Shown: piece by piece, positions 1-64,000 of the stretch
Numbering within the stretch: position 1 is the first letter of the stretch
How the letters are laid out: each line of letters begins with the position of its first letter
Assembly: GCF_044704955.1 (NCBI RefSeq)
Contig: NC_091977.1
Coordinates: 344,038,001-344,102,000 of the forward strand
Source: Pristiophorus japonicus
Lineage: Eukaryota
Direction: 5' to 3'
Length of the DNA stretch: 64,000 nt
Notes under the pieces: generated by a model
Seen by the model: the letters and a program-made list of their open reading frames with translations, nothing else
Database searches by the model: none
What the model was told of the DNA's origin: nothing
Program-made: the position numbers and the translations under genes

Positions 1-158
1 TACGTTGACTATGTCCTGGAGTTCAGCCTCTGTGTGTGCACAGACGCAGGCATCGTCTGCGTACTGTAGCTCGACTACAGAGGTTGGAGTGGTCTTGGAC
101 CTGGCCTGGAGACGGCGAAGATTGAACAGCTTCCCACTGGTTCTGTAGTTTAGCTCCA
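1..158 (-). mobile_element. RTE-clade LINE fragment (RT domain), running off the window edge
   Basis: Minus strand translates to ELNYRTSGKLFNLRRLQARSKTTPTSVVELQYADDACVCAH (YADD motif); closely matches the RTE copy at about 23050-23210. Confidence 0.85.
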
Positions 159-535
159 TGGACATTCACACATTACGAGCTGTTGACGGTGTTCAATGCA
201 CCAAGCTCTTTTATAACTTAAAACATGGGAACAGCCTTTTGCAAAGCTGCTGCATCTGGAACTTTCACTGAGTTGGGATCACTGATGCGTTCCCTTGCAG
301 CTTGCTTCCTTTTTGCCCCCAAATTTTCATGAGGTCAGCACAAGACGGCAGCGGGTTTTGGAAAAGAAATGGCACTTGTGGAATGGGGAGCTCTTTACCC
401 TACATGCATAGTGGCAGAGAAACCACTCTATCTCTGGCACAGCTCTGTCCCTGGGATAGAGCGTTTTCTCTTATGCTATGAATGCTGGGTTAAAGAGCTC
501 ACCACTCTACGGAATTTTTTTTACAGTGCATACAA

Positions 536-622
536 TGGCCATTTTGAAAATAAGGACACCTGCAAAAAAAGGACAGCTGATGCTAGTCCCCAAGGTATCT
601 GTAATTTTCAGGTTTCACCATA
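536..622 (-). mobile_element. Tigger/pogo-type terminal repeat remnant
   Basis: Reverse complement (..GCAGGTGTCCTTATTTTCAAAATGGCCA) matches the TA|CAGTGAAA terminus at 39808-39893; ends at TA. Confidence 0.55.
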
Positions 623-796
623 TATTGCATTAATACATTGAAGCATCCATTGAGTTTATAACTTTGCAGCTGGAAATGGCCAATCAATCATTTTGGTTAA
701 TCCATCCAGAAAGACCCTGAAGGCCCACATTGTAGGATTCAATTAGTTCTTAAATGGGGTTTCAACCTCCAGTACTTCATCAAAATCACCATTATG

Positions 797-2500
797 GCCC
801 ACGTCCCACCATAATTTCAAGGAGGGGAAGCCCCCCTGCTTCCTTCTCCAGTTGGACCAGAATCGACAGAACGAATCCTGGAACCACGCGTCCTCCAGCA
901 GCAGGTGACATGGAGCAAGCGGCCTGGCACAGGCTCCTTGACCCCCAAGATCTCCGGCTGAAAATGTGGGGCCAGCAAGATAGCCACCCCACAAGAAGTG
1001 GCAGTGAGGTGGCTCATGCGGACCTCTCCTTGCCATTCCAGGAGCCACATGGCCTCATTTCCCGAAATGGTGTGGGTTTCTTGCATATTTCCCCTCCCGT
1101 AGGAGCGAAAAATAATTAAATCTACAGCGTGCCTCTCTGCCGCTGTTGATGTTGAGGCTGGCTTATGGTTATCTTCATGACAAGAGCTTAGTGCAACCCC
1201 TAACTTATTCTACTGTGGGGAGGGAGCGGTGTCGTGCGATGATCTCCTCTCCCTCAGCAACCCAGTGAGGAACGTTTTGAGCTGCGCAACTCAAGATTGT
1301 CTTTTTGGGTAAAGTGCTGTCCGCACCCGTGGTTTTGACAGCGGCAGGACAGACCTGATGAGCAGCGCTGGCTCACACCATTTGTCCAGGGCCAGATGGG
1401 CTCTATTGCGACAACCTTGGCATTCCGCCAAAAAAAATCCTCCTTGCGATGGACTCTAAATCCTCTTCCGCACCCACCACTGAGTCCCCGTCCTCCTCTG
1501 AGAGGTCGCCACTAGCGGCCAGTCCGTCAATCACACAGGATACGGCAAACGGCCCGGCTGCACCATCCAGCCCTACCTCGGTCACGATCCCAGGATCGTT
1601 GGCAGAGGAGTTTCCCCTGGGCTCCTCCCGGGATGCCGGGTCGGAAAGCGGCAGCAGACTGGGGACCCCTTCCGCCCCAGGCACCGGGGTGCATGGAGAA
1701 ACTGGGCCGAAAAACACTTCCAGTTCCTCCAACACACCCGGCGCCAATGTCAGGGACGGAGATTGGGGTTCCTCACATTCCCCGCCACCACATTCAGACC
1801 CAGCGGGCGGGGGTTCTTGTGATATGTCTTCTGCCAGGTTGAGCAGATCCCGGGGGGTGTTGAGGTTTGACTGGGTAGGCTTGGACTCAGCCTCTTCGGC
1901 CTTGCCCGCCTCAGTCCCCAGGATGCTCGACCCGGCGGCGATACTTTCGATTGGCGGCCCTGCGCCCCCCGCAACAGGCAGGTGGTCTTCCCCATCCCTG
2001 GGAGGCTCAGGCTGGACAGCCTTGGCTGGCTCACCTTCGAGAGATAGACTCTTCCCGCCTTCGGCACGCGTTGGGAGCGCTGCTGGGGGACGCGAGCCAC
2101 GCGCCAGGCACCAACTCCTCCACAGAGGGATCGTGGTCCTTCTCCGTTGCCCTGGAGTAGCACCTCCTTTTGTGTCCCGAGGGATGCGGAGGCAGGGAGG
2201 CCTCCATGTCTGCCGAGGCCTCCGCCTCCACTCCCTCCTTCTGAGTTTCTTACACGCGCCCGACTGCGGTTATCTTACCATCTGCAGAAGCAGGTGTAAT
2301 CAAGGGCTCGGGCACGGGATGCCCCGTGCTCGCTGGTGGTATTATGGGGCTGAGCGCAGTGATGGGGCTGTCTGGCCCACTGACGGGACTCGCCCGCAGG
2401 TTTTGGTTTTTCTTCTGCGCCTTCCTTCTGCACGGACGCACTCCCTCCCCCCCCCCCCCCCCCCCCCCGCCGGAGGCCGAGATGGCGTTGGCTCCCGACG
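797..2500 (-). mobile_element. Tx1-clade LINE, inverted 5' part (ORF1 C-terminus plus ORF2 endonuclease with internal deletion)
   Basis: Minus strand: ORF2 start MKITI/ASLNIN at about 1178; QETH..WLLEWQGEV..GVAILL..GRLLHV joined at about 903 to LLED..FWSNWRRKQGGFPSLKLWWDVG; GC-rich low-complexity ORF1-like sequence at 1180-2500. Confidence 0.8.
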
Positions 2501-2504
2501 ATGC

Positions 2505-3390
2505 CCGCGCATCTGGACGCTCCACTAAGCCTTGCAGAGCTGACCAGTGCCCTCTACCAGCTCTCGAGGGAAAAGTCCCCAGAGCTGGATGGGCTGACCG
2601 TGGATTTCCACAGGGCGTTCTGGGACATCTTGGGGGGCGACTACGCGCGGGTCCTGGGAGAAAGTCTGGTGACCGGGGAGATGCCCCTCTCTTGGCATCG
2701 GGCAGTCATTGTCCTGCTTCCTAAGAAGGGCGATCTCCGCCTACTTAAGAACTGGCGCTCAGTCTCCCTCCTCAGCATGGATTACAACATTTTTGCCAGG
2801 GTGATGTTTGCTGGCTTTGGCACCGTGCTGGACCACATGATCCACCCCGACCAGTCCTACACGATCCCGGGCCGGACAATCCACGACAACATTCATCTGG
2901 TCCGGGACCTGGTCCACCATTTCCAGAGGGCTCGTCTGTCGGTCGCCTTCCTTTCCCTCGATCAGGAGAAGGCGTTCGACAGGATGGATAACGAGTCTCT
3001 TTTCGGAACTCTGCGTGCTTTCGGGTTCAGGACGCATTTCGTCGCCTGGATCTGACTTTGGTATGCCGTCGTGGAGTGTCTGATTAAGGTTAATGGGTCT
3101 TGACGGTACCCCTTCACTTTGGGAGAGGGGTGCGCCAGGGATGCCCCATGTCCGGCCAGTTATATGCCATATGCGTGGAGCCTTTCTGGTGCCTCTTGTG
3201 GAAGAGGTTGACGGGACTGGCTCTGTAAGGGCCGGGCGTGGAGGTCGTCCTCTCGGCTTATGCCAATAACGTGCTCCTCATAGTCGAGGATCCCATTGAC
3301 CTGCGGCGGATGAGCGAGTGCCAGGAGATTTACTTGGCCGCATCCTCCACCAGGGTCAGCTGGGAGAAATGTTCCAGACTCCTGGTGGGC
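2505..3390 (+). mobile_element. Tx1-clade LINE ORF2 reverse transcriptase fragment (pseudogenised)
   Basis: KSPELDGL, LLPKKGDL..NWRSVSLL, IHPDQ, LDQEKAFD, GVRQGCPMS and a decayed YADD (YANN); stops at about 3053 and 3100. Confidence 0.9.
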
Positions 3391-3735
3391 AAGATAGCAC
3401 CTCCATGGAAATGGCAGAAAGAAATATTGAGGAATTTCACCCATTACCGGCAGTAGTAGCACAGGGCTGTAGATGCGAAGATTGTGAGCCCTAGTCGGTG
3501 GGAGAGTTATGAAATCAAGAAGAATAGATGTTATATGTGTAATGGCAATCATACCGCACAACAGTGTCGGTTCAAGTGGACAAGGTGCTACCGGTGCCAA
3601 GTAAAGAGACACATTGCAGCCGCATGTAAACCAAGGACAGGCCCAACGATATTCAAAGATTTAACTGGGTGGAAAGCGATCAGAACAGTTAGGTTTTGCT
3701 CTATAAGTAGTGAAGGGCAAGGCAGTACATTCCTT

Positions 3736-4897
3736 GGGCCCAAGTTTCCACACGATAAAAAACGGGCGCCTCTCCGAGCTGGGCGCCCATTTTTCGTGAT
3801 TCTGGAGCGCCCTGCAGCTCCTTGTCTGGTGCGGCGCCCAGGGGGGCGGAGCCTACACTCGCGCCGATTTTGTAAGTGGGAGGGGGTGGGTACTATTTAA
3901 ATAGTTTTTTCCTGCCGGCAACACTGCACGTGCGCGTTGGAGCGTTCGCGCACACGCAGTGTGAAGGAAACATTGGCACTCGGCCATTTTTGTAGTTCTT
4001 TGTAGCTGTTTAATTTTTGAACATTTTTTAATAAAACCACATTGCCATCAGCACTGAGGCTTCCCTTCTCACTGTCTCCTACCCCCTCCCTCCCGTTCGC
4101 GGGAACGACGCTGAGCTGACTAAGGCTTCCACCTCAAGTGGAAGGCTGCTTGCTGCCTAGTTACTGCCTGCCTGCCCCTCACTCCCTCCCCTCCCGTTCG
4201 CGGGAACATCGCTGAGCTGACTGTAAGGCTTCCACCTCAAGTGGAAGGCTGCTTGCTGCCTGGTTACTGCCTGCCTGCCCCTCCCTTCCTCCCGTTCGCG
4301 GGAACGACGCTGAGCTGACTGTAAGGCTTCCACCTCAAGTGGAAGGCTGCTTGCTGCCTGGTTACTGCCTGCCTGCCCCTTCCTCCCGTTCGCGGGAACG
4401 ACGCCACATCGCTGAGCTGACTGAAGCACTTTCACACAGGTAGGAAGATGGTTTATTTAATCTTTTTTTTGCTTATAAATGTTTATTCAGGTTGGATTTA
4501 TTTGTATAATATTTGTAGAAGTATAAATAAGGATTTATTATAGAATTTAATGACTTTCCTTCCCCCCCCCCCCCCCCATCTCGTTCTGGATGCCTAATTT
4601 GTAACCTGTGCCTGATTTTTTAATGTGTAGAACAGGTTTTTTCAGTTCTACAAAAATCTTCACTTGCTTCATTCTACTTTAGTTTGGAGTACGTTTTCAC
4701 TGTGGAAACTTTCAAATCAGGCGTCAGTGGCCGGACACGCCCCCTTTTGAAGAAAAAATTCTGTTCCAAAGTGGAACTGTTCTACCTGACTAGAACTGCA
4801 GAAAAAAAAATGTGGAGAATTGCGATTTCTAAGATAGTCCGTTCTCCACCAGTTGCTCCTAAAAAATCAGGCGCAAATCATGTGGAAACTTGGGCCC
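3736..4897. mobile_element. Non-autonomous PIF/Harbinger-type MITE with internal minisatellite
   Basis: 21-bp TIRs GGGCCCAAGTTTCCACA(C/T)GAT (1 mismatch); 3-bp TSD CTT at 3733-3735 and 4898-4900; inserted between Gypsy gag and protease. Confidence 0.9.
4082..4428. repeat. Tandem repeat of about 95-100 bp (about 3.5 units) inside the MITE
   Basis: TCCCGTTCGCGGGAAC recurs at 4091, 4192, 4290 and 4384; full units also carry CTTCCACCTCAAGTGGAAG. Confidence 0.9.
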
Positions 4898-7294
4898 CTT
4901 ATGTCAGGATTTCAGAACGTTAGTACTGATAATCGATGGATTAAAATGACAATAGATAGCGCGGCTGATTGCTCAATAATGAGTCAGGATGTATATTGCA
5001 AGAATTTCAGGGGCATACCACTAAAGGCAAGCTTAGCAAAGCTGAAAACATATTCGGGGGAAAAACTGCAGATGCTTGGACAAATGAAGTGTCTAGTACA
5101 ATATCAGGGGCAACAAGCAATATTACTATTATTATAGCGAAATACATCAATCGGTCGACACATATAGGCAAAGGTTGGCTAAGAATGCTTCGTTTGGATT
5201 GATACAGCATCTGTAGTGCAGAAATGGTCAAGTCTCGGCTAGATACTCTGCTGGAGACATGTGCTAACATGTTTGAGGATTCATACAAGGGCATCAAGGG
5301 ATACAGTGCACATGTTCGGATTAGGTCGGATGTCAAACCTATTTTTTGTAGATCAAGGCCGGTACCGTATGCAATAAAATCACAGGTTGAGCAAGAGCTT
5401 GATAAGTTGGAGAAATAGAGAGTTTTAGTGAAGACTGATAGGAGTGACTGGGCCACCCCATTAGTTGTAGTGCCGAAGGCAGACAAAATGATACGGCTCT
5501 GTGGGATCATAAAATTACCCTGAATCGTGCAGTTGATGGTGAACAGTACCCTTTACCGACATCACAGGACCTCTGTGCATAACTGGCGGAAGCCAAAGTC
5601 TTAACAACATTGGATCTCTCCAACTCTACGCCGACAAGTCAGCAGTATCTGCCAGTCAACACACACACAGATTTATATTCGTACACTAAGTTGCTCTATA
5701 TCAAGTCCTCACCAAAGATATTTCAGACTCCCATGGATCAGATCTTACAGGGAATAAATTACTGTTTGTGCAATCAAGATGATGTGTTGATGGCCACCAG
5801 CACAGAGAAGGAAAACCTGGAAATCTTAGAAGTATTCAGATGGTTCAATGACCATAATCTGAAGCTGAAGAGGAGTAAATGTACATTCATACAGCATGAG
5901 GTGGTTTATTTAGGATTGCGAGTAGATAAAAATGGTCTCAAACCAGTTAAGGAGAAAGTGCAAACGTCATGATGGCTCCAGAGCCAAAAAACGTTACTGA
6001 ATTATGATCCTTTTTAGGGATGGCCCAATATTCTCGTTTCCTTCCTGGACTAGCAACGGTGCTCGCTCCACTCCACTCCACTCCAGAGCAGCAGAATGCA
6101 TATGACGCATGCAAGCGACGCTTGAGCAGTTGTGCTCTTATCCATTATAATTTGACTTGTGGACTAAGACTAGCATGTGATGCTTCTGGGTATGGTGTGG
6201 GAGCAGTGATCAGCCATGTTATCAATGATGGGCAAGAAAAATCGGTTGCCTTTACATCGCGTACACTGAACAAAAGCAAACAAAATTATGCTCAGATTGA
6301 GGAAGAGACTTTGCCAATTATATTTGGCATGATAAAGTTTCACCAGTTTCTTTTGGAATACCAATTCATGCTAGTAACCGATCACAAACTGTTATTATGG
6401 CGGCGACCAGGATGCAAAGATGGGCTATTTTATTGTCTCAGTACGATTACAAAACCGAGTATCGTACGTCGAAGCAGAATGCAGTGACGGGTGCCTTTTC
6501 AAGGTTGTCTCATGAAGATTCTGAAGTTGGTCACGAGCAGTCAATCTTTACTCTAGATGTAATTGATGAGGACTTTCCAGTCACCACCTCTATTATTGCA
6601 GAGAACACACACAAAGATGCCACGTTACACTGGGCCTATGAGCACACTCTGCGAGGGTGGTCTGAAGATCAGACTCATTTGGAAGAGGGGATAAAGCTCG
6701 TTTATCATCGTCAGCAAGAATTATCGTGTGAGCAGGGATGTCTAAAATGGGCCTGAGTAGTCAATCCCAGTGCACTACAGGTCAAAGTCATGGTGAGCTT
6801 ACTGGCATTGTGTAGGCATGAAAGTGGTAGTCCGATGTTTTGTCTATTGGCCTGGGTTGGATAAAGCCTTAGTCCACTTACTTACTAATACTTCTATCAG
6901 TCAAGACTGCAGGCCCATGCCAGCTAAAACGTCGTTGCAAACATAGACTTGGCCAACGAGACCATTCCAAAGAATACATACTGATTTTTGCGAGAGGGGC
7001 AGTGATAACTTTCTGGTTCTAATTGATAGCCATTCGAAGTGGCTGGAAGTACAGCATATGGGGTCATCTATGACTACAGAGCGTATATTGGGTGAATTAC
7101 GGGATATTTTTGAATGCCAATAGTGTCAGATAATGGGCCTCAATTTCGGTCCACACCACACAATTTGCGAATTTTGCCAGATGCAACGGTATCAAACACA
7201 CGTTGGTAGCACCATATCATCCTGCTTCGAATGGTGCAGCTGAAAGGTTGGTCAGGATTGTCATGGAGGCTTTGTGCATCATTGGTGAGCATGA

Positions 7295-10200
7295 CTGGAT
7301 CATTGGCAGGACCGGAACCAATGTCCTAGGGGGAGTGTTTGCTAGTGCTGTTGGGGAGGAGTTAAACTAATATTGCAGGGGGATGGGAACCTATGCAGGG
7401 AGACAGAGGGAGACAAAAATGAGGCAAAAGCAAAAGACAGAAAGGAGATGAGGAAAAGTGGAGGGCAGAGAAACCCAAGGCAAAGAACAAAAAGGGCCAC
7501 TGTACAGCAAAATTCTAAAAGGACAAAGGGTGTTAAAAAAGCAAGCCTGAAGGCTTTGTGTCTTAATGCAAGGAGTATCCGCAATAAGGTGGATGAATTA
7601 ACTGTGCAAATAGATGTTAACAAATATGATGTGATTGGGATTACGGAGACGTAGCTCCAGGATGATCAGGGCTGGGAACTCAACATCCAGGGGTATTCAA
7701 CATTCAGGAAGGATAGAATAAAAGGAAAAGGAGGTAGGGTAGCATTGCTGGTTAAAGAGGAGATTAATGCAATAGTTAGGAAAGACATTAGCTTGGATGA
7801 TGTGGAATCTATATGGGTAGAGCTGCAGAACACTAAAGGGCAAAAATCGTTAGTGGGAATTGTGTACAGACCTCCAAACAGTAGTAGTGATGTTGGGGAG
7901 GGCATCAAACAGGAAATTAGGAGTACATGCAATAAAGGTAGAACAGTTATAATGGGTGACTTTAATATGCACATAGATTGGGCCAGCCAAACTGGAAGCA
8001 ATACGGTGGAGGAGGATTTCCTGGAGTGCATAAGGGATGGTTTTCTAGACCAATATGTCGAGGAACCAACTAGGGGGGAGGCCATCTTAGACTGGGTGTT
8101 GTGTAATGAGAGAGGATTAATTCGCAATCTCATTGTGCGAGGCTCCTTGGGGAAGAGTGACCATAATATGGTGGAATTCTGCATTAGGATGGAGAATGAA
8201 ACAGTTAATTCAGAGACCATGGTCCAGAAATTAAAGAAGGGTAACTTTGAAGGTATGAGGCATGAATTGGCTAAGATAGATTGGCTAATGATACTTAAGG
8301 GGTTGACTGTGGATTGGCAATGGCAGACATTTAGAGACCGCATGGATGAATTACAACAATTGTACATTCCTGTCTGGCGTAAAAATAAAAAAGGGAAGGT
8401 GGCTCAACCGTGGCTATCTCGGGAAATCAGGGATAGTATTAAAGCCAAGGAAATGGCATACAAATTGGCCAGAAATAGCAGCGAACCCGGGGACTGGGAG
8501 AAATTTAGAACTCAGCAGAGGAGGACAAAGGGTTTGATTAGGGCAGGGAAAATGGAGTACGAGAAGAAGCTTGCAGGGAACATTAAGGCGGATTGCAAAA
8601 GTTTCTATAGGTATGTAAAGAGAAAAAGGTTAGTAAAGACAAACGTAGGTCCCCTGCAGTCAGAATCAGGGGAAGTCATAACGGGGAACAAAGAAATGGC
8701 AGACCAATTGAACAAGTACTTTGGTTCAGTATTCACTAAGGAGGACACAAACAACCTTCCGGATATAAAAGTGGTCAGAGGGTCTAGTAAGGAGGAGGAA
8801 CTGAGGGAAATCTTTATTAGTCGGGAAATTGTGTTGGGGAAATTGGTGGGATTGAAGGCCGATAAATCCCCAGGGCCTGATGGACTGCATCCCAGAGTAC
8901 TTAAGGAGGTGGCCTTGGAAATAGCGGATGCATTGACAGTCATTTTCCAACATTCCATTGACTCTGGATCAGTTCCTATCGAGTGGAGGGTAGCCAATGT
9001 AACCCCACTTTTTAAAAAAGGAGGGAGAGAGAAAACAGGGAATTATAGACCGGTCAGCCTGACCTCAGTAGTGGGTAAAATGATGGAATCAATTATTAAG
9101 GATGTCATAGCAGCGCATTTGGAAAATGGTGACATGATAGGTCCAAGTCAGCATGGATTTGTGAAAGGGAGATCATGCTTGACAAATCTTCTGGAATTTT
9201 TTGAGGATGTTTCCAATAAAGTGGACAAAGGAGTACCAGTTGATGTGGTATATTTGGACTTTCAGAAGGCTTTCGACAAGGTGCCACACAGGAGATTAAT
9301 GTGCAAAGTTAAAGCACATGGGATTGGGGGTAGTGTGCTGACGTGGATTGAGAACTGGTTGTCAGACAGGAAGCAAAGAGTAGGAGTAAATGGGTACTTT
9401 TCGGAATGGCAGGCAGTGACTAGTGGGGTACCGCAGGGTTCTGTGCTGGGGCCCCAGTTGTTTACATTGTACATTAATGATTTAGACGAGGGGATTAAAT
9501 GTAGTATCTCCAAATTTGCGGATGACACTAAGTTGGGTGGCAGTGTGAGCTGCGAGGAGGATGCTATGAGGCTGCAGAGTGACTTGGATAGGTTAGGTGA
9601 GTGGGCAAATGCGTGGCAGATGAAGTATAATGTGGATAAATGTGAGGTTATCCACTTTGGTGGTAAAAACAGAGAGACAGACTATTATCTGAATGGTGAC
9701 AGATTAGGAAAAGGGAAGGTGCAACGAGACCTGGGTGTCATGGTACATCAGTCATTGAAGATTGGCATGCAGGTACAGCAGACGGTTAAGAAAGCAAATG
9801 GCATGTTGGCCTTCATAGCGAGGGGATTTGAGTACAGGGGCAGGGAGGTGTTGCTACAGTTGTACAGGGCCTTGGTGAGGCCACACCTGGAGTATTGTGT
9901 ACAGTTTTGGTCTCCTAACTTGAGGAAGGACATTCTTGCTATTGAGGGAGTGCAGCGAAGATTCACCAGACTGATTCCCGGGATGGTGGGACTGACCTAT
10001 CAAGAAAGACTGGATCAACTGGGCTTGTATTCACTGGAGTTCAGAAGAGTGAGAGGGGACCTCATAGAAACGTTTAAAATTCTGACGGGTTTGGACAGGT
10101 TGGATGCAGGAAGAATGTTCCCAATGTTGGGGAAGTCCAGAACCAGGGGTCACAGTCTAAGGATAAGGGGTAAGCCATTTAGGACCGAGATAAGGAGAAA

Positions 10201-10451
10201 CTTCTTCACCCAGAGAGTGGTGAACCTGTGGAATTCTCTACCACAGAAAGTAGTTGAGGCCAATTCACTAAATATATTCAAAAGGGAGTTAGATGAAGTC
10301 CTTACTACTTGGGGGATCAAGGGGTATGGCGAGAAAGCAGGAATGGGGTACTGAAGTTTCATGTTCAGCCATGAACTCATTGAATGGCGGTGCAGGCTAG
10401 AAGGGCTGAATGGCCTACTCCTGCACCTATTTTCTATGTTTCTATGTTTCT
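7295..10451 (+). mobile_element. Young 5'-truncated CR1 LINE (end of ORF1, ORF2, 3' tail)
   Basis: 14-bp TSD ATTGGTGAGCATGA (7281-7294 and 10452-10465); ORF1 end RTGTNVLGGVFASAVGEELN*; (TTTCTATG)n tail. Confidence 0.95.
7373..10354 (+). CDS. CR1 ORF2 (APE endonuclease plus reverse transcriptase), interrupted only by TAG at 7652-7654
   Basis: LNARSIRNK, GITET*, YRPP, MGDFN, SDH; RT motifs KSPGPDG, YLDFQKAFD, GVPQGSVLGP, FADD. The 869-aa ORF 7745-10354 is in frame with ORF 7373-7654. Confidence 0.9.
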
Positions 10452-11418
10452 ATTGGTGAGCATGAAACATTGGTTAGCAAATTTTCTTGTCCAATACAGA
10501 ACTACGCCTCATTCTACAACCGGGTACACGCCTGCTGAATTATTGATGAAGCATCGGCTGAGGTCGCGTCTCAGTTTATTGTAGCTGAACTTGGCTGATA
10601 AGGTAGAGAAGGCACAATCGGTGCAGAAACGTCATTATCATTCTGGTATTAAAGAGTGGTGTTTTCAGGAGGGTGATCAGATCAGAGTTCTCAGTCTGTC
10701 GAAAAGGGCAAGTCCATGCAAATGGGACATTGGTACAATTGTTTGGGTATGTGGCACCAAGCAGTACCTGGTCAAAATTGGTGAAGACATCAGGAAGGTT
10801 CATGTGAATCAAATGTTTCCAGCAAGTGATGCACCTTCGGTACCACGAGTAGATGATTATGAGTCTGACTTGGACAAAGATCAGAGTGAGTTGGCAGGTC
10901 CAAGTACTGCAACGAACACAATGGTCACAATGTCCATATCCCCACCAACTCCAATGCAACCGACTGAAGGTGGTTCCGCGGGTATGGGACAATCCCGCAG
11001 AGACTCTTATCTTTTGAGGGGAGGAGGTAGAGTTGGGGTTAAGTTAAGAACGCAAACCAACTCGACTGCATATTGATAACTGGGAATCTTAGGAAGAAAG
11101 CAAATACTCGGACTGCTGTAAGGGTTTCAAGGAAACTCAAGAGGACACGGGAAGGAACAGGTCAGGATTACAGGATAGAGGCTACACGCCCTGAAACAGA
11201 AATTCCCCAAGACAGTCTCCTGAGTCAAAAGAATATAGAAAACGGGCATAGCCAGCCAATTGCAAAGAAAATGGAGGTTCGGAGCAGAAGGAAGCTAAAA
11301 GCCTACAACAAGATGCTCAGGCTCAGTTGTTGAATTTGTAAAATTGGAATCATGATGAGTAATCTTTTGAAATATTGTATAAATACCTTTTTTAAAAAAA
11401 AAAAAGAAGGGGAAGCAG

Positions 11419-11656
11419 TGTAACGTATGCACCTGTGAATATGCTGACAGGTTTGTGGAGCTCTTGCATTGTGAGTGGTTCATAAGACTCAATAAAACCT
11501 CAGTTGGGTTTAGGTCATCCACGAAGAGGTATGTAGTTTGAGCCTAGTAATGTGTAGTGTGATTGTTAAACCTTTATTAATAAATCAACTCGTTCTTAAT
11601 AGCAGTGTGTTGCTATGAATTCTTAAGCGAAGAACCCATGAAGCAAATGCATTACA
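11419..11656 (+). repeat. 3' LTR of the Gypsy element at 3391-11656
   Basis: TGTAA...TTACA termini, preceded by purine tract AAAGAAGGGGAAGCAG; contains AATAAA. Confidence 0.8.
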
Positions 11657-11939
11657 ATTATAACAGTAATACAATCTACAGGGAATAGGTGGTTTTTGTA
11701 TCTTCATGCTCTTCTTTTGGAGAACAGTCTTAGTGAAGTAGTGGAAGAATGCGTAGGCTGATTAACAGTCTTGACAGGCTGCGACATGGTTAGTCCTTTA
11801 CTGCAGGAGGGGTTTATGGGCTCCCACAACCTTATACCATGAGGGGTGGGGGACACTCATAACCACTGCATGCGAATACCTTGTTTTGTCAACCCAAAAT
11901 TAAGAGCTGGAGCTCTGGGCTTTGCTCACCAGGACTGTA

Positions 11940-12000
11940 AAAATCAGGACTTAAACCCTGCCCCTTTTGACCAAGGCAGAAATGCTACCATTAAGTTATG
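11940..12000 (-). mobile_element. Degenerate tRNA-derived SINE head
   Basis: Reverse complement TAACTTAATGGTAGCA...GGGTTTAAGTCC resembles Pol III A and B boxes. Confidence 0.35.
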
Positions 12001-12862
12001 GGCGCGCTTTTGGTGATACAGGTAGTTATATATCAATAATTGAACATATACAGCGGAGGATTTGGGTAAAACTGTATCCTTCAACTCTGAGAAACACCAC
12101 CAATGTATTACATTATTAAACTCTGTACGTAGGACCTGTGTTTCAATATAAAGCTTGCCTCTGTGGCAAAATACACTTACCTGTCCTAATAATTGTATCA
12201 GGACGGCACTGATAGGAATTTTCATGTGAAGGATGTCATGCATTGCCTGTCACAGATACACCCATGCTTGGTTTTATGCACATTAAGTGCCATGTTATAG
12301 TGAAGGTATATGGTAGTTTACTTTAACTATTTTAATCTCTTATTAACTTCTTTTAGATTTAGCATTTTTTTATTTTACTTATAAAACCCTTTTCCCTTTT
12401 TGGCCGCCTAGCCCTATTTTTTGCCATCTTGCTCATAATCTGCCTCCAGCCACCCAGAATATAACTATTCAAAAAAAAATTAACTTCTTGTCAGCCTTTT
12501 TCTCACTTTAATGTTTTAAGTGTGCATGTGTCTTTTGTATATGTCTTTGTCGGAATGGTTAATGCTGAATTTTGCTGTAAAAATGTATTTTACCTGGCAT
12601 TTGGGCCAAGTCTTCCTGGAAAACTAACGACCAGTTCACGGTGCACACCATTATGAATGCACAAATCGACCAAGTTCAGAGGATGAAAACTTGGTCAATT
12701 TATGCAAATGCATACAAATGGCATCTCACCCTGAGCACCCCTGTTATTTTTTAAGAACTTTCTGGATTTCCATATTAATTGACCATTAAACTCGCAGCTC
12801 ATCACTAACCTTGTGAGTACCCTTTTAACGACGGGATAATTGTTGATGCCATGCCACTCAGT

Positions 12863-13976
12863 GGGCCCAATTTTGGCCATGACTTGCATCAATTTTTTTG
12901 GAGTAAGTTTTTTCTGGCGTAAGTTTAAAAAAAATACAATTTTCCCCAAAATATTTGCTCCAGAGTAAGTCCGTTAGGTACGATCTTTTTTTTAGTTCAG
13001 TTTTTTTTTTCAAAAGGGGGCGTTCCCAGACACTTACGGCAGTTTTGGCCATTTATGCCATTTTGGCCAGCTAAAAGTTACTCTAAATCCACTTTGATCA
13101 GCATATGTGGCCAGCTCTGAAAAACCTTGTGGGCAGTTAACAAATCGGTGCAGGTAGGACCTGCAACAAGCACCAAGCAGCAAATATTCAATATAAAAGT
13201 TCAAATAACTACATAAAAATAGGGTAAACAATTGAACAACAATTAAAAAAAATTGTATTAAATCCTACCTTTAGTTGAAATCGGCCGGGGAAGGCAGCGG
13301 GTCGGGTCGGGAGAGTGGGGAGGGAGAGGAAAGGCTGGTCTCGGCAGCATCTTTATAAAGTAGAACTCAAACTGGTTTGTTGTTTGCCCCTCAGTTGACT
13401 TTCATAAAATGGGACTGCACATGGTCTTCATAGGCAGCTTGTCTGTTCTCTGGAAAGGTCCTCTGGCACACTGGACACTCGTAAACAAAGTGCTTCACAA
13501 CGTGCTGCTCGAAATCAGAGTCCTCCAGGTTGAGCATGAAGACGACCTCACACACTGGGCACTTTTGGCTGTCAATGATCTCCTCTTCGGTATCCTATGA
13601 ATTCCCCTTGCCATCCTGGCTCTGCACCAAGTCAATGCTTGCACCGGTCTGCGATCCTTCAATATCAGAGAGTGCCGCAGGCCACTCGGCCCGGGATAGG
13701 GACGGCGTGCTTCGGCCCCTCCCACACAGCGTCGGGCTGCGAGGAGCTACTGCACATGCGCGCACACTCGAGGTGCATGTGCAGAGGTCCCGGCACTGTT
13801 TTCAGCACCAGGACCTGGCTCCGCCCCCGAATCGAGTTGCCACGCTGCGCCACCATCGGGGAGAGGCTGGGGAGCGGCCAAAATGGGCCTGAAGATTTAT
13901 GCCGCTCTAATCGCTCCACAAAAGTGGCTGACCTTTGCTAAGTGCGCCAGAATTTGTACTGGCCAAAATTGGGCCC
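12863..13976 (-). mobile_element. Harbinger-type MITE carrying a captured host-gene fragment (Pack-type)
   Basis: Perfect 17-bp TIRs GGGCCCAATTTTGGCCA; both arms align in reverse to 26967-27791; TSD not preserved (AGT/ATC). Confidence 0.85.
13391..13678 (-). pseudogene. Captured C-terminal fragment of a CALCOCO2 (NDP52)/TAX1BP1-family gene: tandem UBZ-type C2H2 zinc fingers
   Basis: Minus-strand translation AALSDIEGSQTGASIDLVQSQDGKGNS*DTEEEIIDSQKCPVCEVVFMLNLEDSDFEQHVVKHFVYECPVCQRTFPENRQAAYEDHVQSHFMKVN*. Two CPxC..F..(F/Y)ExHVxxH units end at a stop; internal TAG at 13595-13597. Confidence 0.8.
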
Positions 13977-15219
13977 ATCCCCTCTTGCCCAGAAAGAGAA
14001 CAATTTAAACTGTTGAATGTAGTAAATTGTTACGACTTTTTAAAAATGTCAAATTTTGTATTTTTTTTTCTTACTTTTCTCTCCGTCTCTCGCTCTCTCT
14101 CAATCCAATCTTTCGTTTTCTTTTTCTGCACCTGATTTGACTCTAATTCACCCTCCTCCTCCTCTGTTTCTTTCTTGATCCTTAAATCTCTTTCTTTCAC
14201 AATTCGTAAATCTCATTGGTTAAAGAGTGATACTGTTGGTCTTGTCATTCACTGAGGTCCCAGATGCTCTGTTCCCCTTGCACTCCCAGCAAGTTATTAG
14301 TACAAATTATATTCGAACTAAAGGGTGCAGGAAAAAGTCTGTGCATGCAGCGAGGTGCACCACCCCAGCAAGATTTGACCCATTGATACCTGCTCATACT
14401 GTTGCTCCTAGAACCCAATACCCTTGTACTGAACATCACCAAAGTGTCCAGTTCTGCTGTGGTAACCGTCTTTATGATTTCCGAATGGGACCAGAATCAC
14501 AGCATTTTTAGCACTCATGTCCAGAGTCACAGAAAGTCACCAGGACTCATGAGCTCAGCACAGGCAGAGATGGAGACAATGGGCCTTTGGAGAGGGAGAG
14601 AAGTGGCTGTTGTAATTACCATATCAGGCACAGTTCAACTTCACTCCCACTCTTGATTTTAAAGTTTGGCCCTGCTCCTCTGTGTCGATCATATCGACTA
14701 GCAAATGCCAATTCCACTTTGTCCTGACAGTTACTAACCAATTTTCCATTGTTTTTGCAGTAGAATCTGTTAAACTGGCATCCATTCAAATTATTAGAAT
14801 TGTTTGTAAAATAAAATTGCCTGCTATTCGATCTTTAGAAATTTGTATTATGATAACATGGTTAAATGTACATTTATATTCAGTTTTAAAGCTCTAATAG
14901 AAGAAATGCAAAAATTCCCCTCCCTCTGAACACACCCAACTCCCCACTCCAGATCACCTCGCCTCCCCACTTCCCCCTTCTCTCTGGGCTTACTGTACTG
15001 GTATCACTCATTCAACTTGCTTGGGGCTCCACTCTAGTCTGGGGTCCTTCAACAGTCTTGGATTCTTTCACCCCTTCTCCTGCTCCCTGCTTCCAAGCCC
15101 TCTAACTTTTCTTTAGTCATTTACTCTCCCCATTTCGCTGGCCACGAATCATGCTCCTTCTTTCCCATGTACCCCTGTTTTTTTAACTCTGTTCCACATC
15201 CATCATCACAGTCCTCCTG

Positions 15220-16358
15220 GTCATGTGGGCAGAGCAGTGGCAAATGGAATTTAATTCAGAGAAGTGTGAGGGGATGCACTTTGGGAGGGCTAATAAGGAA
15301 AGGGTATACACATTAGTCAGTAGGTCACTTAATAGTGTAGATGAACAAAGGGACCTTGGAGTGTTTGTCCACAGATCCCTGAAAGAAGCAGGCCAGATGG
15401 TTAAGAAGGCATATGGAATGCTTGCCTTTATTGGTCAAGACATAGAATATAAGAGCAGGAAGGTTATGCTTAAATTGTATAATACTTTGGTTAGGCCACA
15501 GCTGGAGTACTGCGTGCAGTTCTGGTTGCCGTATTATAGGAAGGATGCGATTGCACTAGAGAGGGTGCAGAAGAGATTTACTAGGATGTTGCCTGGAATG
15601 GAGAATCTTAGTTATGAGGACAGATTTGATAGGCTGTGTTTGTTCTCATTGGAACAGAGCAGATTGAGAGGAGACCTCATTGAGGTGTACAAAATATTGA
15701 GGGGCCTGGACATAGTGAATAGTAAGGGCCTATTTCCATTGGTGGAGGGATCTATAACGAGGGGGCATAGTTTTAAGGTGATTGGTGGAAGGTTTAGAGG
15801 GGATTTGAAGGGGGGCTTCTTTACGCAGAGGGTTGTGGGGATCTGGAATTCACTACCTGAAAGAGTGGTGGATGCAGAAACCCTCACCACTTTTAAGAGA
15901 TGGTTGGATGGGCACTTAAAGTGCTGTAACCTGCAGGGTTACGGACCTCGAGCTGGTAATTGGGATTAGACTGGATGACTTTTTATTGGATGGCGCAGAT
16001 ATAATGGTAAGTATAGAATAGAATACGGCCAGCGTGATCTCCTGGACTAGTTTCGATCGCCAGGATGGGTCAGAGAGGAATTTTCCCAGATTTTTTCTCC
16101 CTAAATTGGCCTAGGTTTTTATCTGGTTTTTGCCTCTTCTAGGAGGGGTGGTGTGTAGAATGTTTCAGTATAAGGGGTGTCGCAGTTGTGTGAGGCGGAC
16201 TGGTTGGGCTGAGTGCTCTTTGCCTTCCCGTCATTGTTCATAGGTTTATATGTAACCTTTAGGGCTGCTGACCAAGGGCCGTGCGACTCTTTGTCGGCCA
16301 GCGCGGACACGATAAGGCGAAATGGCCGCCTTCTGCGCTGTAAATTTCTATGTTTCTA
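15220..16358 (+). mobile_element. 5'-truncated CR1 LINE (ORF2 C-terminus plus about 390-bp 3' UTR)
   Basis: WQMEFN..KC, LVRPQLEYCVQFW, RLRGDLIEVYK, FFTQRVV; tail TTTCTATGTTTCTA. Confidence 0.9.
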
Positions 16359-19300
16359 ACATCCCTGATTGAATTATCTTTTGCCCTCTAATTGTGCTTG
16401 ACCTGAAGACCACATTTGGCTTTGATGAAGTAATTAGAATAACTTCTGATGATGCTAATTGCGGTTTTCAAATGTTTACAATTTTACAGTTCTGGTTTGA
16501 ATTGCTAATTTTGTAGAAGATATTGCCACCTTTTGCAAGGTCTTTTCCTTCTAAGGCTTTGGCGCTGTGAGGATTGTTGATTATAGAATTTTATTTCGGC
16601 CTGATTTGCTCAAGGGGTGCCTGGAATAAACAGAAAATTCTGTCTGTGTTAATAAAGCTGCAGAGGCCTTTCTTGTTTGTTTTGTGCTGATTTGCATTCA
16701 TTTAGCTTCTTTGGTTCCTCTGTTCTTGCTCAGCTGTCATAATTGATGAAGCCTGGAAGTTGAAATGCTTTGTAATTTTCCATGACAAAAGGCACATTGC
16801 ACATTCATTGCACCTGCGTATCCTGTCGGCTCGTGTCGCTATCTCCAATTGGACCATTTTACGTAAAATGTTATGTAGCTTCCCGTACACTGAAGCCTTT
16901 GATGGTATTGTTTTCATGTGCTGCTTATTCAGATGTAAAATAAATATTATCTCAATTTTTTTTCTATAAAGCATTGCCTGATTCAGAAGTTTGAATGAGC
17001 ACGTTTGTGTGCAAATCTGCATATAATGCAAATTCAACTTAATACAAAATATTTAATATTATGCAGATAAGCTTTAATCCTTTGGCCCACGTGACTGCTG
17101 TCTGATTACGTTCAGCATCTGTAAGGAATACAGATATTCTGAATACTGAACATGTGTCTTGTGTTGTTGTGATCCTCTTAAGAGTCTCTATACTGGAAGC
17201 TTGTGACCAGTGAGCAGAATTTTGATGTACAATAGGCGGTGTTCTGTGTGCTTGTGTGAAACTGTTTTTCAGAATCTTTATGTCTGTGCCAAGTGGGTCA
17301 TCTGGAGCCAACGTGATTTCAGGTATTTGTTTTACAAACAGCAGGAGGCTTTTGCATAAAAGCCTGTAAGCAGAGAGACTTTTATTTTGAACTTATCCAA
17401 CAGCTGTTGGCTATTGCAGTGTGAAACTGCAGATCTGACTAGGTCACAGTGTTTTGTTTTATCTGTGTGGTGCACTGGAGATAGCGACACAGGCACCTAC
17501 AGTTACTCAGCTGCTTCAGGATCAGATTTGGTATTTCATTCTGCAATCAGGAGGTTTTGGAGAAAAATGGCCATGGATGATGGTGAGCGGCAACAAGAAA
17601 TATAGCCAGAGCATGTAGAGTCGCAGTATTCATACAGGACAAAGCTTATGCTATCACAGTTTTCATTTTTGCAGATTTATTCGGTATGATGAGAGGAGAG
17701 AAGTCAAGCTTGTGGTTTATTTTATTGAATTTTTATTGATTGGATTATTTCAGATTTGTTCTTGGAATACAACAATCAGAGAGCCTGCTTAGAATATATG
17801 TGCAATACTTCTAATTATTTATTGATAATATAAACATTGAAATCTTCTGATCTGCATTAGGTGTGTTAAATGTTCTTTTTGTTTCTTCATCTGAAGTATT
17901 CATGACTGCAGAAATGATAGATTTTTCTTGATAAAATTAATTTGGGTTTTAATTTTAATAGCAGTAAGAGATAACTTGACTATATTTATTGAAACTTATA
18001 GAATATAACATTTTTGAAGCATCAAAATTGTTCATGGAATCTATATTTTGTATGCAAATGAAATGTCTAATGAATGGAGCATTTGAGGAATTGTGATTTA
18101 TTGTGCAGTGAATTGATATTTTGGTCAAATGGGCTTATTTAATTAGGACTGCACGCTATCTGGGGAACTGGTTCAGTTGCAGAAATGGTCTGCACAGTCA
18201 AAATGTTGAATATCTTGGGTGATGAGAAATAGTATAAACAGAGAGCAATTATTGAAATGCATTTACAAGAAAAGTTAGGAAAAAAAGTGGATTGGTATCA
18301 AATTCCAGTAGCCAAAAGGTTAATAATTGATATGTTACACAAAACAACGATTTCTTTTTTAAAAAGCATAGCATTTTTTGGTACTAATTGTCATTTAATT
18401 CTATTCTCTCTTTGAACAACACACAATGCTCCTTGTTGTAACTGATTTAGGCCACATACAGCTGAAGGGCACTTGTCTAGATTTGTGTTGCAGCTTCCTA
18501 CGTCCTCCCAGAATTGGGTTTGGAGGATTTGCAGTTCTAAATTATGGCTATGGGTCCCTTGAGGGGGCCACATTGTTTGTGGAAATTCATCATTCATTAA
18601 TGCCAGGGGGGAAAAGGTGCACAGCGCATAGGGTGAGATGATATGTGCAGGAGCTTTGTGAAATGATGCCAGGAATGATTTGCAGCATTGGTGCAATTTA
18701 AGTGTGTGTTGCTATATCACCATAAAACCAGATGGCAGCTTGTCTGAGCTAAAAAAAACAGTTTGCTGGAAGTCTTTTGAATATTGATGTCGTAATGTCA
18801 ATGTGTTGAAAAAGTTGTTATGTCTGCATGGTAGAACCTTTTATTACAGCCATTTTCCAGCCAAATCTATTTGGTTAAGTGAGCTCAAAGAAATTGAAGG
18901 CACAAACTGAAGTAGTGTGAGGAAAAAATCAAAACAAGGGAGGAAATAACTGTAAACACAGGTACAATTGGATAAGTAATGAGTGTCAATGAATCACTGA
19001 AAAACATGAGAGCAAGGATTAAAGGATTAATTCAAAGGGTAAGGCTGACTGACGTAAGAGCATGATACTGTGGCTGTTCATAGTTCAGTGAGATACTTGT
19101 ATATTAAATTGAGGTGTTTGTATCTATATGCTGTTCAATGGCATCCTTGCAAAATAAAATAAGATTACATGGAAATAAGTGAATTTTTGGAGGTCTGGAA
19201 TTATATACTTAAAATACTTATTTTAATTTGTTAATGGGTCCATTTAATATATTTTACTATTTAGGAGATGATTTTGCAGATGAAAATCAGTGAGCAGCAG

Positions 19301-20042
19301 AAACACATAGTTCCAGAATCAATTTGATCTGAGTCTTTCACAACAAATTGTTTTGGAAATTGATGTATTCCAGATTTCTGCCACTTGTACAAAGGCCATA
19401 TTTTTTGTTTATAGCTTTTATGAATTAACAGTGGTAAGTGGCATTTTGGAGAGGTAATAACAGTTAATTACATTAAATTTTATGGGAGAGATATCCTATA
19501 TGCAGCAACATTTCAGTTTGTTAATGTATTGGTGTAATTAATTGTTCAGGGTTGCCAAAACAAGAAAGCTACGATTCGCCGTTTTCTGTGTTATTCTGTC
19601 GAGCACATTTCTACCAATCATCCAACCGTAGAAAGATCATAAGGTCAGAAGTAGGGCTCTTCGCTTATGATTGCACACTATTCAGCTCCAGTCGCAGTTC
19701 CTTAGATAATGAAGCAGTCCGTGCTTGGATATAGCAAGACCTGGTCAACATCCAGGCTTGGGTTGATAAGTGGCAAGTAACATTTGGGCCACATAAGTGC
19801 CAGGCAATGACCATCTCAAATAAAAGAGAGTCCAACCACCTCCCCATGACATTCAATGGCATCACCATCGCTGAACCCTCCACTTTCAACGTTCTGAGGG
19901 TTGCCGTTGACCAGAAACTCAACTGGACCAGCCACATAAATGGTTACAAGAGCAGGTCAAAGGCTGGGTATTCTGCAGTGAGTGGCTCACCACCTAATTC
20001 CCCAAAAAGTCGCCACCATCTACAAGGCACAAGCCAGGAGTG

Positions 20043-21640
20043 TTTTTTTTTTATTCGTTCATGGGATGTGGATATCGCTGGCAGGCCAGCATTTATTGCC
20101 TATCCATAATTGCTCTTGAGAAGGTAGTGGTGAGCTGCTGCTGCCTTGAACCGCTGCAGTCCGTGTGATGAAGATACTCCCATAGTGCTGTTAGGGAGGG
20201 AGTTCCAAGATTTTGACCCAGCGATGATGAAAGAACGGCAATCTACTTCCAAGTCAGGATGGTGTGTAACTTGGAGGTGATGGTATTCCCATGCGCCTGC
20301 TGCCCTTGTTCTTCTAGGTGGTAGAGGTCGTGGGTTTGGGAGGTGCTGCCGAAGAAGCCTTGGCGAGTTGCTGCAAGTGCGTCTTTTACACACTGCAGCT
20401 GCGGTGTGCTGGTGGTGGAGGGAGTGCATGTTTAAGGTGGTGGATTGGGTGCCAATCAAGCCTGAATGCTGTTGCAGCTGCACCCATCCAGGCAAGTGGG
20501 GAATATTCAATCACACTCCTGACTTGTGCCTTGCAGATGGTGGAAAGGCTTTGGGAGTCAGGAGGTAAGACACTCGCAGCAGAATACCCAGCCTCTGACC
20601 TGCTCTTGTTGCCACAGTATTTGTGACTGGTCCAGTTTAATTTCTGATCAATGATGATCTCCACGATGTTGATGGTGGGGGATTCGGCGATAGTAATGCC
20701 ATTGTATGTCAAAGGGCAGTGTTTAGACTCTCGCTTGTTGGAGAGTAGGCAAACACATGGCAGATGCAGTATAATGTGGATAAATGTGAAGTTATCCACT
20801 TTGGTAGGAAAAACATATGGACAAAGTATTACTTAAATGGTGATCGCTTGGAAAGTGTCGATGTACATAGGGACCTGGGTGTCCTTGTACACCAGTCATT
20901 GGAAGCAAACATGCAGGTGCAGCAAGCAGTTAGGAAGGCAAATGCAAGAGGAATTGAGTACAGGATCAAGGATGTCTTACTACAATTATATAGGGCCTTG
21001 GTGAGACCACACCTGGAATATTGTGTGCAGTTTTGGTCTCCTTACCTAAGAAAGGATATACTTGCCATAGAGGAAGTGCAGCGAAGGTTCACCAGACTGA
21101 TTCCTGGGATGGCAGGACTGTCGTATGAGGAAGGATTGGGTCGACTAGGCCTGTATTCACTAGAGTTTAGAAGGAGAGGGAATCTCATTGAAACGTATAA
21201 AATTCTGACTGGGTTGGATCGACTGGATGCGGGGAAGATGTTTCCCCTGGCTGGGAAGTCTAGAACAAGGGGTCGCAGTCTCAGGATACGGGGTAGGAAA
21301 TTTAAGACTGAGATGAGGAGAAATTTTTTCACTGAGTGGGTGGTGAACCTGTGGAATTCTCTACCACAGAAGGCTGTGGAGGCCAAGTCGCTGAATATAT
21401 TTAAGAAGGAGATAGATTTCTAGAAACAAAAGACATCAAGGAGTACGTGGAAAAAGTGGGATTTTCGTGTTGAGATAGAGGATCAGCCATGATCATATTG
21501 AATGGCCTACTACTGCTCCTATTTTTTATGTTTCTATGAGATAGTCATTGCCTGACACAAGTGTTGCGCGAATGTTACTTGCCACTTCTCAGACCAAGCC
21601 TGAATGCCGTCCAGGTCTTGCTGCATGATGCATGGACTGT
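20043..21640 (-). mobile_element. Same CR1/L2-group LINE family, antisense copy B, itself split by a CR1
   Basis: Begins with poly(T) plus the rc of the 3' tail; minus translation SNKRES..NGITIAESPTINI..DQKLNWTSH, KAQVRSVIEYSPLAWMGAA. Confidence 0.8.
20743..21537 (+). mobile_element. 5'-truncated CR1 LINE
   Basis: ORF 20764-21423 MQYNVDKCEVIHFG..LVRPHLEYCVQFW; TTTCTATG tail. Confidence 0.9.
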
Positions 21641-22736
21641 TTTGAGGATGTGATGGAATACTCTCCACTTGCTTATATAGGTGCAGCTGCAACAGCATTC
21701 AAGAAGTTCAACACCATCCAGGACAAAATTGTTTGCTTGATCAGCAGCACAACCATCATCTCAAATATCCACTCCCTCCATCACTGGCGCACTGGCTGCA
21801 GTGTACACTACCTGTAGGATAGACGACTGCAACTCACCAAGGCTTCTTCTGCCGCACCTCCCAAACCCGCCACCTCCACCATCTGGAAAGGACAAAGGCT
21901 GCAGGTGCATGGGAACACCATCACGTCCAAGTGCCATACCATCCTGACTTGGGCACATATCACGGTTCCGTCATGGTCACTAGGTCAAAATCCTGTAACT
22001 CCCTACTTGACTGCATTGTGGGAGTGCCTTCACCATGTGGACTGCAGCGGTTGAAGAAGGCGGCTCAGCGCCATGTTTTTGAGAGTAACTAGGTATGTGC
22101 AATAAATGCTGGCCTTGCCATCAATGTCTCCATCCCAAGAATGTATTAAAAAAAATTAGCCGTCTCAAAAGTTAAGATGGTGCATAAGGCAGCCTATGTG
22201 AGTTGTAAAGGGATGCCGATTGTCCTCCGCTTCACACATTTAAACTGAACAGCCAATTAGGATTTTGACAAATATTAGAAAGTGATAGCATAGACAAAAT
22301 AATCTGGTCTTCAACATTGGCGGAAAGTACTAGTGAAGTTTGGAAGGCATCAGTGCCAATCTCAACAAAAAAAATATGCATTTGTAAAGTGTATTTTAAT
22401 GTAATATAGATGAAAACAGACTGATTTTTTTTAATGCTAGTGGAATTAGGAGAGGTGACCAAATGCCTGGCTGAAAATGTTCATTTTGAGGAAGTTTTAA
22501 AAGATGGAGAGAGATTTAGCAAGGTGAAGCATTTTAGAGTGAAGGCAGAGTGCCAAACCTAGACAACTGAAAACTCTGCCATCAAGTGAGGAATGAATGC
22601 CAGGGGAGCCAAAATTCTGATGAGTGGACGAGGTTGCAGGGGTTAGGTAGGGTTGAGGCCATGGTGACATTTGTAAAGGACAGGGATTTTGATGCTTTGA
22701 GGGGGAAGTTGGAGCTTGTGTAGTTCATTGGTTTCT

Positions 22737-24101
22737 GCACGAAAGATGCAGGGAACAGCACCAATCCTTTTGTACATGGCCTTCTTTGACCTTACAAAGG
22801 CCTTTGACACTGTCACCCACGAGGGACTATGGAGCGGCATCCTCCGTTTTGGCCGCCCCCAAAAGTTCGTAACCATTCTTCGCCTGCTCCACGACGACAT
22901 GCAAGCCGTGATCCTGACCAATAGATCCATTACAGACCCAATCCACGTCCGGACCGGGCTCAAGCAGGGCTGCGTCATCGCATCAACTCTCTTCTCAATC
23001 TTCCTTGCCGCAATTCTCCACCTCACGCTCAACAAGCTTCCCCGCTGGAGTGTAACTAAATTACAGAACCAGTGGGAACCTGTTCAACCTTCGTCGTCTC
23101 CAGGCCAGATCCAAGATCGTCCCAACCTCTGTCGTTGAACTACAGTACACGGACGACCCATGCTTCTGCGCCCATTCAGAGACTGAACTCCAAGTCATAG
23201 TCAGCATCTTCACTGAGGCGTATGAAAACATAGGCCTTACACTAAACATCCGTAAGACAAAGGTCCTCCACCAGCCTGACCCCGCCACACAGCACTACCC
23301 CCCCCAGTCATCAAGATCCACAGCACGGCACTGGACAACATGGACCACTTTCCATACCTCGGGAGTCTATTATCAACAAGGGCAGACATCGACGACGAGA
23401 TTCAACACCGCCTCCAGTGCGCCAGCGCAGCCTTCGGCCGCCTGGAGAAGAGAGTGTTCGAAGATCAGGCCCTCAAATCTGCCACCAAACTCATGGTCTA
23501 CAGGGCTGTAGTGATGCCCGCCCTCCTGTATGGCTCAGAGACGTGGACCATGTATAGTAGACACCTCAAATCGTTGGAGAAATACCACCAATGATGTCTC
23601 TGCAAGATCCTGCAAATCCCCTGGGAGGACAGACGCACCAACATAAATGTTCGCGATCAGGCCAACATCGAAGCACTGACCACACTTGACCAGCTCCACT
23701 GGGCGGGCCACATTGTTCGCATGCCTGACACAAGACTCCCAAGGCAAGCGCTCTACTCTGAACTCCTACACGGCAAGCGAGCCCAAGGTGGGCAGAGGAA
23801 ATGTTTCACAGACACCCTCAAAGCCTCCTTGATCAAATGCAACATCCCCACCGACACCTGGGAGTCCCTGGCCAAAGACCGCCCTAAGTGGAGGAAGAGC
23901 ATCCAGTAGGGCGCTGAGCACCTCGAGTCTCGTCGCCGAGAGCATGCAGAAAACAAGCGCAGGCAGCGGAAGGAGCGTGCGGCAAACTAGACTCACCACC
24001 CACCCTTTCCTTCAACGACATTAGATTATTTAGTCACCTAAGAACTCATTTTTAGAATGGAAACAAGTCTTCCTCGATTTCGAGAGACTGCCTATGATGA
24101 T
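22737..24101 (+). mobile_element. RTE-clade LINE 3' part (decayed RT)
   Basis: FDLTKAFDTV, GLKQGCV, YTDD, FPYLGS, LLYGSETW, MPDTRLP; 3' end ..CTGCCTATGATGAT. Confidence 0.9.
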
Positions 24102-25585
24102 CCGACACACCAACCTCATAGCCCAAAAAAGGTTGTTCAATTTTTGTTACTGCGGGCTGTGTGTCTTCATACCTGTGATTGAGGTATTGCTGCAACATTG
24201 AGACCAAAGTCTAATAACTGTCAATTATCTGCTGATTGCCACTTCGATTATGGTAGATCATGGAGGTTCCACTGTAAGGTAAAGTAATGCATTCAAGACA
24301 TTGGTTTAATGCCTGTGCTATTTTGGGTCATCTAACCGATTCACTTCCTACTGATTCACTCTTGACTTGCTTTGTGAAAATTAGAAGCAATCAAAATGAC
24401 AGCATAAGTTGTATGAAACACAAAGCTATAATGTTGAAGTGATCAAACAAGAGTATAATAGGAACTTACCAATATTGGTAGGTGTAATTATTTAGGGTGA
24501 ACTGCTCAGGCTAAAAAATAATGCAGTTTGATTGAAAATGTGTTTGTTTTAGCCATGTTTTTAATTGTTTTCAACCTTGCTGACAAATTTGTTTAAAATC
24601 ATTGTGATCTTTTTCAACTCATCACCACTTCATCCTAAGAGTTGCCACCTTTTGGAGTTGTTATTGGTCATGTCCTAGCTGTTTCAGATTAACATTTTTC
24701 TTTTTTATAATGAGCCTTTGTATAAGTTTGGTTAGACAAATGAGGTGCTGGTTGTGTTTATGCAAGAAATTGATGGGACATTCATGGATTGATTGCATAA
24801 TTTCATATTTGTTCTTGGAATACAACAATCTGCAAGCCTGCTTAGAATGTATGTGCAGTACTTCTAATTATTTATTGGTAATGCAAGCTTTTCCTGCATG
24901 CTGATCCCTGACTTCTCTTCTGACTGAAGTGTTCCATTTTTTAATTATTCTTTCCCAGGTTAATTTAATTCAGGGCATTATTGATGAATTACATTTTTTC
25001 TTTAGTGAATTTCCTTCAGTCACTTGGCGTTGTTAGTATCCTCGTGGCCCTCAATTCATTTACCACTTCACAAAAAACTATTGTGTAAACCTAATTTCAA
25101 ACAAGACTGAAATTAACTTCTAACGCCTTCCCAATAATCCCATAAACATGCTATCTCTTGGAAGGATTGGAGTATGCAGTTCTGATGTGCCTGTGTTTTT
25201 ATTAAGCATTTTTTGATCTGAGTTCAATAGATTGTGGCATTGAACAATTCATATGTGCTGAATAAATGCTAAGGCTGCAGGCTGAGATTATTGTGACTGC
25301 AGAAGTTGTTCAATGCTAAGTAACCTCCAGACTATTTCTCACTTACGCTACATAATTTTTCTTCCCTCTCGTATTCAAGCTACAATGTTTATCTCGCGTG
25401 TACTCGTAACCCTCTAGCACCTGTGCAAGTCTGGGCATTGATCATGGTTGGGTGGGGGTGGCCGGAGGGCACAACAACTGAACCTGATTGTCCTTGCCAG
25501 GTGCTCATATACATACATTATTTGAAAAGCACAATTGGCATCAGGAACCCTGGCTTTTCTTTTGTTTCTTATCCAAAGAATCAAT

Positions 25586-26290
25586 GGGGCAGAAATTCAA
25601 CCTCGTTTCGCCCATTTTTGAGCATAACAAGGGGAAAACTTGCTGCCGTATTCGATCGGGCGATAGGTGCTGATTGTTTATCTTTAATCCTTGTCCTCTG
25701 CTGGTTGTAGGACCTCGATTACAAAATTGGAGTACAAGTGGGTTGAGCTTCTGGAAGTCCAGGGATGGAGTCATAGACACTCCCCTACCCATCATAGACT
25801 CCACCCATTTGTACTGGGACTTAAGCTGGCATCCAGCAGTCCTTAAGGGTTGGGAAAACAGCCCCAGAATTGTTTTTTTTTGGTGTAGTTGGAAGGAACA
25901 AGATTGCTTCTCCTGGCTCCACAAAAGAACTGCAGGCTAGAACTTGTCCCCTTCGGCATTGCCTCGCCCCTCCCTACTGGACCTATCTAAAGGAATATAG
26001 GAATAAGAGTACACCATTCTTTGCAGGGTACTCACTTACTGCCCTGTTCTGGCAGCTTTTCGTGGGCGGTTTCCTCGGCAGTTTGTATGGGTCCACCGCT
26101 GAGGCAAAACTTCGATCCTGGCAGTTTTCTCGGTGGTGCTTGTGGGCGGTTTGCTACCCAGCAGTCTTTTCAAGATGTGGGCGGAACTCTTTTTTTTTTA
26201 AAAAAAGGAAACTTTCGCCGGGTGGTTTTTCATCAAAAAACAGCCGTACTGCTGTGAAAACTGCTGAAAATGAAGGCGAAAGTCGAGCCC
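25586..26290. mobile_element. Probable Harbinger-type MITE remnant(s)
   Basis: GGG-initiated ends (GGGGCAGAAATTC and rc GGGCTCGACTTTC, weak match); CpG-rich subterminal GGGCGG repeats; abuts a truncated CR1. Confidence 0.4.
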
Positions 26291-26966
26291 GAAGAATCAT
26301 ATCCACATCTTCTGCCTCCAGACACAGATTTCCTTTGTGGTCTCTAATAGGCCCCACTCTTTCTCTAGTTATCCTCTTGCTCTCAATGTATTTATAAAAC
26401 ATCTTTGGATTTTCCCTGATTTTACTTGCCAACATTCTTTCATGCTCTCTTTGCTTTCCTGATATCTTTTTTAATTACACCCCTGCGCTTCTTATACTCC
26501 TCTAGCATCTCTGCAGTATTGAAGTCTCGGAATCTGTCATCCAGTGGGGTGCTAGATTTGTTAGCCCCATCTTTTTTTTTATAAAGAGAACATGCTTGCT
26601 CTGTACTCTCAGGATCTCCTCCTTGAATGCCTCTCACTTCTCTGACACTGATTTACCATCAAGTAGCCGTTTCATATTCCCCTTGTCCAAATCCCATCTC
26701 AGCTTAGCGAAATTGGCTTTACCCCAATTGAGAACTTTTTTTCCTGGTCCACCTTTGTCCTTTTCCGTAACTGCCCTGAATCTTAATGAATTATGATCAC
26801 TAGCACCAAAATGCTCTCCCACTGAAGCCCCTTCATTCCCCAAAATCAAGTCCAGAATCGCCCCCTCCCTTGTTAGGCTTGTTTCATACTAGCTAAAGAA
26901 TTTCTACTGAATGCATTTTAGGAATTCTGCACGATACCATTCACACTGCTTTTTTTCCCAGTTAAT

Positions 26967-27791
26967 GGGCTCAAAATGGGCCCATGCCGATCTTTGGCGT
27001 ACTCACCTGAGTTGATCAGCTTTTCTACATTTCCAAGCGCGCCAAAAAAAGATGTCCTGACTTTGACCACTGTCCGGCCTCTTCCAGGTCTTCGTGCAGC
27101 GTGGCCAGTCGAGTCGGGGGCAGAGCCAGTGTCCCGCGCTGAAAACAGTGCTGGAACGTCTGCACATACGCGTTGGAGCAGTAGCTCCTTGCTCCCAGCA
27201 TCTCTGTGTGCATCCCGCCCCAATCCCAGGCCGAGTGGCCAAATATTAAACCGACCCAACTCTCTTGCCTCGTCACGGGCTTTTACCCTTGTGATATCGA
27301 AGTCACCCTCCTGAGAAATCGCGAGCCAATCACTGACACGGAATCCAGTGGCATTCTACTACTTGTATTTTTGTAGTTTAAGCTTCCATGAATGCTTCTG
27401 TTGTATATTAAATTAACGTTGCGGAAGTTTGTCATATAGCTGTTTGATCCTATTCACATTCCTTAGTCAAGTCATTAAGTTCTGCTGGCCTCCGATGTAC
27501 CTACCTGCGCTGATTTCTTCACTCTCCTCAAGGGTTTTCACAAGTGGCCACATATGCTGGCCTAAGTTAGTTTGGAGTAACTATTAACTGGCCAAAGTGG
27601 CTTAACTGGCCAAAATGGGCGTAGGTGGCTGGTAACGCCCCCTTTTGGAAAAGAAACAAAACTAAAATAATCCTAACCAACTCACTTACACTGGCAGAAA
27701 TTGAATGTGTAAAATGTGGATTTTTAAGATACTCCAGAAAAATCAAGTTACTCCAAAAAAAACGGAGCAACTCCTGGCCAATTTTGAGCCC
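26967..27791 (+). mobile_element. Harbinger-type MITE carrying a captured MHC class I-like fragment (Pack-type)
   Basis: TIRs GGGCTCAAAAT(G/T)GGCC; 3-bp TSD AAT (26964-26966 and 27792-27794); arms homologous to 12863-13976. Confidence 0.9.
27242..27358 (+). pseudogene. Captured Ig C1-set fragment, most like an MHC class I alpha-3 domain
   Basis: Translates NIKPTQLSCLVTGFYPCDIEVTLLRNREPITDTESSGIL: the C1-set signature LxCxxxGFYPxDIxVT followed by a ..SGIL(P)-type strand. Confidence 0.8.
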
Positions 27792-28257
27792 AATATTAGG
27801 GTAATTGAAATCTCCCATTATTACAGCTCTATAGTTTTTGCACTTTGCAGCAATTTGTTGTTTTATCTCCCTCTGACTGGGTGCCTATAGTACACTCCCA
27901 GTAGTGTGATTGGCCCTTTTTTGTTCTTCAATTCAACCCATATGGCCTTGTTTGATGACCCCTCTAACATATCATCCCTTCTCAAACCTGTAATTGATTA
28001 TTTAATTAATACTGCGACCCCCCCTCCTTTTTTTAACCCCTCTTTATCCCATTCGAAAACCCTGTAACCAGGAATGTTGAGCTGCCATACCTGTCCCCCT
28101 TTCAGCCATGTCTCAGTAATGGCTATAATATTGTACTGCCAAGTGTCTATCTATACACTCAGTTCATCTGCCTTATTCCCTATATTCCTTGCATTGAAGT
28201 ATATGCTATTTTGTAGTGCCAAACTCCCTTGTCTATTTTCCAGCCCCTGTTTCCTCT

Positions 28258-28735
28258 GTCACCAAGTCCCGTTCACCCATGACCACTGTACTCGCTGACC
28301 TACATTGGCTCCCGGTGAAGCAACACCTTGATTTCAAAATTTTCATCCATGTTTTTAAATCCCTCCATAACCACACCCCTTCTTATCTCTGTAATCTCCT
28401 TCAGCTCCACAACCCCCCATCCCCGAGGTATCTGCGCTCCTCAAATTCTGCCCTTTTGAACATCCCTGATTTTAATTGCTTAACCATTGGTGGCTGTGCC
28501 CTCTGTTGCCTATGCCCTAAGCTCTGGAATTCCTTACCTAAACCTCTCCACCTCTCTACCTCTCCTCCTTTTAAGACGCTCCTTAAAATCTACCTCTCTG
28601 AACAAGCTTTTGGTCTCCTGCCCTAATTTATCCTTATGTGGCTTGGTGTCAATTTTTTTGTTTTATAATAATACTCCTGTGAAGTGTCTTGGGATGTTTT
28701 ACAATGTTAAAGGTGCTAAATAAGTAATTGTATTT
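28258..28735 (+). mobile_element. L2 LINE 3' end
   Basis: VLADLHWLPV..FKI..LRSS..PKLWNSLP; L2-type tail ..TTAAAGGTGCTAAATAA. Confidence 0.85.
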
Positions 28736-29939
28736 TTCCATAAATCCTGTATCATTTATTTTTGCACTGCAGCAATGCAATTGATAGGCTAAAGGTGGAG
28801 TATTGATATTAAAAACGATTACAAATAAATATTTTTAACATCCTTTTGTTCATCCTCTTGTCAGCTGTAAATTAGATTCATTTGAACATTGTGTTGGTGA
28901 TATCATTAGAGCTACTTATAAGCTTGGAGATGAGTCATCGACATTTATTTATTTCTCTCTCAGCTCTGCAACTAATCCAAAGCGGAATACTCTCTGCTGT
29001 CATTAACCCGCTTGAAATACAGGATTTAAAAAATGGTCTGAAATGGATGTAAGAGTAGGAAAGAATGTTGATAATTATAGTTTTTTGCTGTTTAGTGGCT
29101 TTTTAAAGAAAAGAATCTCTGCCAAAATTCCTTTTAAGCTGGATCATTGTGCCTGTTTTGAAGGTTAAGCAGACTCTTGCTTCAAGGGTAAGCGCATTCA
29201 TTTTCCGGCCTTCCCCTGCTCCACTGTGTTAATTGACTGTTGCAAGAAATTCAGTCAACATTTCTTCATGGTTGTTTGACCTTCACCATTTGATGTGAAG
29301 TATTCAATGACAACTACAAATATTAGCCAGTCAGAACTGAAAATATTCTGCTTTTTAATCACAGTGAAAATTTGTAGCGATATTAGATTCCTTTGTCCAG
29401 TTTACTGTTTCTATTCAGCATCTTCTTGATGGTGGTTTACTAGGTTTGGTGTTACATTAGGAAGTACACTTGAATGAAATATATTTTCTGCTTAACTCTT
29501 ATGGATAGATTTTCGTCAGGTCTGCGACCAGGTATTTGTCTGGGCGAATCGCAAAAACGACACTTTTTTGCCGCTAAACGAATCGCACAACATTTTGTGC
29601 CCAGGCAGAAATTTCGGCATTGTTTTTGCGGCAACGCTAAAACTTAGCGCCCGCCCAATGTTTTCACCGTTTGGATGACGTCAGTCAGTGTTCAACACTG
29701 CGCTAGCGCTCTGGGTGGAAAATTCGGCAATACCGCCCGATTTACCGTCCACCCGGAAACTCGCCAGCAAAAAACAGTCAAACCCAGGACGCACCCGGCG
29801 CTAACGGCGCTATTTTAAAAACGGAGCAGAAGTTCAGTGCATAAAAGGATTGGGAGTAGAAGGCTGCGTTTTACACAGTGAAGTTATATGTGAGTTTATA
29901 GTTAGTTTTAAAGGATATTTAAGGACATTTTGGAAAAAA

Positions 29940-31128
29940 ATGGGGGCTATACTATGTCAGCCATTGCTTGCTTTTTCTATGCAGCATTGAGCTGCAAGAA
30001 GGCTTATTAATGAGCATTTTGAGCGTAATCGAAGAGGTCGCAGACATATGGGGGGGGGGGGGGGGGAAGGCCTTGCCCCCCACGAGTTTACAGGGAACAG
30101 CGCTCATACCTGCAGCTCTCTGAGGCACAGTGCATTAGAAGGCTGCGCTTCCGAAAAGAGGTGGTCACAGAGATATGCCAGCTCATAAAGGCAGACCTAC
30201 ATCTTACTAGTGGCAGCAGGACTGCACTGCCCGTCAAGGTGAAGATTACTGTGGCACTTGCCTTCTATGTCTCCGGCTCCTTTCAGACATCAGCAGGGGA
30301 CATATGCTTCATCTCGCAGTACGCTACACATTGCAACAGCTGCCAGGTGACTACTGCATTGTATGCATGCAGGATGGACTTCATAAACTTCCCAATGACC
30401 AAGGAGGCACAGAATGAGAGTGCTGTAGGTTTTGGACGAAATGCTGGCTTTCCCAAGGTTCAGGGTGCCACTGACTGTACACACATTGCCCTGCGAGCAC
30501 CTTTACTCAATCCAGAGGTTTACTGAAACCGAAAGAGATTCCACTCTGAGCGCAGACCGTCTGCGACCATACAAAGCGCATCATGGCAGTCAATGCCCAA
30601 TATCCAGGGAGCATCCATGATGCTTTCATCTTACGGGAGAGCACTGTTTCATGCCTGTTCCAGCTTCAACCACAAGGCCAGAGCTGGATGCTGGGGGACA
30701 AAGGTTACGACCTTGCCACCTGCGCTCATGACACCTCTCTGGAACCCTCCGACAGAAGTTGAGCCTCGCTATAATGAGACCCAGGTAGTCACATGCAACA
30801 TCATCGAACAGTCAATTGGAGTGCTCAAGCAGTGCTTCCGATTCCTGGACCACTCTGGAGGCTGCCTGCACTACTCCCGTCAGCAGGTCTCGGAGTTCAT
30901 TGTGGTGTGCTGCATGCTACGCAACTTAGCCATCATGAGGGGGACAGGATTTGCCAATGGGGTCTGCAGGAGAGAGGGGAGGAGGAAGACGAGGAAGAAG
31001 AGCCTGGTGAGTAACCCATGCCACCACCACCACCACCATCCTCACCACCACCACAGGGAAGGCCTCGTGGAGCTTTCGCCACTGCAAAAGTCTCAAGTCA
31101 GCAGCTCATAAATCAACGCTTTGCTTGA
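29940..31128 (+). pseudogene. Harbinger DDE transposase (HARBI1-like), with stops and frameshifts
   Basis: RRLRFRKE, ALAFY.SGSFQ, GFPKVQGATDCTHI, YPGSIHDAFIL, LGDKGY, IIEQSIGVLK.CFR. Confidence 0.9.
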
Positions 31129-31390
31129 AGAGTGAACGGCATGTTTGACCATTGCCTGGCCACTCTCTCCCACCATGTTGACTATTCCCACTTATTCTGT
31201 AAATGAGACACGACACAGGAACAGTTAAGGTGAACAAAAGAATTTAATAAACATTGTAAACTTGTTAAAAATGATTTTCAAACATAAATAAAATATATTA
31301 AACATCGAACTTGAACCTGAATGGAATTTAAAATTTTTAAAAACTTTTATAAAACAACGACAAATCAACAACCCCTGCACCGAACATCCT

Positions 31391-33008
31391 TTACTTCTGG
31401 CTCTTCTCTTTCCCCGCCCCTCTCACCCTAACCCCCTCCCTCGCGTTATGACCCTACCCAAATTGGCACCAAGAGTTCATGACGGCTGGAGCCTGCTGTA
31501 TTGTGGGGAGAGACAATGGAGATTCCATGTGTGGATCCACTGGAGAAGCTCGGGGTATGGAAGACCCGGCTTCTGAGTGGCGAGCCTCTTGCTCGGCATC
31601 GCCATTCACAGCTAATGTGGGTTTGGGAGTGACACTGGGGACTGCAGTATCACAGATGGAGGCCATCAATTGCGCGAGGGCATTGACCACCTCTCAGGTT
31701 TCTTGGCTCGCACGGATAATCTGCAACCCAACCTCCGTCATGTTTGCAGGTAGTGTTGCGATGCTTGCGGGAATCCTACCTAATACCTCGAGGAGCTGTC
31801 AGGTGAGCTGGACAGTCCCATCATGTCCAGTTGTGCGTCCACCTGTCTGTCAGCAGACCGGCTTTGCCGACTCTCCCTCCGGGGAGCGTTGCTGCATGCC
31901 ACTCGTATTAGGGGCCTCGGATGGCTCAAAGCCCTGGAATGTTTCTTCCTCAGACGAGGTGTTGACCGGTGGTATAAGTGGTATTGAGTGCATCGGCCAC
32001 CCTCCCACCCCACGACGGCCTGAGGTGGAGACTTCCTTGAAGGATTTGGCGCTTGCGACGACTCATCTGGAAATAGAAAACAGCAGACGAGTGGTTAGCA
32101 GCAGGGGAGGGGGCATGGTGACCTGAGTAAGGTCACATAACACAGATTCATTTGAAGGAGCGTCGCTACTCCATTATATGTAGCCCACAGACACTACATC
32201 ACATTGCCCCAACCCTAGTCCACAGACACTACATCACATTGCCCCAACCCTGCCCGAGGAGTGTGCAGGACTTAACCTCACTATTGAACAGGGAGTCATC
32301 ACTCCCATGGGCAGTTGCCCTCCCTGAGGCACCGATCAGACTGACCACACTCTCCTCGATGTCTGTCAGAGGCATGCTTCGGGGCAGACCGCCGCCTCTC
32401 CGCCATGACTCCCGGTGGTTGTGGGACAACTTTCCCTACAAAGATGACAATGGGAATGGTTACCAGAGGGCCCATCTGTTCTTGTGGCACACACAGGTAG
32501 CCACCAAAGCACTTGCAGCATAATGTGTGTATTTAATACAGTCCTCTGTTTAATGGCCCTGGAAGTTGCACATGGTTCATGAGCAAGACATCGAAGTGCA
32601 GAAACATCTTATGAGCTCTCAGAAAGCAATCTTAATAATGTGTAAAGATCATTCATGGCAAATAGGGTGCAACACTAAGCCTACCTATACCAACAGCATG
32701 AGAACAAATAGTGTGTCAGATTTATAATTTAAGTAATGAAGGAGTGCATCGATAAAAATATTATTGTAACAACCCTGCAATGGTCATTGTACCTCTTGCG
32801 ATACTGTGTGGGGGTCCTCAGAATGGCATCAACATAGGAGACCTCCTCAGCTATGCTGGCCCAGATTCTTTGAAAAACCGCTGGGTGGGGGTCTACTTGC
32901 ACCCCTCCCGTTCAATTCTGCCCATCTTCTTTGAATAGCACTGACAAGGGCTTTGTTTGCCTCACTGCTGAACTTTCTTGCTCTCTGTCTGCTACATTCT
33001 CCTTCCAT
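31391..33008 (-). pseudogene. Harbinger Myb/SANT-like DNA-binding protein, 3 exons (about 33008-32770, 32435-32278, 32066-31391)
   Basis: MEGECSRQRARKFSSEANKALV..RW..IWASIAEEV..RTPTQYRKRYND; exon 2 KLSHNHRESWRRGGG..LTDIEE; GT/AG-type intron borders at exons 2 and 3. Confidence 0.75.
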
Positions 33009-34861
33009 CGTGAATCAAATTTTAAAATGGCTGATTCAGCCCTGGGTATACTGCGCATTCGTGGGCGCTCATGCCAGCTGACCAGCTGACGGGAAAAATA
33101 AATAAAATTGCAAAAAATAAATTTTTTAATTTGCACATGCGCAGAAGGTCTGTATTTTTAGATCGCAAATTTTGGCTCAGGTACACAAATTCAATTGTGC
33201 AATGCCGGAGTTATCGCGATCACTAACAATCCACCGTTTGCCGAAATTTGCAAGTTTTGGCGGTAACAGTAACCCAGCAATTTAAAAAAAAACTTCTGCC
33301 ATGATTATCGCCCAAAAACGGGCAAAATCGCAAAAACAAAAAAATCTAGCCCTTAATGTCAAGTGGAATTATTTTTTTCACGTTGTGCACTTTTTCAGCT
33401 GGCCATCTGAAAACCACGAATATTGATTTCAAAACCTTACTTTTATTTGACATTTATTTTCACTGGATATTTGACTTTAATGGTCATTGTATTTTTATCT
33501 TGTTGCCATAGCATTTGGAAAAAATAATTACTAGCAGATCTTGAAACATTTTTGTTAAGCACGGGAATACCCTGTGCGTTGCTCATGTGCTGTCCGGAAA
33601 CAAAAGCCATAGAACTTATAATGGTGCTTTGTGAAACAAATTGAATATTTTTGATTATGTGAGCAGGAGTGACCAGCTGCTGAGCTGGCAGACCAATGAA
33701 TACGAAGGTTGCATATGTGCCCCAGAAGGAGAAAGAACTTGCGTTTTCCTAATATGAAACCAGTGCTCGCCTTCCACACACATACCCTGTATTTGGCAGA
33801 AATGTTAGGCTTAAATGCCTTAAGTCAGGAACATAAAGACCAGAGCCAGCTGATGATGAGCAAAGTTGGTGGGGTGGGGGTGGGTACCCGAGAGTCTAAA
33901 AGTGGTTGCAGACAGAGAAAGAAGTCTGCTGTTAGGCACACAGAGTAAGGATTCATGATCTGAAAGGGGCCAACATCTGTTTTGTTGCCATTCTTCTGGG
34001 CCCCATATATCAAAAGGCAGACTGCAATACTGTCAGACTATACCTCCCTCTCTTTGCTCCAAAACCCTTTCCTCGGTCCTGCTGCACTCCAGAATCACCT
34101 CTTCCTAAATTTCCAGAGTGCTCTGAGACCATGTTCCCAGTGTTCCCTGATTTTAGATGATCGAGCTGCCACAATGCTCCTGAAAACTGAAACCTTGCTT
34201 CCAATGCCTCTTAAGATCTTTCTACCACTGATTCCACAGTCCAGGACCTCGCTCTTCATTGTCTTTGCCATCATCCAAAATGCAGCGAGACTGCAGGCAA
34301 GCCTCATTCTCCATGCTTCAGGTCCCAGAGCTGTTCCTGATTATGGCAACGTCTTGCTTACATTTTCAAATGAACAGACTGTCCCATCGGCTCGGTCTGA
34401 GCTTTTATGGCTTGAACCACATGATATGAAAACTTAAGATTGAGTTCATTTCTACCTTAGCTTTTCTGAACATTTTTGCAAGAACTTAACATAACTGAAG
34501 ATTCTACATAAGATTTTTATTCTGTATCTTGAGTATGATGCAGTCCTAAAATTTCCAGCACATTTTCTGCTGATGCCCTGTAAGTTATCTTTCAGAAATA
34601 CATACATAAAAGAGATGTAGCTGTTCTACACATTGAGAAACTTAAACAATAACTGGCAAACCTTAAGTTGTTGCATTTTTGGAGGCTTGAAAATATTGGG
34701 CGGTGGTGGGGTGAGGGCTGGGGGAAGGAATCCTGATTGAATTGTAGGAAAGGAACAAAACTCAAGGCTAGTCTCCTGAGAAAAGACCATGGACAATTTT
34801 GTGAATAAAATATTTTTTCATTTGTTTGCTACATTAAGAACCCGTATTTTTTTTTAAGTGT

Positions 34862-37410
34862 TAGCCTTGGCTCAATGGTAGCACTCTTGCCTTTCAGACA
34901 TAAGAACATAAGTAATAGGCGCAGGAGTAGGCCACCTGGGCCCTCGAGCCTGCTCCGCTACTTAATAAGATTATGGCTGATCTGATCATGGACTCAGCTC
35001 CACTTTCCTGCCCACTCCCCATAACTGGTTATTCCCTTATCGTTCAAAAATCTGTCTATCTCCGCCTTAAATATATTCAATGATCCAGCCTCCACAGCTC
35101 TTTGGAGCAGATAATTCCATAGATTTACAAACCTCAGAGAAGAAATTCATCCTTCTCTCAGTTTTAAATGGGCGGCCCCTTATTCTATGTCCCCTAGTTT
35201 AATTTCCCTTATGAGTGGAAATATCCTCTCTGCATCCACCTTTTCGAGCCCCCTCATTATCTTATATGTTGCAATAAGATCACCTCTCATTCTTCTGAAC
35301 TCCAATGTGTATAGACCCAACCTACTCAACCTATCTTCAGAAGTCAACCCCCTCATCTCCAGAATCAACCTAGTGAACTGTCTCTGAACAGCCTCCAATG
35401 CAAGTATATCCTTCCTTAAATACAGAGACCAAAACTATACACAGTACTCCAGGTGTGGCCTCACCAACACCCTGCACAGTTGTAGCAGGACTTCTCTGCT
35501 TTTTATACTCTATCCCCCTTGCAATAAAGGCCAACATTCCATTTGCCTTCCTGATTATTTGCTGTACCTGCATACTAACTTTTTGTGTTTCATGCACAAG
35601 AACCTCCAGGTCCCTCTGTACTTCAGCACTTTGTAATCTTTCTCCATTTAAATTATAATTTGCTTTTCTATTTTTTTCTGCCAAAGTGGATAACATCACA
35701 TTTTCTCACATTGTACTCCATCTGCCAAATTTTTGCCACTCACTTAGCCTGTCTATATATCCCTTTCCAGATTTTTTGTGTCCTCCTCACAATTTGCTTT
35801 TCCCACCCATCTTTGTATCATGAGCAAACTTGGCCACACTACACTCGGTCCCTTCATCCAAGTCATTAATATAGATTGTAAATAGTTGAGGCCCCAGCAC
35901 CGATCCCTGCGGCACCCCAGTAGATATTGTTTGCCAACCAGAAAATGAGCCATTTATCCCGACTCTCTGTTTTCTGTTGGTTAGCCAGTCTCTAGCTATG
36001 CTAATATATTACCCCCAACCCTATGAACTTTTATCTTGTGCAGTAACCTTTTATGTGGCACCTTATCGAATGCCTTCTGGGAATCCAAATACACCACATT
36101 CACTGGTCCCCCCTTATCCACCCTGCTCATTACATCCTCAAAGAACTCCAGCAAATTTCTCAAACATGATTTCCCTTTCATTAAACCATGCTGACTCTGC
36201 TTAATTGAATTATGCTTTTCCAAATGTCCCGCGACTGATTCCTTAATAATGGACTCCAGCATTTTCCCAACGACTGATGTTGGGCTATAACTGGTCTGTA
36301 GTTTTCTGCTTTTTGTCTGCCTCCTTTTTTAAATAGGGCCGTTACATTTGCAGTTTTCCAATCCGCTGGGACCGCCCCAGAATCTGGAGAATTTTGGTAG
36401 ATTACAACCAATGCATTCACCAGCTCTGCTGCCACTTCTTTTAATACCCTAGGATGTAAGCCATCAGGTCCAGTGGATTTGTCCGCTTTTAATCCCATTA
36501 TTTTACCAAGTACGGCTTCTTTAGTGATTATATTAAGTTCCTCCCTCCCTATAGCCCCTTTATTATCCACTATTGGGATGTTTTTAGTGTCTTCTACTGT
36601 GAAGACCGATACAACATATTTGTTCAACGTCTTTGCCATTTCCCTGTTCTCCATTATTAATTCCCCAGTCTCATCCTCAAGGGGACCAACATTTACTTTA
36701 GCCACTCTTTTCCTTTTTATGTACCTGTAGAAACTCTTACTGTCTTTATATTTTGTGCTTGTTTACTTTCATAATCTATCTTCCCTCTCTTTATCATTTT
36801 TTTAGTCGTTCTTTGCTGGCTTTTAAAAGTTTCCCAATCCTCTGGCCTCCCACTAGTCTTGGCCACATTGTATGCCCTTATTATCAGTTTGATACCATCC
36901 CTTATTTTCTTAGTTAGCCATTCATGGTTATCCCTTCTATTACAGTCTTTCCTTTTACAGTCTTTCCTTTTCATTGGGATATATTTTTGTTGCAAGTTAT
37001 GAAATATCTCCATAAATGTCTGCCATTGCTCATCAATCTAGACTTAGCACATAATCTAGGCTGACACTTCAGTGTAGTACTGAGGGAGTGCTGCACTGTT
37101 GGAGCAGCTGCCTTTTGGATGAGATGATAAACCGAGGTCCTGCTAGTGTTGCAAAAGATCCGATGGCATTATTTGAAGAACAGCGGAGTTCACCCGGTGT
37201 CCTAGCGATTTTTTTTTTTTTCTTCCCTCAACCAACACCAGTAAAACAGTATCTGGTAATTTATCACATTGTGAAACCTTGTGCACAAATGGGTGCCATG
37301 TTTCCCATCATTACACAACAGTTACAATTAATCCACTTAATTAACTGTAAAGCATTTGAGATGTCATATGGTTGTGAAAGGCTCTAAATAAATGCACGTT
37401 ATTTCTTCCT
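34862..37410 (+). mobile_element. tRNA-headed Deu-domain SINE split by a CR1 (head 34862-34897, body 37038-37410)
   Basis: Head TGGCTCAATGGTAGCACTCTTGCC; body GCTGACACTTCAGTG..GAGGGAGTGCTGCACTG..TGTGCACAAATGGGTGCC; L2-like tail. Confidence 0.7.
34898..37037 (-). mobile_element. Decayed 5'-truncated CR1 LINE
   Basis: Frameshifted ORF2 pieces (KSTGPDGLHP, YLDSQKAFD); tail rc (CATAAGAA)n. Confidence 0.9.
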
Positions 37411-37929
37411 TCATTACTGTATCCTTGGGTTGCTATAAAGAAAAATCGCACTTGAATGCATATTCAAGAAATGTTTTGAGTGTTTCACTGGATCCCCGCT
37501 TACCTTCCTGCTAATTTCTGCAACTGTTTTAACAATTGTGTGATTCTTCATTGGTACTTTTCTTAACCTGCTAGTGTTAGTTCATTGATCAGTTTCCTAT
37601 TTGTTCCGTAGTGTTTAAAGCAATCAACATTGTTTCATTATGTTTGTTGTTTTTATAAATTGATAAATAATCCAATGGGACACACTGCCTGATCCAAGGC
37701 CAATGGTCATGTGTCAGATATTTTACTGGTTCAGTGTCTCAGATCACTCCCCTAGACAATCCCTCGCTCTCCATGAACCCGAGGTACCTTTAGCTCACTA
37801 ATAGAAGTTGTAATTTGTAGTGAGCCTCAGGACTAAGCAGAAAACCGTTGTCACTATATTTTGGCTGACTGTTTCTGTCCATTCTTACTCTATTTCAGAA
37901 GATTGTAGATGAGACACTCCACTTGCCTA

Positions 37930-38380
37930 TGGCTTAGCCTATAAATTGCCAAACTGATTTATTAAATATTAAATGGATGTGAACAGTTGCAATGACACAC
38001 TGTAGATTTACAGTAGTTCCAGGCTAAGCTATTCTTCCTTAGGGGATGGAATGTAACAGCCATATCTGGTGTTAAGCTTCAAAGCAAACTGCATTTAGCA
38101 CAAGATCCTTGAACATTAAGAAGTTTGCTACCAACCATAAATGTAAGAAAGTCACTAATAAATGCAATCGAGAATTCAGGAGAAATTTATTTACCCAGAG
38201 AGTGGTTAGAATGTGGAACTCATTACCACAAGGGGCTGAGGCAACTAGCGTAAATGCATTTAAGGGGAAGCTAGATAAATCTATGAAGGAGGAAAGATTA
38301 GAAGAATATATTGATGGGGTTAGATGAAGAAGGGTGGGGGGAGTCTCATATGGAGCATAAACACGAGCATGGACTTGTTG
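37930..38380 (+). repeat. Local duplicate unit, copy 1 (unique head plus CR1 3' fragment); copy 2 at 53764-54200
   Basis: Colinear similarity across about 440 bp with the same head/CR1 junction (..CTACCAACCATAA..). Confidence 0.85.
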
Positions 38381-38398
38381 AGCCTAATGGCCTGTTTC

Positions 38399-38516
38399 AA
38401 GGTGATCGACTTCAAAAGTTAACTCTGTTTCTCTCTCCATAGATGCTGCCCTGACCTGCTGAGTATTTCCAGCTTTTTCTGATTTTATTTTAGGTTTCCT
38501 GCATTCGCAGTATTTT
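38399..38516 (+). mobile_element. Short Penelope-like terminal-repeat fragment inserted in a CR1 tail
   Basis: 9-bp TSD GCCTGTTTC; GTTAACTCTGTTTCTCTCTCC..GATGCTGCC..GACCTGCTGAG resembles fish Penelope pLTRs (from recall). Confidence 0.55.
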
Positions 38517-38576
38517 GCCTGTTTCTGTGCTGTACATACTATGTAACCTTTCAAGCAGTGTTTCTATCAGTGACTT

Positions 38577-38795
38577 CAGAAAGTAGTTGAGGCCAATTCA
38601 CTAAATATATTCAAAAGGGAGTTAGATGAAGTCCTTACTACTCGGGGGATCAAGGGTTATGGCGAGAAAGCAGGAAGGGGGTACTGAAGTTTCATGTTCA
38701 GCCATGAACTCATTGAATGGCGGTGCAGGCTAGAAGGGCTGAATGGCCGACTCCTGCACCTATTTTCTATGTTTCTATGTTTCTATGTTTCTATG
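38577..38795 (+). mobile_element. Very short young CR1 3' fragment, same subfamily as 7295-10451
   Basis: Near-identical to 10244-10451; (TTTCTATG)4 tail. Confidence 0.9.
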
Positions 38796-38914
38796 AATCG
38801 TCAATTGGAATAAAACAGGCTAAGATAGATTTTCAGAATTTGAATGGGATAATGGAAGTTTAAATGTGTATTTCTTCAACTCAAGTAGATCTGATAACCA
38901 AATATATTCAAACA

Positions 38915-39805
38915 AAACAACAATAACTTGTATCTAAGAAGTGCCTAACGTAGTGAAACGTCCCAGAGCACTTCACAGGAGCGCAATGACCACATAGGAG
39001 ATGTTATGACAGGTGATCAAAAGCTTGGTCAAAGAGAGAGGTTTTAAGGAGTGCCTTAAAGGAGGAGAGGGAGTTTGGAGAGGTTTAAGAAGGGAATTCC
39101 AGAGCTGAGGGCCGAGGCAGCTGAAGGCACGGCCACCAATGTTGGGAGTGATGAAAATCAGGGATGTGCGAGACTTCAGAATTGGAGCTGTACAGTGATC
39201 TTTTGGGCTTGGAGGAGGATGCAGAAATAGGGTCGGGTGAGGCCATTGATGGATTTAAAAACAAGGATGAAAAGTTTTAAATCAAGGCTTTGCCAGATCA
39301 GGAGCCAATGTAGGACAGCAAGCACAGAAGTTATGGGTGAACAGAATTGGTGCGAGTTAAGATATGGGCAGCCGGATTTTGGATGAGCTCAGGTTAATGG
39401 GTGCAAGATGGGAGGCCGACCAGTGGAGCATTGAAATAGTTGAGTCTCGAGGTAACAAAGGCATGGATGAGGGTTACAGCAGCAGATGAGCTGTGGCATG
39501 TTGCAGAGATGGAAGTAGGTAGCCTTGGTGATGGGAGAGGATATGCGGTCAGAAGCACATTTCGTGGTCAAATAGGATGCAAAGTTTAAGAAGGGTCTGG
39601 TTCAGGCTTACCATGGTGGCCAGGAGTGTGATAGAGTCGGTGGCTAGGTGCAACCCACAAAGGCTAAGTAATAGTCTGTTGTTGATGCAAGATCCATATT
39701 AATGCATTCATGATGCTAAGTTTCGGCTGGCTGGGAGGCAGAAGAAGCCAGATATTGGGAGCAGTGTTTGTGGCTGGGACCAAACAATGGCTTTGATCTT
39801 CCCAA
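38915..39805 (-). mobile_element. Old L2 LINE 3' portion
   Basis: Reverse complement of the L2 tail and C-terminal ORF2, similar to 28258-28735. Confidence 0.75.
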
Positions 39806-39899
39806 TACAGTGAAAATTGTAAATTAGGGACACCTATGGGACTTGCATCAGGTGTTTTTATTTTGCAGGTGTTTTTATTTTCAAAATGGCCAGTACAGT

Positions 39900-42460
39900 A
39901 GTTTCAGCCAGGTTGTACAAAGATAGTCATCAGTTGCCCAGATGATCGAGAAGCAGTGTCCGCAACACCCGGTCTGCCTTCAAGGCTTCCACAATTAGCA
40001 CCTTTGAAGAGACGCTCGGTCACTTGATCAGGAAACACCAAGACTGGTTCGACAAGGACGACCAGGAGATCCAGGAGCCAATAAGCCGCGAGTGCAAGGC
40101 ATTCTTGAACTGGAAACAGCAACACAACTCGAGAGTAAGAAAGCAGCTCTATTGACGTCTGAAGGCCGAGGTCCAACAAAAAACTCGCGACCTCAATAAC
40201 AGGATGGTGGGTGGAGAAAACGCAGGAGATCCAGCAACTAGCCGACAACCACGATGTGCGTGGATTCTTTAACACAGTCAAGACCACCTACGGCCCTAGC
40301 ACCCAAGGTCCTACCCCACTGTGGGCCAAGAATGGAGAGGTATTCATCAAGGACAGAGAGGCAGTCAGTGCCCCTTAACCGAGACTCTCTCTTCGATGTG
40401 AGTGTCCTCGACTCCATCCCGCAGCATGCTACTTGCCACCACCTCAGCACAACCTTAGCCTGGCATGAGATTGAACATAAGAACATAAGAACATAAGAAT
40501 TAGGAACAGGAGTAGGCCATCTAGCCCCTCGAGCCTGCTCCGCCATTTAACAAGATCATGGCTGATCTGGCCGTGGACTCAGCTCCACTTACCGCCCGCT
40601 CCCCATAACCCTTAATTCGCTGATTGGTTAAAAATCTATCTATCTATGATTTGAATACATTCAATGAGCTAGCCTCAACTGCTTCCTTGGGCAGAGAATT
40701 CCACAGATTCACAACCCTCTGGGAGAAGAAATTCCTTCTCAACTCGGTTTTAAATTGGCTCCCCCATATTTTGAGGCTGTGCCCCCTAGTTCTAGTCTCC
40801 CCGACCAGTGGAAACAACCTCTCTGCCTCTATCTTGTCTATATCCCTTTCATTATTTTAAATGTTTCTATAAATGTTTGAAAAGGCCACCCGACAACTGA
40901 AGAACAACGAGGCCTCAGGAGCAGATGGAATCCCCACCGAGGCACTAAAGCATAGCAGAGAAGTACTCGGTGCAAATCCATGACCTCATCTCTCTGATCT
41001 GGAAGGAGGAGAGCATGCCAGGGGATCTCAGAGACACAGTAATCGTGACCATCTTCAAGAAAGGTGACCAGTCCGATTGCGGTAATTACAGAGGAGTTTC
41101 CCTGCTCCTCCCAGAGTCGCAATGCGTATTCTGCCCACTAAGCAACACAATGGACATGATCGTCACCGCGTGTCAAATTCAAGAGAAATGCAGGAGCAGC
41201 ACTCTGTACATGGCCGCCTTTGACCTCTCAAAGGCCTTCGACACTGTCAACCGTGAGGGATTATGGAGTGTCCTCCTCAAATTCGGCTTCCCTCAAAAGT
41301 TTGTCACCATCCTCCGCCTGCTTCACGATGACATGCAAACCGTGATCCTGACCAACGGATCCACCACAGACCCAATTCACGTGGGTTCAAGCAAGGCTGT
41401 GTCATCGCACCAATGATCTTCTTGATCTACCTTGCTGCAATGCTCCATCTCACCCTCAGTAAGCTCCCCGCTGGAATGGAGCTAATCTACAGAACAAACG
41501 GGAAACTTTTCAACCTCTGCCGCCTTCAGTCTAGATCCAAGATCGTCCCATCCTCTGACATTGAATTACTGTATGCAGACAACACTTGCGTCTGCGCACT
41601 CTCTGAGGTCGAACTCCAAACCATCATCAACACCTTCACTAAAGCGTACAAGAACATGGGCCTTACACTAAACATCCGTAAGACAAAGGTCCTCTACAAA
41701 CCTGGCTCGGCCACACGCTACTACCCCCTGATTATCAAAATCCACGACGAGGCCTTGGACAACGTGGACCATTTCCAAAACCTCGGGAGCCTACTGTCAA
41801 CAAGGGCAGACATCAATGACTAGGTTCAAAACCGCCTTCTGTGTGCCAGTGCAGTCTTCGGTTGCCTGAGGAAGAGAGTGTTTGAAGACCAGGACCTTAC
41901 TACCAATGCTGCCTCCACAAAATCCTGCAAATCCATTGGCAGGATAGACGCACCAACGTCCGTGATCTCGCTCAGGTCAGCAACCCCAGCATCGAAGCAT
42001 TGACTACACTCGATCAGCTCTGAAGGATGGGCCACATCGTCCGCATGCCTGATACGAGACTCTCAAAACAAAACTCGGAGCTCCGACACGGCAAGCGAGC
42101 CACGGGTGGACAGAGGAAACATTTCAAGGACACCCTCAAAGCCTCCTTGGAAAAAGTGCAACATCCCCAACGACAGCTGGGAATCCCTGGCCTAAGACGG
42201 TTTCAAGTGGAGGAGAAGCATCCGGGAAGGTGCCGAACACCTCGAGTCTCTTTGCCGGGAACAAGTGAAGAAGCCAAGCGCAAATAGCAGAAGGAGCACA
42301 CAACAACCCAAGCAGCCCACCCAACCGTCCCTTCAACCACCGTCTTCCCCACCTGTGACAGAGACTGTAGGTCCCGCATTGGACTCACCAGTCACCTGAG
42401 AACTCATTTTTATTGTGGAAGCAAGTCATCCTCGACTCCGAGTGATTGCCTAACAGAGAT
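39900..42460 (+). mobile_element. Decayed RTE LINE, split by a CR1 fragment at 40476-40872
   Basis: IFKKGD..DCGNYRGVSLL, FDLSKAFDTV, YADN; 3' end GTGGAAGCAAGTCATCCTCG. Confidence 0.9.
40476..40872 (-). mobile_element. Young CR1 3' fragment, same subfamily as 48476-51975
   Basis: rc tail (CATAAGAA)n; TTGAA flanking duplication; near-identical to 48480-48870. Confidence 0.9.
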
Positions 42461-43430
42461 AGGCTTGCTCATATGGTACTTAGCTAATTGATGAATTATA
42501 CCCGGTAAATACAATATTCTACTAATAGTCATGGAAACAAATCTCTTTTTAAAAAATAAAATTAAATTTTTAAAAAATTGTTTTTATTTTCGTACAAATA
42601 AAACACATTCTGTATATTCATTATTCAATAGTCACTTAAGTTGGTAGTCAGTAATTGATGCCTGGACAGTGCATGCTTTTGACGCCATACAGCAGTTGGT
42701 TGCGTCAGATTCAGTACGCCTAATGTAGGAAAACAGTGAGTTGTAACCGCTGTGGGAGGCAAATAACTGGGATTTTGGATGTAATTGAAAATACTAACTG
42801 GAATGTGGATTTTTCCACAGGTGTGGGGTTGGGTGCTTGCCCCTCTTGTGTGTCATCACTGATGTCATTGTTGCAGGCTGTGGCACTGAGTGAGCATATG
42901 GTGATGAAAATTTGCTTCCAGGACGTGGTCAGGGATTCCTCATTCGGAACTTCATTGTCAAAAGTGACAAACACCTCTGCTGACATGGGGGTAGGCAGGA
43001 CGAGGGAGGACAGCAGGGGAGAGACGTCCGGTCTGGCAGACGGCTCCCCAGTTTCTTTAAAAATGAGGAAGCTGCAGTTGGCAGAACACTTGGTACCAGT
43101 GTAGACCTACTGTACTGTAGAGGAAATCCAGCTGCAGGCTTCGAGTACCTTGACTTGGCAGGTGAATTCACTGCCAGGTGATGAGTATTGCGAGGTGGAT
43201 GCAGACTGTAAAGCGATCTTGGTGACAACAGAGTTCAGCAGATTCTTGTGGTGGTGGGCTTTGGTAGTCTTGGTTATGCCTTGGTCGAGAGGTTACAAAG
43301 AGTAATAGAGAATGACATAGAACGAACATCACAGAAACAGGCCATTTGGCTCAACTAGTCCATGCCAGTGTTTATGCTCCACTCGAGCCTCCTCCCGTCC
43401 TTCCTCATCTAACTCCATCAGCATAACCCT

Positions 43431-46400
43431 TGATACGTCCTTACTACACAGTATAAATGCACACGAGGCCCATGCTTGAGAGAAGGTCAGTCTGTGACCT
43501 GTCCTTTATTCCTCAGCACTCAAGTGATGAAGGTGGGTGGAGCTTCCCCTTTTATACCTGAAGGTCCAGGTTAGGAGTGTCTCCCACCTAGTGGTCAGTG
43601 TTCTCACGGTGTACAACTTAGGTCAGTTTATACATGGGTTACAATGCTGGTTGAATACATGACATCACCTCCCCCCCAAAAGTCTTATTGGGATCACAGG
43701 TTGAGTCTCTCTGGTGGTTTACGCTCCCTTGTAGAGCGCCTGAGTTGGGGCTCCGGTTGTTGGGCGCTGGCCTGAGTGTCTGCTGTTTGCGGTGCCTCAG
43801 GCCTGTCCGGACTGCTCCCAGTGACTGGGCTCTCCTCCCTTTGGTTCCGGTGTTCGGTCACCTGTGGTGGAGTGAACTCTATATCGTGTTCTTCCTCTGC
43901 TTCTTTTATGGGGTTGCTGAACCTCCTTTTTGTTTGATCCACATGTTTGCGGCAGATTTGTCCATTGGTAAGTTTAACGACCAGAATCCTATTTCCCTCT
44001 TTGGCAACCACAGTGCCTGCGAGCCATTTGGGCCCTGCAGCGTAGTTGAGGACAAAAACAGGATCATTTACATCAATACATCGCGCTCTCGCATTCCTGT
44101 CATGGTAGTGATATTGTGACTGGCGCCTGCTCTCGACAATTTCTTTCATGGTGAGGTGTATAAGGGATAATCGGGTTTTGAGCGTCCTTTTCATTGGCAG
44201 CTCTGCGGGTGGAACCCCTGTGAGCGAGTGTGGTCGGGATCTATAGGCCAACAGGAGGCGTGTTAAGCGCCTTTGTAGGGAACCCCCTTGGAATCTGAGC
44301 ATCCCCTGTTTGATTATCTGCGCTGCTCGTTCTGCCTGGCCGTTTGAGGCCGGCTTGAACGCTGCCGTTCTGACATGGTTAATTCCATTGCCTGCCATGA
44401 AGTCCTGGAATTCAGTGCTTGTGAAGCACGGGCCATTGTCGCTGACCAAGATGTCCGGTAGACCGTGGGCGGCGAACATTGCCCGTAGACTTTCTACCGT
44501 GGCAGAGGATGTGCTTGAATTTAAAATGTCACACTCGATCCATTCGGAGTAGGCGTCTACGACAACCAAAAACATTTTTCCCATGAAAGGACCTGCGTAG
44601 TCCACATGGATGCGTGACCAAGGCTTGGCGGGCCATGGCCAGGGGCTAAGGGGGGCTTCCCTGGGCGCATTGCCCAGCTGGGCACACGTGTTGCACCTAC
44701 GAACACAAAGTTCCAGATCTGCGTCTATCCCTGGCCACCAAACGTGTGACCTGGCAATTGCCTTCATCGTGACAATGACCGGGTGCCCATTGTGGAGTTC
44801 TCTGATGAACACCTCTCTGCCCATCTGGGGCATGACTACGCGGTTTCCCCACAGTAGGCAATCGGCCTGAATCGAGACTTCATCCTTGCGCATGTGAAAC
44901 GGTTTAAATTTCTCAGCGCATGCCCTGTACGTGGCTGCCCAGTCCTCATTCAGGACACATTTCTTGACTAGAGACAATAGCGGGTCTCTATTTGTCCAGA
45001 CTTTAATCTGACGGGCTGTCACGGGTGAGCCTTCGCTTCCGAAAGCTTCAACAGCCATGACCATCCCAGCAGCATGGTCGGTAGCCCCCTCAGTGGTGGC
45101 TAGTGGGAGCCTGCTGAGTGCATCGGGGCAGTTTTCAGTGCCCGGTCTGTGCCGAATTGTAGTCATAGGCGGCTAACGTGAGTGCCCAGCTCTGTATGCG
45201 GGCCGATGCGTTTGCATTTATGGCCTTGTTGTCGGCCAAAAGGGACGTTAGGGGTTTGTGATCTGTCTCCAGCTCAAATTTCCTGCCAAACAGGTACTGG
45301 TGCATTTTCTTTACCGCATATACACATGCGAGCGCCTCCTTTTCTACCATCCCGTAGCCCCTTTCTGCCTGGGACAGACTCCTGGAGGCATAAGCTACCG
45401 GCTGTAACTGACCCTTGGCATTGACATGCTGCAACACACACCCGACACCATAGGACGATGCATCGCACGTTAACACAAGTTTCTTACATGGGTCATATAG
45501 CGTTAACAGATTATTGGAACATAACAAATTGCATGCTCTATTAAAAGCCCTTTCCAGGCTGTCCCCCCAGACCCATTCGCGACCTTTGCGTAGGAGCACG
45601 TGTAGCGGCTCTAGCAGCGTGCTCAATTTGGGAAGAAAGTTACCAAAATAGTTCAGGACCCCCAGGAGCCAACGCAGCTCCGTCGTGTTACGGGGTCTGG
45701 GTGCTCTCTGGATCGCTTCCGTCTTGGATGCAGTAGGGCTGATCCCGTCTGCTGCTACCCTCATCCCCAGGAATTCTACCTCTGGAGATAGGAAGACGCA
45801 TTTCGCCTTTTTCAGTCGCAGACCTACCCGGTCCAGTCTGCGTAGCACCTCCTCCAGGTTGTGGAGGTGTTCTTCAGTATCGTAACCCGTAATGAGGATG
45901 TCGTCCTGAAAAACCACCGTCCCTGGAATCGACTTGAGGAGGCTTTCCATATTTCGTTGGAAGATCGCGGCGGCCGAGTGAATCCCGAACGGACATCTGT
46001 TGTACGCAAACAACCCCTTGTGTGTCGTGATGGTGGTCAGCTTCTTCGACTCACTCGCCAGCTTCCTGGGTCATGTAAGCTGAGGTCAGGTCCAATTTTG
46101 AAAAAAGTTTGCCACCGGATAGCGTCGCAAAGAGGTCCTCCGCTCTCGGTAGTGGGTACTGATCTTGGAGTGACACCCGATTGATGGTGGCCTTGTAATC
46201 ACCACAGATCCTGACCGACCCATCCGCCTTGAGCACCGGCACAATCAGGCTCGCCCAGTCACTGAATTCGACTGGCAAGATGATGCCTTCCCTCAACAGG
46301 CGGTCCAATTCGCCTTCTATCTTTTCCCGCATCACGTACGGCACCGCTCTGGCCTTGTACTGGTCTGGCGTCCGGGTTTATGTGAATCACTACCTTGGCC

Positions 46401-47545
46401 CCCATGAAAGTGCCAATGCCGGGTTGAAATAATGAGTCAAATTTGTCCAGGATCTGTGAGCATGATACTCGCTCCATAGAGGAAATTGCATTGACATCGC
46501 CCCATTTCCAGTTCATGACAGCAAGCCAACTCCTCCCCAGTAGTTTGGGACCGTCCCCTGGGACAATCCAGAGTGGCAACCTGTTCTCCGAATCTTTGTG
46601 GGTCACGACTACCGTGGCGCTGCCTAGCACCGGAATGATCTGCTTTGTGTAAGTCCGTAGCTGTGCGTCAATCGTCGATAATTTTGGCCTCCTGGCCTTG
46701 GATGCCCACAACTTTTTGAACTGTTTGATACCCATCAGGGACTGGCTGGCACCCGTGTCTAATTCCATTGATATTGGGATGCCATTGAGGAGCACTTTCA
46801 TCATTATCGGTGGCGTCCTGGTGTATGAACTGTATACGTGCTCCACATGAACTCGCTGAACTTCAGCTTCCAGCGATTTCCCCCAGTGACCATTTCTGCA
46901 ATTTCTGCAGGTATTTTGCTCATCTCTGCAAACTCCTGAGTGTGTGCTTCCACGCCTCCAGCATGGGTTGCGGTTTGAAACAAAAGGTCCCTTGCCAGTC
47001 GATCGTCCCTGACTGCCCCTGTTATTGTCCTTGAGTGCACCATTAACAGGTGTTGATGGCCCCATTACTGGCCGCATTGTCCCTTGCAATGGCGTGAATC
47101 GCTGTTCAGCTTGCCATTGTCTCTGTCGAACTCCCCCTCTTGGTTCGACTACATGTTGGGGCATGCCTGACTGCCCTTGTCTGCCTGGAGAACTGTGTGC
47201 TGCTTTAACAATGTTGAATCTCTGTCCCAACCATTCCTTAACACAGTACCTCTCGTCTGTTCTGCTAGTGGCCATGCTCGCGTGGTTTAAATCCCAGTTT
47301 CTTGTCGCCTTTGATACGTCCTTACTACACAGTATAAATGCACACGAGGCCCTTGCTTGAGAGAAGGTCAGTCTGTGACCTGTCCTTTATTCCTTTGCAC
47401 TCAAGTGATGAAGGTGGGTGGAGCTTCCCCTTTTATACCTGAAGGTCCAGGTTAGGAGCGTCTCCCACCTAGTGGTCAGTGTTCTCACGGTGTACAACTT
47501 AGGTCAGTTTATACATGGGTTACAATGCTGGTTGAATACATGACA
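43431..47545 (-). mobile_element. Young Ty3/Gypsy LTR retrotransposon, 4115 bp, gag largely missing
   Basis: 234-bp LTRs (43431-43664 and 47312-47545) with TG..CA ends and 4 mismatches; 5-bp TSD ACCCT; PPT GGGGGGGAGGTGA; PBS-like AGGCGACAAG. Confidence 0.95.
43694..47275 (-). pseudogene. Gypsy gag remnant-pol polyprotein (PR-RT-RNase H-IN) with about 3 frameshifts
   Basis: LDTGAS, ICGDYK, FQDDILI, DASSYGVG, HNGH..C..C, HVDYAGP, SDNGPCF, SNGQAER; ORF pieces 47275-46259, 46344-46051, 46013-45135 and 45166-43694. Confidence 0.9.
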
Positions 47546-47652
47546 ACCCTGTATTCCTTTCTCTCTCGTATGCTTATCTTGTCTTAAATGCATCTATGCT
47601 AATCATTTCAACCACTCCCCCACATTCTCGCCACTCTCTTGGGTAAAGAATA

Positions 47653-48236
47653 ACGTGGGGTCTCCGCAAGTTCTGTGTTTAGGTATGCGAAACGCATGTG
47701 CCTAAACCCGGCACTTATGATCTGTCAAAAATTCTGTTGACACGCATCCAAAACTAAAGGGCCTCTGCGGGTGGAGAGTTAGGATATTTGCCCATTCCAG
47801 CCCAGCTAACGTCCTTCAAATTCTTAGGACAGAAAAAAGCAGGAGTAAAGCCTGCTTTCATCAGCGTAAGACTTAAAAAAAAATATTTAAACATTTTAAA
47901 TCCTGTTAATTTAAAATATGTAAATGTATTTTTCAAAAAATTAAATTTTAGTCTTAAATAATTAAATTCCATTGTTAATTTGAAATATGTAATGGTTTTT
48001 TAAAAATTATTTTGTTTGTGTTTTTGGGGGTATTCCCATTCATAATTATGGTGATAGGTTTGGCCGGCCCACGTGATCCCATTGATGCGTAAGACACCCT
48101 TACGATCCTGGGATAGGTGTGCGATTATGTGGAGGGACAGGACCAGAAGTCTCCGGGACCACCAGGTAGACTCATAAACATTTTTCAGGTCGGTGGCATC
48201 TGCCTGCTGGAAGCCTCCCACCGCAATTTCTGGGCC
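47653..48236. mobile_element. Probable Harbinger-type MITE remnant
   Basis: Ends CCGCAATTTCTGGGCC; GC-rich arms around an AT-rich core; interrupts the old CR1; left TIR not found. Confidence 0.4.
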
Positions 48237-48475
48237 GATGCGTCTACTCTTATCAAAATGTTTCATGATTTAAAGGCCTCTATTCGTTCACACATCAGCC
48301 TTATCTTTCAAGAGAAAAGAAACCAAGCATGTTCATTCTTTCTGATGGTTATAACCTCGCATTTCTGGTGTCAATCATGTAAATCTTTTTTGCATCCTCT
48401 CCAGTGCCGTTATTTTTTTTTATAATATGACAACTGGAACTGTAAACTGTACTCCCAAGTGTGATCTAACCGAGT

Positions 48476-51400
48476 TATAAGAACATAAGAATTAGGAACA
48501 GGAGTAGGCCATCTAGCCCCTCGAGCCTGGTCCGCCATTCAACAAGATCATGGCTGATCTGGCCGTAGACTCAGCTCCACTTACCCGCCCGCTCCCCGTA
48601 ACCCTTAATTCCCTTATTGGTTAAAAATCTATCTATCTGTGACTTGAATATATTCAATGAGCTAGTCTCAACTGCTTCCTTGGGCAGAGAATTCCACAGA
48701 TTCACAACCCTCTGGGAGAAGAAATTCCTTCTCAACTCGGTTTTAAATTGGCTCCCCCGTATTTTGAGGCTGTGCCCCCTAGTTCTAGTCTCCCCGACCA
48801 GTGGAAACAACCTCTCTGCCTCTCTCTATCTTGTCTATCCCTTTCATTATTTTAAATGTTTCTATAAGATCACCCCTCATTCTTCTGAACTCCAATGAGT
48901 AAAGACCCAGTCTACTCAATCTATCATCATAAGGTAACCCCCTCATCTCCGGAATCAGCCTCGTGAATCGTCTCTCTACCCCCTCCAAAGCTAGTATATC
49001 CTTCCTTAAGTAAGGTGACCAAAACTGCACGCAGTACTCCAGGTGCGGCCTCACCAAACCCTGTACAGTTGCAGTAGGACCTCCCTGCTTTTGTACTCCA
49101 TCCCTGTCGCAATGAAGGCCAACATTCCATTCGCCTTCCTGATTACCTGCTGCACCTGCAAACTAACTTTTTGGGGCTCAGTGGTTAGAGCTCTCACCTC
49201 TGAGTCAGAAGGTTGTAGGTTCAAATCCAGGGGTGAGCACATTAAACAAAAATCTATGCTGACACTCCTAGAGAAAGCACTGCACTGTCGGAGGCGCTAT
49301 ATTTCCAAAAAGAGTTTCATGCACAAGGACCCCCAGGTCCCTCTGCACCGCAGCATGTTGTAATTTCTCCCCATTCAAATAATATTCCCTTTTACTGTTT
49401 TTTTTCCCCAAGGTGGATGACCTCACATTTTTCGACATTGTATTCCATCTGCCAAAACTTAGCCCATTCGCTTAACCTATCGAAATCTCTTTGCAGCCTC
49501 TCTGTGTCCTCTACACAACCCGCTTTCCCACTAATCTTTCTGTCATCTGCAAATTTGGTTACACTACACTCTGTGCCCTCTTCCAAGTCATCTATGTATA
49601 TTGTAAACAGTTGTGGTCCCAGCACCGAGCCCTGTGGCACAGCACTAACCACTGATTTCCAACCCGAAAAGGACCCATTTATCCCGACTCTCTGCTTTCT
49701 GTTCGCCAGCCAATTCTCTATCCATGCTAATACATTTCCTCTGACTCCGCGTACCTTTATCTTCTGCAGTAACCTTTTGTGTGGCACCTTATCGAATGCC
49801 TTTTGGAAATCTAAATACACCACATCCATCGGTACACCTCTATCCACCATGCTCGTTATATCCTCAAAGAATTCCAGTAAATTAGTTAAACATGATTTCC
49901 CCTTCATGAATCCATGTTGCGTCTGCTTGATTGCACTATTCCTATCTAGATGTCCCGCTATTTCTTCCTTAATGATAGCTTCAAGCATTTTCCCCACTAC
50001 AGATGTTAAACTAACCGGCCTATAGTTAACTGCCTTTTGTCTGCCCCCTTTTTTAAACAGAGGCGTTACATTAGCTGCTTTCCAATCCGATGGTACCTCC
50101 CCAGAGTCCAGTGAATTTTGGTAGATTAAAACGAATACATCTGCTATAACTTCCGCCATCTGTTTTAATACCCTGGGATGCATTTCATGCGGACCAGGGA
50201 ACTTGTCTACCTTGAGTCCCATTAGCCTATCCAGCACTACCCCCCTAGTGATAGTGATTATCTCAAGGTCCTCCCTTCCCACATTCCCATGACCAGCAAT
50301 TTTTGGCATGGTTTTTGTGTCTTCCACTGTGAAGACTGAAGCAAAATAATTGTTTACGGTCTCAGCCATTTCCACATTTCCCATTATTAAATCCCCCTTC
50401 TCATCTTCTAAGGGACCAACATTTACTTTAGTAACTCTTTTCCATTTTATATATCGGTAAAAGCTTTTACTATCTGTTTTTATGTTTTGCGCAAGTTTAC
50501 TTTCGTAATCTATCTTTCCTTTCTTTATTGCTTTCTTAGTCATTCTTTGCTGTCGTTTAAAATTTTCCCAATCTTCTAGTTTCCCACTAACCTTGGCCAC
50601 CTTATATGCATTGGTTTTTATTTTGAAACTCTCCTTTATTTCCTTGGTTATCCACGGCTGGTTATCCCTTCTCTTACCGCCCTTCTTTTTCACTGGAATA
50701 TATTTTTGTTGAGCACTATGAAAGAGCTCCTTAAAAGTCCTCCACTGTTCCTCAATTGTGCCACCGTTTAGTCTGTGTTTCCAGTCTACTTTAGCCAACT
50801 CTGCCCTCATCCCACTGTAGTCCCCTTTGTTTAAGCATAGTATGCTCGTTTGAGACACTACTTCCTCACCCTCAATCTGTATTACAAATTCAACCATACT
50901 GTGATCACTCATTCCGAGAGGATCTTTTACTTGGAGATCGTTTATTATTCCTGTCTCATTACACAGGACCAGATTTAAGATAGCTTGCTCCCTTGTAGGT
51001 TCTGTAACATACTGTTCTAAGAAACAATCCCGTATGCATTCTATGAATTCCTCCTCAAGGCTACCCCGTGCGATTTGATTTGACCAATCGATATGTAGGT
51101 TAAAATCCCCCATGATTACTGCCATTCCTTTTTCACATGCCTCCATTATTCCCTTGATTATTGCCCGCCCCACCGTGAAGTTATTATTTGGGGGCCTATA
51201 AACTATGCCCACCAGTGACTTTTTCCCCTTACTATCTCTAATCTCCACCCACAATGATTCAACAGTTTGTTCATTAGAACCAATATCGTCTCTCACAACT
51301 GCCCTGATATCATCCTTTATTAACAGAGCTACCCCACCTCCTTTCCCTTCTTGTCTATCTTTCCGAATTGTCAGATACCCCTCTATGTTTAATTCCCAGT

Positions 51401-51975
51401 CTTGGCTCCCCTGCAACCACGTTTCTGTAATGGCCTACAAATCATACCCATTTGTAATGATTTGTGCCGTAAAGTCATTTACTTTATTTTGAATGCTGCG
51501 TGCGTTTAGGTAGAGTGTTTTAATACTAGTTTTTAAACCATGATTTTTAGTTTTGACCCCTCCTGCAGCCCCTTTATATTCATACATATTGTCCCTTCCT
51601 ATCACTTTGTGGTTTACACTTACCCCAGTGCTATTCTGCTCTGTTGCCTCCTGCCTTTTGCATTCTTTCTTGGGGTCCTGTTCATCTGAGCTCTCACCCA
51701 CTCTAACTAGCTCAGAGCTCTCTCCTGGGTTCCGAATACTCCTTGCATTGAGGCACCGAGCTTTCATGCTTGCCTTTTTTATTACCCTTTGACCCTTTAG
51801 AATTTTGCTGTACAGTGGCCCTTTTTGTTTTTTGCCTTGGGTTTCTCTGCCTTCCACTTTTACTCATCTCCTTTCTGTCTTTTGCTTTTGTCTCCATTTT
51901 GTTTCCCTCTGTCTCCCTGCATTGGTTCCCATCCCCCTGCCATATTAGTTTAACTGCTCCCCAATAGCACTAGCA
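48476..51975 (-). mobile_element. Young chimeric CR1 LINE (ORF1 end plus ORF2; longest ORF 49392-51416)
   Basis: EN motifs YRPP, MGDFN, SDH; RT motifs YLDFQKAFD, PQGSVLGP, FADD; two LNARSI motifs at the N-terminus; rc tail CATAAGAA. Confidence 0.9.
49173..49314 (+). mobile_element. Short (about 140 bp) tRNA-headed SINE, internally deleted relative of the 34862-37410 SINE
   Basis: A box GGCTCAGTGGTTAG, B box GGTTCAAATCC, GCTGACACTCC..GCACTGTCGGAGG joined directly to GCGCTATAT; interrupts CR1 ORF2. Confidence 0.75.
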
Positions 51976-53146
51976 CTAGTTTGATAAAAGTTTAGCATAA
52001 CTTAACTACTTTTCAATTCGATCCCTCTGGAAATAAACGCAAGTGCTTGGTTTGCTTTTTTTGGGCCTCATTAACCTATGTCGGTACTTTTAGTGATTTG
52101 TGTATTGGTACTCTCCGATTCCATTGTTCTTCCACCCCATTTAGATTCTTCTTTCCCAAGTAATATATGACCTCATTTTTCTTACCAAAATCTAATACCT
52201 CACATTTATCTCTGTTGAAATTCATTTGCCATTTGAAGAATGGAGAAGCTGTTGTATGGAAAGAACACTAGCTTGATATCAGAAAGACGGTGATCAGCAG
52301 GGTGAGAGGAGACATTATCCACAAACACACTGATCTTGTTTTTGACTGCACATTTGACTGTTGAAGTCCGTCGCCGAGGAAGTGAAGATTGCACTGGTAA
52401 TCCAGGTATTCTTGTTGTGCTCCCAGAGATTGAGTGAATAAGTCCAGGTTACGAAAATACCTGGGCTTAACAGCACAGCCGATGATTACAGGCTTGGTGA
52501 ACTCCCTCACATCATTGCAGCAAAAGGCGGCTGTGATGCAATCCTTTGAATTTTTGCTCATGGGATATGGTGAGGGTTTTGTTGGGTAAGGCCTGGATAA
52601 ACGTGTTGGTCTTGTTCACATTATAGATGTCACTTGGTTCATATGACTCGACCATGGACGGAAGATGCTGCTTGCAGTCATGGAAAACATTGGGGTCAAC
52701 GCTGGCACTCTCGCCTAAGACGACTTGGAATGAGCTGGAGTGATGGTTGCGGAATGTCTCCAGCCACCCATTGGTAGCATGAATGTGGTGATAGCTAGAG
52801 GATATTGGAGGGCTCTTTGTTGAAGGAGTGCAATGGGGATGCATTGTGACCGATGAGCAAGGTATTCACTGTGGATAGGTCAGATCTGTCGCAGGGTTGC
52901 TTTCTAGCAGTCAAGTTGTAGTGTTCACATGCATTAAGAAGCTCACGTTTACACTTCAAGATTTGGCTGGTCGTCTCATGCTGAACAATATGCTTACTTT
53001 TTTGATCCAGTGATAACATTGCACTTCAGTTTACCGCCATTTTCTCAAAATTTTTCCTGGTAAAGATTTTCAATCAATTTTGAAGATCCACTGCAACAAT
53101 GCTCGGAGCCTCAGTTTAGAAGCAACAAAACTGATGTACCTGTACC

Positions 53147-53273
53147 CAAAGTTTCTTGTAAGCTGCTCCAGGGGTCCCACGCAACAGGCTTGGGGCTTTT
53201 CAATCGAAAAATTGAGCTTGTGTGATATTTTGAATAGGTCGCACGGCCCGAAAAAAAATTACAGGGAACATTG
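53147..53273. mobile_element. hAT-type MITE
   Basis: 8-bp TSD CCTGTACC; right end AGGGAACATTG; homologous to 63009-63162. Confidence 0.8.
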
Positions 53274-53763
53274 CCTGTACCTGTTCCCAACGACCACAGA
53301 CAACCCTAATGTACCATATAGGTTTGTATTCTGTATCCGTGTGTTGGGTCTGCAGACATGCATACCTTCGGGTCTGCACGCATGCACACCAACCAGGTCT
53401 GTGCACATGGGCATCTTGGGGGTGGGGGGTCGCGAAAAGTGGGAATCTTCCAGGTCCGCGCACATGCCCACTTTCTGGCTCTGTGCATGGTTGGATGCAT
53501 TCAGATTAGCAGGGACAGCAGTCTGCAGGGGGGATTCAGAGCCCGATATGGGCAGGAACAGAAATGGAATCACATTCTTTAGACTTGCATACAGGTCAGA
53601 TACTTCGTGTTTTTATCAGTTGTGTCAAGCTGTGTCCATTGTTTTAAGTTAAATCAGACTTGGTTCATTGAAGGCTGCCGTAGTTTGTAATTTGCAAGTG
53701 TCTGTGGTTTCAAGAGGCAGCTTGTATGTTTTACAATATGAATTATTTTGGACTATCAATAAG

Positions 53764-54200
53764 TGGCCTAGCCTATAAACTGCCAAACCGATTTATTAAA
53801 CATTAAATGGATGTGAACAGTTGCAACGATACACTAGATTTTCAGTAGTTATAGCTTAAGTTATTCTTCCTCAGGAGATACAAAATAACAAACAATCGCA
53901 TCTGCTGCTAGGCTTCAAAGTGAACTGCATTTGGCATAAGGTCGCTGAATATTAACAGGTTTGCTACCAACCATAACAGCAAGATTGTCCATCATAAATC
54001 CAAGGGAATTCAGGAGAAACTTCTTTACCCAGAGAGTAGTTAGAATGTGGAACTCGCCACCACAAGGAGTTGTTGAGGCAACTAGCATCGATGTATTTAT
54101 GGGGAAGCTAAATAAGCGGATGAAGGAAAAAGGAATATAAGGATGTGTTGATGGGGGTTAAATGAAGAAGTGTGGGATGAGGCTTGTGTGGAGTATATCC
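53764..54200 (+). repeat. Local duplicate unit, copy 2 (see 37930-38380)
   Basis: Colinear with copy 1, including the CR1 truncation junction. Confidence 0.85.
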
Positions 54201-54425
54201 GAGTGATTATTTGCATTAGTTTTTTGAGCACCCTTCTGCACCTGTGCGCACTGGACACCGTCCCCTGTCCTTCTGCACATGTGCAGTCTCCTCGAACCCG
54301 ACACCGAAAGTTGAGCTTGTATTGTGAGCAGGAGTTGTCTCACATGGAGCTCATTGCCACTGGAGTTGTGCCGCATTTTCGCGGCTTTCTGTGGGAGAGA
54401 AAATATTGGAGGTGAAAGAGACTTT

Positions 54426-54600
54426 GGTGGGGGGGGGGGGCGGGGAAAGGAGGAGGAAGAGAAAAAGAGGTGCGGGGAGGGGTGGGGAGAGGAGGAGGGG
54501 AGAGAGAGAGAGAGGGTGGGGGGAGGAGGAGAGAGACTGGGGGAGGGGAAGAGAGAGGTGGGGGGCAGGGGTGGGGTGGGATGGAGAGGAGAGAGAGAGA
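54426..54600 (+). repeat. G/A-rich low-complexity purine tract
   Basis: Multiple G-runs and (GA)n. Confidence 0.85.
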
Positions 54601-55299
54601 CCCTTGGGTGAGCGGGAACTCCGGGAAGATGGATCAGGTTCTTCCAATCTCACGCCCGATTGGGTGTATGTGTGACTAGGGACATCATTGGAGTGAATGA
54701 AACGCGGAAGTCACGACACTGTCATTATTCACTTAATACCCAATAAACCTGTTGACATTCCGTGACCCACGCACAATGCCCCATCTATCGTGTGACGGTA
54801 CCTGTCATGACAAAGCCATTGAAGGACACTCTTGTTTTCAGTGGTGTCCTAGACATTACTCTCTGCCACGTCTCCCACTCTCTTTTTAGATTTTTCTTGT
54901 CTATCAGCCCCTAGTTTCTTCCCTTAATGATATCTCCTCCATTTCCGAAATCTCCTCCCAATTTCTAATCCAGTGGAGTTTGGCAGGTCACCTTAATGGG
55001 ATAGATTGCAGAAATGTGGGACTAAGTTGAAATTTATGTAGAGTGGAGTTTTGGAGGCTGGCAAGGAAGGGGTTAAAAAAGCCATCTCGAGATGACACAG
55101 GTCGGAATGGAGGCTGCAACAACAGTGGCGAAGAGGTGAATGGAGGTGGTGGTTATTATGGAAGTGAAGAGGGTGGATTTGTGATGTACTCTGTGCCAGG
55201 TTTGAACTCAGCTCTTTGTCTATGTTGTGCACTGTCGGATGGACTTGAAGGAAAGGAGAAAGAATGGTGATCAGAGCTAAAGCGTGGTCACGTTCATCT

Positions 55300-56730
55300 C
55301 CATATGTGTCCCCTCCACTTTCAGTGTGCTTGGCCATCTTCGATCCTCACCAATGTCCCACCCCTATTATTTGCTCCTGATACAACAGCCACCTCCAGGG
55401 GCTGAGATCTATGCGCCTCAACCTCAAATGCACATGGCCAGTGACCAGCCTGGTTGTCTACGACTGGATCTGGCTTCATCAGTATACTGAGCACTCCATG
55501 ATCTTATTAAAGAGCAGAAACCACTCCAAACTCCTCCCTCTTCACCACCAAACATCTTGTTCCCTCTCCATTCCCACTTTGGCCACTAATCGCCAATAGC
55601 TCATAGACTTTCCTGTGTTAAAGATAGAAGTCATCCACAAATCTACCTTCTCCTCTTTCTAAGCCCCCATCACTTCCTTGGCTGTCATTACGCTAATTCA
55701 TGAAATCTTCATCATCTATCTCGTATCATCTTCTATCCCAGCTCCTGTCAACCAACTTCTTCTGCTTGCTAACATCCTCCCTGTTCTCTGGCACTCTGCC
55801 TACTTCCTTCAAAATCACCGCCTTGTCCCCCTCCTTAAAAAGCTTTTCGCCCCTCCATTCTCTGCAAAAGCTTTTATTTTTGATGTCCTGGAGCAAATTG
55901 CCTTAAAACTAGGCTCCAACACTCTTTTTGACAGCTTCCATATATTTTCCCCAGTGCTGGGTCTGCTCTGGTTCAAGTCTGCTGCGGCTTGTTGTTTCTT
56001 AGCCTACTGCCCTTTCGGCTACTTTTTGAATATGGTTGATCATTCCATTCTCCTTAAATCTGTCTCCTGTTCACTTACGCAGCAGTGCACAGTCCTAGTT
56101 CCACGCCTACGAATCAATTCAAAGATGTTATATCTTAACTGTTTTTCCTCCTGTACCTCTCGCAATGAACCCCAGGACTCCATCCTTGGTCCCTTCCTGA
56201 TCATGATTTACATGCTTCCACATATGTGCCTTTGATACTCTGTTTATCTCTCCACCTCCTGCATCAGCTCTGAATGCTCTCCAACTGCCTGTCCAACATT
56301 GAGACCCTGATAAGCTCAATTTTTCTCCAGTCAATGTTGGCAAAACCGAATCCTATTTGCACCCAATTCATGATGTGTGAAACCTCAGTGTTCTGCTCTT
56401 CTCTAAAATGAGCTTCTTTCCTCACCTATCTTCCAGTATTATGGCCACGTTCCTCTACCTCTAACATCGCCTGCGTCTGCTCCTACTGCTCCCTTTTTCT
56501 GCGGAAACCTTAACTTCTCTCCTGCTCTCTCCTACTGGCTTCTCCAGCTCACTCATCGCAAATTTCAGTTCATTCAAACTAAGTAGCCTGCATTCTCACC
56601 CACACAAGTTCCCAGTCCCATCACCTGTCTTTGCTGACCTTCCATTCTCTCATGGATCAACTTTAAAATCCTTGTATTTGTTGTTGCATTTCTTCACGTT
56701 TTGCCCCACCCAACTCATCAATGTGCTCCA
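55300..56730 (+). mobile_element. Highly decayed L2 LINE ORF2
   Basis: PTSFKITALSPSLK, MVDHSILL, PQDSILGPFLIMIYMLP; pyrimidine-rich. Confidence 0.65.
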
Positions 56731-57882
56731 AACATGTTGTTTCAAAAATGCATTACATTTATAATTGTGATTACTTATAGTTCGAAGTGTAAAAAGCCCA
56801 CAGTTACTCAGATTATTTCTTAAAGAAAAGACACTGAGCTTAAAGGTTCAGACAGGGTCTACAGTTGTTATCTCTATGTTCTGCTATCGTTTATCATGAC
56901 TTTGGGCACAAAAAGCACACACTCTTGATTGTAGGGGGACATGAGATTTGATCCCGGGAGTGGCCAGTGACACTGAACTGGAGAAAATATCCGGTGTAAA
57001 AGCCCAAAAATATGACGCATATCTTCCTGTCCACAAATCTTTCTTTATCTCGTCACTACTTTTGCTCACGTTTTTGTCAGCTTTTCCCAATTCTAAATTC
57101 CATTCTCATTATTCCGCATTGAATTTTGCTTGGTCATCTTCACTTTCCTGATTTATTGTCATCTTCCAATTCAAATTCATCTGCCACTTTTTCCTCAGTA
57201 ACTGAAACTTCTAGGTCCAAAATGTTGAAAAAAAATTTAAAATCCAAAGTAATTACATATTTAAAATAACATGATTAAATTTATGCAATGATTTTGTCTT
57301 GTGTCTCTTTTAATGACTTGATTAAAGTTTTTACTTGAACATAAGAACATAGGAAATAGGAGTGGGAGTATGCCATTCGGCACCCTTCAATAAGATCATG
57401 GCTGATCATTGACCTCAACTTCACCTTCCCGCACTATTCCCATATCCCTCGACTCCTTTAGTATACAAAAATCAGTCGATCTCTGCCTTGAATGTACTCA
57501 ATGACTGAGCATCCACAGCTTTCTGGGATAGAGAATTTCAAAGATTTACAACCTTTTGCTTTAAGATATTTCTCCTCATCTCTGTCCTAAATGGTCAACC
57601 CCTTATTCTGAAATTGTGATCCCTAGTTCTAGACTCCCCAGCCAGGAGAAATAGCTTCCCAGTTTATACCCTCTCAAGCCCTTTGAAACATATACAATTC
57701 TTAATGAGATTACCTCTTCGGGAAGAGAGGCCAAGTTTACCCAATCTCTCCTCATAGGACAATCCCCCCCCCCATCCCAAGAATCAGTCTGGTGAATCTT
57801 GGTTGCACTCTCTTTAAGACAAGTCCAAAACTGTAGAGAGTACTCCAGGTGTGGTCTCACCAAGGCCATATATAATTGCATT

Positions 57883-60800
57883 ATCATGGCCCCCCAACCT
57901 GTGAGAGAACAACTCCGCAGGTCGGGCTATAAAAGAGCCGGAGCGGCGGGCCTGGGACATCGTGGCCCCCTGATCTGCAAGAGAAATTTAAAGGCATTTT
58001 GTCTAAATGCACGCAGCATTTACAACAAAATAGATGAGTTGACGGCACAAATTGAGACAAATGGGTATGATCTGATAGTCATTACAGAGACGTTGGTTGC
58101 AAGGTGACCAGGACTTGGAATTAAATATTCAGGGGTATGTGACAATCCGGAAGGACAGACAGAAAGGAAAAGGAGGTGAGATAGCTCTATTGATAAAGGA
58201 TGGAATCACTGCAATAGTGAGAAACGATATATGCTCAAAGGCATAGGATGTTGAAACATAAGGAATAATAAGGGGAAAAAGTCACTGATGGGCGTACTAT
58301 ATAAGCCCCCTAACTAGCAACTTTGTTGGTCGGAGCATAAACCAGGAAATAGTGGGGGCTTGTAAAAAGGGAACAGCAATAATCATGGGTGATTTTAACC
58401 TCCATATTATTTGGATAAATCAAATTGGTCAGGGTAGCCTTGAGGAAGAGTTCAGAGAGTGAGTAAGGGACGGATTCCTTGAGCAGTATGTAACGGAACC
58501 AACCAGGGGGCAGACTATTTTAATTCTGGTCCTATGTAATGAAACAGGATTAATAAACAATCTCCGAGTAAAGGATCCCCTTGGAATGAGTGATCATAGC
58601 ATAATTGAGTTTCAAATTCAGTTGGAGGGCAAGAAAGTTGGATCTCTAACCAGTGTACTAAGCTTAAATAAAGGAGACTATGAAGGTATGAGGGCTCAGT
58701 TGGCTAAAGTGGACTGGGAAAATAGATTGAAGTGTAGGACGGTTGACGAACAGTGGTGTACATTTAAAGAGATATTTCACAACTTGCAAGAAAGATATAT
58801 TCCAGTAAGGAGGAAAGGGTGCAAGAGAAAAGAGAAAAGAAATAAAGGATGGTATCCGATTAAAAACAAGGGCATACAAAGTGGCCAAAACTAGTGGGAG
58901 GACAGAAGATTGGGAAGCTTTTAAAAACCAGCAAAGAATGATTAAAAAAAATGATTAAGAAAGGAAAGATAGACTATGAAAGTAAACTAGCACAAAATCT
59001 AAAAACAGATAGCAAGACTTTCTGTAGGTATATAAAAAGAAAAAGAATGGCTAAAGTAAATGTTGGTCCCTTAGAGGACAAGACCGGGGAATTAGTAATG
59101 GGGAACATGGAGATGGCAGAAACTCAAAACAAGTATTTTGTATCAGTCTTTACGGTCGAGGACACTAACAATATTCCAACAGTGGATAGTCAAGGGGCTA
59201 TAGTCAGGGAGGAACTTAACACAATCACAATCACGAAGGAGGTGGTACTCAGTAAGATAATGGGACGAAAGGCAGATAAATTCCCTGGACCTGATGGTTT
59301 GCATCCGAGGGTCTTAAGAGAACTAGCAGCAGGGATAGTGGATGCATTGATTGTAATTTACCAAAATTCCCTAGATTTTGGAGAGGTCCCAGCAGATTGG
59401 AAAACTGCAAATGTAACGCCCCTATTCAAAAAAGGAGGCAGACAAAAAGCAGTAAACTATAGACCAGTTAGCCTAACATCTATGGTTGGGAAAATGTTGG
59501 AGTCCATTATTAAAGAAGCAGTAAGTAACAGGACATTTGGAAAAGTAAAATTTGGTCAGGCAGAGTCAGCATGGATTTATGAAGGGCAAGTCATGTTTGA
59601 CAAATTTTCTGGAATTCTTTGAGGATGTAACGAACAGGGTGGATAAAGGGGAACCAGTGGATGTGTTGTGTTTGGACTTCCAGAAGGCATTTGACAAGGT
59701 GCCACATAAAAGGTTACTGCACAAGATAAAAGTTCTCGAGGTTGGGGGTAATATATTAGCATGGATAGAAGATTGCCTAACAAACAGAAAACAGAGAGTC
59801 GGGATAAATGGTTCATTCTCTGGTTCGCAATCAATAATGAGTGGGGTGCCGCAGGGATCAGTGCTGGGACCCCAACTATTTACAATCTATATTAACGACT
59901 TGGAAGAAGGAACTGAGTGTAACGTAGCCAAGTTTGCTGACGATACAAAGATGGGAGGAAAAGCAATGTGTGAGGAGGACATAAAAAAGCTGCAAAAGGA
60001 CATCGACAGGCTAAGTGAGTGGGCAAAAATGTGGCAGATGGAATATAATGTTGGAAAGTGTGAGGTCATGCACTTTGGCAGAAAAATCAAGGAGCAAGTT
60101 ATTATTTAAATGGAGAAAGATTGCAAAGTGCTGCTATACAGCGTGACCTGGGGGTACTTGTGCATGAAACACAGAAGGATAGTATGCAGGTGCAGCAAGT
60201 GACCAGGAAGGCCAATGGAATCTTGGCCTTTATTGCAAAGGGGATGGAGTATAAAAGCAGGGAAGTCTTGCTACAGTTGTTCAGGGTATTGGTGAGGCCA
60301 CACCTGGAATACTGCGTGCAGTTTTGGTTTCCATATTTGCAAAAGGATATACCTGCTTTGGAGGCAGTTCAGAGAAGGTTCACTAGGTTGATTCCGGAGA
60401 TGAGGGGGTTGACTTATGAGGAAAGGTTGAGTAGGTTGGGCCTCTACTCATTGAAATTCAGAAGAATGTGAGGTGATCTTATCGAAACGTATATGATTAT
60501 GAGGGGGCTTGACAAGGTGGATGCAGAGAGGATGTTTCCACTGGTGGGGGAGACTAGAACTAGAGGGCATGATTTTAGAATACGGGGCCGCCCATTTAGA
60601 ACTGAGATGAGGAGAAATTTCTTGACGGTTGTGAATTTGTGGAATTCACTCCCTCAGAAAGCTGTGGAAGCTGGGACATTAAGTAAATTTAAGACAGAAA
60701 TAGACAGTTTCTTTAACGATAAGAGGATAAAAGGATAAGGGGAGCGGGCAGGGAAGTGGAACTGAGTCCATGATCAGATCAGCCATGATCTTATTGTATG

Positions 60801-61495
60801 GCGGAGCAGGCTCGAGGGGTCGTATGGCCTGCTCCTGCTCCTATTTCTTATATTCTTATGTAGAACAGCTCCGCAGGTCCGGCTATAAAAGAGCTGGAGC
60901 AGCGGGCCTGGGACATCGTGGCCCCCCCTGACCTGCGACAGAACAGCTCCGCAGATCGGGCTATAAGAACTGGAGCGGCATACCACTTCAACCTCCAGCG
61001 CGAGCTGCTCCAAGTGTGCGCCGATTTTGAGATGGGCGACTGGGTGACGTCAACAAAACCCTGGTCACCATTTTGCAGCGTGGGCAGGAACATCGGCAGG
61101 GCCCAGGTACAGAGGAGTGGGAAGATCGGGGCGGATGAGCAACGAGAGATCGTGGTGGAGGTGCAACAGATGAGGGTACGGGGCCCAGAAGAGCCGAGGG
61201 CCCAGGGGCAGCACGGGCCAGCCCACACTGCGATATGTGTGCGCGCTAGGTCTGTGCAGTAGAGCAAGTCTCCAGTCGTCTTGGTTAATCCTTGCCATTG
61301 GACCAAGACCTAGCTCTGTCAAGCCCGTGTGGTGGCTGGTGTGCAACGGTCACCACACGTCAAAAAAAATTCAAACACGGGTACCTTCCACCCCCTCAAT
61401 TGGAGTTCAGGACTGGAACATCGGGTCCTTCATCGAAACACCTGTGAACTCGTGGAAGCAAGTCATCCTCGTTCGAGGGACCACCTATGATGATG
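57883..61495 (+). mobile_element. Non-autonomous RTE-tailed retroposon with 5' tandem repeats of about 77 bp (57883-57986 plus 60862-61495), split by a CR1
   Basis: 13-bp TSD ATATAATTGCATT; 3' end GTGGAAGCAAGTCATCCTCG..CCTATGATGATG shared with the RTE copies; no RTE coding sequence. Confidence 0.8.
57987..60861 (+). mobile_element. Decayed CR1 LINE (near-complete ORF2, many frameshifts)
   Basis: LNARSIYNK through RT FADD; tail TTTCTTATATTCTTATG; AGAA flanking duplication. Confidence 0.9.
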
Positions 61496-62599
61496 ATATA
61501 ATTGCATTGACTTCTTTACTCTTGTACTCAAATCATTTTGCAATAAAGGATAACATACATTTTTTTTCCCTAATTGTCACTGCACCTGCATGTTAACTTC
61601 CTGTGATTTATGTACAAAGACACCCAGGTCCCTTTTTGAATATCAACATTTTGTAATCTCACCATTTAAAAAATATTCTGCTTTCCTATTTTTCCTACCA
61701 ATGTTAACTTTAAACGTCTACACATTTATTTTATCTGCCACGTACTTGACCAATCACTTAAACTGTCTACATCGCTTTGTAGCCTCTTTACGTCCTCCTC
61801 ACAACTTACTTTCTCACCTAGCTTTGTATCGTCAGCAAACTTGGATACGTTGCACTCAGTCCCCTCATCTAAGTTTTGGCATTTGTAAATTGCTGTAGCC
61901 CAAGCATTGATCCTTGTGGCACCCCACTAGTTACAGCCTATCAATACGAAAATGACCCGTTTATTCCTACTCTCTGTTCTGCCCATTAACCAATCCTCAA
62001 TCCATGCTTATCCCCATGATTACCCCCAATCTCTTGAGCTCTAATTTTGAGCAGTACAATGTGCCCAACCTCCCAGACTGTAATCAATATCATTTAATTT
62101 ACTCAATCTCTGGATTACATTTCCTTCAGTTTCTAGCAGTTTGTGCTCAATTTTTCAAAATTATTCAGATAAAGTTTATACTGGGTATTTTATTTTTCAA
62201 ATAGAAAATGATGGTCTGTACTGAATTTACACAGTTGTAGACTTTATCTTGTGTTCTAAAACTTTCGGCGAGCATATTAAGCTGACCAGGAGGTGCACAC
62301 AGTGTCTTTCCAATTCTAATTTGTGATCATGTTTTTAAAAAAAATGAGTGGTATTAGGAAGAGGGGAAGGTCACAGGAAAGCTGCATTTTCGTTGCAACC
62401 CTCATTGGAAAATTCAACCTCCAGCTGTCAGCACCTCTTTGCCCAGCCATGTCAGCCACCAGCTCTTAACTGTAAAGAGAAGACAGAAGCAAAAAGAATT
62501 GAGGGGTGGGGGGAGGGGAGCTCAAAAGAAAGTTGGGTCTGGAAATGGAAAAGAGTCAGAGAGAAGCTACAACACAAAAACAGCAGATTTTAAATGTTA

Positions 62600-63400
62600 C
62601 CAACAGCACTTATATAGCACCTTCATTGTAGTAAAACATCCTAAGACAGAAGTGTTATCATACAGAATTTGACACGAGATATTAGGACAGATGACCAAAA
62701 GCTTGGTCAAAGAGAGAGGTTTTAAGGATGAGACAGGTAGAGAGGCTAAGCGGGTTTAGGAAGGGAATTCTAGAGCTTTACGGCCTCGGCATTCGAAACC
62801 CAGCCGCGAATGGTGGAATAATGAAATTCGGGGATGCGCATGGGGCCAGAATTGGAGGAGCGCAGAGATCTTGGAGGGTTGTAGAGGTTACAGAGATAGG
62901 GAGGAGTGAGGCCATGGAGGGATTTGAAAATAAAGATACAAGAATTCTAAAATCGAGGCGTTGCCAGACAGGGAGCCAATGTAGATCAGTAAGCACATGG
63001 GTGATGGGCAGTGTTCCTGTTCAGATCTGCAGCGGTCTGGAGGTCCCGTGCAGGTCGGCCACTGGCTTTTGAATGGAAAAATTGCGCATGCGTGGAAATT
63101 TGAATGGGCCGCACAGCCCGTTAAAAGGGCCATGCACCAAAAAAAAATTAGAGGGAACATTGGTGATGGGTGAAGGGGACTTGAGTTAGGATACGGGCAG
63201 CTTAGTTTTGGTTGAACTCAAGTTTACGGAGGGCGCAAGGTGGAAGGCCGGCCATGAGAGCTTTGGAATAGTCGAGTTTAGATGTAACACAGGAATGGAT
63301 GAGAGTTTCAGCAGCAGTTGAGTTGAGGCAGGGCGGATATGGACGATGTTACAGAGGTGGAATTGGCTGTCTTGGTGATGGACAGGATACGGGGTCGAAA
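62600..63400 (-). mobile_element. L2 LINE 3' portion containing a hAT MITE
   Basis: Minus-strand MLTDLHWLPVWQRLDFRIL; rc L2 tail at about 62600. Confidence 0.8.
63009..63162. mobile_element. hAT-type MITE (154 bp)
   Basis: TIR CA(G/A)TGTTCC; 8-bp TSD GTGATGGG. Confidence 0.9.
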
Positions 63401-64000
63401 TCCCAGAAAATGGAAGTGATGTGTCTCTTGTAAGAGGAGTCACCTCTGCCCCAGTTAGAGCTACAATTTAACATTGGTAATTTTGTATTGCATACCATTA
63501 TTTTCATGCTGTGTATAGTTATAAGTTCTGTGCTACAAAAATATTGGAACTAGTAAACAATATTACATTAATCAAAATACACCAGATGAGTCCTTAACCC
63601 CTTTGGGCTTTACAGTCTGGTTTATGTCTAAGCAAGTACAAGATACCTAAATTTTGTCTGCTGGAATCATCTTGCATCATCAAGTCCAAATTACATTCAC
63701 TATTTCGGGAGATATTGTTAATTGAAGGAATGAATAATTGAGGTTACAAAGGCAATTCTGTAGAAACATGCAGTAACTGAGCTGATGAACAAGCTTGATA
63801 TTAAGCTGTATGTCCAAGAACATTGTCAGTGAGATGAGTATGTGGTTAGATTCCTTATACAGCTGTGAAGTTATCATATTGAAATAGCAAGTGCTTAGTA
63901 TATATTCCAGTTATAATTAGTTCAGTTTATAATGTAATGCTCCTAGCTCCTGGAGTCATTGATAAAGCTTGTACAATTTCATCCTTCTGCATTTGCACAG

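Follow-up and report, generated by a model that had tools for sequence, protein, structure and literature searches.

The window analysed here, a stretch of 64,000 nt from the genome of Pristiophorus japonicus (NC_091977.1), contains elements with host coding sequence between transposon-like ends. These raise the question of whether they are gene-capturing members of a mobile family, and whether such a family takes up host genes at a fixed site. A preliminary description had proposed both: a PIF/Harbinger 'pack' family with GGGC-type terminal inverted repeats (TIRs) and colinear arms, enclosing UBZ zinc fingers in one element and an Ig C1 domain in the other, each in sense with the left arm, and with capture apparently fixed at the motif GGCCGAGTGGCC. 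We found that e1 and e2 (listed below) are amplifying Pack-type TIR elements of a hugely abundant family, but GGCCGAGTGGCC is not the capture junction of that family. Our preferred reading, to which we give a probability of roughly 0.65, is that of an abundant family of PIF/Harbinger-type miniature elements (MITEs), with e1 and e2 as Pack-type derivatives whose interiors were filled by repair. Three elements are considered:

12863–13976, minus strand: e1, a TIR element, 1114 bp long, complete and non-autonomous (16/16 TIR at 12863–12878 and 13961–13976)
26967–27791, plus strand: e2, a TIR element, 825 bp long, complete and non-autonomous (15/16 TIR, AAT target site duplication)
3736–4897, plus strand: e3, a distant relative of e1 and e2 (17/17 TIR, CTT target site duplication)

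The TIRs of all three elements start with GGGC, as had been described for e1 and e2; the TIR of e1 is GGGCCCAATTTTGGCC. The target site duplications (TSDs) of e2 and e3 are perfect and 3 bp long, and a clean TSD is absent at e1 (flanks GAT and ACT in element orientation). PIF/Harbinger elements have a 3-bp TSD, typically TWA, and TIRs that commonly begin GG(G/C); autonomous members encode a PIF-type DDE transposase and a Myb/SANT-like protein. The GGGC ends agree with the proposed superfamily; the TSDs of e2 and e3 have the expected length, but neither is TWA. The family is probably of non-autonomous PIF/Harbinger type, an assignment made from TIRs and TSDs for which a transposase would be the proof. 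The ten largest ORFs of the window are LINE or Gypsy-like, with no autonomous partner among them, and Rfam gave no family match anywhere in the window. Tourist/mPing-type MITEs are short, non-autonomous and very numerous, with TIRs that start with GG and TSDs of 3 bp; their canonical TSD is TWA, in contrast to the AAT and CTT observed here (and none at e1), and we know of no host coding sequence in ordinary MITEs. The third element, e3, has a GC block, a hairpin (DNA fold z = -3.5) and ACGCCCCCTTTTG in common with e1 and e2, and its interior is a minisatellite (98-bp unit, 3.3 copies, 4084–4404), as had been described.

The homology between e1 and e2 is confined to arms of ~300 bp, which are colinear as proposed, and the interiors are unrelated. 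The arms of e1 are as follows:

13661–13976, minus strand: left arm of e1 at family level (alignment with e2 and contig depth)
12863–13158, minus strand: right arm of e1 (75% identity to e2 over 300 bp)

The left arms are ~78% identical, and the pairwise homology stops directly after GGCCGAGTGGCC (at 13680 in e1 and 27240 in e2), a motif whose only two occurrences in the window are these sites; homology of the right arms sets in at CCTACCTGC (13158 in e1 and 27500 in e2). Contents of the e1 left arm are a GGGGGCGGAGCC block, a hairpin with a 10-bp stem (CTGCACATGC...GCATGTGCAG), the GGCCGAGTGGCC motif at 13680–13691 and then 19 more nt, and the right arm contains TGGCCAAAA subterminal repeats and a ACGCCCCCTTTTG block. 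None of the LINE regions of the window match the arms or the 21-mer around GGCCGAGTGGCC.

For the interiors we used public contigs of the same species (DNA runs X1 and X3, and further runs X5 and X6) together with PDB and Pfam matches. The interior of e1 has two parts:

13351–13660, minus strand: e1 cargo, 310 nt from the 3' end of a CALCOCO/TAX1BP1-type autophagy-receptor transcript (contig alignment, PDB and Pfam UBZ matches)
13159–13350, minus strand: rest of the e1 interior, no source matched (summed depth 2–4.7k, the same as for the cargo)

The e1 cargo runs from ~89 codons before the stop codon to 40 nt into the 3' UTR. It matches the UBZ pair of TAX1BP1/NDP52 (PDB 5aas, E 2.5e-11; Pfam Zn-C2H2_12), in sense with the left arm as described, and is 51% identical to the C-terminus of a SKICH protein (P0001). 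Gapless cargo alignments were obtained with high-depth contigs (X6 rec31, X5 rec22 and X5 rec20); X6 rec31, for example, aligns over 13351–13660 with 28 mismatches. The parent-like X5/X6 sequence is at least 2.37 kb long, reaches ~1.66 kb upstream and 0.4 kb downstream of the cargo, departs from e1 at 13660 and 13351, and fits the mRNA of a ~530-aa SKICH protein. Eight letters specific to the parent-like contigs have zero depth in the DNA runs X1 and X3, from which the parent locus was not recovered. Of the 26 differences that separate e1 from the parent-like contig, 14 are private to e1, among them an in-frame TAG at 13595–13597 (nearly all other contigs have G at 13597), which speaks to the age of e1 as a copy. 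The cargo is cut at both ends, like filler DNA, with neither poly(A) nor a flanking direct repeat. The rest of the interior consists, in order, of a C-rich stretch, AAAG/GTAGGA at 13269/13268, an AT-rich 108 nt and TTGCAG/GT; the post-cargo interiors of e1, e2 and e3 are no more similar to one another than shuffled sequences are.

The interior of e2 (27241–27499) contains a shorter cargo of ~105 nt:

27248–27352, plus strand: e2 cargo, part of a C1-set Ig domain (KPTQLSCLVTGFYPCDIEVTLLRNREPITDTESSG) and closest to B2M (PDB and Pfam matches)

Its best match is B2M (PDB, E 6e-9), with a Pfam C1-set match at E 2.3e-7, which confirms the Ig C1 fragment and its sense orientation to the left arm. 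The cargo begins mid-domain, and hence not at an exon edge. In both e1 and e2, then, the ends of one TIR family lie around a host (non-TE) interior, as in Pack-TIR elements.

The family is hugely abundant: 11.9k and 11.5k contigs match it in the two DNA runs (~12,000 per run). 135–147 contigs per DNA run with unrelated flanks abut the terminus at 12862/12863 exactly, the flanks of cargo-bearing copies being inseparable here from those of the whole family; the flank consensus at 12862 ends in AA, with an agreement of only 0.37. Joints at single-copy depth skip ~1130 nt (from 12848–12860 to 13979–13993) and look like paralogous empty sites at e1. Each site of the e1 cargo is covered by 7–26 distinct DNA contigs with a summed depth of 1–3k, as compared with a depth of ~11 for the 100%-identical contig of the e1 locus itself; summed contig depth is not true copy number, and copy figures derived from it are rough. 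Three contigs from other copies (X1 rec3, X1 rec4 and X3 rec11) bridge from the cargo through the interior into the right arm. These data support an e1-type cargo-bearing derivative that is multi-copy and has therefore transposed after capture, in agreement with the mobile pack family of the preliminary description. The elements readable in full are e1, e2 and e3, and captures are counted here among these three. Protein searches for further family copies, made with the e1 cargo peptide and with a 112-aa ORF that runs across the left arm of e2, gave no match, which a length filter and probably the lack of this genome's ORFs in the collection account for. In public collections, the left-core pattern had zero matches in metagenome_contigs or genome_contigs, and the right-arm pattern had zero matches in viral_contigs. 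Ten metagenome contigs with the right-arm pattern do not belong to this family: they share only a 24-nt motif, which lies inside an unrelated repeat of ~130–140-bp units.

Contig depth also locates the capture junction of e1. At least 62 distinct contigs run on past GGCCGAGTGGCC, with arm-level depth to ~13661, so that the 19 nt past the motif (13679–13661) are common to many other family copies. Position depth in the left arm is 13–54k as far as 13676 (62 contigs, summed depth 15.4k at this position) and is down to 1–1.8k by 13646 (13640–13646). Parent-like contigs align only from 13660. On entering the right arm, depth climbs from 2.2k (13167–13209) to 38.5k (13124–13166). Of the claim that host sequence begins right after GGCCGAGTGGCC, one part stands, namely that the homology between e1 and e2 ends there; the e1 cargo, however, starts 19 nt later, and C1-set homology in e2 is detectable from 27248, 7 nt past the motif. 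The motif is thus not a fixed capture site, since family homology passes through it; the coincidence of e1 and e2 at GGCCGAGTGGCC is a property of that pair, set by the e2 breakpoint. What is supported is a shared slot region: left breakpoints of e1 and e2 differ by 12–19 nt, and the right ones lie no more than a few nt apart. A structural hotspot at this slot is possible, because close breakpoints at both ends would be hard to obtain from independent random breaks.

Under the preferred reading, members of the family would have conserved ~300-bp arms around a replaceable interior, and a break or excision gap inside a member would have been repaired with foreign sequence copied or ligated between the arms. 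The fill of e1 would comprise 310 nt from inside a CALCOCO-type autophagy-receptor transcript and ~190 nt without matched source, and that of e2 ~105 nt of a B2M/MHC-like C1-set domain plus ~150 nt without matched source. The e1-type derivative presumably kept working ends and later multiplied, very roughly to the order of 10^2 copies. Both elements may come from one progenitor made of the two arms, and repair templated on thousands of paralogous copies would tend to switch where the homology between copies ends; in our view, this common progenitor and switching at homology ends are why the interiors of both elements begin and end within the same short stretches.

The closeness of those boundaries is also what speaks for a cassette with a sequence-defined capture point, i.e. 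a break or template-switch point at or beside GGCCGAGTGGCC (formed, for example, by a small hairpin) through which host genes are sampled repeatedly, an alternative that we consider unlikely. The edges of the e1 slot are palindromic (GAGTGGCC-TGC-GGCACTC at 13687–13670 and GCAGGT-CCT-ACCTGC at 13164–13150) and e2 keeps the outer halves only, and a ~3.5-fold drop in depth from 13713 to 13676 suggests that some copies may end near GGCCGAGTGGCC. But the palindromes were observed post hoc and in two elements, and the GGCCGAGTGGCC hairpin is no more stable than shuffled sequence (z = -0.48) and weaker still with the letter that most of the family has at 13676. There is no peak of loose ends at 13680 among the best-supported peaks. 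The contigs that pass the motif at arm-level depth, with parent-derived cargo following 19 nt later, argue against it most directly.

A route through RNA, in which the left arm acts as promoter and first exon, and chimeric or spliced transcripts, cDNA or retrocopies serve as repair templates, would make the cargo spliced mRNA in sense orientation that ends at a conserved splice donor. Both cargos are indeed in sense orientation, and the 310-nt cargo of e1 aligns colinearly with RNA-like contigs of high depth, although whether X5 and X6 are RNA or DNA runs is not on record. A DNA contig at single-copy depth (X1 rec5 / X3 rec12) matches only 13351–13502 and is unlike e1 beyond both sides, as an exon would be (edge GAGCAG/CAC); this one contig hints that the e1 cargo may cross an exon junction, but it is only 86% identical and has none of the parent-specific letters, and so is not the parent locus. 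Past 13351 the parent-like contig reads GTAGTAACC, which resembles a 5' splice site, and AG/GTAGGA follows the interior in both e1 and e3; the GTAGG donor, however, is absent in e2, and a splice joint 13269>13160 is absent among the joints listed. The e2 cargo begins mid-exon whichever C1 domain is taken, which excludes an exon–exon junction on its left, and the GC block may equally be a site for the transposase or its Myb partner. Taken together, we regard an RNA or cDNA origin of this kind as highly doubtful.

Independent LINE-mediated retrocopies, or other nested insertions that landed in MITE copies, are barely credible: reverse-transcriptase genes of LINE and LTR type are plentiful in the window and the cargo may lack introns, but poly(A) and direct repeats are absent around both interiors, the e1 cargo has no mRNA 3' end (it stops 40 nt past the stop codon, and the parent-like contig continues for at least 400 nt), and the entire e1 interior is multi-copy along with the arms.

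Returning to the reading of e1 and e2 as repair-filled Pack-type derivatives, we compared them with known systems. Multi-copy Pack-TIRs are known in animals (PMC8277862); like e1 and e2, they are DNA transposons whose TIR arms enclose host sequence. Some of them are transcribed and present in several copies, and gap filling or template switching has been proposed as their origin. The main text of that survey names no Harbinger/PIF or shark case, whereas the present carrier, a Harbinger-like MITE, is extremely numerous and its cargo may be spliced; by design, the survey (Tan et al. 2021) discarded intron-less cargo of multi-exon parents (PMC8277862). In maize and rice, a search for Pack-TYPE elements took in Harbinger-PIF along with other superfamilies (Gisby & Catoni 2022, PMC8903248). 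Plant Pack-MULE/Pack-TYPE elements are likewise non-autonomous and carry and amplify gene fragments (PMC8903248); e1 and e2 differ in their vertebrate host, and e1 in its short 3'-end cargo. Turmoil-1, a Caenorhabditis elegans element of the Harbinger superfamily, also carries protein-coding fragments of host genes (PMC2572040), but is autonomous and 5 kb long, with the fragments inside 760-bp ITRs, and is present as one complete copy plus fragments (PMC2572040), in contrast to the ~1-kb MITEs e1 and e2, with their cargo in the middle and many-fold amplification. Our literature search turned up no earlier account of the e1/e2 family, nor of Harbinger Pack elements from any vertebrate, cartilaginous fish included.

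As it stands, the case is a good example of a known phenomenon, with no new mechanism. In plants, exon shuffling by Pack-type DNA transposons is well recognised, and the cargo there, as far as is known, usually retains its introns because capture takes place at the DNA level; in animals, only a few hundred cases have been catalogued. With e1 and e2, an extremely numerous vertebrate MITE family would be seen to spread autophagy-receptor and MHC-type fragments in ~100 or more copies, and thereby to supply decoy transcripts, small-RNA templates or new exons on a sizeable scale. A bolder proposal, that Harbinger-type MITEs repeatedly take up spliced host mRNA, in sense, in one palindrome-bounded slot behind a promoter-like arm, with each derivative amplified to hundreds and immune/autophagy genes (B2M/MHC-I, NDP52-like) perhaps over-represented, seems to us quite doubtful. 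The preliminary description had pointed out that both cargos are immunity-related, but with n=2 such a bias is unsupported. If the cargo were spliced and the slot recurrent, this would point to RNA- or cDNA-templated repair inside DNA transposons, a class that the main animal survey filtered out.

With regard to the arms themselves, we also considered them as long degenerate inverted repeats, which found no support beyond the TIRs and the TTTTGGCCAG-type subterminal repeats.

All three of the non-autonomous TIR elements (MITEs) claimed in the preliminary description, e1, e2 and e3, are confirmed by their TIRs; e2 and e3 have TSDs, but e1 is without a clean one. Assignment of the three elements to Harbinger is provisional: the TIRs and the 3-bp TSDs fit, but the TSDs are not TWA.

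TIR elements of the window, and GGGGGCG cores in two of them
12863-13976, minus strand: e1; perfect TIRs of 16 nt (16/16; GGGCCCAATTTTGGCC), no clean TSD
26967-27791: e2; TIRs 15/16, TSD AAT
3736-4897: e3; TIRs 17/17, TSD CTT
13822-13835 and 13011-13023: GGGGGCG cores of e1
27116-27129 and 27634-27647: GGGGGCG cores of e2

BLAST and MAFFT comparisons identify two arms common to e1 and e2: a left arm (78% identity across the alignable core), in which homology stops exactly past GGCCGAGTGGCC (at 13680 in e1 and 27240 in e2), and a right arm of 300 bp at 75% identity, starting with CCTACCTGC (at 13158 in e1 and 27500 in e2). The GGCCGAGTGGCC motif occurs twice in the whole window, only in e1 and e2. 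Judged by its sequence, e3 is a distant relative, sharing with e1 and e2 the GGGGGCGGAGCC block, a hairpin, the block ACGCCCCCTTTTG and the right-arm start; its interior is a minisatellite (98-bp x 3.3). Unlike e2, both e1 and e3 have a donor-like AG|GTAGGA. A search across the window for additional family members found none beyond these three. In e1 and e2 alike, the GGGGGCG cores lie ~145-160 nt inside either end and are inverted relative to each other, in the context TCGGGGGCGGAGCC at the left and CAAAAGGGGGCGTT as read from the right; this ‘GC box’ may be a subterminal binding site, not a promoter element.

The interiors of e1 and e2 carry pieces of host genes (cargos). Translation of the e1 interior gives the C-terminal ubiquitin-binding zinc-finger (UBZ) pair of the TAX1BP1/NDP52 (CALCOCO) family (PDB 5aas, E 2.5e-11; Pfam Zn-C2H2_12). 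Its top match among 1.8 billion representative proteins is P0001, a protein of 529 aa with a SKICH domain, a coiled coil and the same two zinc fingers at its end, the last 68 residues being 51% identical to the e1 cargo. The e2 interior encodes ~35 residues of a C1-set Ig domain, beginning mid-domain. Its nearest match is B2M (E 6e-9); since an MHC class I chain scores just below, we call this cargo B2M/MHC-like (its ‘IEVTLLRN’ has Leu at the position held by Trp in MHC alpha-3 domains). The preliminary description was largely correct in what it observed; the proposed immune-gene theme still has n=2.

Four public sequencing runs of the same species were aligned to 12780-14060 with a likeness threshold of at least 80%. 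X1 and X3 are short-read DNA unitigs from one sample. The kind of the two small runs X5 and X6 is not on record; we take them to be RNA because their gene-like single contigs have depths of 129-334 versus 3-16 for repeated-arm unitigs, the opposite of what is expected for DNA.

The family of e1-type arms is enormous, with ~11,900 (X1) and ~11,500 (X3) contigs aligned to the e1 region. In each DNA run the match of 135-147 contigs breaks off precisely at 12862, with unrelated sequence beyond (consensus agreement 0.37), which marks this terminus as the end of a mobile element inserted at many sites. Several contigs at single-copy depth link 12848-12860 directly to 13979-13993; these joints resemble paralogous empty sites in the repeat hosting e1. 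Depth is 13-54k at left-arm positions (with a spike of ~800k at 13775-13828) and 5k to ~150k at single right-arm positions (bin means up to 440k); it is 1-4.7k throughout the interior (13167-13639), far below the arms. The contig perfectly matching the e1 locus itself has a depth of ~11, there are 7-26 distinct DNA contigs per cargo site, and contigs of other copies with 8-12% mismatches (X1 rec3, X1 rec4 and X3 rec11) run from the cargo through the e1-specific interior into the right arm. Clearly, the cargo-bearing e1 subfamily has been amplified and its interior is multi-copy. Summed depth divided by 11 suggests ~10^2 cargo-bearing copies and at least 10^3 e1-like arms, rough figures, as summed depth is no substitute for a copy number. 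Over the outer 80 nt of the e1 left arm (13898-13976) summed depth is only 0.5-0.9k, less than for the cargo (~2k) and far less than for the opposite terminus (~180k): either conservation differs greatly between the two ends of the family or the left end of e1 is subfamily-specific.

Homologous arms, host-gene interiors and this amplification support the earlier Pack-type reading. A catalogue of Pack-TIRs from 100 animal genomes includes multi-copy ones, and the origin proposed for Pack-TIRs is gap filling or template switching with microhomology as the guide (PMC8277862); the text of that survey names neither Harbinger nor sharks, and its pipeline discarded intron-less cargo of multi-exon parents (PMC8277862). 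A Pack-TYPE survey in maize and rice included Harbinger-PIF among its superfamilies (PMC8903248), and Turmoil-1, a Harbinger element of C. elegans, carries two gene fragments (PMC2572040). Like animal Pack-TIRs, e1 and e2 are TIR elements with host cargo, the e1 type being multi-copy; given these precedents, they belong to an already known kind of element.

Gene-like contigs of X5 and X6 align to e1 without gaps, and only within 13351-13660, which therefore is the true e1 cargo: X6 rec31 (715 nt) spans it with 28 mismatches, and X5 rec22 (1806 nt) and X5 rec20 were also found, the latter covering it in part. These contigs reach ~1.66 kb upstream and 0.4 kb downstream of the cargo in sequence unlike e1, a layout expected for the mRNA of a ~530 aa protein. 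Of 26 differences that separate e1 from the parent-like contig, 14 are private to e1 (including a T giving an in-frame TAG at 13595-13597), thus the subfamily consensus is ~96-97% identical to the parent-like sequence. The eight letters that mark the parent-like contigs (13390, 13446, 13482-13487, 13583, 13612 and 13621) have zero depth in both X1 and X3, so the DNA of that sample shows no trace of the presumed parent gene; a different individual, a filter or a paralogue is a possible cause.

The proposal that GGCCGAGTGGCC (13691-13680 in e1; 27229-27240 in e2) is a fixed capture site is not supported in that form. At 13676, four nt beyond the motif, 62 distinct contigs still align (depth 15.4k), most with another letter and therefore derived from other copies, and the e1 cargo starts 19 nt past the motif, the intervening TGCGGCACTCTCTGATATT being family sequence. 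Depth has fallen to 1-1.8k by 13640-13646, and the mean of 7.4k in a 43-nt bin is consistent with a boundary near 13662; the left depth drop in e1 is not located at the motif. Among the six best-supported loose-end peaks of each run, beyond which there are 1,096 more, none lies at 13680. The exact stop of e1/e2 homology past the motif is real, but it is set by the breakpoint of e2 only.

What stands is a shared slot between the arms. On the left the e1 breakpoint lies 19 nt further in than that of e2 (12 nt if the AAATATT of e2 is counted as family sequence), and at the right edge the family-level depth step lies within a few nt of the e1/e2 boundary (13158-13166); therefore two independent interiors fill nearly the same slot. 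One arm+arm MITE progenitor could have given both elements, the interior being replaced later; repair copying from thousands of paralogous templates would tend to fail or switch where inter-copy homology ends. A shared slot is expected under either, and is unlikely to come from random breaks in a long progenitor. The e1 slot edges have small palindromes, noticed post hoc (GAGTGGCC-TGC-GGCACTC and GCAGGT-CCT-ACCTGC), of which e2 retains just the outer halves; folding of the left palindrome does not exceed that of shuffled controls, and it is weakened by the letter that most of the family has at 13676.

A spliced origin of the e1 cargo is plausible. X1 rec5 (682 nt, depth 14.6; found again as X3 rec12) is a DNA contig at single-copy depth whose match is confined to 13351-13502, with unlike sequence on its two sides (449 nt and 82 nt); the match ends at GAGCAG|CAC, as for an exon edge, and the RNA-like contigs pass uninterrupted through 13502. 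Past 13351 a parent-like contig reads GTAGTAACC, similar to a 5' splice site. Against splicing, X1 rec5 is just 86% identical and lacks the eight parent-specific letters. It is unlikely that the interiors are ordinary nested retrocopies, as both are devoid of poly(A) tails and of direct repeats at their flanks, and the e1 cargo has no mRNA 3' end.

A 24-nt block of the right arm, CTGG.AACGCCCCCTTTTGGAAAA(A), is found exactly in ten metagenome contigs (Ga0209679_*, Ga0209260_*), within an unrelated tandem repeat from another eukaryote (unit ~130-140 bp; GTCACGTGACCCTGG...). Outside this block these contigs have no likeness to the e1-type family; it could be chance or a shared protein-binding site.

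The LINE regions of the window do not match the arms or the motif region. The facing inverted repeats listed below resemble oppositely oriented pairs of an interspersed repeat.

Other features of the window
7745-10354, plus strand: LINE-type ORF (endonuclease and reverse-transcriptase domains), 869 aa without a stop
49392-51416, minus strand: LINE-type ORF (same domains), 674 aa
2501-3055, plus strand: LINE-type ORF (same class), RT fragment
43694-47275, minus strand: Gypsy-like LTR-retroelement pol region by ORF domains; three successive ORFs with protease, RT/RNase H and integrase domains
19733-22115 and 57383-62056: long diverged facing inverted repeats; pieces of 50-170 nt, 71-92% complementary, spacing 0.5-3.4 kb
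54431-54571: GA/G-rich imperfect microsatellite-like array, periods 23-42

What the first reader, a model, noticed from the sequence alone, without database searches (positions are those of the whole stretch)
13345..13679. Tandem UBZ zinc-finger (CALCOCO2/NDP52 or TAX1BP1-like) 3' end captured in a MITE
Seen: the minus strand encodes ..KCPVCEVVFMLNLEDSDFEQHVVKHFVYECPVCQRTFPENRQAAYEDHVQSHFMKVN*, preceded by about 38 in-frame codons (one TAG) and followed by about 45 nt of putative 3' UTR. Known (recalled): C-terminal UBZ fingers mark the selective-autophagy receptors TAX1BP1 and CALCOCO1/2; the FP-x6-(F/Y)EDHV spacing of finger 2 resembles NDP52. Inference: a captured gene end. If the upstream codons belong to a separate exon in the parent gene, capture used an mRNA/cDNA template, which would be unusual for a DNA transposon.
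Basis: partly seen in the sequence, partly recalled or inferred. Interest (0 to 1): 0.85.

Follow-up and report, generated by a model that had tools for sequence, protein, structure and literature searches.

The report
Spliced autophagy-receptor gene fragment inside shark MITE
A small cut-and-paste transposon in a shark (probably sawshark) genome carries a decayed, intron-free piece of the last three exons of an autophagy-receptor gene, and about a hundred or more copies of it exist, which is a rarely documented way for a DNA transposon to pick up and spread gene sequence in a vertebrate.

Summary
The minus strand at 13391-13594 encodes two tandem UBZ zinc fingers (Pfam PF18112, 43.9 bits; TAX1BP1 structure 5aas, E 2.5e-11).

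The fingers lie inside a 1116-bp element (12862-13977) with perfect 18-bp terminal inverted repeats. Two other family copies in the window share its arms but have different middles. Public DNA contigs show the arms at very high copy number. The middle, UBZ part included, is at roughly 100-400 times single-copy depth, and sister contigs cross both arm/cargo junctions. So the gene piece was acquired once and then amplified.

The donor gene exists elsewhere and is expressed. High-depth contigs (inferred to be RNA) match 13351-13660 at 91% and then continue with unrelated sequence on both sides. Their translation is identical to the C-terminus of Pristiophorus japonicus "tax1-binding protein 1-like", a chondrichthyan CALCOCO2-like gene.

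The TAG at 13595-13597 is private to this copy. The donor and nearly all sister copies read CAG.

Isoform comparisons in three shark species and two donor-type DNA contigs place introns at 13607|13606 and 13569|13568. The cargo lacks both introns, so its template was very probably spliced (about 0.8).

The copy is non-functional. Interest is moderate.

The parts
12862..13977 (.). Whole non-autonomous TIR element (copy A, 1116 bp) that carries the gene fragment
   Evidence: Perfect 18/18 inverted repeat at its ends. The left boundary is sharp: 129-135 DNA contigs per run break away into unrelated, AT-rich flanks exactly at 12862 (table 7). It has no long ORF.
12862..12879 (+). Left terminal inverted repeat
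   Evidence: pair I1, 100% complementary to 13960-13977.
13960..13977 (-). Right terminal inverted repeat
   Evidence: pair I1.
12862..13160 (.). Left arm, conserved in the family. It contains repeated TTTTGGCC(A) subterminal motifs.
   Evidence: nhmmer and alignment to copies B (27500-27792) and C (4612-4898). Summed contig depth is 4e4-4e5, against about 10 for single copy.
13680..13977 (.). Right arm, conserved in the family. It is GC-rich and has a GC-box-like motif. The core 13778-13826 is extremely abundant.
   Evidence: Alignment to copy B 26966-27240. Depth reaches 6e5-9e5 in the bin 13778-13826.
13351..13660 (-). Cargo derived from the donor gene: 310 bp collinear with the donor mRNA. 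It covers the last 89 codons, the stop codon and 40 nt of 3' UTR.
   Evidence: High-depth contigs X6 record 31 (13351-13660, 28 differences, no gaps), X5 record 22 (13519-13660, with 1661 nt more upstream) and X5 record 20. Their translation is identical to the last 89 aa of P0125/P0222 of Pristiophorus japonicus.
13607..13660 (-). Part corresponding to the third-last donor exon (54 of about 60 nt)
   Evidence: Sawshark isoform X3 (P0221) diverges from X1/X2 right after NPYS, 2 codons before 13660. The exon's 3' end is set by the Heptranchias X1/X2 13-aa indel directly before ENSQD and by the X1 DNA contig with donor-specific letters, whose laid part ends at 13606.
13569..13606 (-). Part corresponding to a 38-nt penultimate donor micro-exon (ENSQDTEEESID plus 2 nt)
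   Evidence: It is bounded by the two inferred junctions. The donor-specific letter at 13583 is absent from all DNA contigs, as expected for a 38-nt exon that is too short to be laid.
13351..13568 (-). Part corresponding to the start of the donor's last exon: both UBZ fingers, the stop at 13391-13393 and 40 nt of 3' UTR
   Evidence: S. torazame isoforms end ...ILAEW-stop where the full form reads ...ILAECQKC, which is read-through of a GT donor in phase 2. Short ORF calls of TAX1BP1 and NDP52 genes lose similarity 5-7 codons before the first Cys. The X1 DNA contig with donor-specific 13563A has its laid end at 13571, which fits a 'cag' acceptor.
13490..13561 (-). UBZ finger 1 (C-x2-C-x15-H-x3-H)
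13409..13477 (-). UBZ finger 2 (C-x2-C-x14-H-x3-H, NDP52-type spacing)
13595..13597 (-). Nonsense codon TAG, private to this copy (ancestral CAG, Gln)
   Evidence: At 13597, A>G is seen in 554 of 566 (X1) and 1647 of 1670 (X2) depth units of sister DNA contigs and in all donor contigs. It aligns to Gln in manta P0001 and sawshark P0125.
13161..13350 (.). Further cargo of unknown origin. It is shared with sister copies but not with family copies B and C, and not with the donor mRNA.
   Evidence: Sister contigs X2 records 12 and 13 cover 13002-13372. The donor contig departs at 13351 (table 7). There is no significant match to B or C.
13661..13679 (.). 19-nt filler between the donor-derived cargo and the right arm
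   Evidence: It matches neither the donor mRNA nor copy B, and it does not match the first 6 nt of the donor exon.
26966..27792 (-). Family copy B: same arms, different 260-bp middle, 3-bp direct repeat ATT/ATT around GGGCTC...GAGCCC
3735..4898 (-). Family copy C: diverged arms, middle filled by a 98-bp tandem array, 3-bp direct repeat AAG/AAG around GGGCCC...GGGCCC

Best explanation
Copy A (12862-13977) belongs to a very abundant family of non-autonomous transposons with terminal inverted repeats, 3-bp target duplications and PIF/Harbinger-like termini. Its internal region holds a 310-bp intron-free fragment of a chondrichthyan CALCOCO2-like autophagy-receptor gene, annotated in Pristiophorus japonicus as 'tax1-binding protein 1-like'. 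The fragment joins most of the third-last exon, a 38-nt micro-exon and the first 218 nt of the last exon, which holds both UBZ fingers, the stop codon and 40 nt of 3' UTR. The most likely mechanism is as follows. During repair of a break in a MITE copy, synthesis switched to a reverse-transcribed copy of the spliced mRNA and back. That copy was either free cDNA or a processed pseudogene already in the genome. This happened once. Transposase supplied in trans then amplified the chimeric element to the order of 100 or more copies, which have since decayed neutrally. The copy in this window has acquired a private nonsense codon and about 4-5% private substitutions. It has no start codon or promoter of its own for the fragment and is not a functional gene. 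Shown: the TIR element, the multi-copy status with shared junctions, the identity of the donor gene, the private TAG, and collinearity with the mRNA. Inferred from indirect evidence: the two donor introns. Inferred only: template switching, the source of reverse transcriptase, and mobilisation in trans.
For: UBZ identity: Pfam PF18112 at 43.9 bits; TAX1BP1 and NDP52 structures. Element: 18/18 TIR; arms shared with copies B and C, which have different middles; 3-bp direct repeats flanking B and C; more than 100 contigs per run leaving at 12862 into unrelated flanks, and arm depth of 1e4-1e5 or more. Single acquisition then amplification: cargo bins sit at 1.1e3-5e3 summed depth against about 10 for single-copy contigs, and sister contigs about 90% identical cross both the arm/cargo junction (X2 record 12; X1 record 5; X5 record 23) and the cargo itself. 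Donor: contigs of depth 129-334 in runs X5/X6 match only 13351-13660, then continue for 1661 nt upstream and 400 nt downstream with other sequence. With their letters applied, the translation equals the last 89 aa of P0125/P0222. That protein family has SKICH, coiled coil and UBZ. Introns in the donor: the Heptranchias X1/X2 indel starting with Val directly before ENSQD; S. torazame ...AEW-stop against ...AECQKC; sawshark X3 diverging after NPYS; the conserved last intron seen in TAX1BP1 and NDP52 short ORF calls. The laid ends of the only two DNA contigs carrying donor-specific letters fall at 13606 and 13571, exactly as predicted for AAG|gt and cag|C. Not a local gene: tblastn of six CALCOCO-family proteins finds nothing else in the 64 kb.
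Against: The inference rests on other species' isoforms and on the ends of two low-depth contigs that might have ended there for other reasons. Runs X5/X6 are not on record as RNA; this is inferred from their depth pattern. Copy A itself has no matching target duplication (AGT against ATC). The duplications of B and C (ATT, AAG) are not the TWA typical of PIF/Harbinger, so the superfamily assignment is tentative. Depth sums of contigs are only a rough guide to copy number. The fragment starts only 6 nt inside an exon, a near-coincidence that the model does not explain.
Confidence: 0.75

Rival explanations
1. Ordinary DNA-level transduplication (the Pack-MULE type). The MITE copied a stretch of the donor's genomic DNA, and in this species that stretch is a single terminal exon without introns.
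For: DNA-level capture is the usual mechanism for TIR elements (PMC8277862). The fragment begins only 6 nt from an exon start. The donor's genomic structure was not read directly.
Against: Two junctions inside the fragment are supported by isoforms in Heptranchias and S. torazame, and by the conserved last intron in TAX1BP1 and NDP52 genes. They are also supported by the laid ends, at 13606 and 13571, of the two DNA contigs that carry donor-specific letters. The 19 nt upstream of the fragment match neither the first 6 nt of the exon nor an AG acceptor.
Confidence: 0.12
2. A LINE-mediated processed pseudogene inserted into a pre-existing MITE copy (nested retroposition), and the composite was later mobilised.
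For: The fragment is intron-free. The window holds LINE ORF2s with long open frames.
Against: There is no poly(A) or A-rich tail at the 3' end of the fragment (13351 and below). The donor mRNA continues at least 400 nt beyond the breakpoint. No direct repeats flank 13351-13660. A further 190 bp of unrelated cargo lies beside it.
Confidence: 0.08
3. A genuine terminal exon of a gene at this locus, with the TAG being the AG of a splice acceptor.
For: The TAG is followed by G, so an acceptor is formally possible.
Against: Homology to the donor mRNA and to manta and sawshark proteins runs straight through the TAG, which aligns to Gln. No polypyrimidine tract precedes it. No other CALCOCO exon lies in the 50 kb upstream. 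The stretch lies between the arms of a repeat and is itself multi-copy.
Confidence: 0.02
4. The amplified UBZ cargo is functional, for example exonised into host transcripts as a ubiquitin-binding module or used as a source of regulatory RNA against the donor gene.
For: The majority state of the sister copies keeps an open frame over all 89 codons. Low-depth contigs of sister copies occur in the runs taken to be RNA (X5 records 21 and 23). The right arm has a GC-box-like motif upstream of the cargo.
Against: A majority-state frame is expected for any recent burst. Substitutions private to this copy are 8 non-synonymous to 4 synonymous, including a stop. There is no start codon in frame. Sister copies with 133-150-bp internal deletions exist (table 5).
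Confidence: 0.03

Closest known systems
Pack-TIR / Pack-MULE transduplicates (host gene fragments carried between the TIRs of non-autonomous DNA transposons; 370 Pack-TIRs in 100 animal genomes, Tan et al. 2021, PMC8277862)
   Same: A host gene fragment sits between the TIRs of a non-autonomous element. The parent gene lies elsewhere without the TE. Further unrelated filler lies beside the fragment. The composite was amplified by further transposition.
   Different: The cargo is intron-free across two junctions, whereas Pack-MULE cargo normally keeps introns. The animal survey discarded intron-free captures of multi-exon parents by design. A copy number of about 1e2 is high for an animal Pack-TIR. 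The host is a cartilaginous fish, and neither 'shark' nor 'Harbinger' occurs in that paper's main text.
Processed pseudogenes (LINE-mediated retrocopies)
   Same: Exons are joined without introns, and the copy is a decayed, non-functional version of an expressed gene.
   Different: This is an internal 310-bp piece of the mRNA, without the 3' end, poly(A) or flanking target duplication. It lies inside a TIR element and was multiplied with that element.
CALCOCO family autophagy receptors (NDP52/CALCOCO2, TAX1BP1/CALCOCO3): C-terminal tandem UBZ, structures 5aas, 2m7q, 5aaq, 4xkl
   Same: Two C2H2-type UBZ fingers lie directly before the stop codon. Finger 2 has NDP52 spacing, and finger 1 is a full CCHH finger as in TAX1BP1. 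The donor has SKICH and coiled coil.
   Different: The window holds only the last 89 codons, interrupted by a stop, with no SKICH or coiled-coil exons. The donor belongs to a cartilaginous-fish clade that NCBI names inconsistently (CALCOCO2-like or TAX1BP1-like).
PIF/Harbinger-derived (Tourist-like) MITEs
   Same: Short size, GGGC-type termini, 3-bp target duplications in two copies, AT-rich insertion sites, subterminal repeated motifs, and very high copy number.
   Different: The duplications seen (ATT, AAG) are not TWA. No autonomous partner was examined.

Membership tests
UBZ1-type autophagy-receptor zinc finger (Pfam PF18112) | Profile match above the curated cutoff | tested here: met
   43.9 bits against a cutoff of 23.2, with two stretches.
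UBZ1-type autophagy-receptor zinc finger (Pfam PF18112) | Cys2-His2 zinc ligands present in both fingers, in tandem at the extreme C-terminus | tested here: met
   C-x2-C-x15-H-x3-H and C-x2-C-x14-H-x3-H, with the stop 5 codons after the last His.
UBZ1-type autophagy-receptor zinc finger (Pfam PF18112) | Binds ubiquitin or myosin VI | not testable with these tools
   This is a biochemical property, and this copy is interrupted by a stop codon.
CALCOCO family gene at this locus | SKICH domain and coiled-coil exons upstream on the same strand | tested here: not met
   tblastn of P0001, P0009, P0016, P0022, P0035 and P0054 against the window finds only 13394-13747. The locus is a fragment, not a gene.
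CALCOCO family (donor gene) | SKICH plus coiled coil plus C-terminal UBZ in one protein | tested here: met
   The manta relative P0001 has SKICH PF17751 at 83 bits plus a coiled coil. For the donor protein P0125 itself, SKICH PF17751 and UBZ PF18112 are precomputed. Its C-terminus is identical to the RNA-contig translation.
MITE / non-autonomous TIR DNA transposon | Terminal inverted repeats | tested here: met
   18/18 in copy A. Equivalent termini are present in B and C.
MITE / non-autonomous TIR DNA transposon | Target-site duplication | tested here: inconclusive
   3-bp repeats flank B (ATT) and C (AAG), but copy A has AGT against ATC.
MITE / non-autonomous TIR DNA transposon | Many copies with the same ends in unrelated flanks, and no transposase ORF | tested here: met
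   129-135 contigs per run have unrelated sequence before 12862, and arm depth is 1e4-1e5 or more. There is no ORF over 120 aa in the element.
PIF/Harbinger superfamily | TWA target duplication, and an autonomous partner with DDE transposase plus Myb-like protein | tested here: inconclusive
   The duplication is 3 bp long but is not TWA in B or C. Flank consensus before 12862 ends in TAA/CTA/CAA with low agreement. No partner was searched for.
Pack-TIR (transduplicate) | Host-gene fragment between TIRs, with a parental copy elsewhere that is not flanked by the TE | tested here: met
   Donor contigs leave the element's sequence at 13351 and 13660 and continue as the gene's own mRNA. The annotated protein is P0125.
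Pack-TIR (transduplicate) | Cargo collinear with parental genomic DNA (introns retained) | tested here: not met
   The cargo is collinear with the mRNA across two inferred exon junctions. This is indirect, because the parental locus was not read.
Processed pseudogene | Includes the mRNA 3' end with poly(A), and has flanking target duplications | tested here: not met
   The cargo ends 40 nt after the stop codon while the mRNA runs on for at least 400 nt. No A-tract is present.

The most novel reading that the evidence does not exclude
This MITE family habitually takes up spliced transcript fragments. The case here is a three-exon CALCOCO2-like piece, and two unverified first-stage notes report spliced MHC class I fragments in 'Harbinger MITEs' elsewhere in the same genome. 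That would point to RNA- or cDNA-templated break repair as a regular route of gene-fragment acquisition by a cut-and-paste transposon in a vertebrate, followed by amplification to hundreds of copies.
Probability: 0.25. Interest if true: 0.75.

Novelty: new variant of a known kind. Interest (0 to 1): 0.5.

Why it matters
Gene-fragment capture by TIR transposons is well documented in plants but only sparsely in animals. The one large animal survey removed intron-free cargo by design (PMC8277862), so intron-free captures like this one went uncounted there. A multi-copy vertebrate MITE carrying exons joined as in mRNA would show that reverse-transcribed sequence can enter a DNA transposon and be spread by it. 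That links the two transposon classes and adds a route for exon shuffling. The roughly 100 or more copies are also a molecular fossil of the donor gene. At several sites they keep residues shared with other sharks (Lys before the first Cys, Tyr, Asn, Val) where the living sawshark gene has changed (Met, Arg, Ser, Ile). As a gene, however, this particular copy is dead, and nothing suggests a function.

Tried and rejected

2. The search for homologous proteins with the 67-aa piece, to find ORF calls of sister copies or of the donor's last exon: no candidate shared three words. Given the length window, this says little.

3. The idea that 13661-13679 is the 3' end of the upstream donor intron (capture from DNA or from partly spliced pre-mRNA). 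It is pyrimidine-rich, but it lacks the AG and does not match the first 6 nt of the exon as fixed by sawshark isoform X3. Rejected.

4. Exonisation of a MITE copy by the donor gene, as the reverse direction of transfer. Rejected because there is no AG before 13660 and no GT after 13351, and because the UBZ end is shared with rays, chimaera and tetrapod paralogues.

5. Using the absence of donor-specific letters in DNA contigs as evidence. Rejected as uninformative, because in a de Bruijn assembly the single-copy donor is tangled with about 100 or more near-identical copies.

6. Target-site duplication for copy A, using 'empty-site' joints (12848-12856 to 13979-13989, table 5). The joints vary and give no clean duplication. 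Unresolved.

7. Rfam and tRNA scans of 12500-14300, to test for a SINE or RNA origin of the arms: nothing found.

8. Similarity of 13161-13350 to copies B and C: none. Its origin is unknown.

The donor-state translation was computed in a script, from the window file plus the letters listed.
Full report
**1. The observation**

It has one in-frame TAG (13595-13597), 36 open codons before that TAG, and a stop at 13391-13393. The 67 codons after the TAG match Pfam PF18112 (autophagy receptor zinc finger-C2H2) at 43.9 bits, against a cutoff of 23.2, in two stretches. In the PDB sequence search the best matches are the tandem UBZ of TAX1BP1 (5aas, E 2.5e-11; 2m7q) and then NDP52 (5aaq, 1.8e-6). Both fingers have complete Cys2-His2 ligands.

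**2. The element around it**

- An 18-bp perfect inverted repeat lies at 12862-12879 and 13960-13977.
- Two other copies of the same family lie in the window: B at 26966-27792 (minus) and C at 3735-4898 (minus).
- Alignments show shared arms (A: 12862-13160 and 13680-13977) but unrelated middles. B has about 260 bp of other sequence, and C has a 98-bp tandem array.
- B and C are flanked by 3-bp direct repeats (ATT, AAG) around GGGCYC termini. A is not (AGT against ATC).
- The arms carry repeated TTTTGGCC(A) motifs.
- There is no Rfam family or tRNA in the region.

This is a non-autonomous TIR transposon with a variable cargo position. Its length, termini and 3-bp duplications fit PIF/Harbinger, but the duplications are not TWA, so the superfamily is tentative.

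**3. Copy number and sister copies**

Contigs of four public runs carrying the same species label were laid on 12700-14140 at 80% or more likeness.

- In the two DNA runs, single-copy contigs of the locus itself have depth about 8-11 (records 1, 8, 9, 16).
- The arms sum to 4e4-9e5, and 129-135 contigs per run leave at 12862 into unrelated AT-rich flanks.
- The whole middle (13141-13679) sums to 1.1e3-5e3, roughly 100-400 single-copy equivalents. This is only a rough guide, as the tool warns.
- Sister contigs about 90% identical cross from the left arm into the cargo (X2 record 12, 13002-13216), run along it (records 13, 3, 4, 14), and cross from the cargo into the right arm (X1 record 5, 13610-13761; X5 record 23).

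So the cargo was acquired once and the composite element was then amplified. At 13597 nearly all sister depth (554 of 566 and 1647 of 1670) reads G, which gives CAG (Gln) on the coding strand. The TAG is private to this copy.

**4. The donor gene**

Runs X5 and X6 are not on record as RNA. In X6, however, the MITE-only part of the cargo has zero depth in two bins (13190-13287), while one contig of depth 334 covers 13351-13660. In X5, contigs of depth 129-157 do the same among MITE contigs of depth 3-10. That pattern is expected for transcriptome data, not for DNA. This is my inference.

- X6 record 31 (715 nt) matches 13351-13660 without gaps (28 differences) and has 400 nt more beyond 13351.
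- X5 record 22 (1806 nt) matches 13519-13660 and has 1661 nt more beyond 13660.
- Neither contig continues into the arms.

I applied the 26 listed letters of these contigs to the window sequence. This gives an uninterrupted 89-codon reading that is identical to the C-terminus of P0125/P0222, 'tax1-binding protein 1-like' isoforms X2/X1 of Pristiophorus japonicus. The window is therefore very probably from that sawshark or a close relative.

The protein belongs to a cartilaginous-fish clade (E 1e-100 to 1e-255 among rays, sharks and chimaera). NCBI names it variously 'CALCOCO2-like' and 'TAX1BP1-like'. It is distinct from TAX1BP1 proper of the same species (about 120 bits). Its manta member P0001 has SKICH (PF17751, 83 bits) plus a coiled coil, and both SKICH and the UBZ domain PF18112 are precomputed for P0125 itself. 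No other CALCOCO exon lies in the window. A parent therefore exists elsewhere and is expressed, and the window holds only a fragment of it.

**5. Is the fragment spliced?**

Indirect evidence is consistent on two junctions.

*(a) Junction before ENSQD (13607|13606).*
- Heptranchias perlo isoforms X1 and X2 differ by 13 residues that begin with Val (GTN) and lie directly before ENSQD. This is the signature of an alternative donor at an exon end.
- Mapped to the window, this is 13607|13606 (AAG|G).
- The only DNA contig carrying two donor-specific letters (13612T, 13621G; depth 12) has its laid part ending at 13606. An AAG|gt boundary would give exactly that end. The from_end column counts to the end of the laid piece, as checked on X5 record 22.

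*(b) Junction three codons before the first Cys (13569|13568).*
- Scyliorhinus torazame isoforms end ...ILAEW-stop where the full form reads ...ILAECQKC. This is read-through of TG|GTRA, so the junction lies in phase 2.
- The same last intron is seen in eight TAX1BP1 and one NDP52-like short ORF calls. Their similarity to cDNA-type proteins stops 5-7 codons before the first Cys and is replaced by Phe/Leu/Ser-rich read-through.
- Mapped to the window, this is 13569|13568.
- The DNA contig with donor-specific 13563A has its laid end at 13571, as expected for a 'cag' acceptor.

*(c) The micro-exon between the two junctions.* The donor-specific letter at 13583 lies in the 38-nt exon between them. 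It is absent from all DNA contigs, as expected for an exon too short to be laid.

*(d) The 5' end of the fragment.* Sawshark isoform X3 diverges after NPYS, so the third-last exon starts 6 nt upstream of 13660.

Taken together, the cargo holds 54 of about 60 nt of that exon, the whole 38-nt micro-exon and 218 nt of the last exon, joined as in mRNA. I put the probability of a spliced template at about 0.8.

**6. Mechanism**

The fragment is an internal piece of the transcript. It has no poly(A), the mRNA continues at least 400 nt past the 3' breakpoint, and no duplications flank it. A further 190 bp of unrelated cargo (13161-13350) and 19 nt of filler lie beside it. This argues against simple LINE-mediated insertion of a retrocopy.

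It fits template switching during repair or replication of a MITE copy, the gap-filling or FoSTeST models of Pack-TIR formation (PMC8277862). The template would be reverse-transcribed donor sequence, either free cDNA or a processed pseudogene. The two cannot be told apart here. Reverse transcriptases are plentiful: the window itself holds two LINE ORF2s and an LTR-retrotransposon pol. Amplification by a transposase in trans is inferred from the TIRs and the copy number.

**7. State of this copy**

Relative to the majority of sister copies, this copy has 12 private changes in 310 bp (8 non-synonymous including the stop, 4 synonymous). The family majority differs from the donor mRNA at 11-14 sites. 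There is no start codon in frame. Some sister copies carry 133-150-bp deletions (table 5). Nothing indicates function.

At several sites the family keeps residues shared with Heptranchias and Heterodontus (Lys before the first Cys, Tyr, Asn, Val), where the living sawshark gene reads Met, Arg, Ser and Ile. The copies therefore preserve an older state of the gene.

**8. Comparison and novelty**

This is a Pack-TIR-type transduplicate, a known kind in plants that has been reported in animals (PMC8277862). It departs from the usual pattern in three ways:
- its cargo is intron-free, a class that survey excluded by design;
- its copy number is high;
- its host is a cartilaginous fish.

Two unverified first-stage notes (s1-874478, s1-874499) report spliced MHC class I fragments in 'Harbinger MITEs' of the same genome. 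If those elements are the same family, uptake of spliced sequence would be recurrent. I did not test this.

**9. Verdict**

This is a new variant of a known kind and is of moderate interest (0.5).

Noticed in passing
window 3735-4898 (minus), array 4084-4404: Family copy C carries a 98-bp tandem repeat (3.3 units, 92% matches) in the same internal position where copy A carries the gene fragment. The cargo position of this MITE family is therefore variable.
   Followed up: partly
window 26966-27792 (minus), middle about 27240-27498: Family copy B has a different, unidentified 260-bp middle. It is flanked by the 3-bp repeat ATT.
   Followed up: partly
window 13778-13826: This 49-bp bin of the right arm lies near a GC-box-like GGGGCGGAGCC on the minus strand. 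It sums to 6e5-9e5 contig depth, ten times more than the rest of the arms. It may be a core shared with other, much larger repeat families.
   Followed up: no
window 13351-13660, compared with P0125, P0115 and P0116: The MITE copies keep ancestral residues (Lys before the first Cys of UBZ1, Tyr, Asn, Val) where the living sawshark gene has Met, Arg, Ser and Ile. The donor's UBZ region has changed at the protein level since the capture.
   Followed up: partly
window 12700-12861 and 13978-14140: The flanks of copy A are themselves repeated (depth 250-2500). Several single-copy-depth contigs join 12848-12856 directly to 13979-13989, like paralogous empty sites. They do not reveal a clean target duplication for copy A.
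   Followed up: partly
window 7745-10354 (+), 49392-51416 (-), 43694-46013 (-): The window holds two LINE ORF2 frames (869 and 674 aa, each with endonuclease plus RVT_1) and an LTR-retrotransposon pol (RT, RNase H, integrase). It is repeat-rich and offers potential sources of reverse transcriptase.
   Followed up: partly
window 13163-13280 (minus strand): Within the unexplained 190-bp cargo, an AT-rich stretch is bounded by AAG|GTAGGA and a pyrimidine tract ending in TTGCAG|G. It looks like a mini-intron. Its origin is unknown.
   Followed up: no
tables 5 and 5c (13313-13351, 13334/13351 to 13485): Sister copies vary around the 3' breakpoint of the cargo. Some have short duplications of the G-rich stretch 13313-13344, and some have 133-150-bp deletions that remove finger 2.
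   Followed up: no

What the first reader, a model, noticed from the sequence alone, without database searches (positions are those of the whole stretch)
27241..27360. MHC class I alpha-3-like exon fragment inside a MITE
Seen: 27242-27358 reads NIKPTQLSCLVTGFYPCDIEVTLLRNREPITDTESSGIL, with no start codon or splice sites, inside a TIR element with an intact AAT TSD that sits in a CR1. Known: LxCxxxGFYPxDIxVT is the Ig C1-set B-C strand signature, and a following SGILP-type strand fits MHC class I alpha-3. TGT could be CpG decay of CGT (GFYPRD). Inference: a transposon has moved a piece of an MHC-like gene, which could yield dispersed pseudo-MHC hits, gene-conversion donors or small RNAs. It is absent from the ORF track.
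Basis: partly seen in the sequence, partly recalled or inferred. Interest (0 to 1): 0.85.

Follow-up and report, generated by a model that had tools for sequence, protein, structure and literature searches.

The report
Shark MHC class I fragment in transposon
A 120-base piece of a shark MHC class I gene (the first half of its alpha-3 domain exon) sits as dead cargo inside a small cut-and-paste transposon that landed in an old LINE: a real case of gene-fragment capture, a known kind that is rarely documented in vertebrates.

Summary
Window 27242-27358 (+) translates exactly as reported. It is an Ig C1-set fragment (Pfam E=2e-7), and its closest relatives are all shark MHC class I heavy chains (34/39 identical to Pristiophorus japonicus, 33/39 to Squalus acanthias). 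A first lead to beta-2-microglobulin, raised by the motif 'DIEVxLLxN', was rejected: shark UAA-type class I alpha-3 domains carry the same Leu-for-Trp.

The homologous stretch is 27240-27359. It lies in the middle of an exon and has no other MHC exon within 64 kb. It sits in the variable slot of an 825-bp TIR element (26967-27791; TIR 15/16; AAT duplicated on both sides). Removing that element restores the endonuclease reading frame of a LINE.

A second family copy (12863-13975) has a TAX1BP1-like zinc-finger fragment after the same left boundary, GGCCGAGTGGCC.

Public runs of the same organism show a highly covered, probably expressed, parent that differs at three listed positions: CGC for TGT at 27290/27292 and G at 27320. 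Most DNA contigs share two of this copy's letters, which suggests amplification after one capture.

The scan has four other unchecked notes of MHC class I fragments in Harbinger MITEs in this genome.

Verdict: a Pack-type transduplicate with no sign of function. It is a new member of a known kind, of moderate interest.

The parts
26964..26966 (.). Left copy of the 3-bp target-site duplication (AAT)
   Evidence: Paralogous LINE copies in public contigs read CCCAGTT followed by AATATT, with a single AAT (table 5c).
26967..26982 (+). Left terminal inverted repeat GGGCTCAAAATGGGCC
26967..27239 (+). Left arm of the non-autonomous TIR element. The part from about 27095 onward is shared with copy B and is highly repeated in the genome.
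   Evidence: Alignment to copy B. Contig depth in X1 is 31k-160k for 27095-27176, but only about 230-320 for 26972-27053.
27229..27240 (+). GGCCGAGTGGCC, the last bases shared with copy B. The cargo starts here in both copies. The final C is also the first base shared with the parent gene, giving a 1-bp overlap.
   Evidence: The loose end GTGAACAAGGCGT before 27240 in X11 shows the parent continuing differently upstream.
27240..27359 (+). Cargo: an internal 120-bp piece of the alpha-3 (C1-set) exon of a UAA/UBA-type shark MHC class I gene. It covers the B strand, its Cys, the C strand and the start of C'/D. It lacks the first ~14 codons and the second half of the exon, including the second Cys.
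   Evidence: Contigs of a second organism without the transposon family cover 27240-27353 at about 88% identity. CpG o/e is 1.05.
27290..27292 (+). TGT (Cys) codon. The parent reads CGC (Arg) and most genomic DNA contigs read CGT. These are C-to-T changes at two CpG sites.
   Evidence: table 3. X11: 185451 of 185451 depth has C at 27290, and 185380 of 185451 has C at 27292. X1: 286 of 385 has C at 27290, but only 85 of 385 has C at 27292.
27320..27320 (+). C (codon CGC, Arg) where the highly covered parent has G (GGC, Gly of LLRNG). Most DNA contig depth shares the C.
   Evidence: table 3. X11: 39524 of 39524 has G. X1: only 95 of 319 has G.
27360..27494 (+). AT-rich 'tail' between the cargo and the right arm. 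It is not MHC-derived. It is itself a high-copy repeat in the genome and is probably a canonical part of this element subfamily. It is absent from copy B.
   Evidence: X1 depth is 63k-132k, against about 360-430 over the cargo. No significant similarity to copy B.
27495..27791 (+). Right arm, 75% identical to copy B, ending in the right TIR (27776-27791).
   Evidence: X1 depth is 160k-585k.
27792..27794 (.). Right copy of the target-site duplication (AAT)
26300..26966 (-). Downstream part of the interrupted, decayed LINE (EEP endonuclease C-terminal half and linker)
27795..28500 (-). Upstream part of the interrupted LINE (EEP endonuclease N-terminal half, ending in GDFNYPNI)
12863..13975 (-). 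Second copy of the same TIR family (perfect 16-bp TIR GGGCCCAATTTTGGCC, no recognisable TSD). After the same left boundary it carries a TAX1BP1-like tandem UBZ zinc-finger C-terminus with stop codon (13394-13594) and 3'UTR-like sequence.
   Evidence: Pfam PF18112 E=3e-11. PDB TAX1BP1 5AAS E=2.5e-11.

Best explanation
Window 27240-27359 is a non-functional, transposon-borne duplicate of the middle of the alpha-3 exon of a shark MHC class I heavy-chain gene. The parent is of the UAA/UBA type, whose alpha-3 has 'EVTLLRNG' with Leu in place of the usual C-strand Trp. The fragment occupies the variable internal slot of an 825-bp non-autonomous TIR element with a 3-bp TSD (Harbinger-like) that inserted into the endonuclease-coding region of a LINE.

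Shown: the identity of the fragment; the element's TIRs and TSD; the precise interruption of the LINE; a second family member with a different host-gene fragment after the same left boundary; and a highly covered, probably expressed, parent gene in the same organism that differs at three listed positions, two of them CpG transitions.

Inferred: (1) The fragment was copied into the element by template switching during break or gap repair at a recurrent breakpoint just after GGCCGAGTGGCC, with 1 bp of overlap at the 5' junction. This is the mechanism proposed for Pack-MULE, Pack-CACTA and Pack-TIR elements. (2) The chimeric element was then moved and amplified in trans by a transposase encoded elsewhere. 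(3) This copy has since begun to decay (CGT to TGT).

The fragment lacks a start codon, convincing splice sites, the first ~14 codons and the whole second half of the domain, including the second Ig cysteine. It therefore cannot make a folded domain and most likely does nothing.
For: Identity:
- Pfam C1-set, E=2e-7.
- The best single-stretch hits in 1.84 billion proteins are shark proteins at 81-84% identity, carrying PF00129 MHC_I plus C1-set.
- Among 90%-cluster relatives the fragment is 34/39 identical to Pristiophorus japonicus and 33/39 to Squalus acanthias Q8HWH7.
- Q8HWH7 is closest to the nurse shark classical class I structure 6LUP (E=1.5e-96), whose alpha-3 also has Leu/Phe for Trp.

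Element:
- TIR 15/16 and AAT on both sides.
- The LINE EEP frame and motif GDFNYPNINW are restored on removal, and blastx runs through the junction.
- Paralogous LINE copies carry a single AAT (table 5c).

Cargo slot:
- Copy B shares both arms but holds a TAX1BP1-like UBZ fragment after the same left boundary.

Not an in-situ pseudogene:
- tblastn with seven shark class I proteins hits only 27242-27355 in 64 kb.

Parent and age:
- In runs X11 and X6 of the same organism the cargo bins are 30-60x (X11) or about equal (X6) to the arm bins, whereas in DNA run X1 the arms are about 1000x the cargo.
- All that depth reads CGC at 27290-27292 and G at 27320. The parent continues upstream as GTGAACAAGGCGT, i.e. 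VNKA(S)NIK.
- CpG o/e is 1.05 in the cargo against 0.25-0.28 in the LINE flanks.

Amplification:
- Most X1 DNA depth shares this copy's T at 27292 and C at 27320, unlike the parent.
- Contigs 5 and 6 extend from the arm (27178 and 27210) into the cargo at about 90% identity.

Lineage:
- Organism B has the LINE and the MHC exon (27240-27353, about 88% identity) but no arms.
Against: - The TSD is AAT, not the TWA typical of PIF/Harbinger. No transposase partner was found in the window, so the superfamily is unproven.
- Copy number after capture rests on Logan contig depths, which the tool warns are not copy numbers. It also rests on two short bridging contigs whose arm portion (31-62 bp) could be a forced alignment.
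- The other MITE-borne MHC copies in this genome are known only from unchecked first-stage notes.
- Runs X6 and X11 are not on record as RNA. That they are transcriptomes is inferred from the depth pattern.
- 'Only three differences from the parent' relies on table 3, which lists only the best-supported differences.
- The capture mechanism itself is inferred from the literature (PMC8277862, PMC6379663), not from this sequence.
Confidence: 0.82

Rival explanations
1. In-situ gap filling. The TIR element inserted here empty, and the MHC piece was copied into it later at this locus, as in the transposition-independent filling proposed for single-copy animal Pack-TIRs. On this reading the transposon never moved the MHC fragment.
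For: Tan et al. (PMC8277862) conclude that most animal Pack-TIRs are single-copy and arise this way. From this window alone the order of events cannot be read. The cargo is very young (CpG o/e 1.05).
Against: Most DNA contig depth over the cargo shares two derived letters with this copy (T at 27292, C at 27320) that the highly covered parent lacks. Two contigs run from arm into cargo at about 90% identity, so they are other loci. Four other first-stage notes report MHC class I fragments in Harbinger MITEs elsewhere in this genome (unchecked).
Confidence: 0.08
2. Relic of a local MHC class I pseudogene. The 120 bp would be what is left of an exon that was once here, with repeats inserted around it.
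For: None beyond the presence of the fragment.
Against: No other MHC exon is detectable in 64 kb. The fragment is bounded on both sides by sequence shared with another copy of the TIR family. The whole unit lies inside TIRs and a TSD that interrupt a LINE ORF cleanly. The window is otherwise LINEs and an LTR element.
Confidence: 0.02
3. The fragment derives from beta-2-microglobulin or another C1-set gene (Ig or TCR constant, class II) rather than from class I alpha-3.
For: In the PDB search, beta-2-microglobulin and IgE/IgM constant domains score as well as nurse shark class I (30-33 bits). Human B2M shares DIEVDLLKNGE.
Against: Against shark sequences the top 14 matches by identity (74-87%) are the Leu-Leu ('LLRNG/LLKN') class I heavy chains (the rest of the list is a second class I-like group with Trp); those scanned carry PF00129, the others have it precomputed. 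The parent's upstream letters read VNKAS, as in those alpha-3 domains. The Leu-for-Trp feature is shared by the nurse shark class I structure 6LUP.
Confidence: 0.02
4. The fragment has been co-opted, either as an exonised piece of a transcript or as a source of antisense or small RNAs against the MHC class I gene.
For: The 56-aa ORF 27206-27376 is open. An AG lies at 27227-27228. Element arms appear in the probable RNA runs at moderate depth. Tan et al. report that an appreciable share of Pack-TIRs are transcribed as chimeras.
Against: In X11 the bin just upstream of the cargo (27177-27217) has depth 10, against 218,000 over the cargo, and all cargo depth carries the parent's letters, not this copy's. 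There is no start codon in context, no convincing donor, and a truncated domain. The locus is a LINE graveyard.
Confidence: 0.04

Closest known systems
Pack-TIR / Pack-TYPE transposons (Pack-MULE, Pack-CACTA in plants; Pack-TIRs in metazoans, Tan et al. 2021, PMC8277862; Catoni et al. 2019, PMC6379663; Gisby & Catoni 2022, PMC8903248)
   Same: A non-autonomous TIR element with a TSD whose interior is a duplicated piece of a host gene. The cargo is GC-richer than its surroundings. The parent gene is still present and probably expressed. There are signs of several copies.
   Different: The host is a shark, a group that paper does not mention, and the cargo is an MHC class I exon piece. Two family members carry different cargo after one and the same left boundary (GGCCGAGTGGCC); I know of no report of this for Pack elements (from memory, not searched). 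Harbinger is not mentioned in the metazoan survey (0 occurrences).
PIF/Harbinger MITEs (Tourist-like)
   Same: A 3-bp TSD, short G-rich TIRs beginning GGGC/GGCC, no coding capacity, and very high copy number of the arms in the genome.
   Different: The TSD here is AAT rather than TAA/TTA. At 825 bp it is at the upper end for a MITE. No cognate transposase was identified.
Shark MHC class I heavy chains of the UAA/UBA type (nurse shark structure 6LUP; Squalus acanthias Q8HWH7)
   Same: 33-34 of 39 residues are identical, including LSCLVTGFYP.DIEVTLLRN and TDTES.GIL. The Leu-for-Trp C strand is shared.
   Different: Only 40 codons of one exon are present. Alpha-1, alpha-2, the rest of alpha-3, TM and tail are absent. 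Arg became Cys and Gly became Arg.
Turmoil-1 of C. elegans (PMC2572040), an early animal example of transduplication
   Same: A DNA transposon that has incorporated host protein-coding fragments.
   Different: There the fragments lie in the terminal repeats of an autonomous element. Here the fragment is in the interior of a small non-autonomous one.

Membership tests
Ig C1-set domain (PF07654) | Match to the family HMM above the curated cut-off | tested here: met
   31.7 bits against a cut-off of 21, E=2e-7, profile positions 13-46 of 86.
Ig C1-set domain (PF07654) | Both conserved cysteines (B and F strands) and a full-length ~86-residue domain | tested here: not met
   Only the B-strand Cys (LSC) is present. 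Homology stops at SSGIL (27359), before strands D-G. It is a fragment, not a domain.
MHC class I heavy chain, alpha-3 exon (shark UAA/UBA type) | Nearest relatives are proteins with the MHC_I (alpha-1/alpha-2) domain, and the match falls in their alpha-3 | tested here: met
   identity of 74-87% to 14 shark class I proteins, at residues about 208-246 of proteins about 350 aa long. The best of these, Q8HWH7, is closest to 6LUP.
MHC class I heavy chain, alpha-3 exon (shark UAA/UBA type) | Parent sequence present, and probably expressed, in the same organism | tested here: met
   contigs of X11 and X6 cover 27240-27359 at very high depth with 3 listed differences. That these runs are RNA is inferred.
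MHC class I gene (functional locus) | Alpha-1, alpha-2, TM and cytoplasmic exons in the neighbourhood | tested here: not met
   tblastn of seven class I proteins finds nothing else in the window.
Beta-2-microglobulin | Closest relatives are ~100-120-aa single C1-set proteins | tested here: not met
   No such protein is among the best identity matches. The PDB B2M hit (domain score 23.6 bits) is generic C1-set similarity.
PIF/Harbinger-type MITE | Terminal inverted repeats | tested here: met
   A 16-bp TIR with 15/16 matching. Copy B has 16/16.
PIF/Harbinger-type MITE | 3-bp target-site duplication | tested here: met
   AAT on both sides. The empty site is confirmed by LINE frame restoration and by paralogous LINE copies.
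PIF/Harbinger-type MITE | TSD of consensus TWA (TAA/TTA) | tested here: not met
   The TSD is AAT. Copy B has no recognisable TSD.
PIF/Harbinger-type MITE | Termini shared with an autonomous element encoding a DDE_Tnp_4 transposase and a Myb-like protein | not testable with these tools
   No such ORF is among the ten longest ORFs of the window. The rest of the genome is not searchable here.
Pack-TIR / Pack-TYPE transposon | Non-autonomous TIR element whose internal region is a duplicate of host genic sequence with a parent elsewhere | tested here: met
Pack-TIR / Pack-TYPE transposon | The chimeric element itself has transposed (same junctions at several loci with different TSDs) | tested here: inconclusive
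   Shared derived letters in most DNA contig depth and two arm-to-cargo contigs at about 90% identity point that way. Other loci are known only from unchecked notes.

The most novel reading that the evidence does not exclude
This element family may be an unusually efficient, site-specific gene-fragment trap. On this reading it repeatedly acquires pieces of highly expressed mRNAs (MHC class I, TAX1BP1-like) at one fixed internal breakpoint, possibly from cDNA, and then amplifies them. That would scatter tens of near-identical MHC class I alpha-3 pieces through a shark genome, where they could act as ectopic gene-conversion donors or as sources of antisense or pi-RNAs against the class I gene.
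Probability: 0.07. Interest if true: 0.75.

Novelty: new member of a known kind. Interest (0 to 1): 0.4.

Why it matters
Gene-fragment capture by cut-and-paste transposons is well documented in plants. In animals it is rare, and multicopy cases are very few (PMC8277862). Here a shark TIR family carries a piece of a probably highly expressed antigen-presentation gene, and a second member carries a different gene after the same left breakpoint. This gives a concrete vertebrate system for asking how capture happens.

There are two practical consequences. Dispersed class I alpha-3 pieces can create false MHC hits, chimeric gene models and mapping artefacts in shark genome annotation. A Heterodontus RefSeq model that fuses LINE-like sequence to a class I alpha-3 turned up, but whether a transposon is involved there was not tested. 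The fragments are also potential, untested partners for ectopic recombination with MHC genes. The individual fragment studied here is, on present evidence, inert.

Tried and rejected
1. Beta-2-microglobulin origin. The PDB search put B2M fusions on top, and the motif DIEVxLLxN looked B2M-like. I rejected it once shark class I sequences were compared.
2. 'Non-classical' lineage. I first took the parent for non-classical from the NCBI names. The best relative, Q8HWH7, is very close to the classical nurse shark structure, and it appears to keep the conserved peptide-terminus residues on reading the alignment (not tested further). I therefore leave it as 'UAA/UBA type'. The two papers that define the shark lineages (PMC7002201, PMC8454915) are not held.
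3. The tail 27360-27494 as MHC 3'UTR or as a diverged part of copy B. There is no significant similarity to copy B. Its DNA depth is about 300x the cargo's, and its depth in the probable RNA runs is tiny compared with the cargo.
4. tRNA- or snRNA-like origin of the left arm, suggested because GGCCGAGTGG resembles a tRNA D-arm. ARAGORN and Rfam found nothing.
5. Upstream extension of the homology (27188-27241) suggested by one tblastn alignment. It adds only about 3 identities in 18 residues, and the region is shared with copy B, so I take it as chance.
6. Short-ORF relatives carrying the arm-cargo junction. The search for homologous proteins with the 56-aa ORF found no candidate. This says little.
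7. The search of earlier findings by sequence was blank.
The parent locus DNA and the Heterodontus loci could not be fetched, so no nucleotide alignment to a parent gene was made.
9. Literature search for Harbinger gene capture in sharks found nothing relevant.

Full report
**Observation**

The frame stays open from 27206 to 27376 as a 56-aa GTG ORF. Only the stated part carries signal.

- Pfam recognises an Ig C1-set fragment: 31.7 bits against a cut-off of 21, E=2e-7, profile positions 13-46 of 86.
- A HMMER scan of 1.84 billion representative proteins returned 129 hits. The single-stretch hits with the highest identity (81-84%, E down to 1e-10) are shark proteins.

The signal is not a chance motif.

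**What gene it comes from**

The PDB search first pointed to beta-2-microglobulin. Human B2M has DIEVDLLKNGE, and B2M fusions topped the list. IgE/IgM constant domains and nurse shark class I (6LUP) scored about the same, at 30-33 bits. That only shows generic C1-set similarity. The comparison with shark sequences settled the question:

- The high-identity hits P0023, P0026 and others carry Pfam MHC_I (alpha-1/alpha-2) plus C1-set. NCBI names them as class I chains of Heterodontus francisci.
- A second search, seeded with the alpha-3 region of one of them, brought in the 90%-cluster relatives.
- Local alignment of the peptide to all of them gave 34/39 identities to a Pristiophorus japonicus class I protein (…SVNKASNIKPTQLSCLVTGFYPRDIEVTLLRNGKRITDTESTGILPNHEGTYQ…), 33/39 to Squalus acanthias Q8HWH7, and 31/37 to Heterodontus XP_067865201.
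- The top 14 matches are the class I chains with Leu-Leu after 'EVT', in place of the usual Trp.
- Q8HWH7 is closest to the classical nurse shark class I structure 6LUP (E=1.5e-96). The alpha-3 of 6LUP reads EVNLFRD, so Leu/Phe for Trp is a feature of shark UAA-type class I, not of B2M alone.

I therefore call the parent 'UAA/UBA type' and leave classical versus non-classical open. The papers that define the shark lineages were not available. A review notes that UBA derives from UAA (PMC12562908).

**Extent of the fragment**

'NIK' is part of the parent sequence (ASNIKPTQL in the two best relatives). Public contigs of the same organism continue upstream of 27240 as GTGAACAAGGCGT. With the CA at 27240-27241 this reads VNKAS, then NIK. 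Downstream, homology ends after ATTCTAC at 27359, where the relatives continue with PNHDGTYQ.

The piece is thus 120 bp, 27240-27359, from the interior of the exon. It lacks about 14 codons at the exon's start and the whole second half, including the second Ig cysteine. tblastn with seven shark class I proteins finds nothing else in the 64-kb window. The window's long ORFs are LINE and LTR-retrotransposon genes.

**The carrier**

- TIRs: GGGCTCAAAATGGGCC at 26967-26982 and its reverse complement with one mismatch at 27776-27791.
- TSD: AAT stands immediately outside both ends.
- Empty site: deleting the element and one AAT makes the minus strand read …AVIMGDFNYPNINWEKKQ…. A blastx alignment to two intact LINE ORFs of the same window (EEP endonuclease plus RT) runs unbroken through the junction.
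- Paralogous LINE copies in public contigs read CCCAGTT followed directly by AATATT, with a single AAT (table 5c).

The element is therefore a real insertion with a 3-bp TSD into a LINE. I did not test whether that LINE is CR1 rather than L2.

The 3-bp TSD and G-rich TIR fit PIF/Harbinger. AAT does not fit the TWA consensus, and no cognate transposase is in the window, so the superfamily is likely but unproven. Rfam and ARAGORN find no RNA gene in the element.

**The cargo slot**

A self-comparison of the window found a second family member at 12863-13975 on the minus strand. It has a perfect 16-bp TIR.

- It shares the left arm up to …GGCCGAGTGGCC.
- It shares the right arm from CCTACCTGC… onward, at about 75% identity.
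- Its interior is entirely different. That interior encodes a TAX1BP1-like tandem UBZ zinc-finger C-terminus with its stop codon (Pfam PF18112 E=3e-11; PDB 5AAS E=2.5e-11).

The MHC piece begins at the last C of the same dodecamer. This is the architecture of Pack-type (transduplicating) TIR elements. Two different host fragments start at the same internal base, and the first-stage scan noted this independently (s1-874693).

**Evidence from public runs (Logan contigs only)**

Organism A, DNA run X1:
- The right arm (160k-585k summed contig depth), the GC-rich part of the left arm (31k-160k) and the AT-rich tail 27360-27504 (63k-132k) are very high copy.
- The cargo bins are low, at about 360-430.
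- The tail is therefore transposon or repeat sequence, not MHC. It also shows no similarity to copy B.

Organism B, run X5:
- It holds the LINE flanks.
- It holds two contigs over 27240-27353 at about 88% identity, one of them continuing upstream into unlike sequence.
- It holds nothing at all of either arm.
- In that species the exon exists without the transposon family.

Organism A, runs X11 and X6 (type not on record):
- The pattern is inverted. The cargo bins reach 218,000 (X11) and 3,700 (X6), while the bin just upstream has 10 and 48.
- I read these runs as transcriptomes in which the parent class I gene is highly expressed. This is an inference.
- All of that depth reads C at 27290, C at 27292 and G at 27320. 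The parent therefore has CGC (Arg) and GGC (Gly) where this copy has TGT (Cys) and CGC (Arg).
- Both T's sit at former CpGs (CGCG).
- No other difference was listed across the deeply covered part. The table shows only the best-supported differences.

The cargo's CpG o/e is 1.05, against 0.25-0.28 in the LINE flanks. This agrees with a young duplicate.

**Has the chimera moved?**

In DNA run X1 most depth over the cargo carries T at 27292 (300 of 385) and C at 27320 (224 of 319), like this copy and unlike the parent. Most of it carries C at 27290 (286 of 385, in 13 contigs).

The simplest reading is a set of genomic copies descended from one capture that had CGT…CGC. This copy later mutated CGT to TGT. 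Two X1 contigs also run from the left arm (27178 and 27210) into the cargo at about 90% identity.

Contig depth is not copy number, and the arm portions of those contigs are short. I rate 'amplified after capture' as likely but not shown. Four other first-stage notes report '(spliced) MHC class I fragment inside a Harbinger MITE' elsewhere in this genome (s1-874478, s1-877184, s1-876478, s1-874499). If they are right, this copy may be a short derivative of a longer cDNA-like cargo.

**Mechanism**

Shown:
- A host exon piece lies inside a TIR/TSD-bounded non-autonomous element.
- A sister element carries different cargo after the same left breakpoint.
- A parent gene is retained in the same organism and is probably expressed.
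- Element and parent share 1 bp at the 5' junction.

Inferred:
- Capture was by template switching during repair of a break inside the element, as in the gap-filling or FoSTeST models for Pack-TIRs (PMC8277862; PMC6379663).
- Mobilisation was then by a transposase acting in trans.

Why the break recurs after GGCCGAGTGGCC is unexplained.

The fragment has no start codon in context, no convincing splice donor, an in-frame stop at 27374-27376 and only half a domain. I expect no protein function. In the probable RNA runs, none of the listed cargo depth carries this copy's letters.

**Comparison with what is known, and verdict**

Pack-MULE, Pack-CACTA and Pack-TYPE elements are well known in plants (PMC8903248). 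Tan et al. found 370 Pack-TIRs in animals and very few multicopy cases (PMC8277862). That paper mentions neither sharks nor Harbinger. My search for Harbinger gene capture in sharks found nothing relevant.

This is a new member of a known kind. The fragment itself is inert on present evidence. The family-level behaviour (a fixed breakpoint, several cargos, possible cDNA origin) is the more interesting question and needs the whole genome.

**Limits**

- No nucleotide alignment to a parent locus was possible.
- The species is coded in the run tables. By protein similarity it is a shark, probably a squalomorph.

Noticed in passing
window 12863-13975 (-), cargo 13394-13594: A second member of the same TIR family carries a TAX1BP1-like tandem UBZ zinc-finger C-terminus with stop codon and 3'UTR-like sequence. 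There is an in-frame stop just upstream (…GKGNS*DTEEE…). Both UBZ fingers are contiguous, which would mean a spliced (cDNA) source if they lie in separate exons in the parent gene. This was not tested.
   Followed up: partly
window 27229-27240 and 13677-13688: In both family copies the foreign insert starts immediately after the same dodecamer, GGCCGAGTGGCC (GGCC-GAGT-GGCC). A related motif, AGTGGCCACATATGCTG, sits in the right arm (27543-27559). This points to a recurrent internal breakpoint of unknown cause.
   Followed up: partly
window 27360-27494: The AT-rich stretch between the MHC piece and the right arm is itself very high copy in the genome's DNA run but is absent from copy B. It is either a canonical part of one subfamily or another repeat. 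Its origin is unresolved.
   Followed up: partly
window 26972-27053: The outer ~100 bp of this element's left end are rare in the genome's contigs (depth about 230-320), although the inner left arm and the whole right arm are abundant. Left subterminal regions of the family seem heterogeneous. Copy B also differs there and has an extra inner TIR-like motif at 13874-13889.
   Followed up: no
protein P0013 (Heterodontus francisci XP_067865201.1, 'CD1d2-like'): This RefSeq model fuses a LINE-ORF2-like N-terminus (…REAKREYEKRLTANVKGNPKAFFRHLNT) to a class I alpha-3, TM and tail. It looks like a chimeric annotation of a dispersed class I fragment next to a repeat. This is the kind of annotation artefact such fragments can cause.
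   Followed up: no
window 43694-47275 (-), 7745-10354 (+), 49392-51416 (-): The window is a repeat landscape: an LTR retrotransposon with protease, RT/RNase H and integrase ORFs, and two LINE ORF2s with long open frames (869 and 674 aa). No host gene was seen among the ten longest ORFs.
   Followed up: partly
run X5 (organism B): A second, related organism shares the LINE family and the class I exon but shows no trace of the TIR family's arms at 80% likeness or above. The family therefore seems lineage-specific or recently expanded in the window's species.
   Followed up: no
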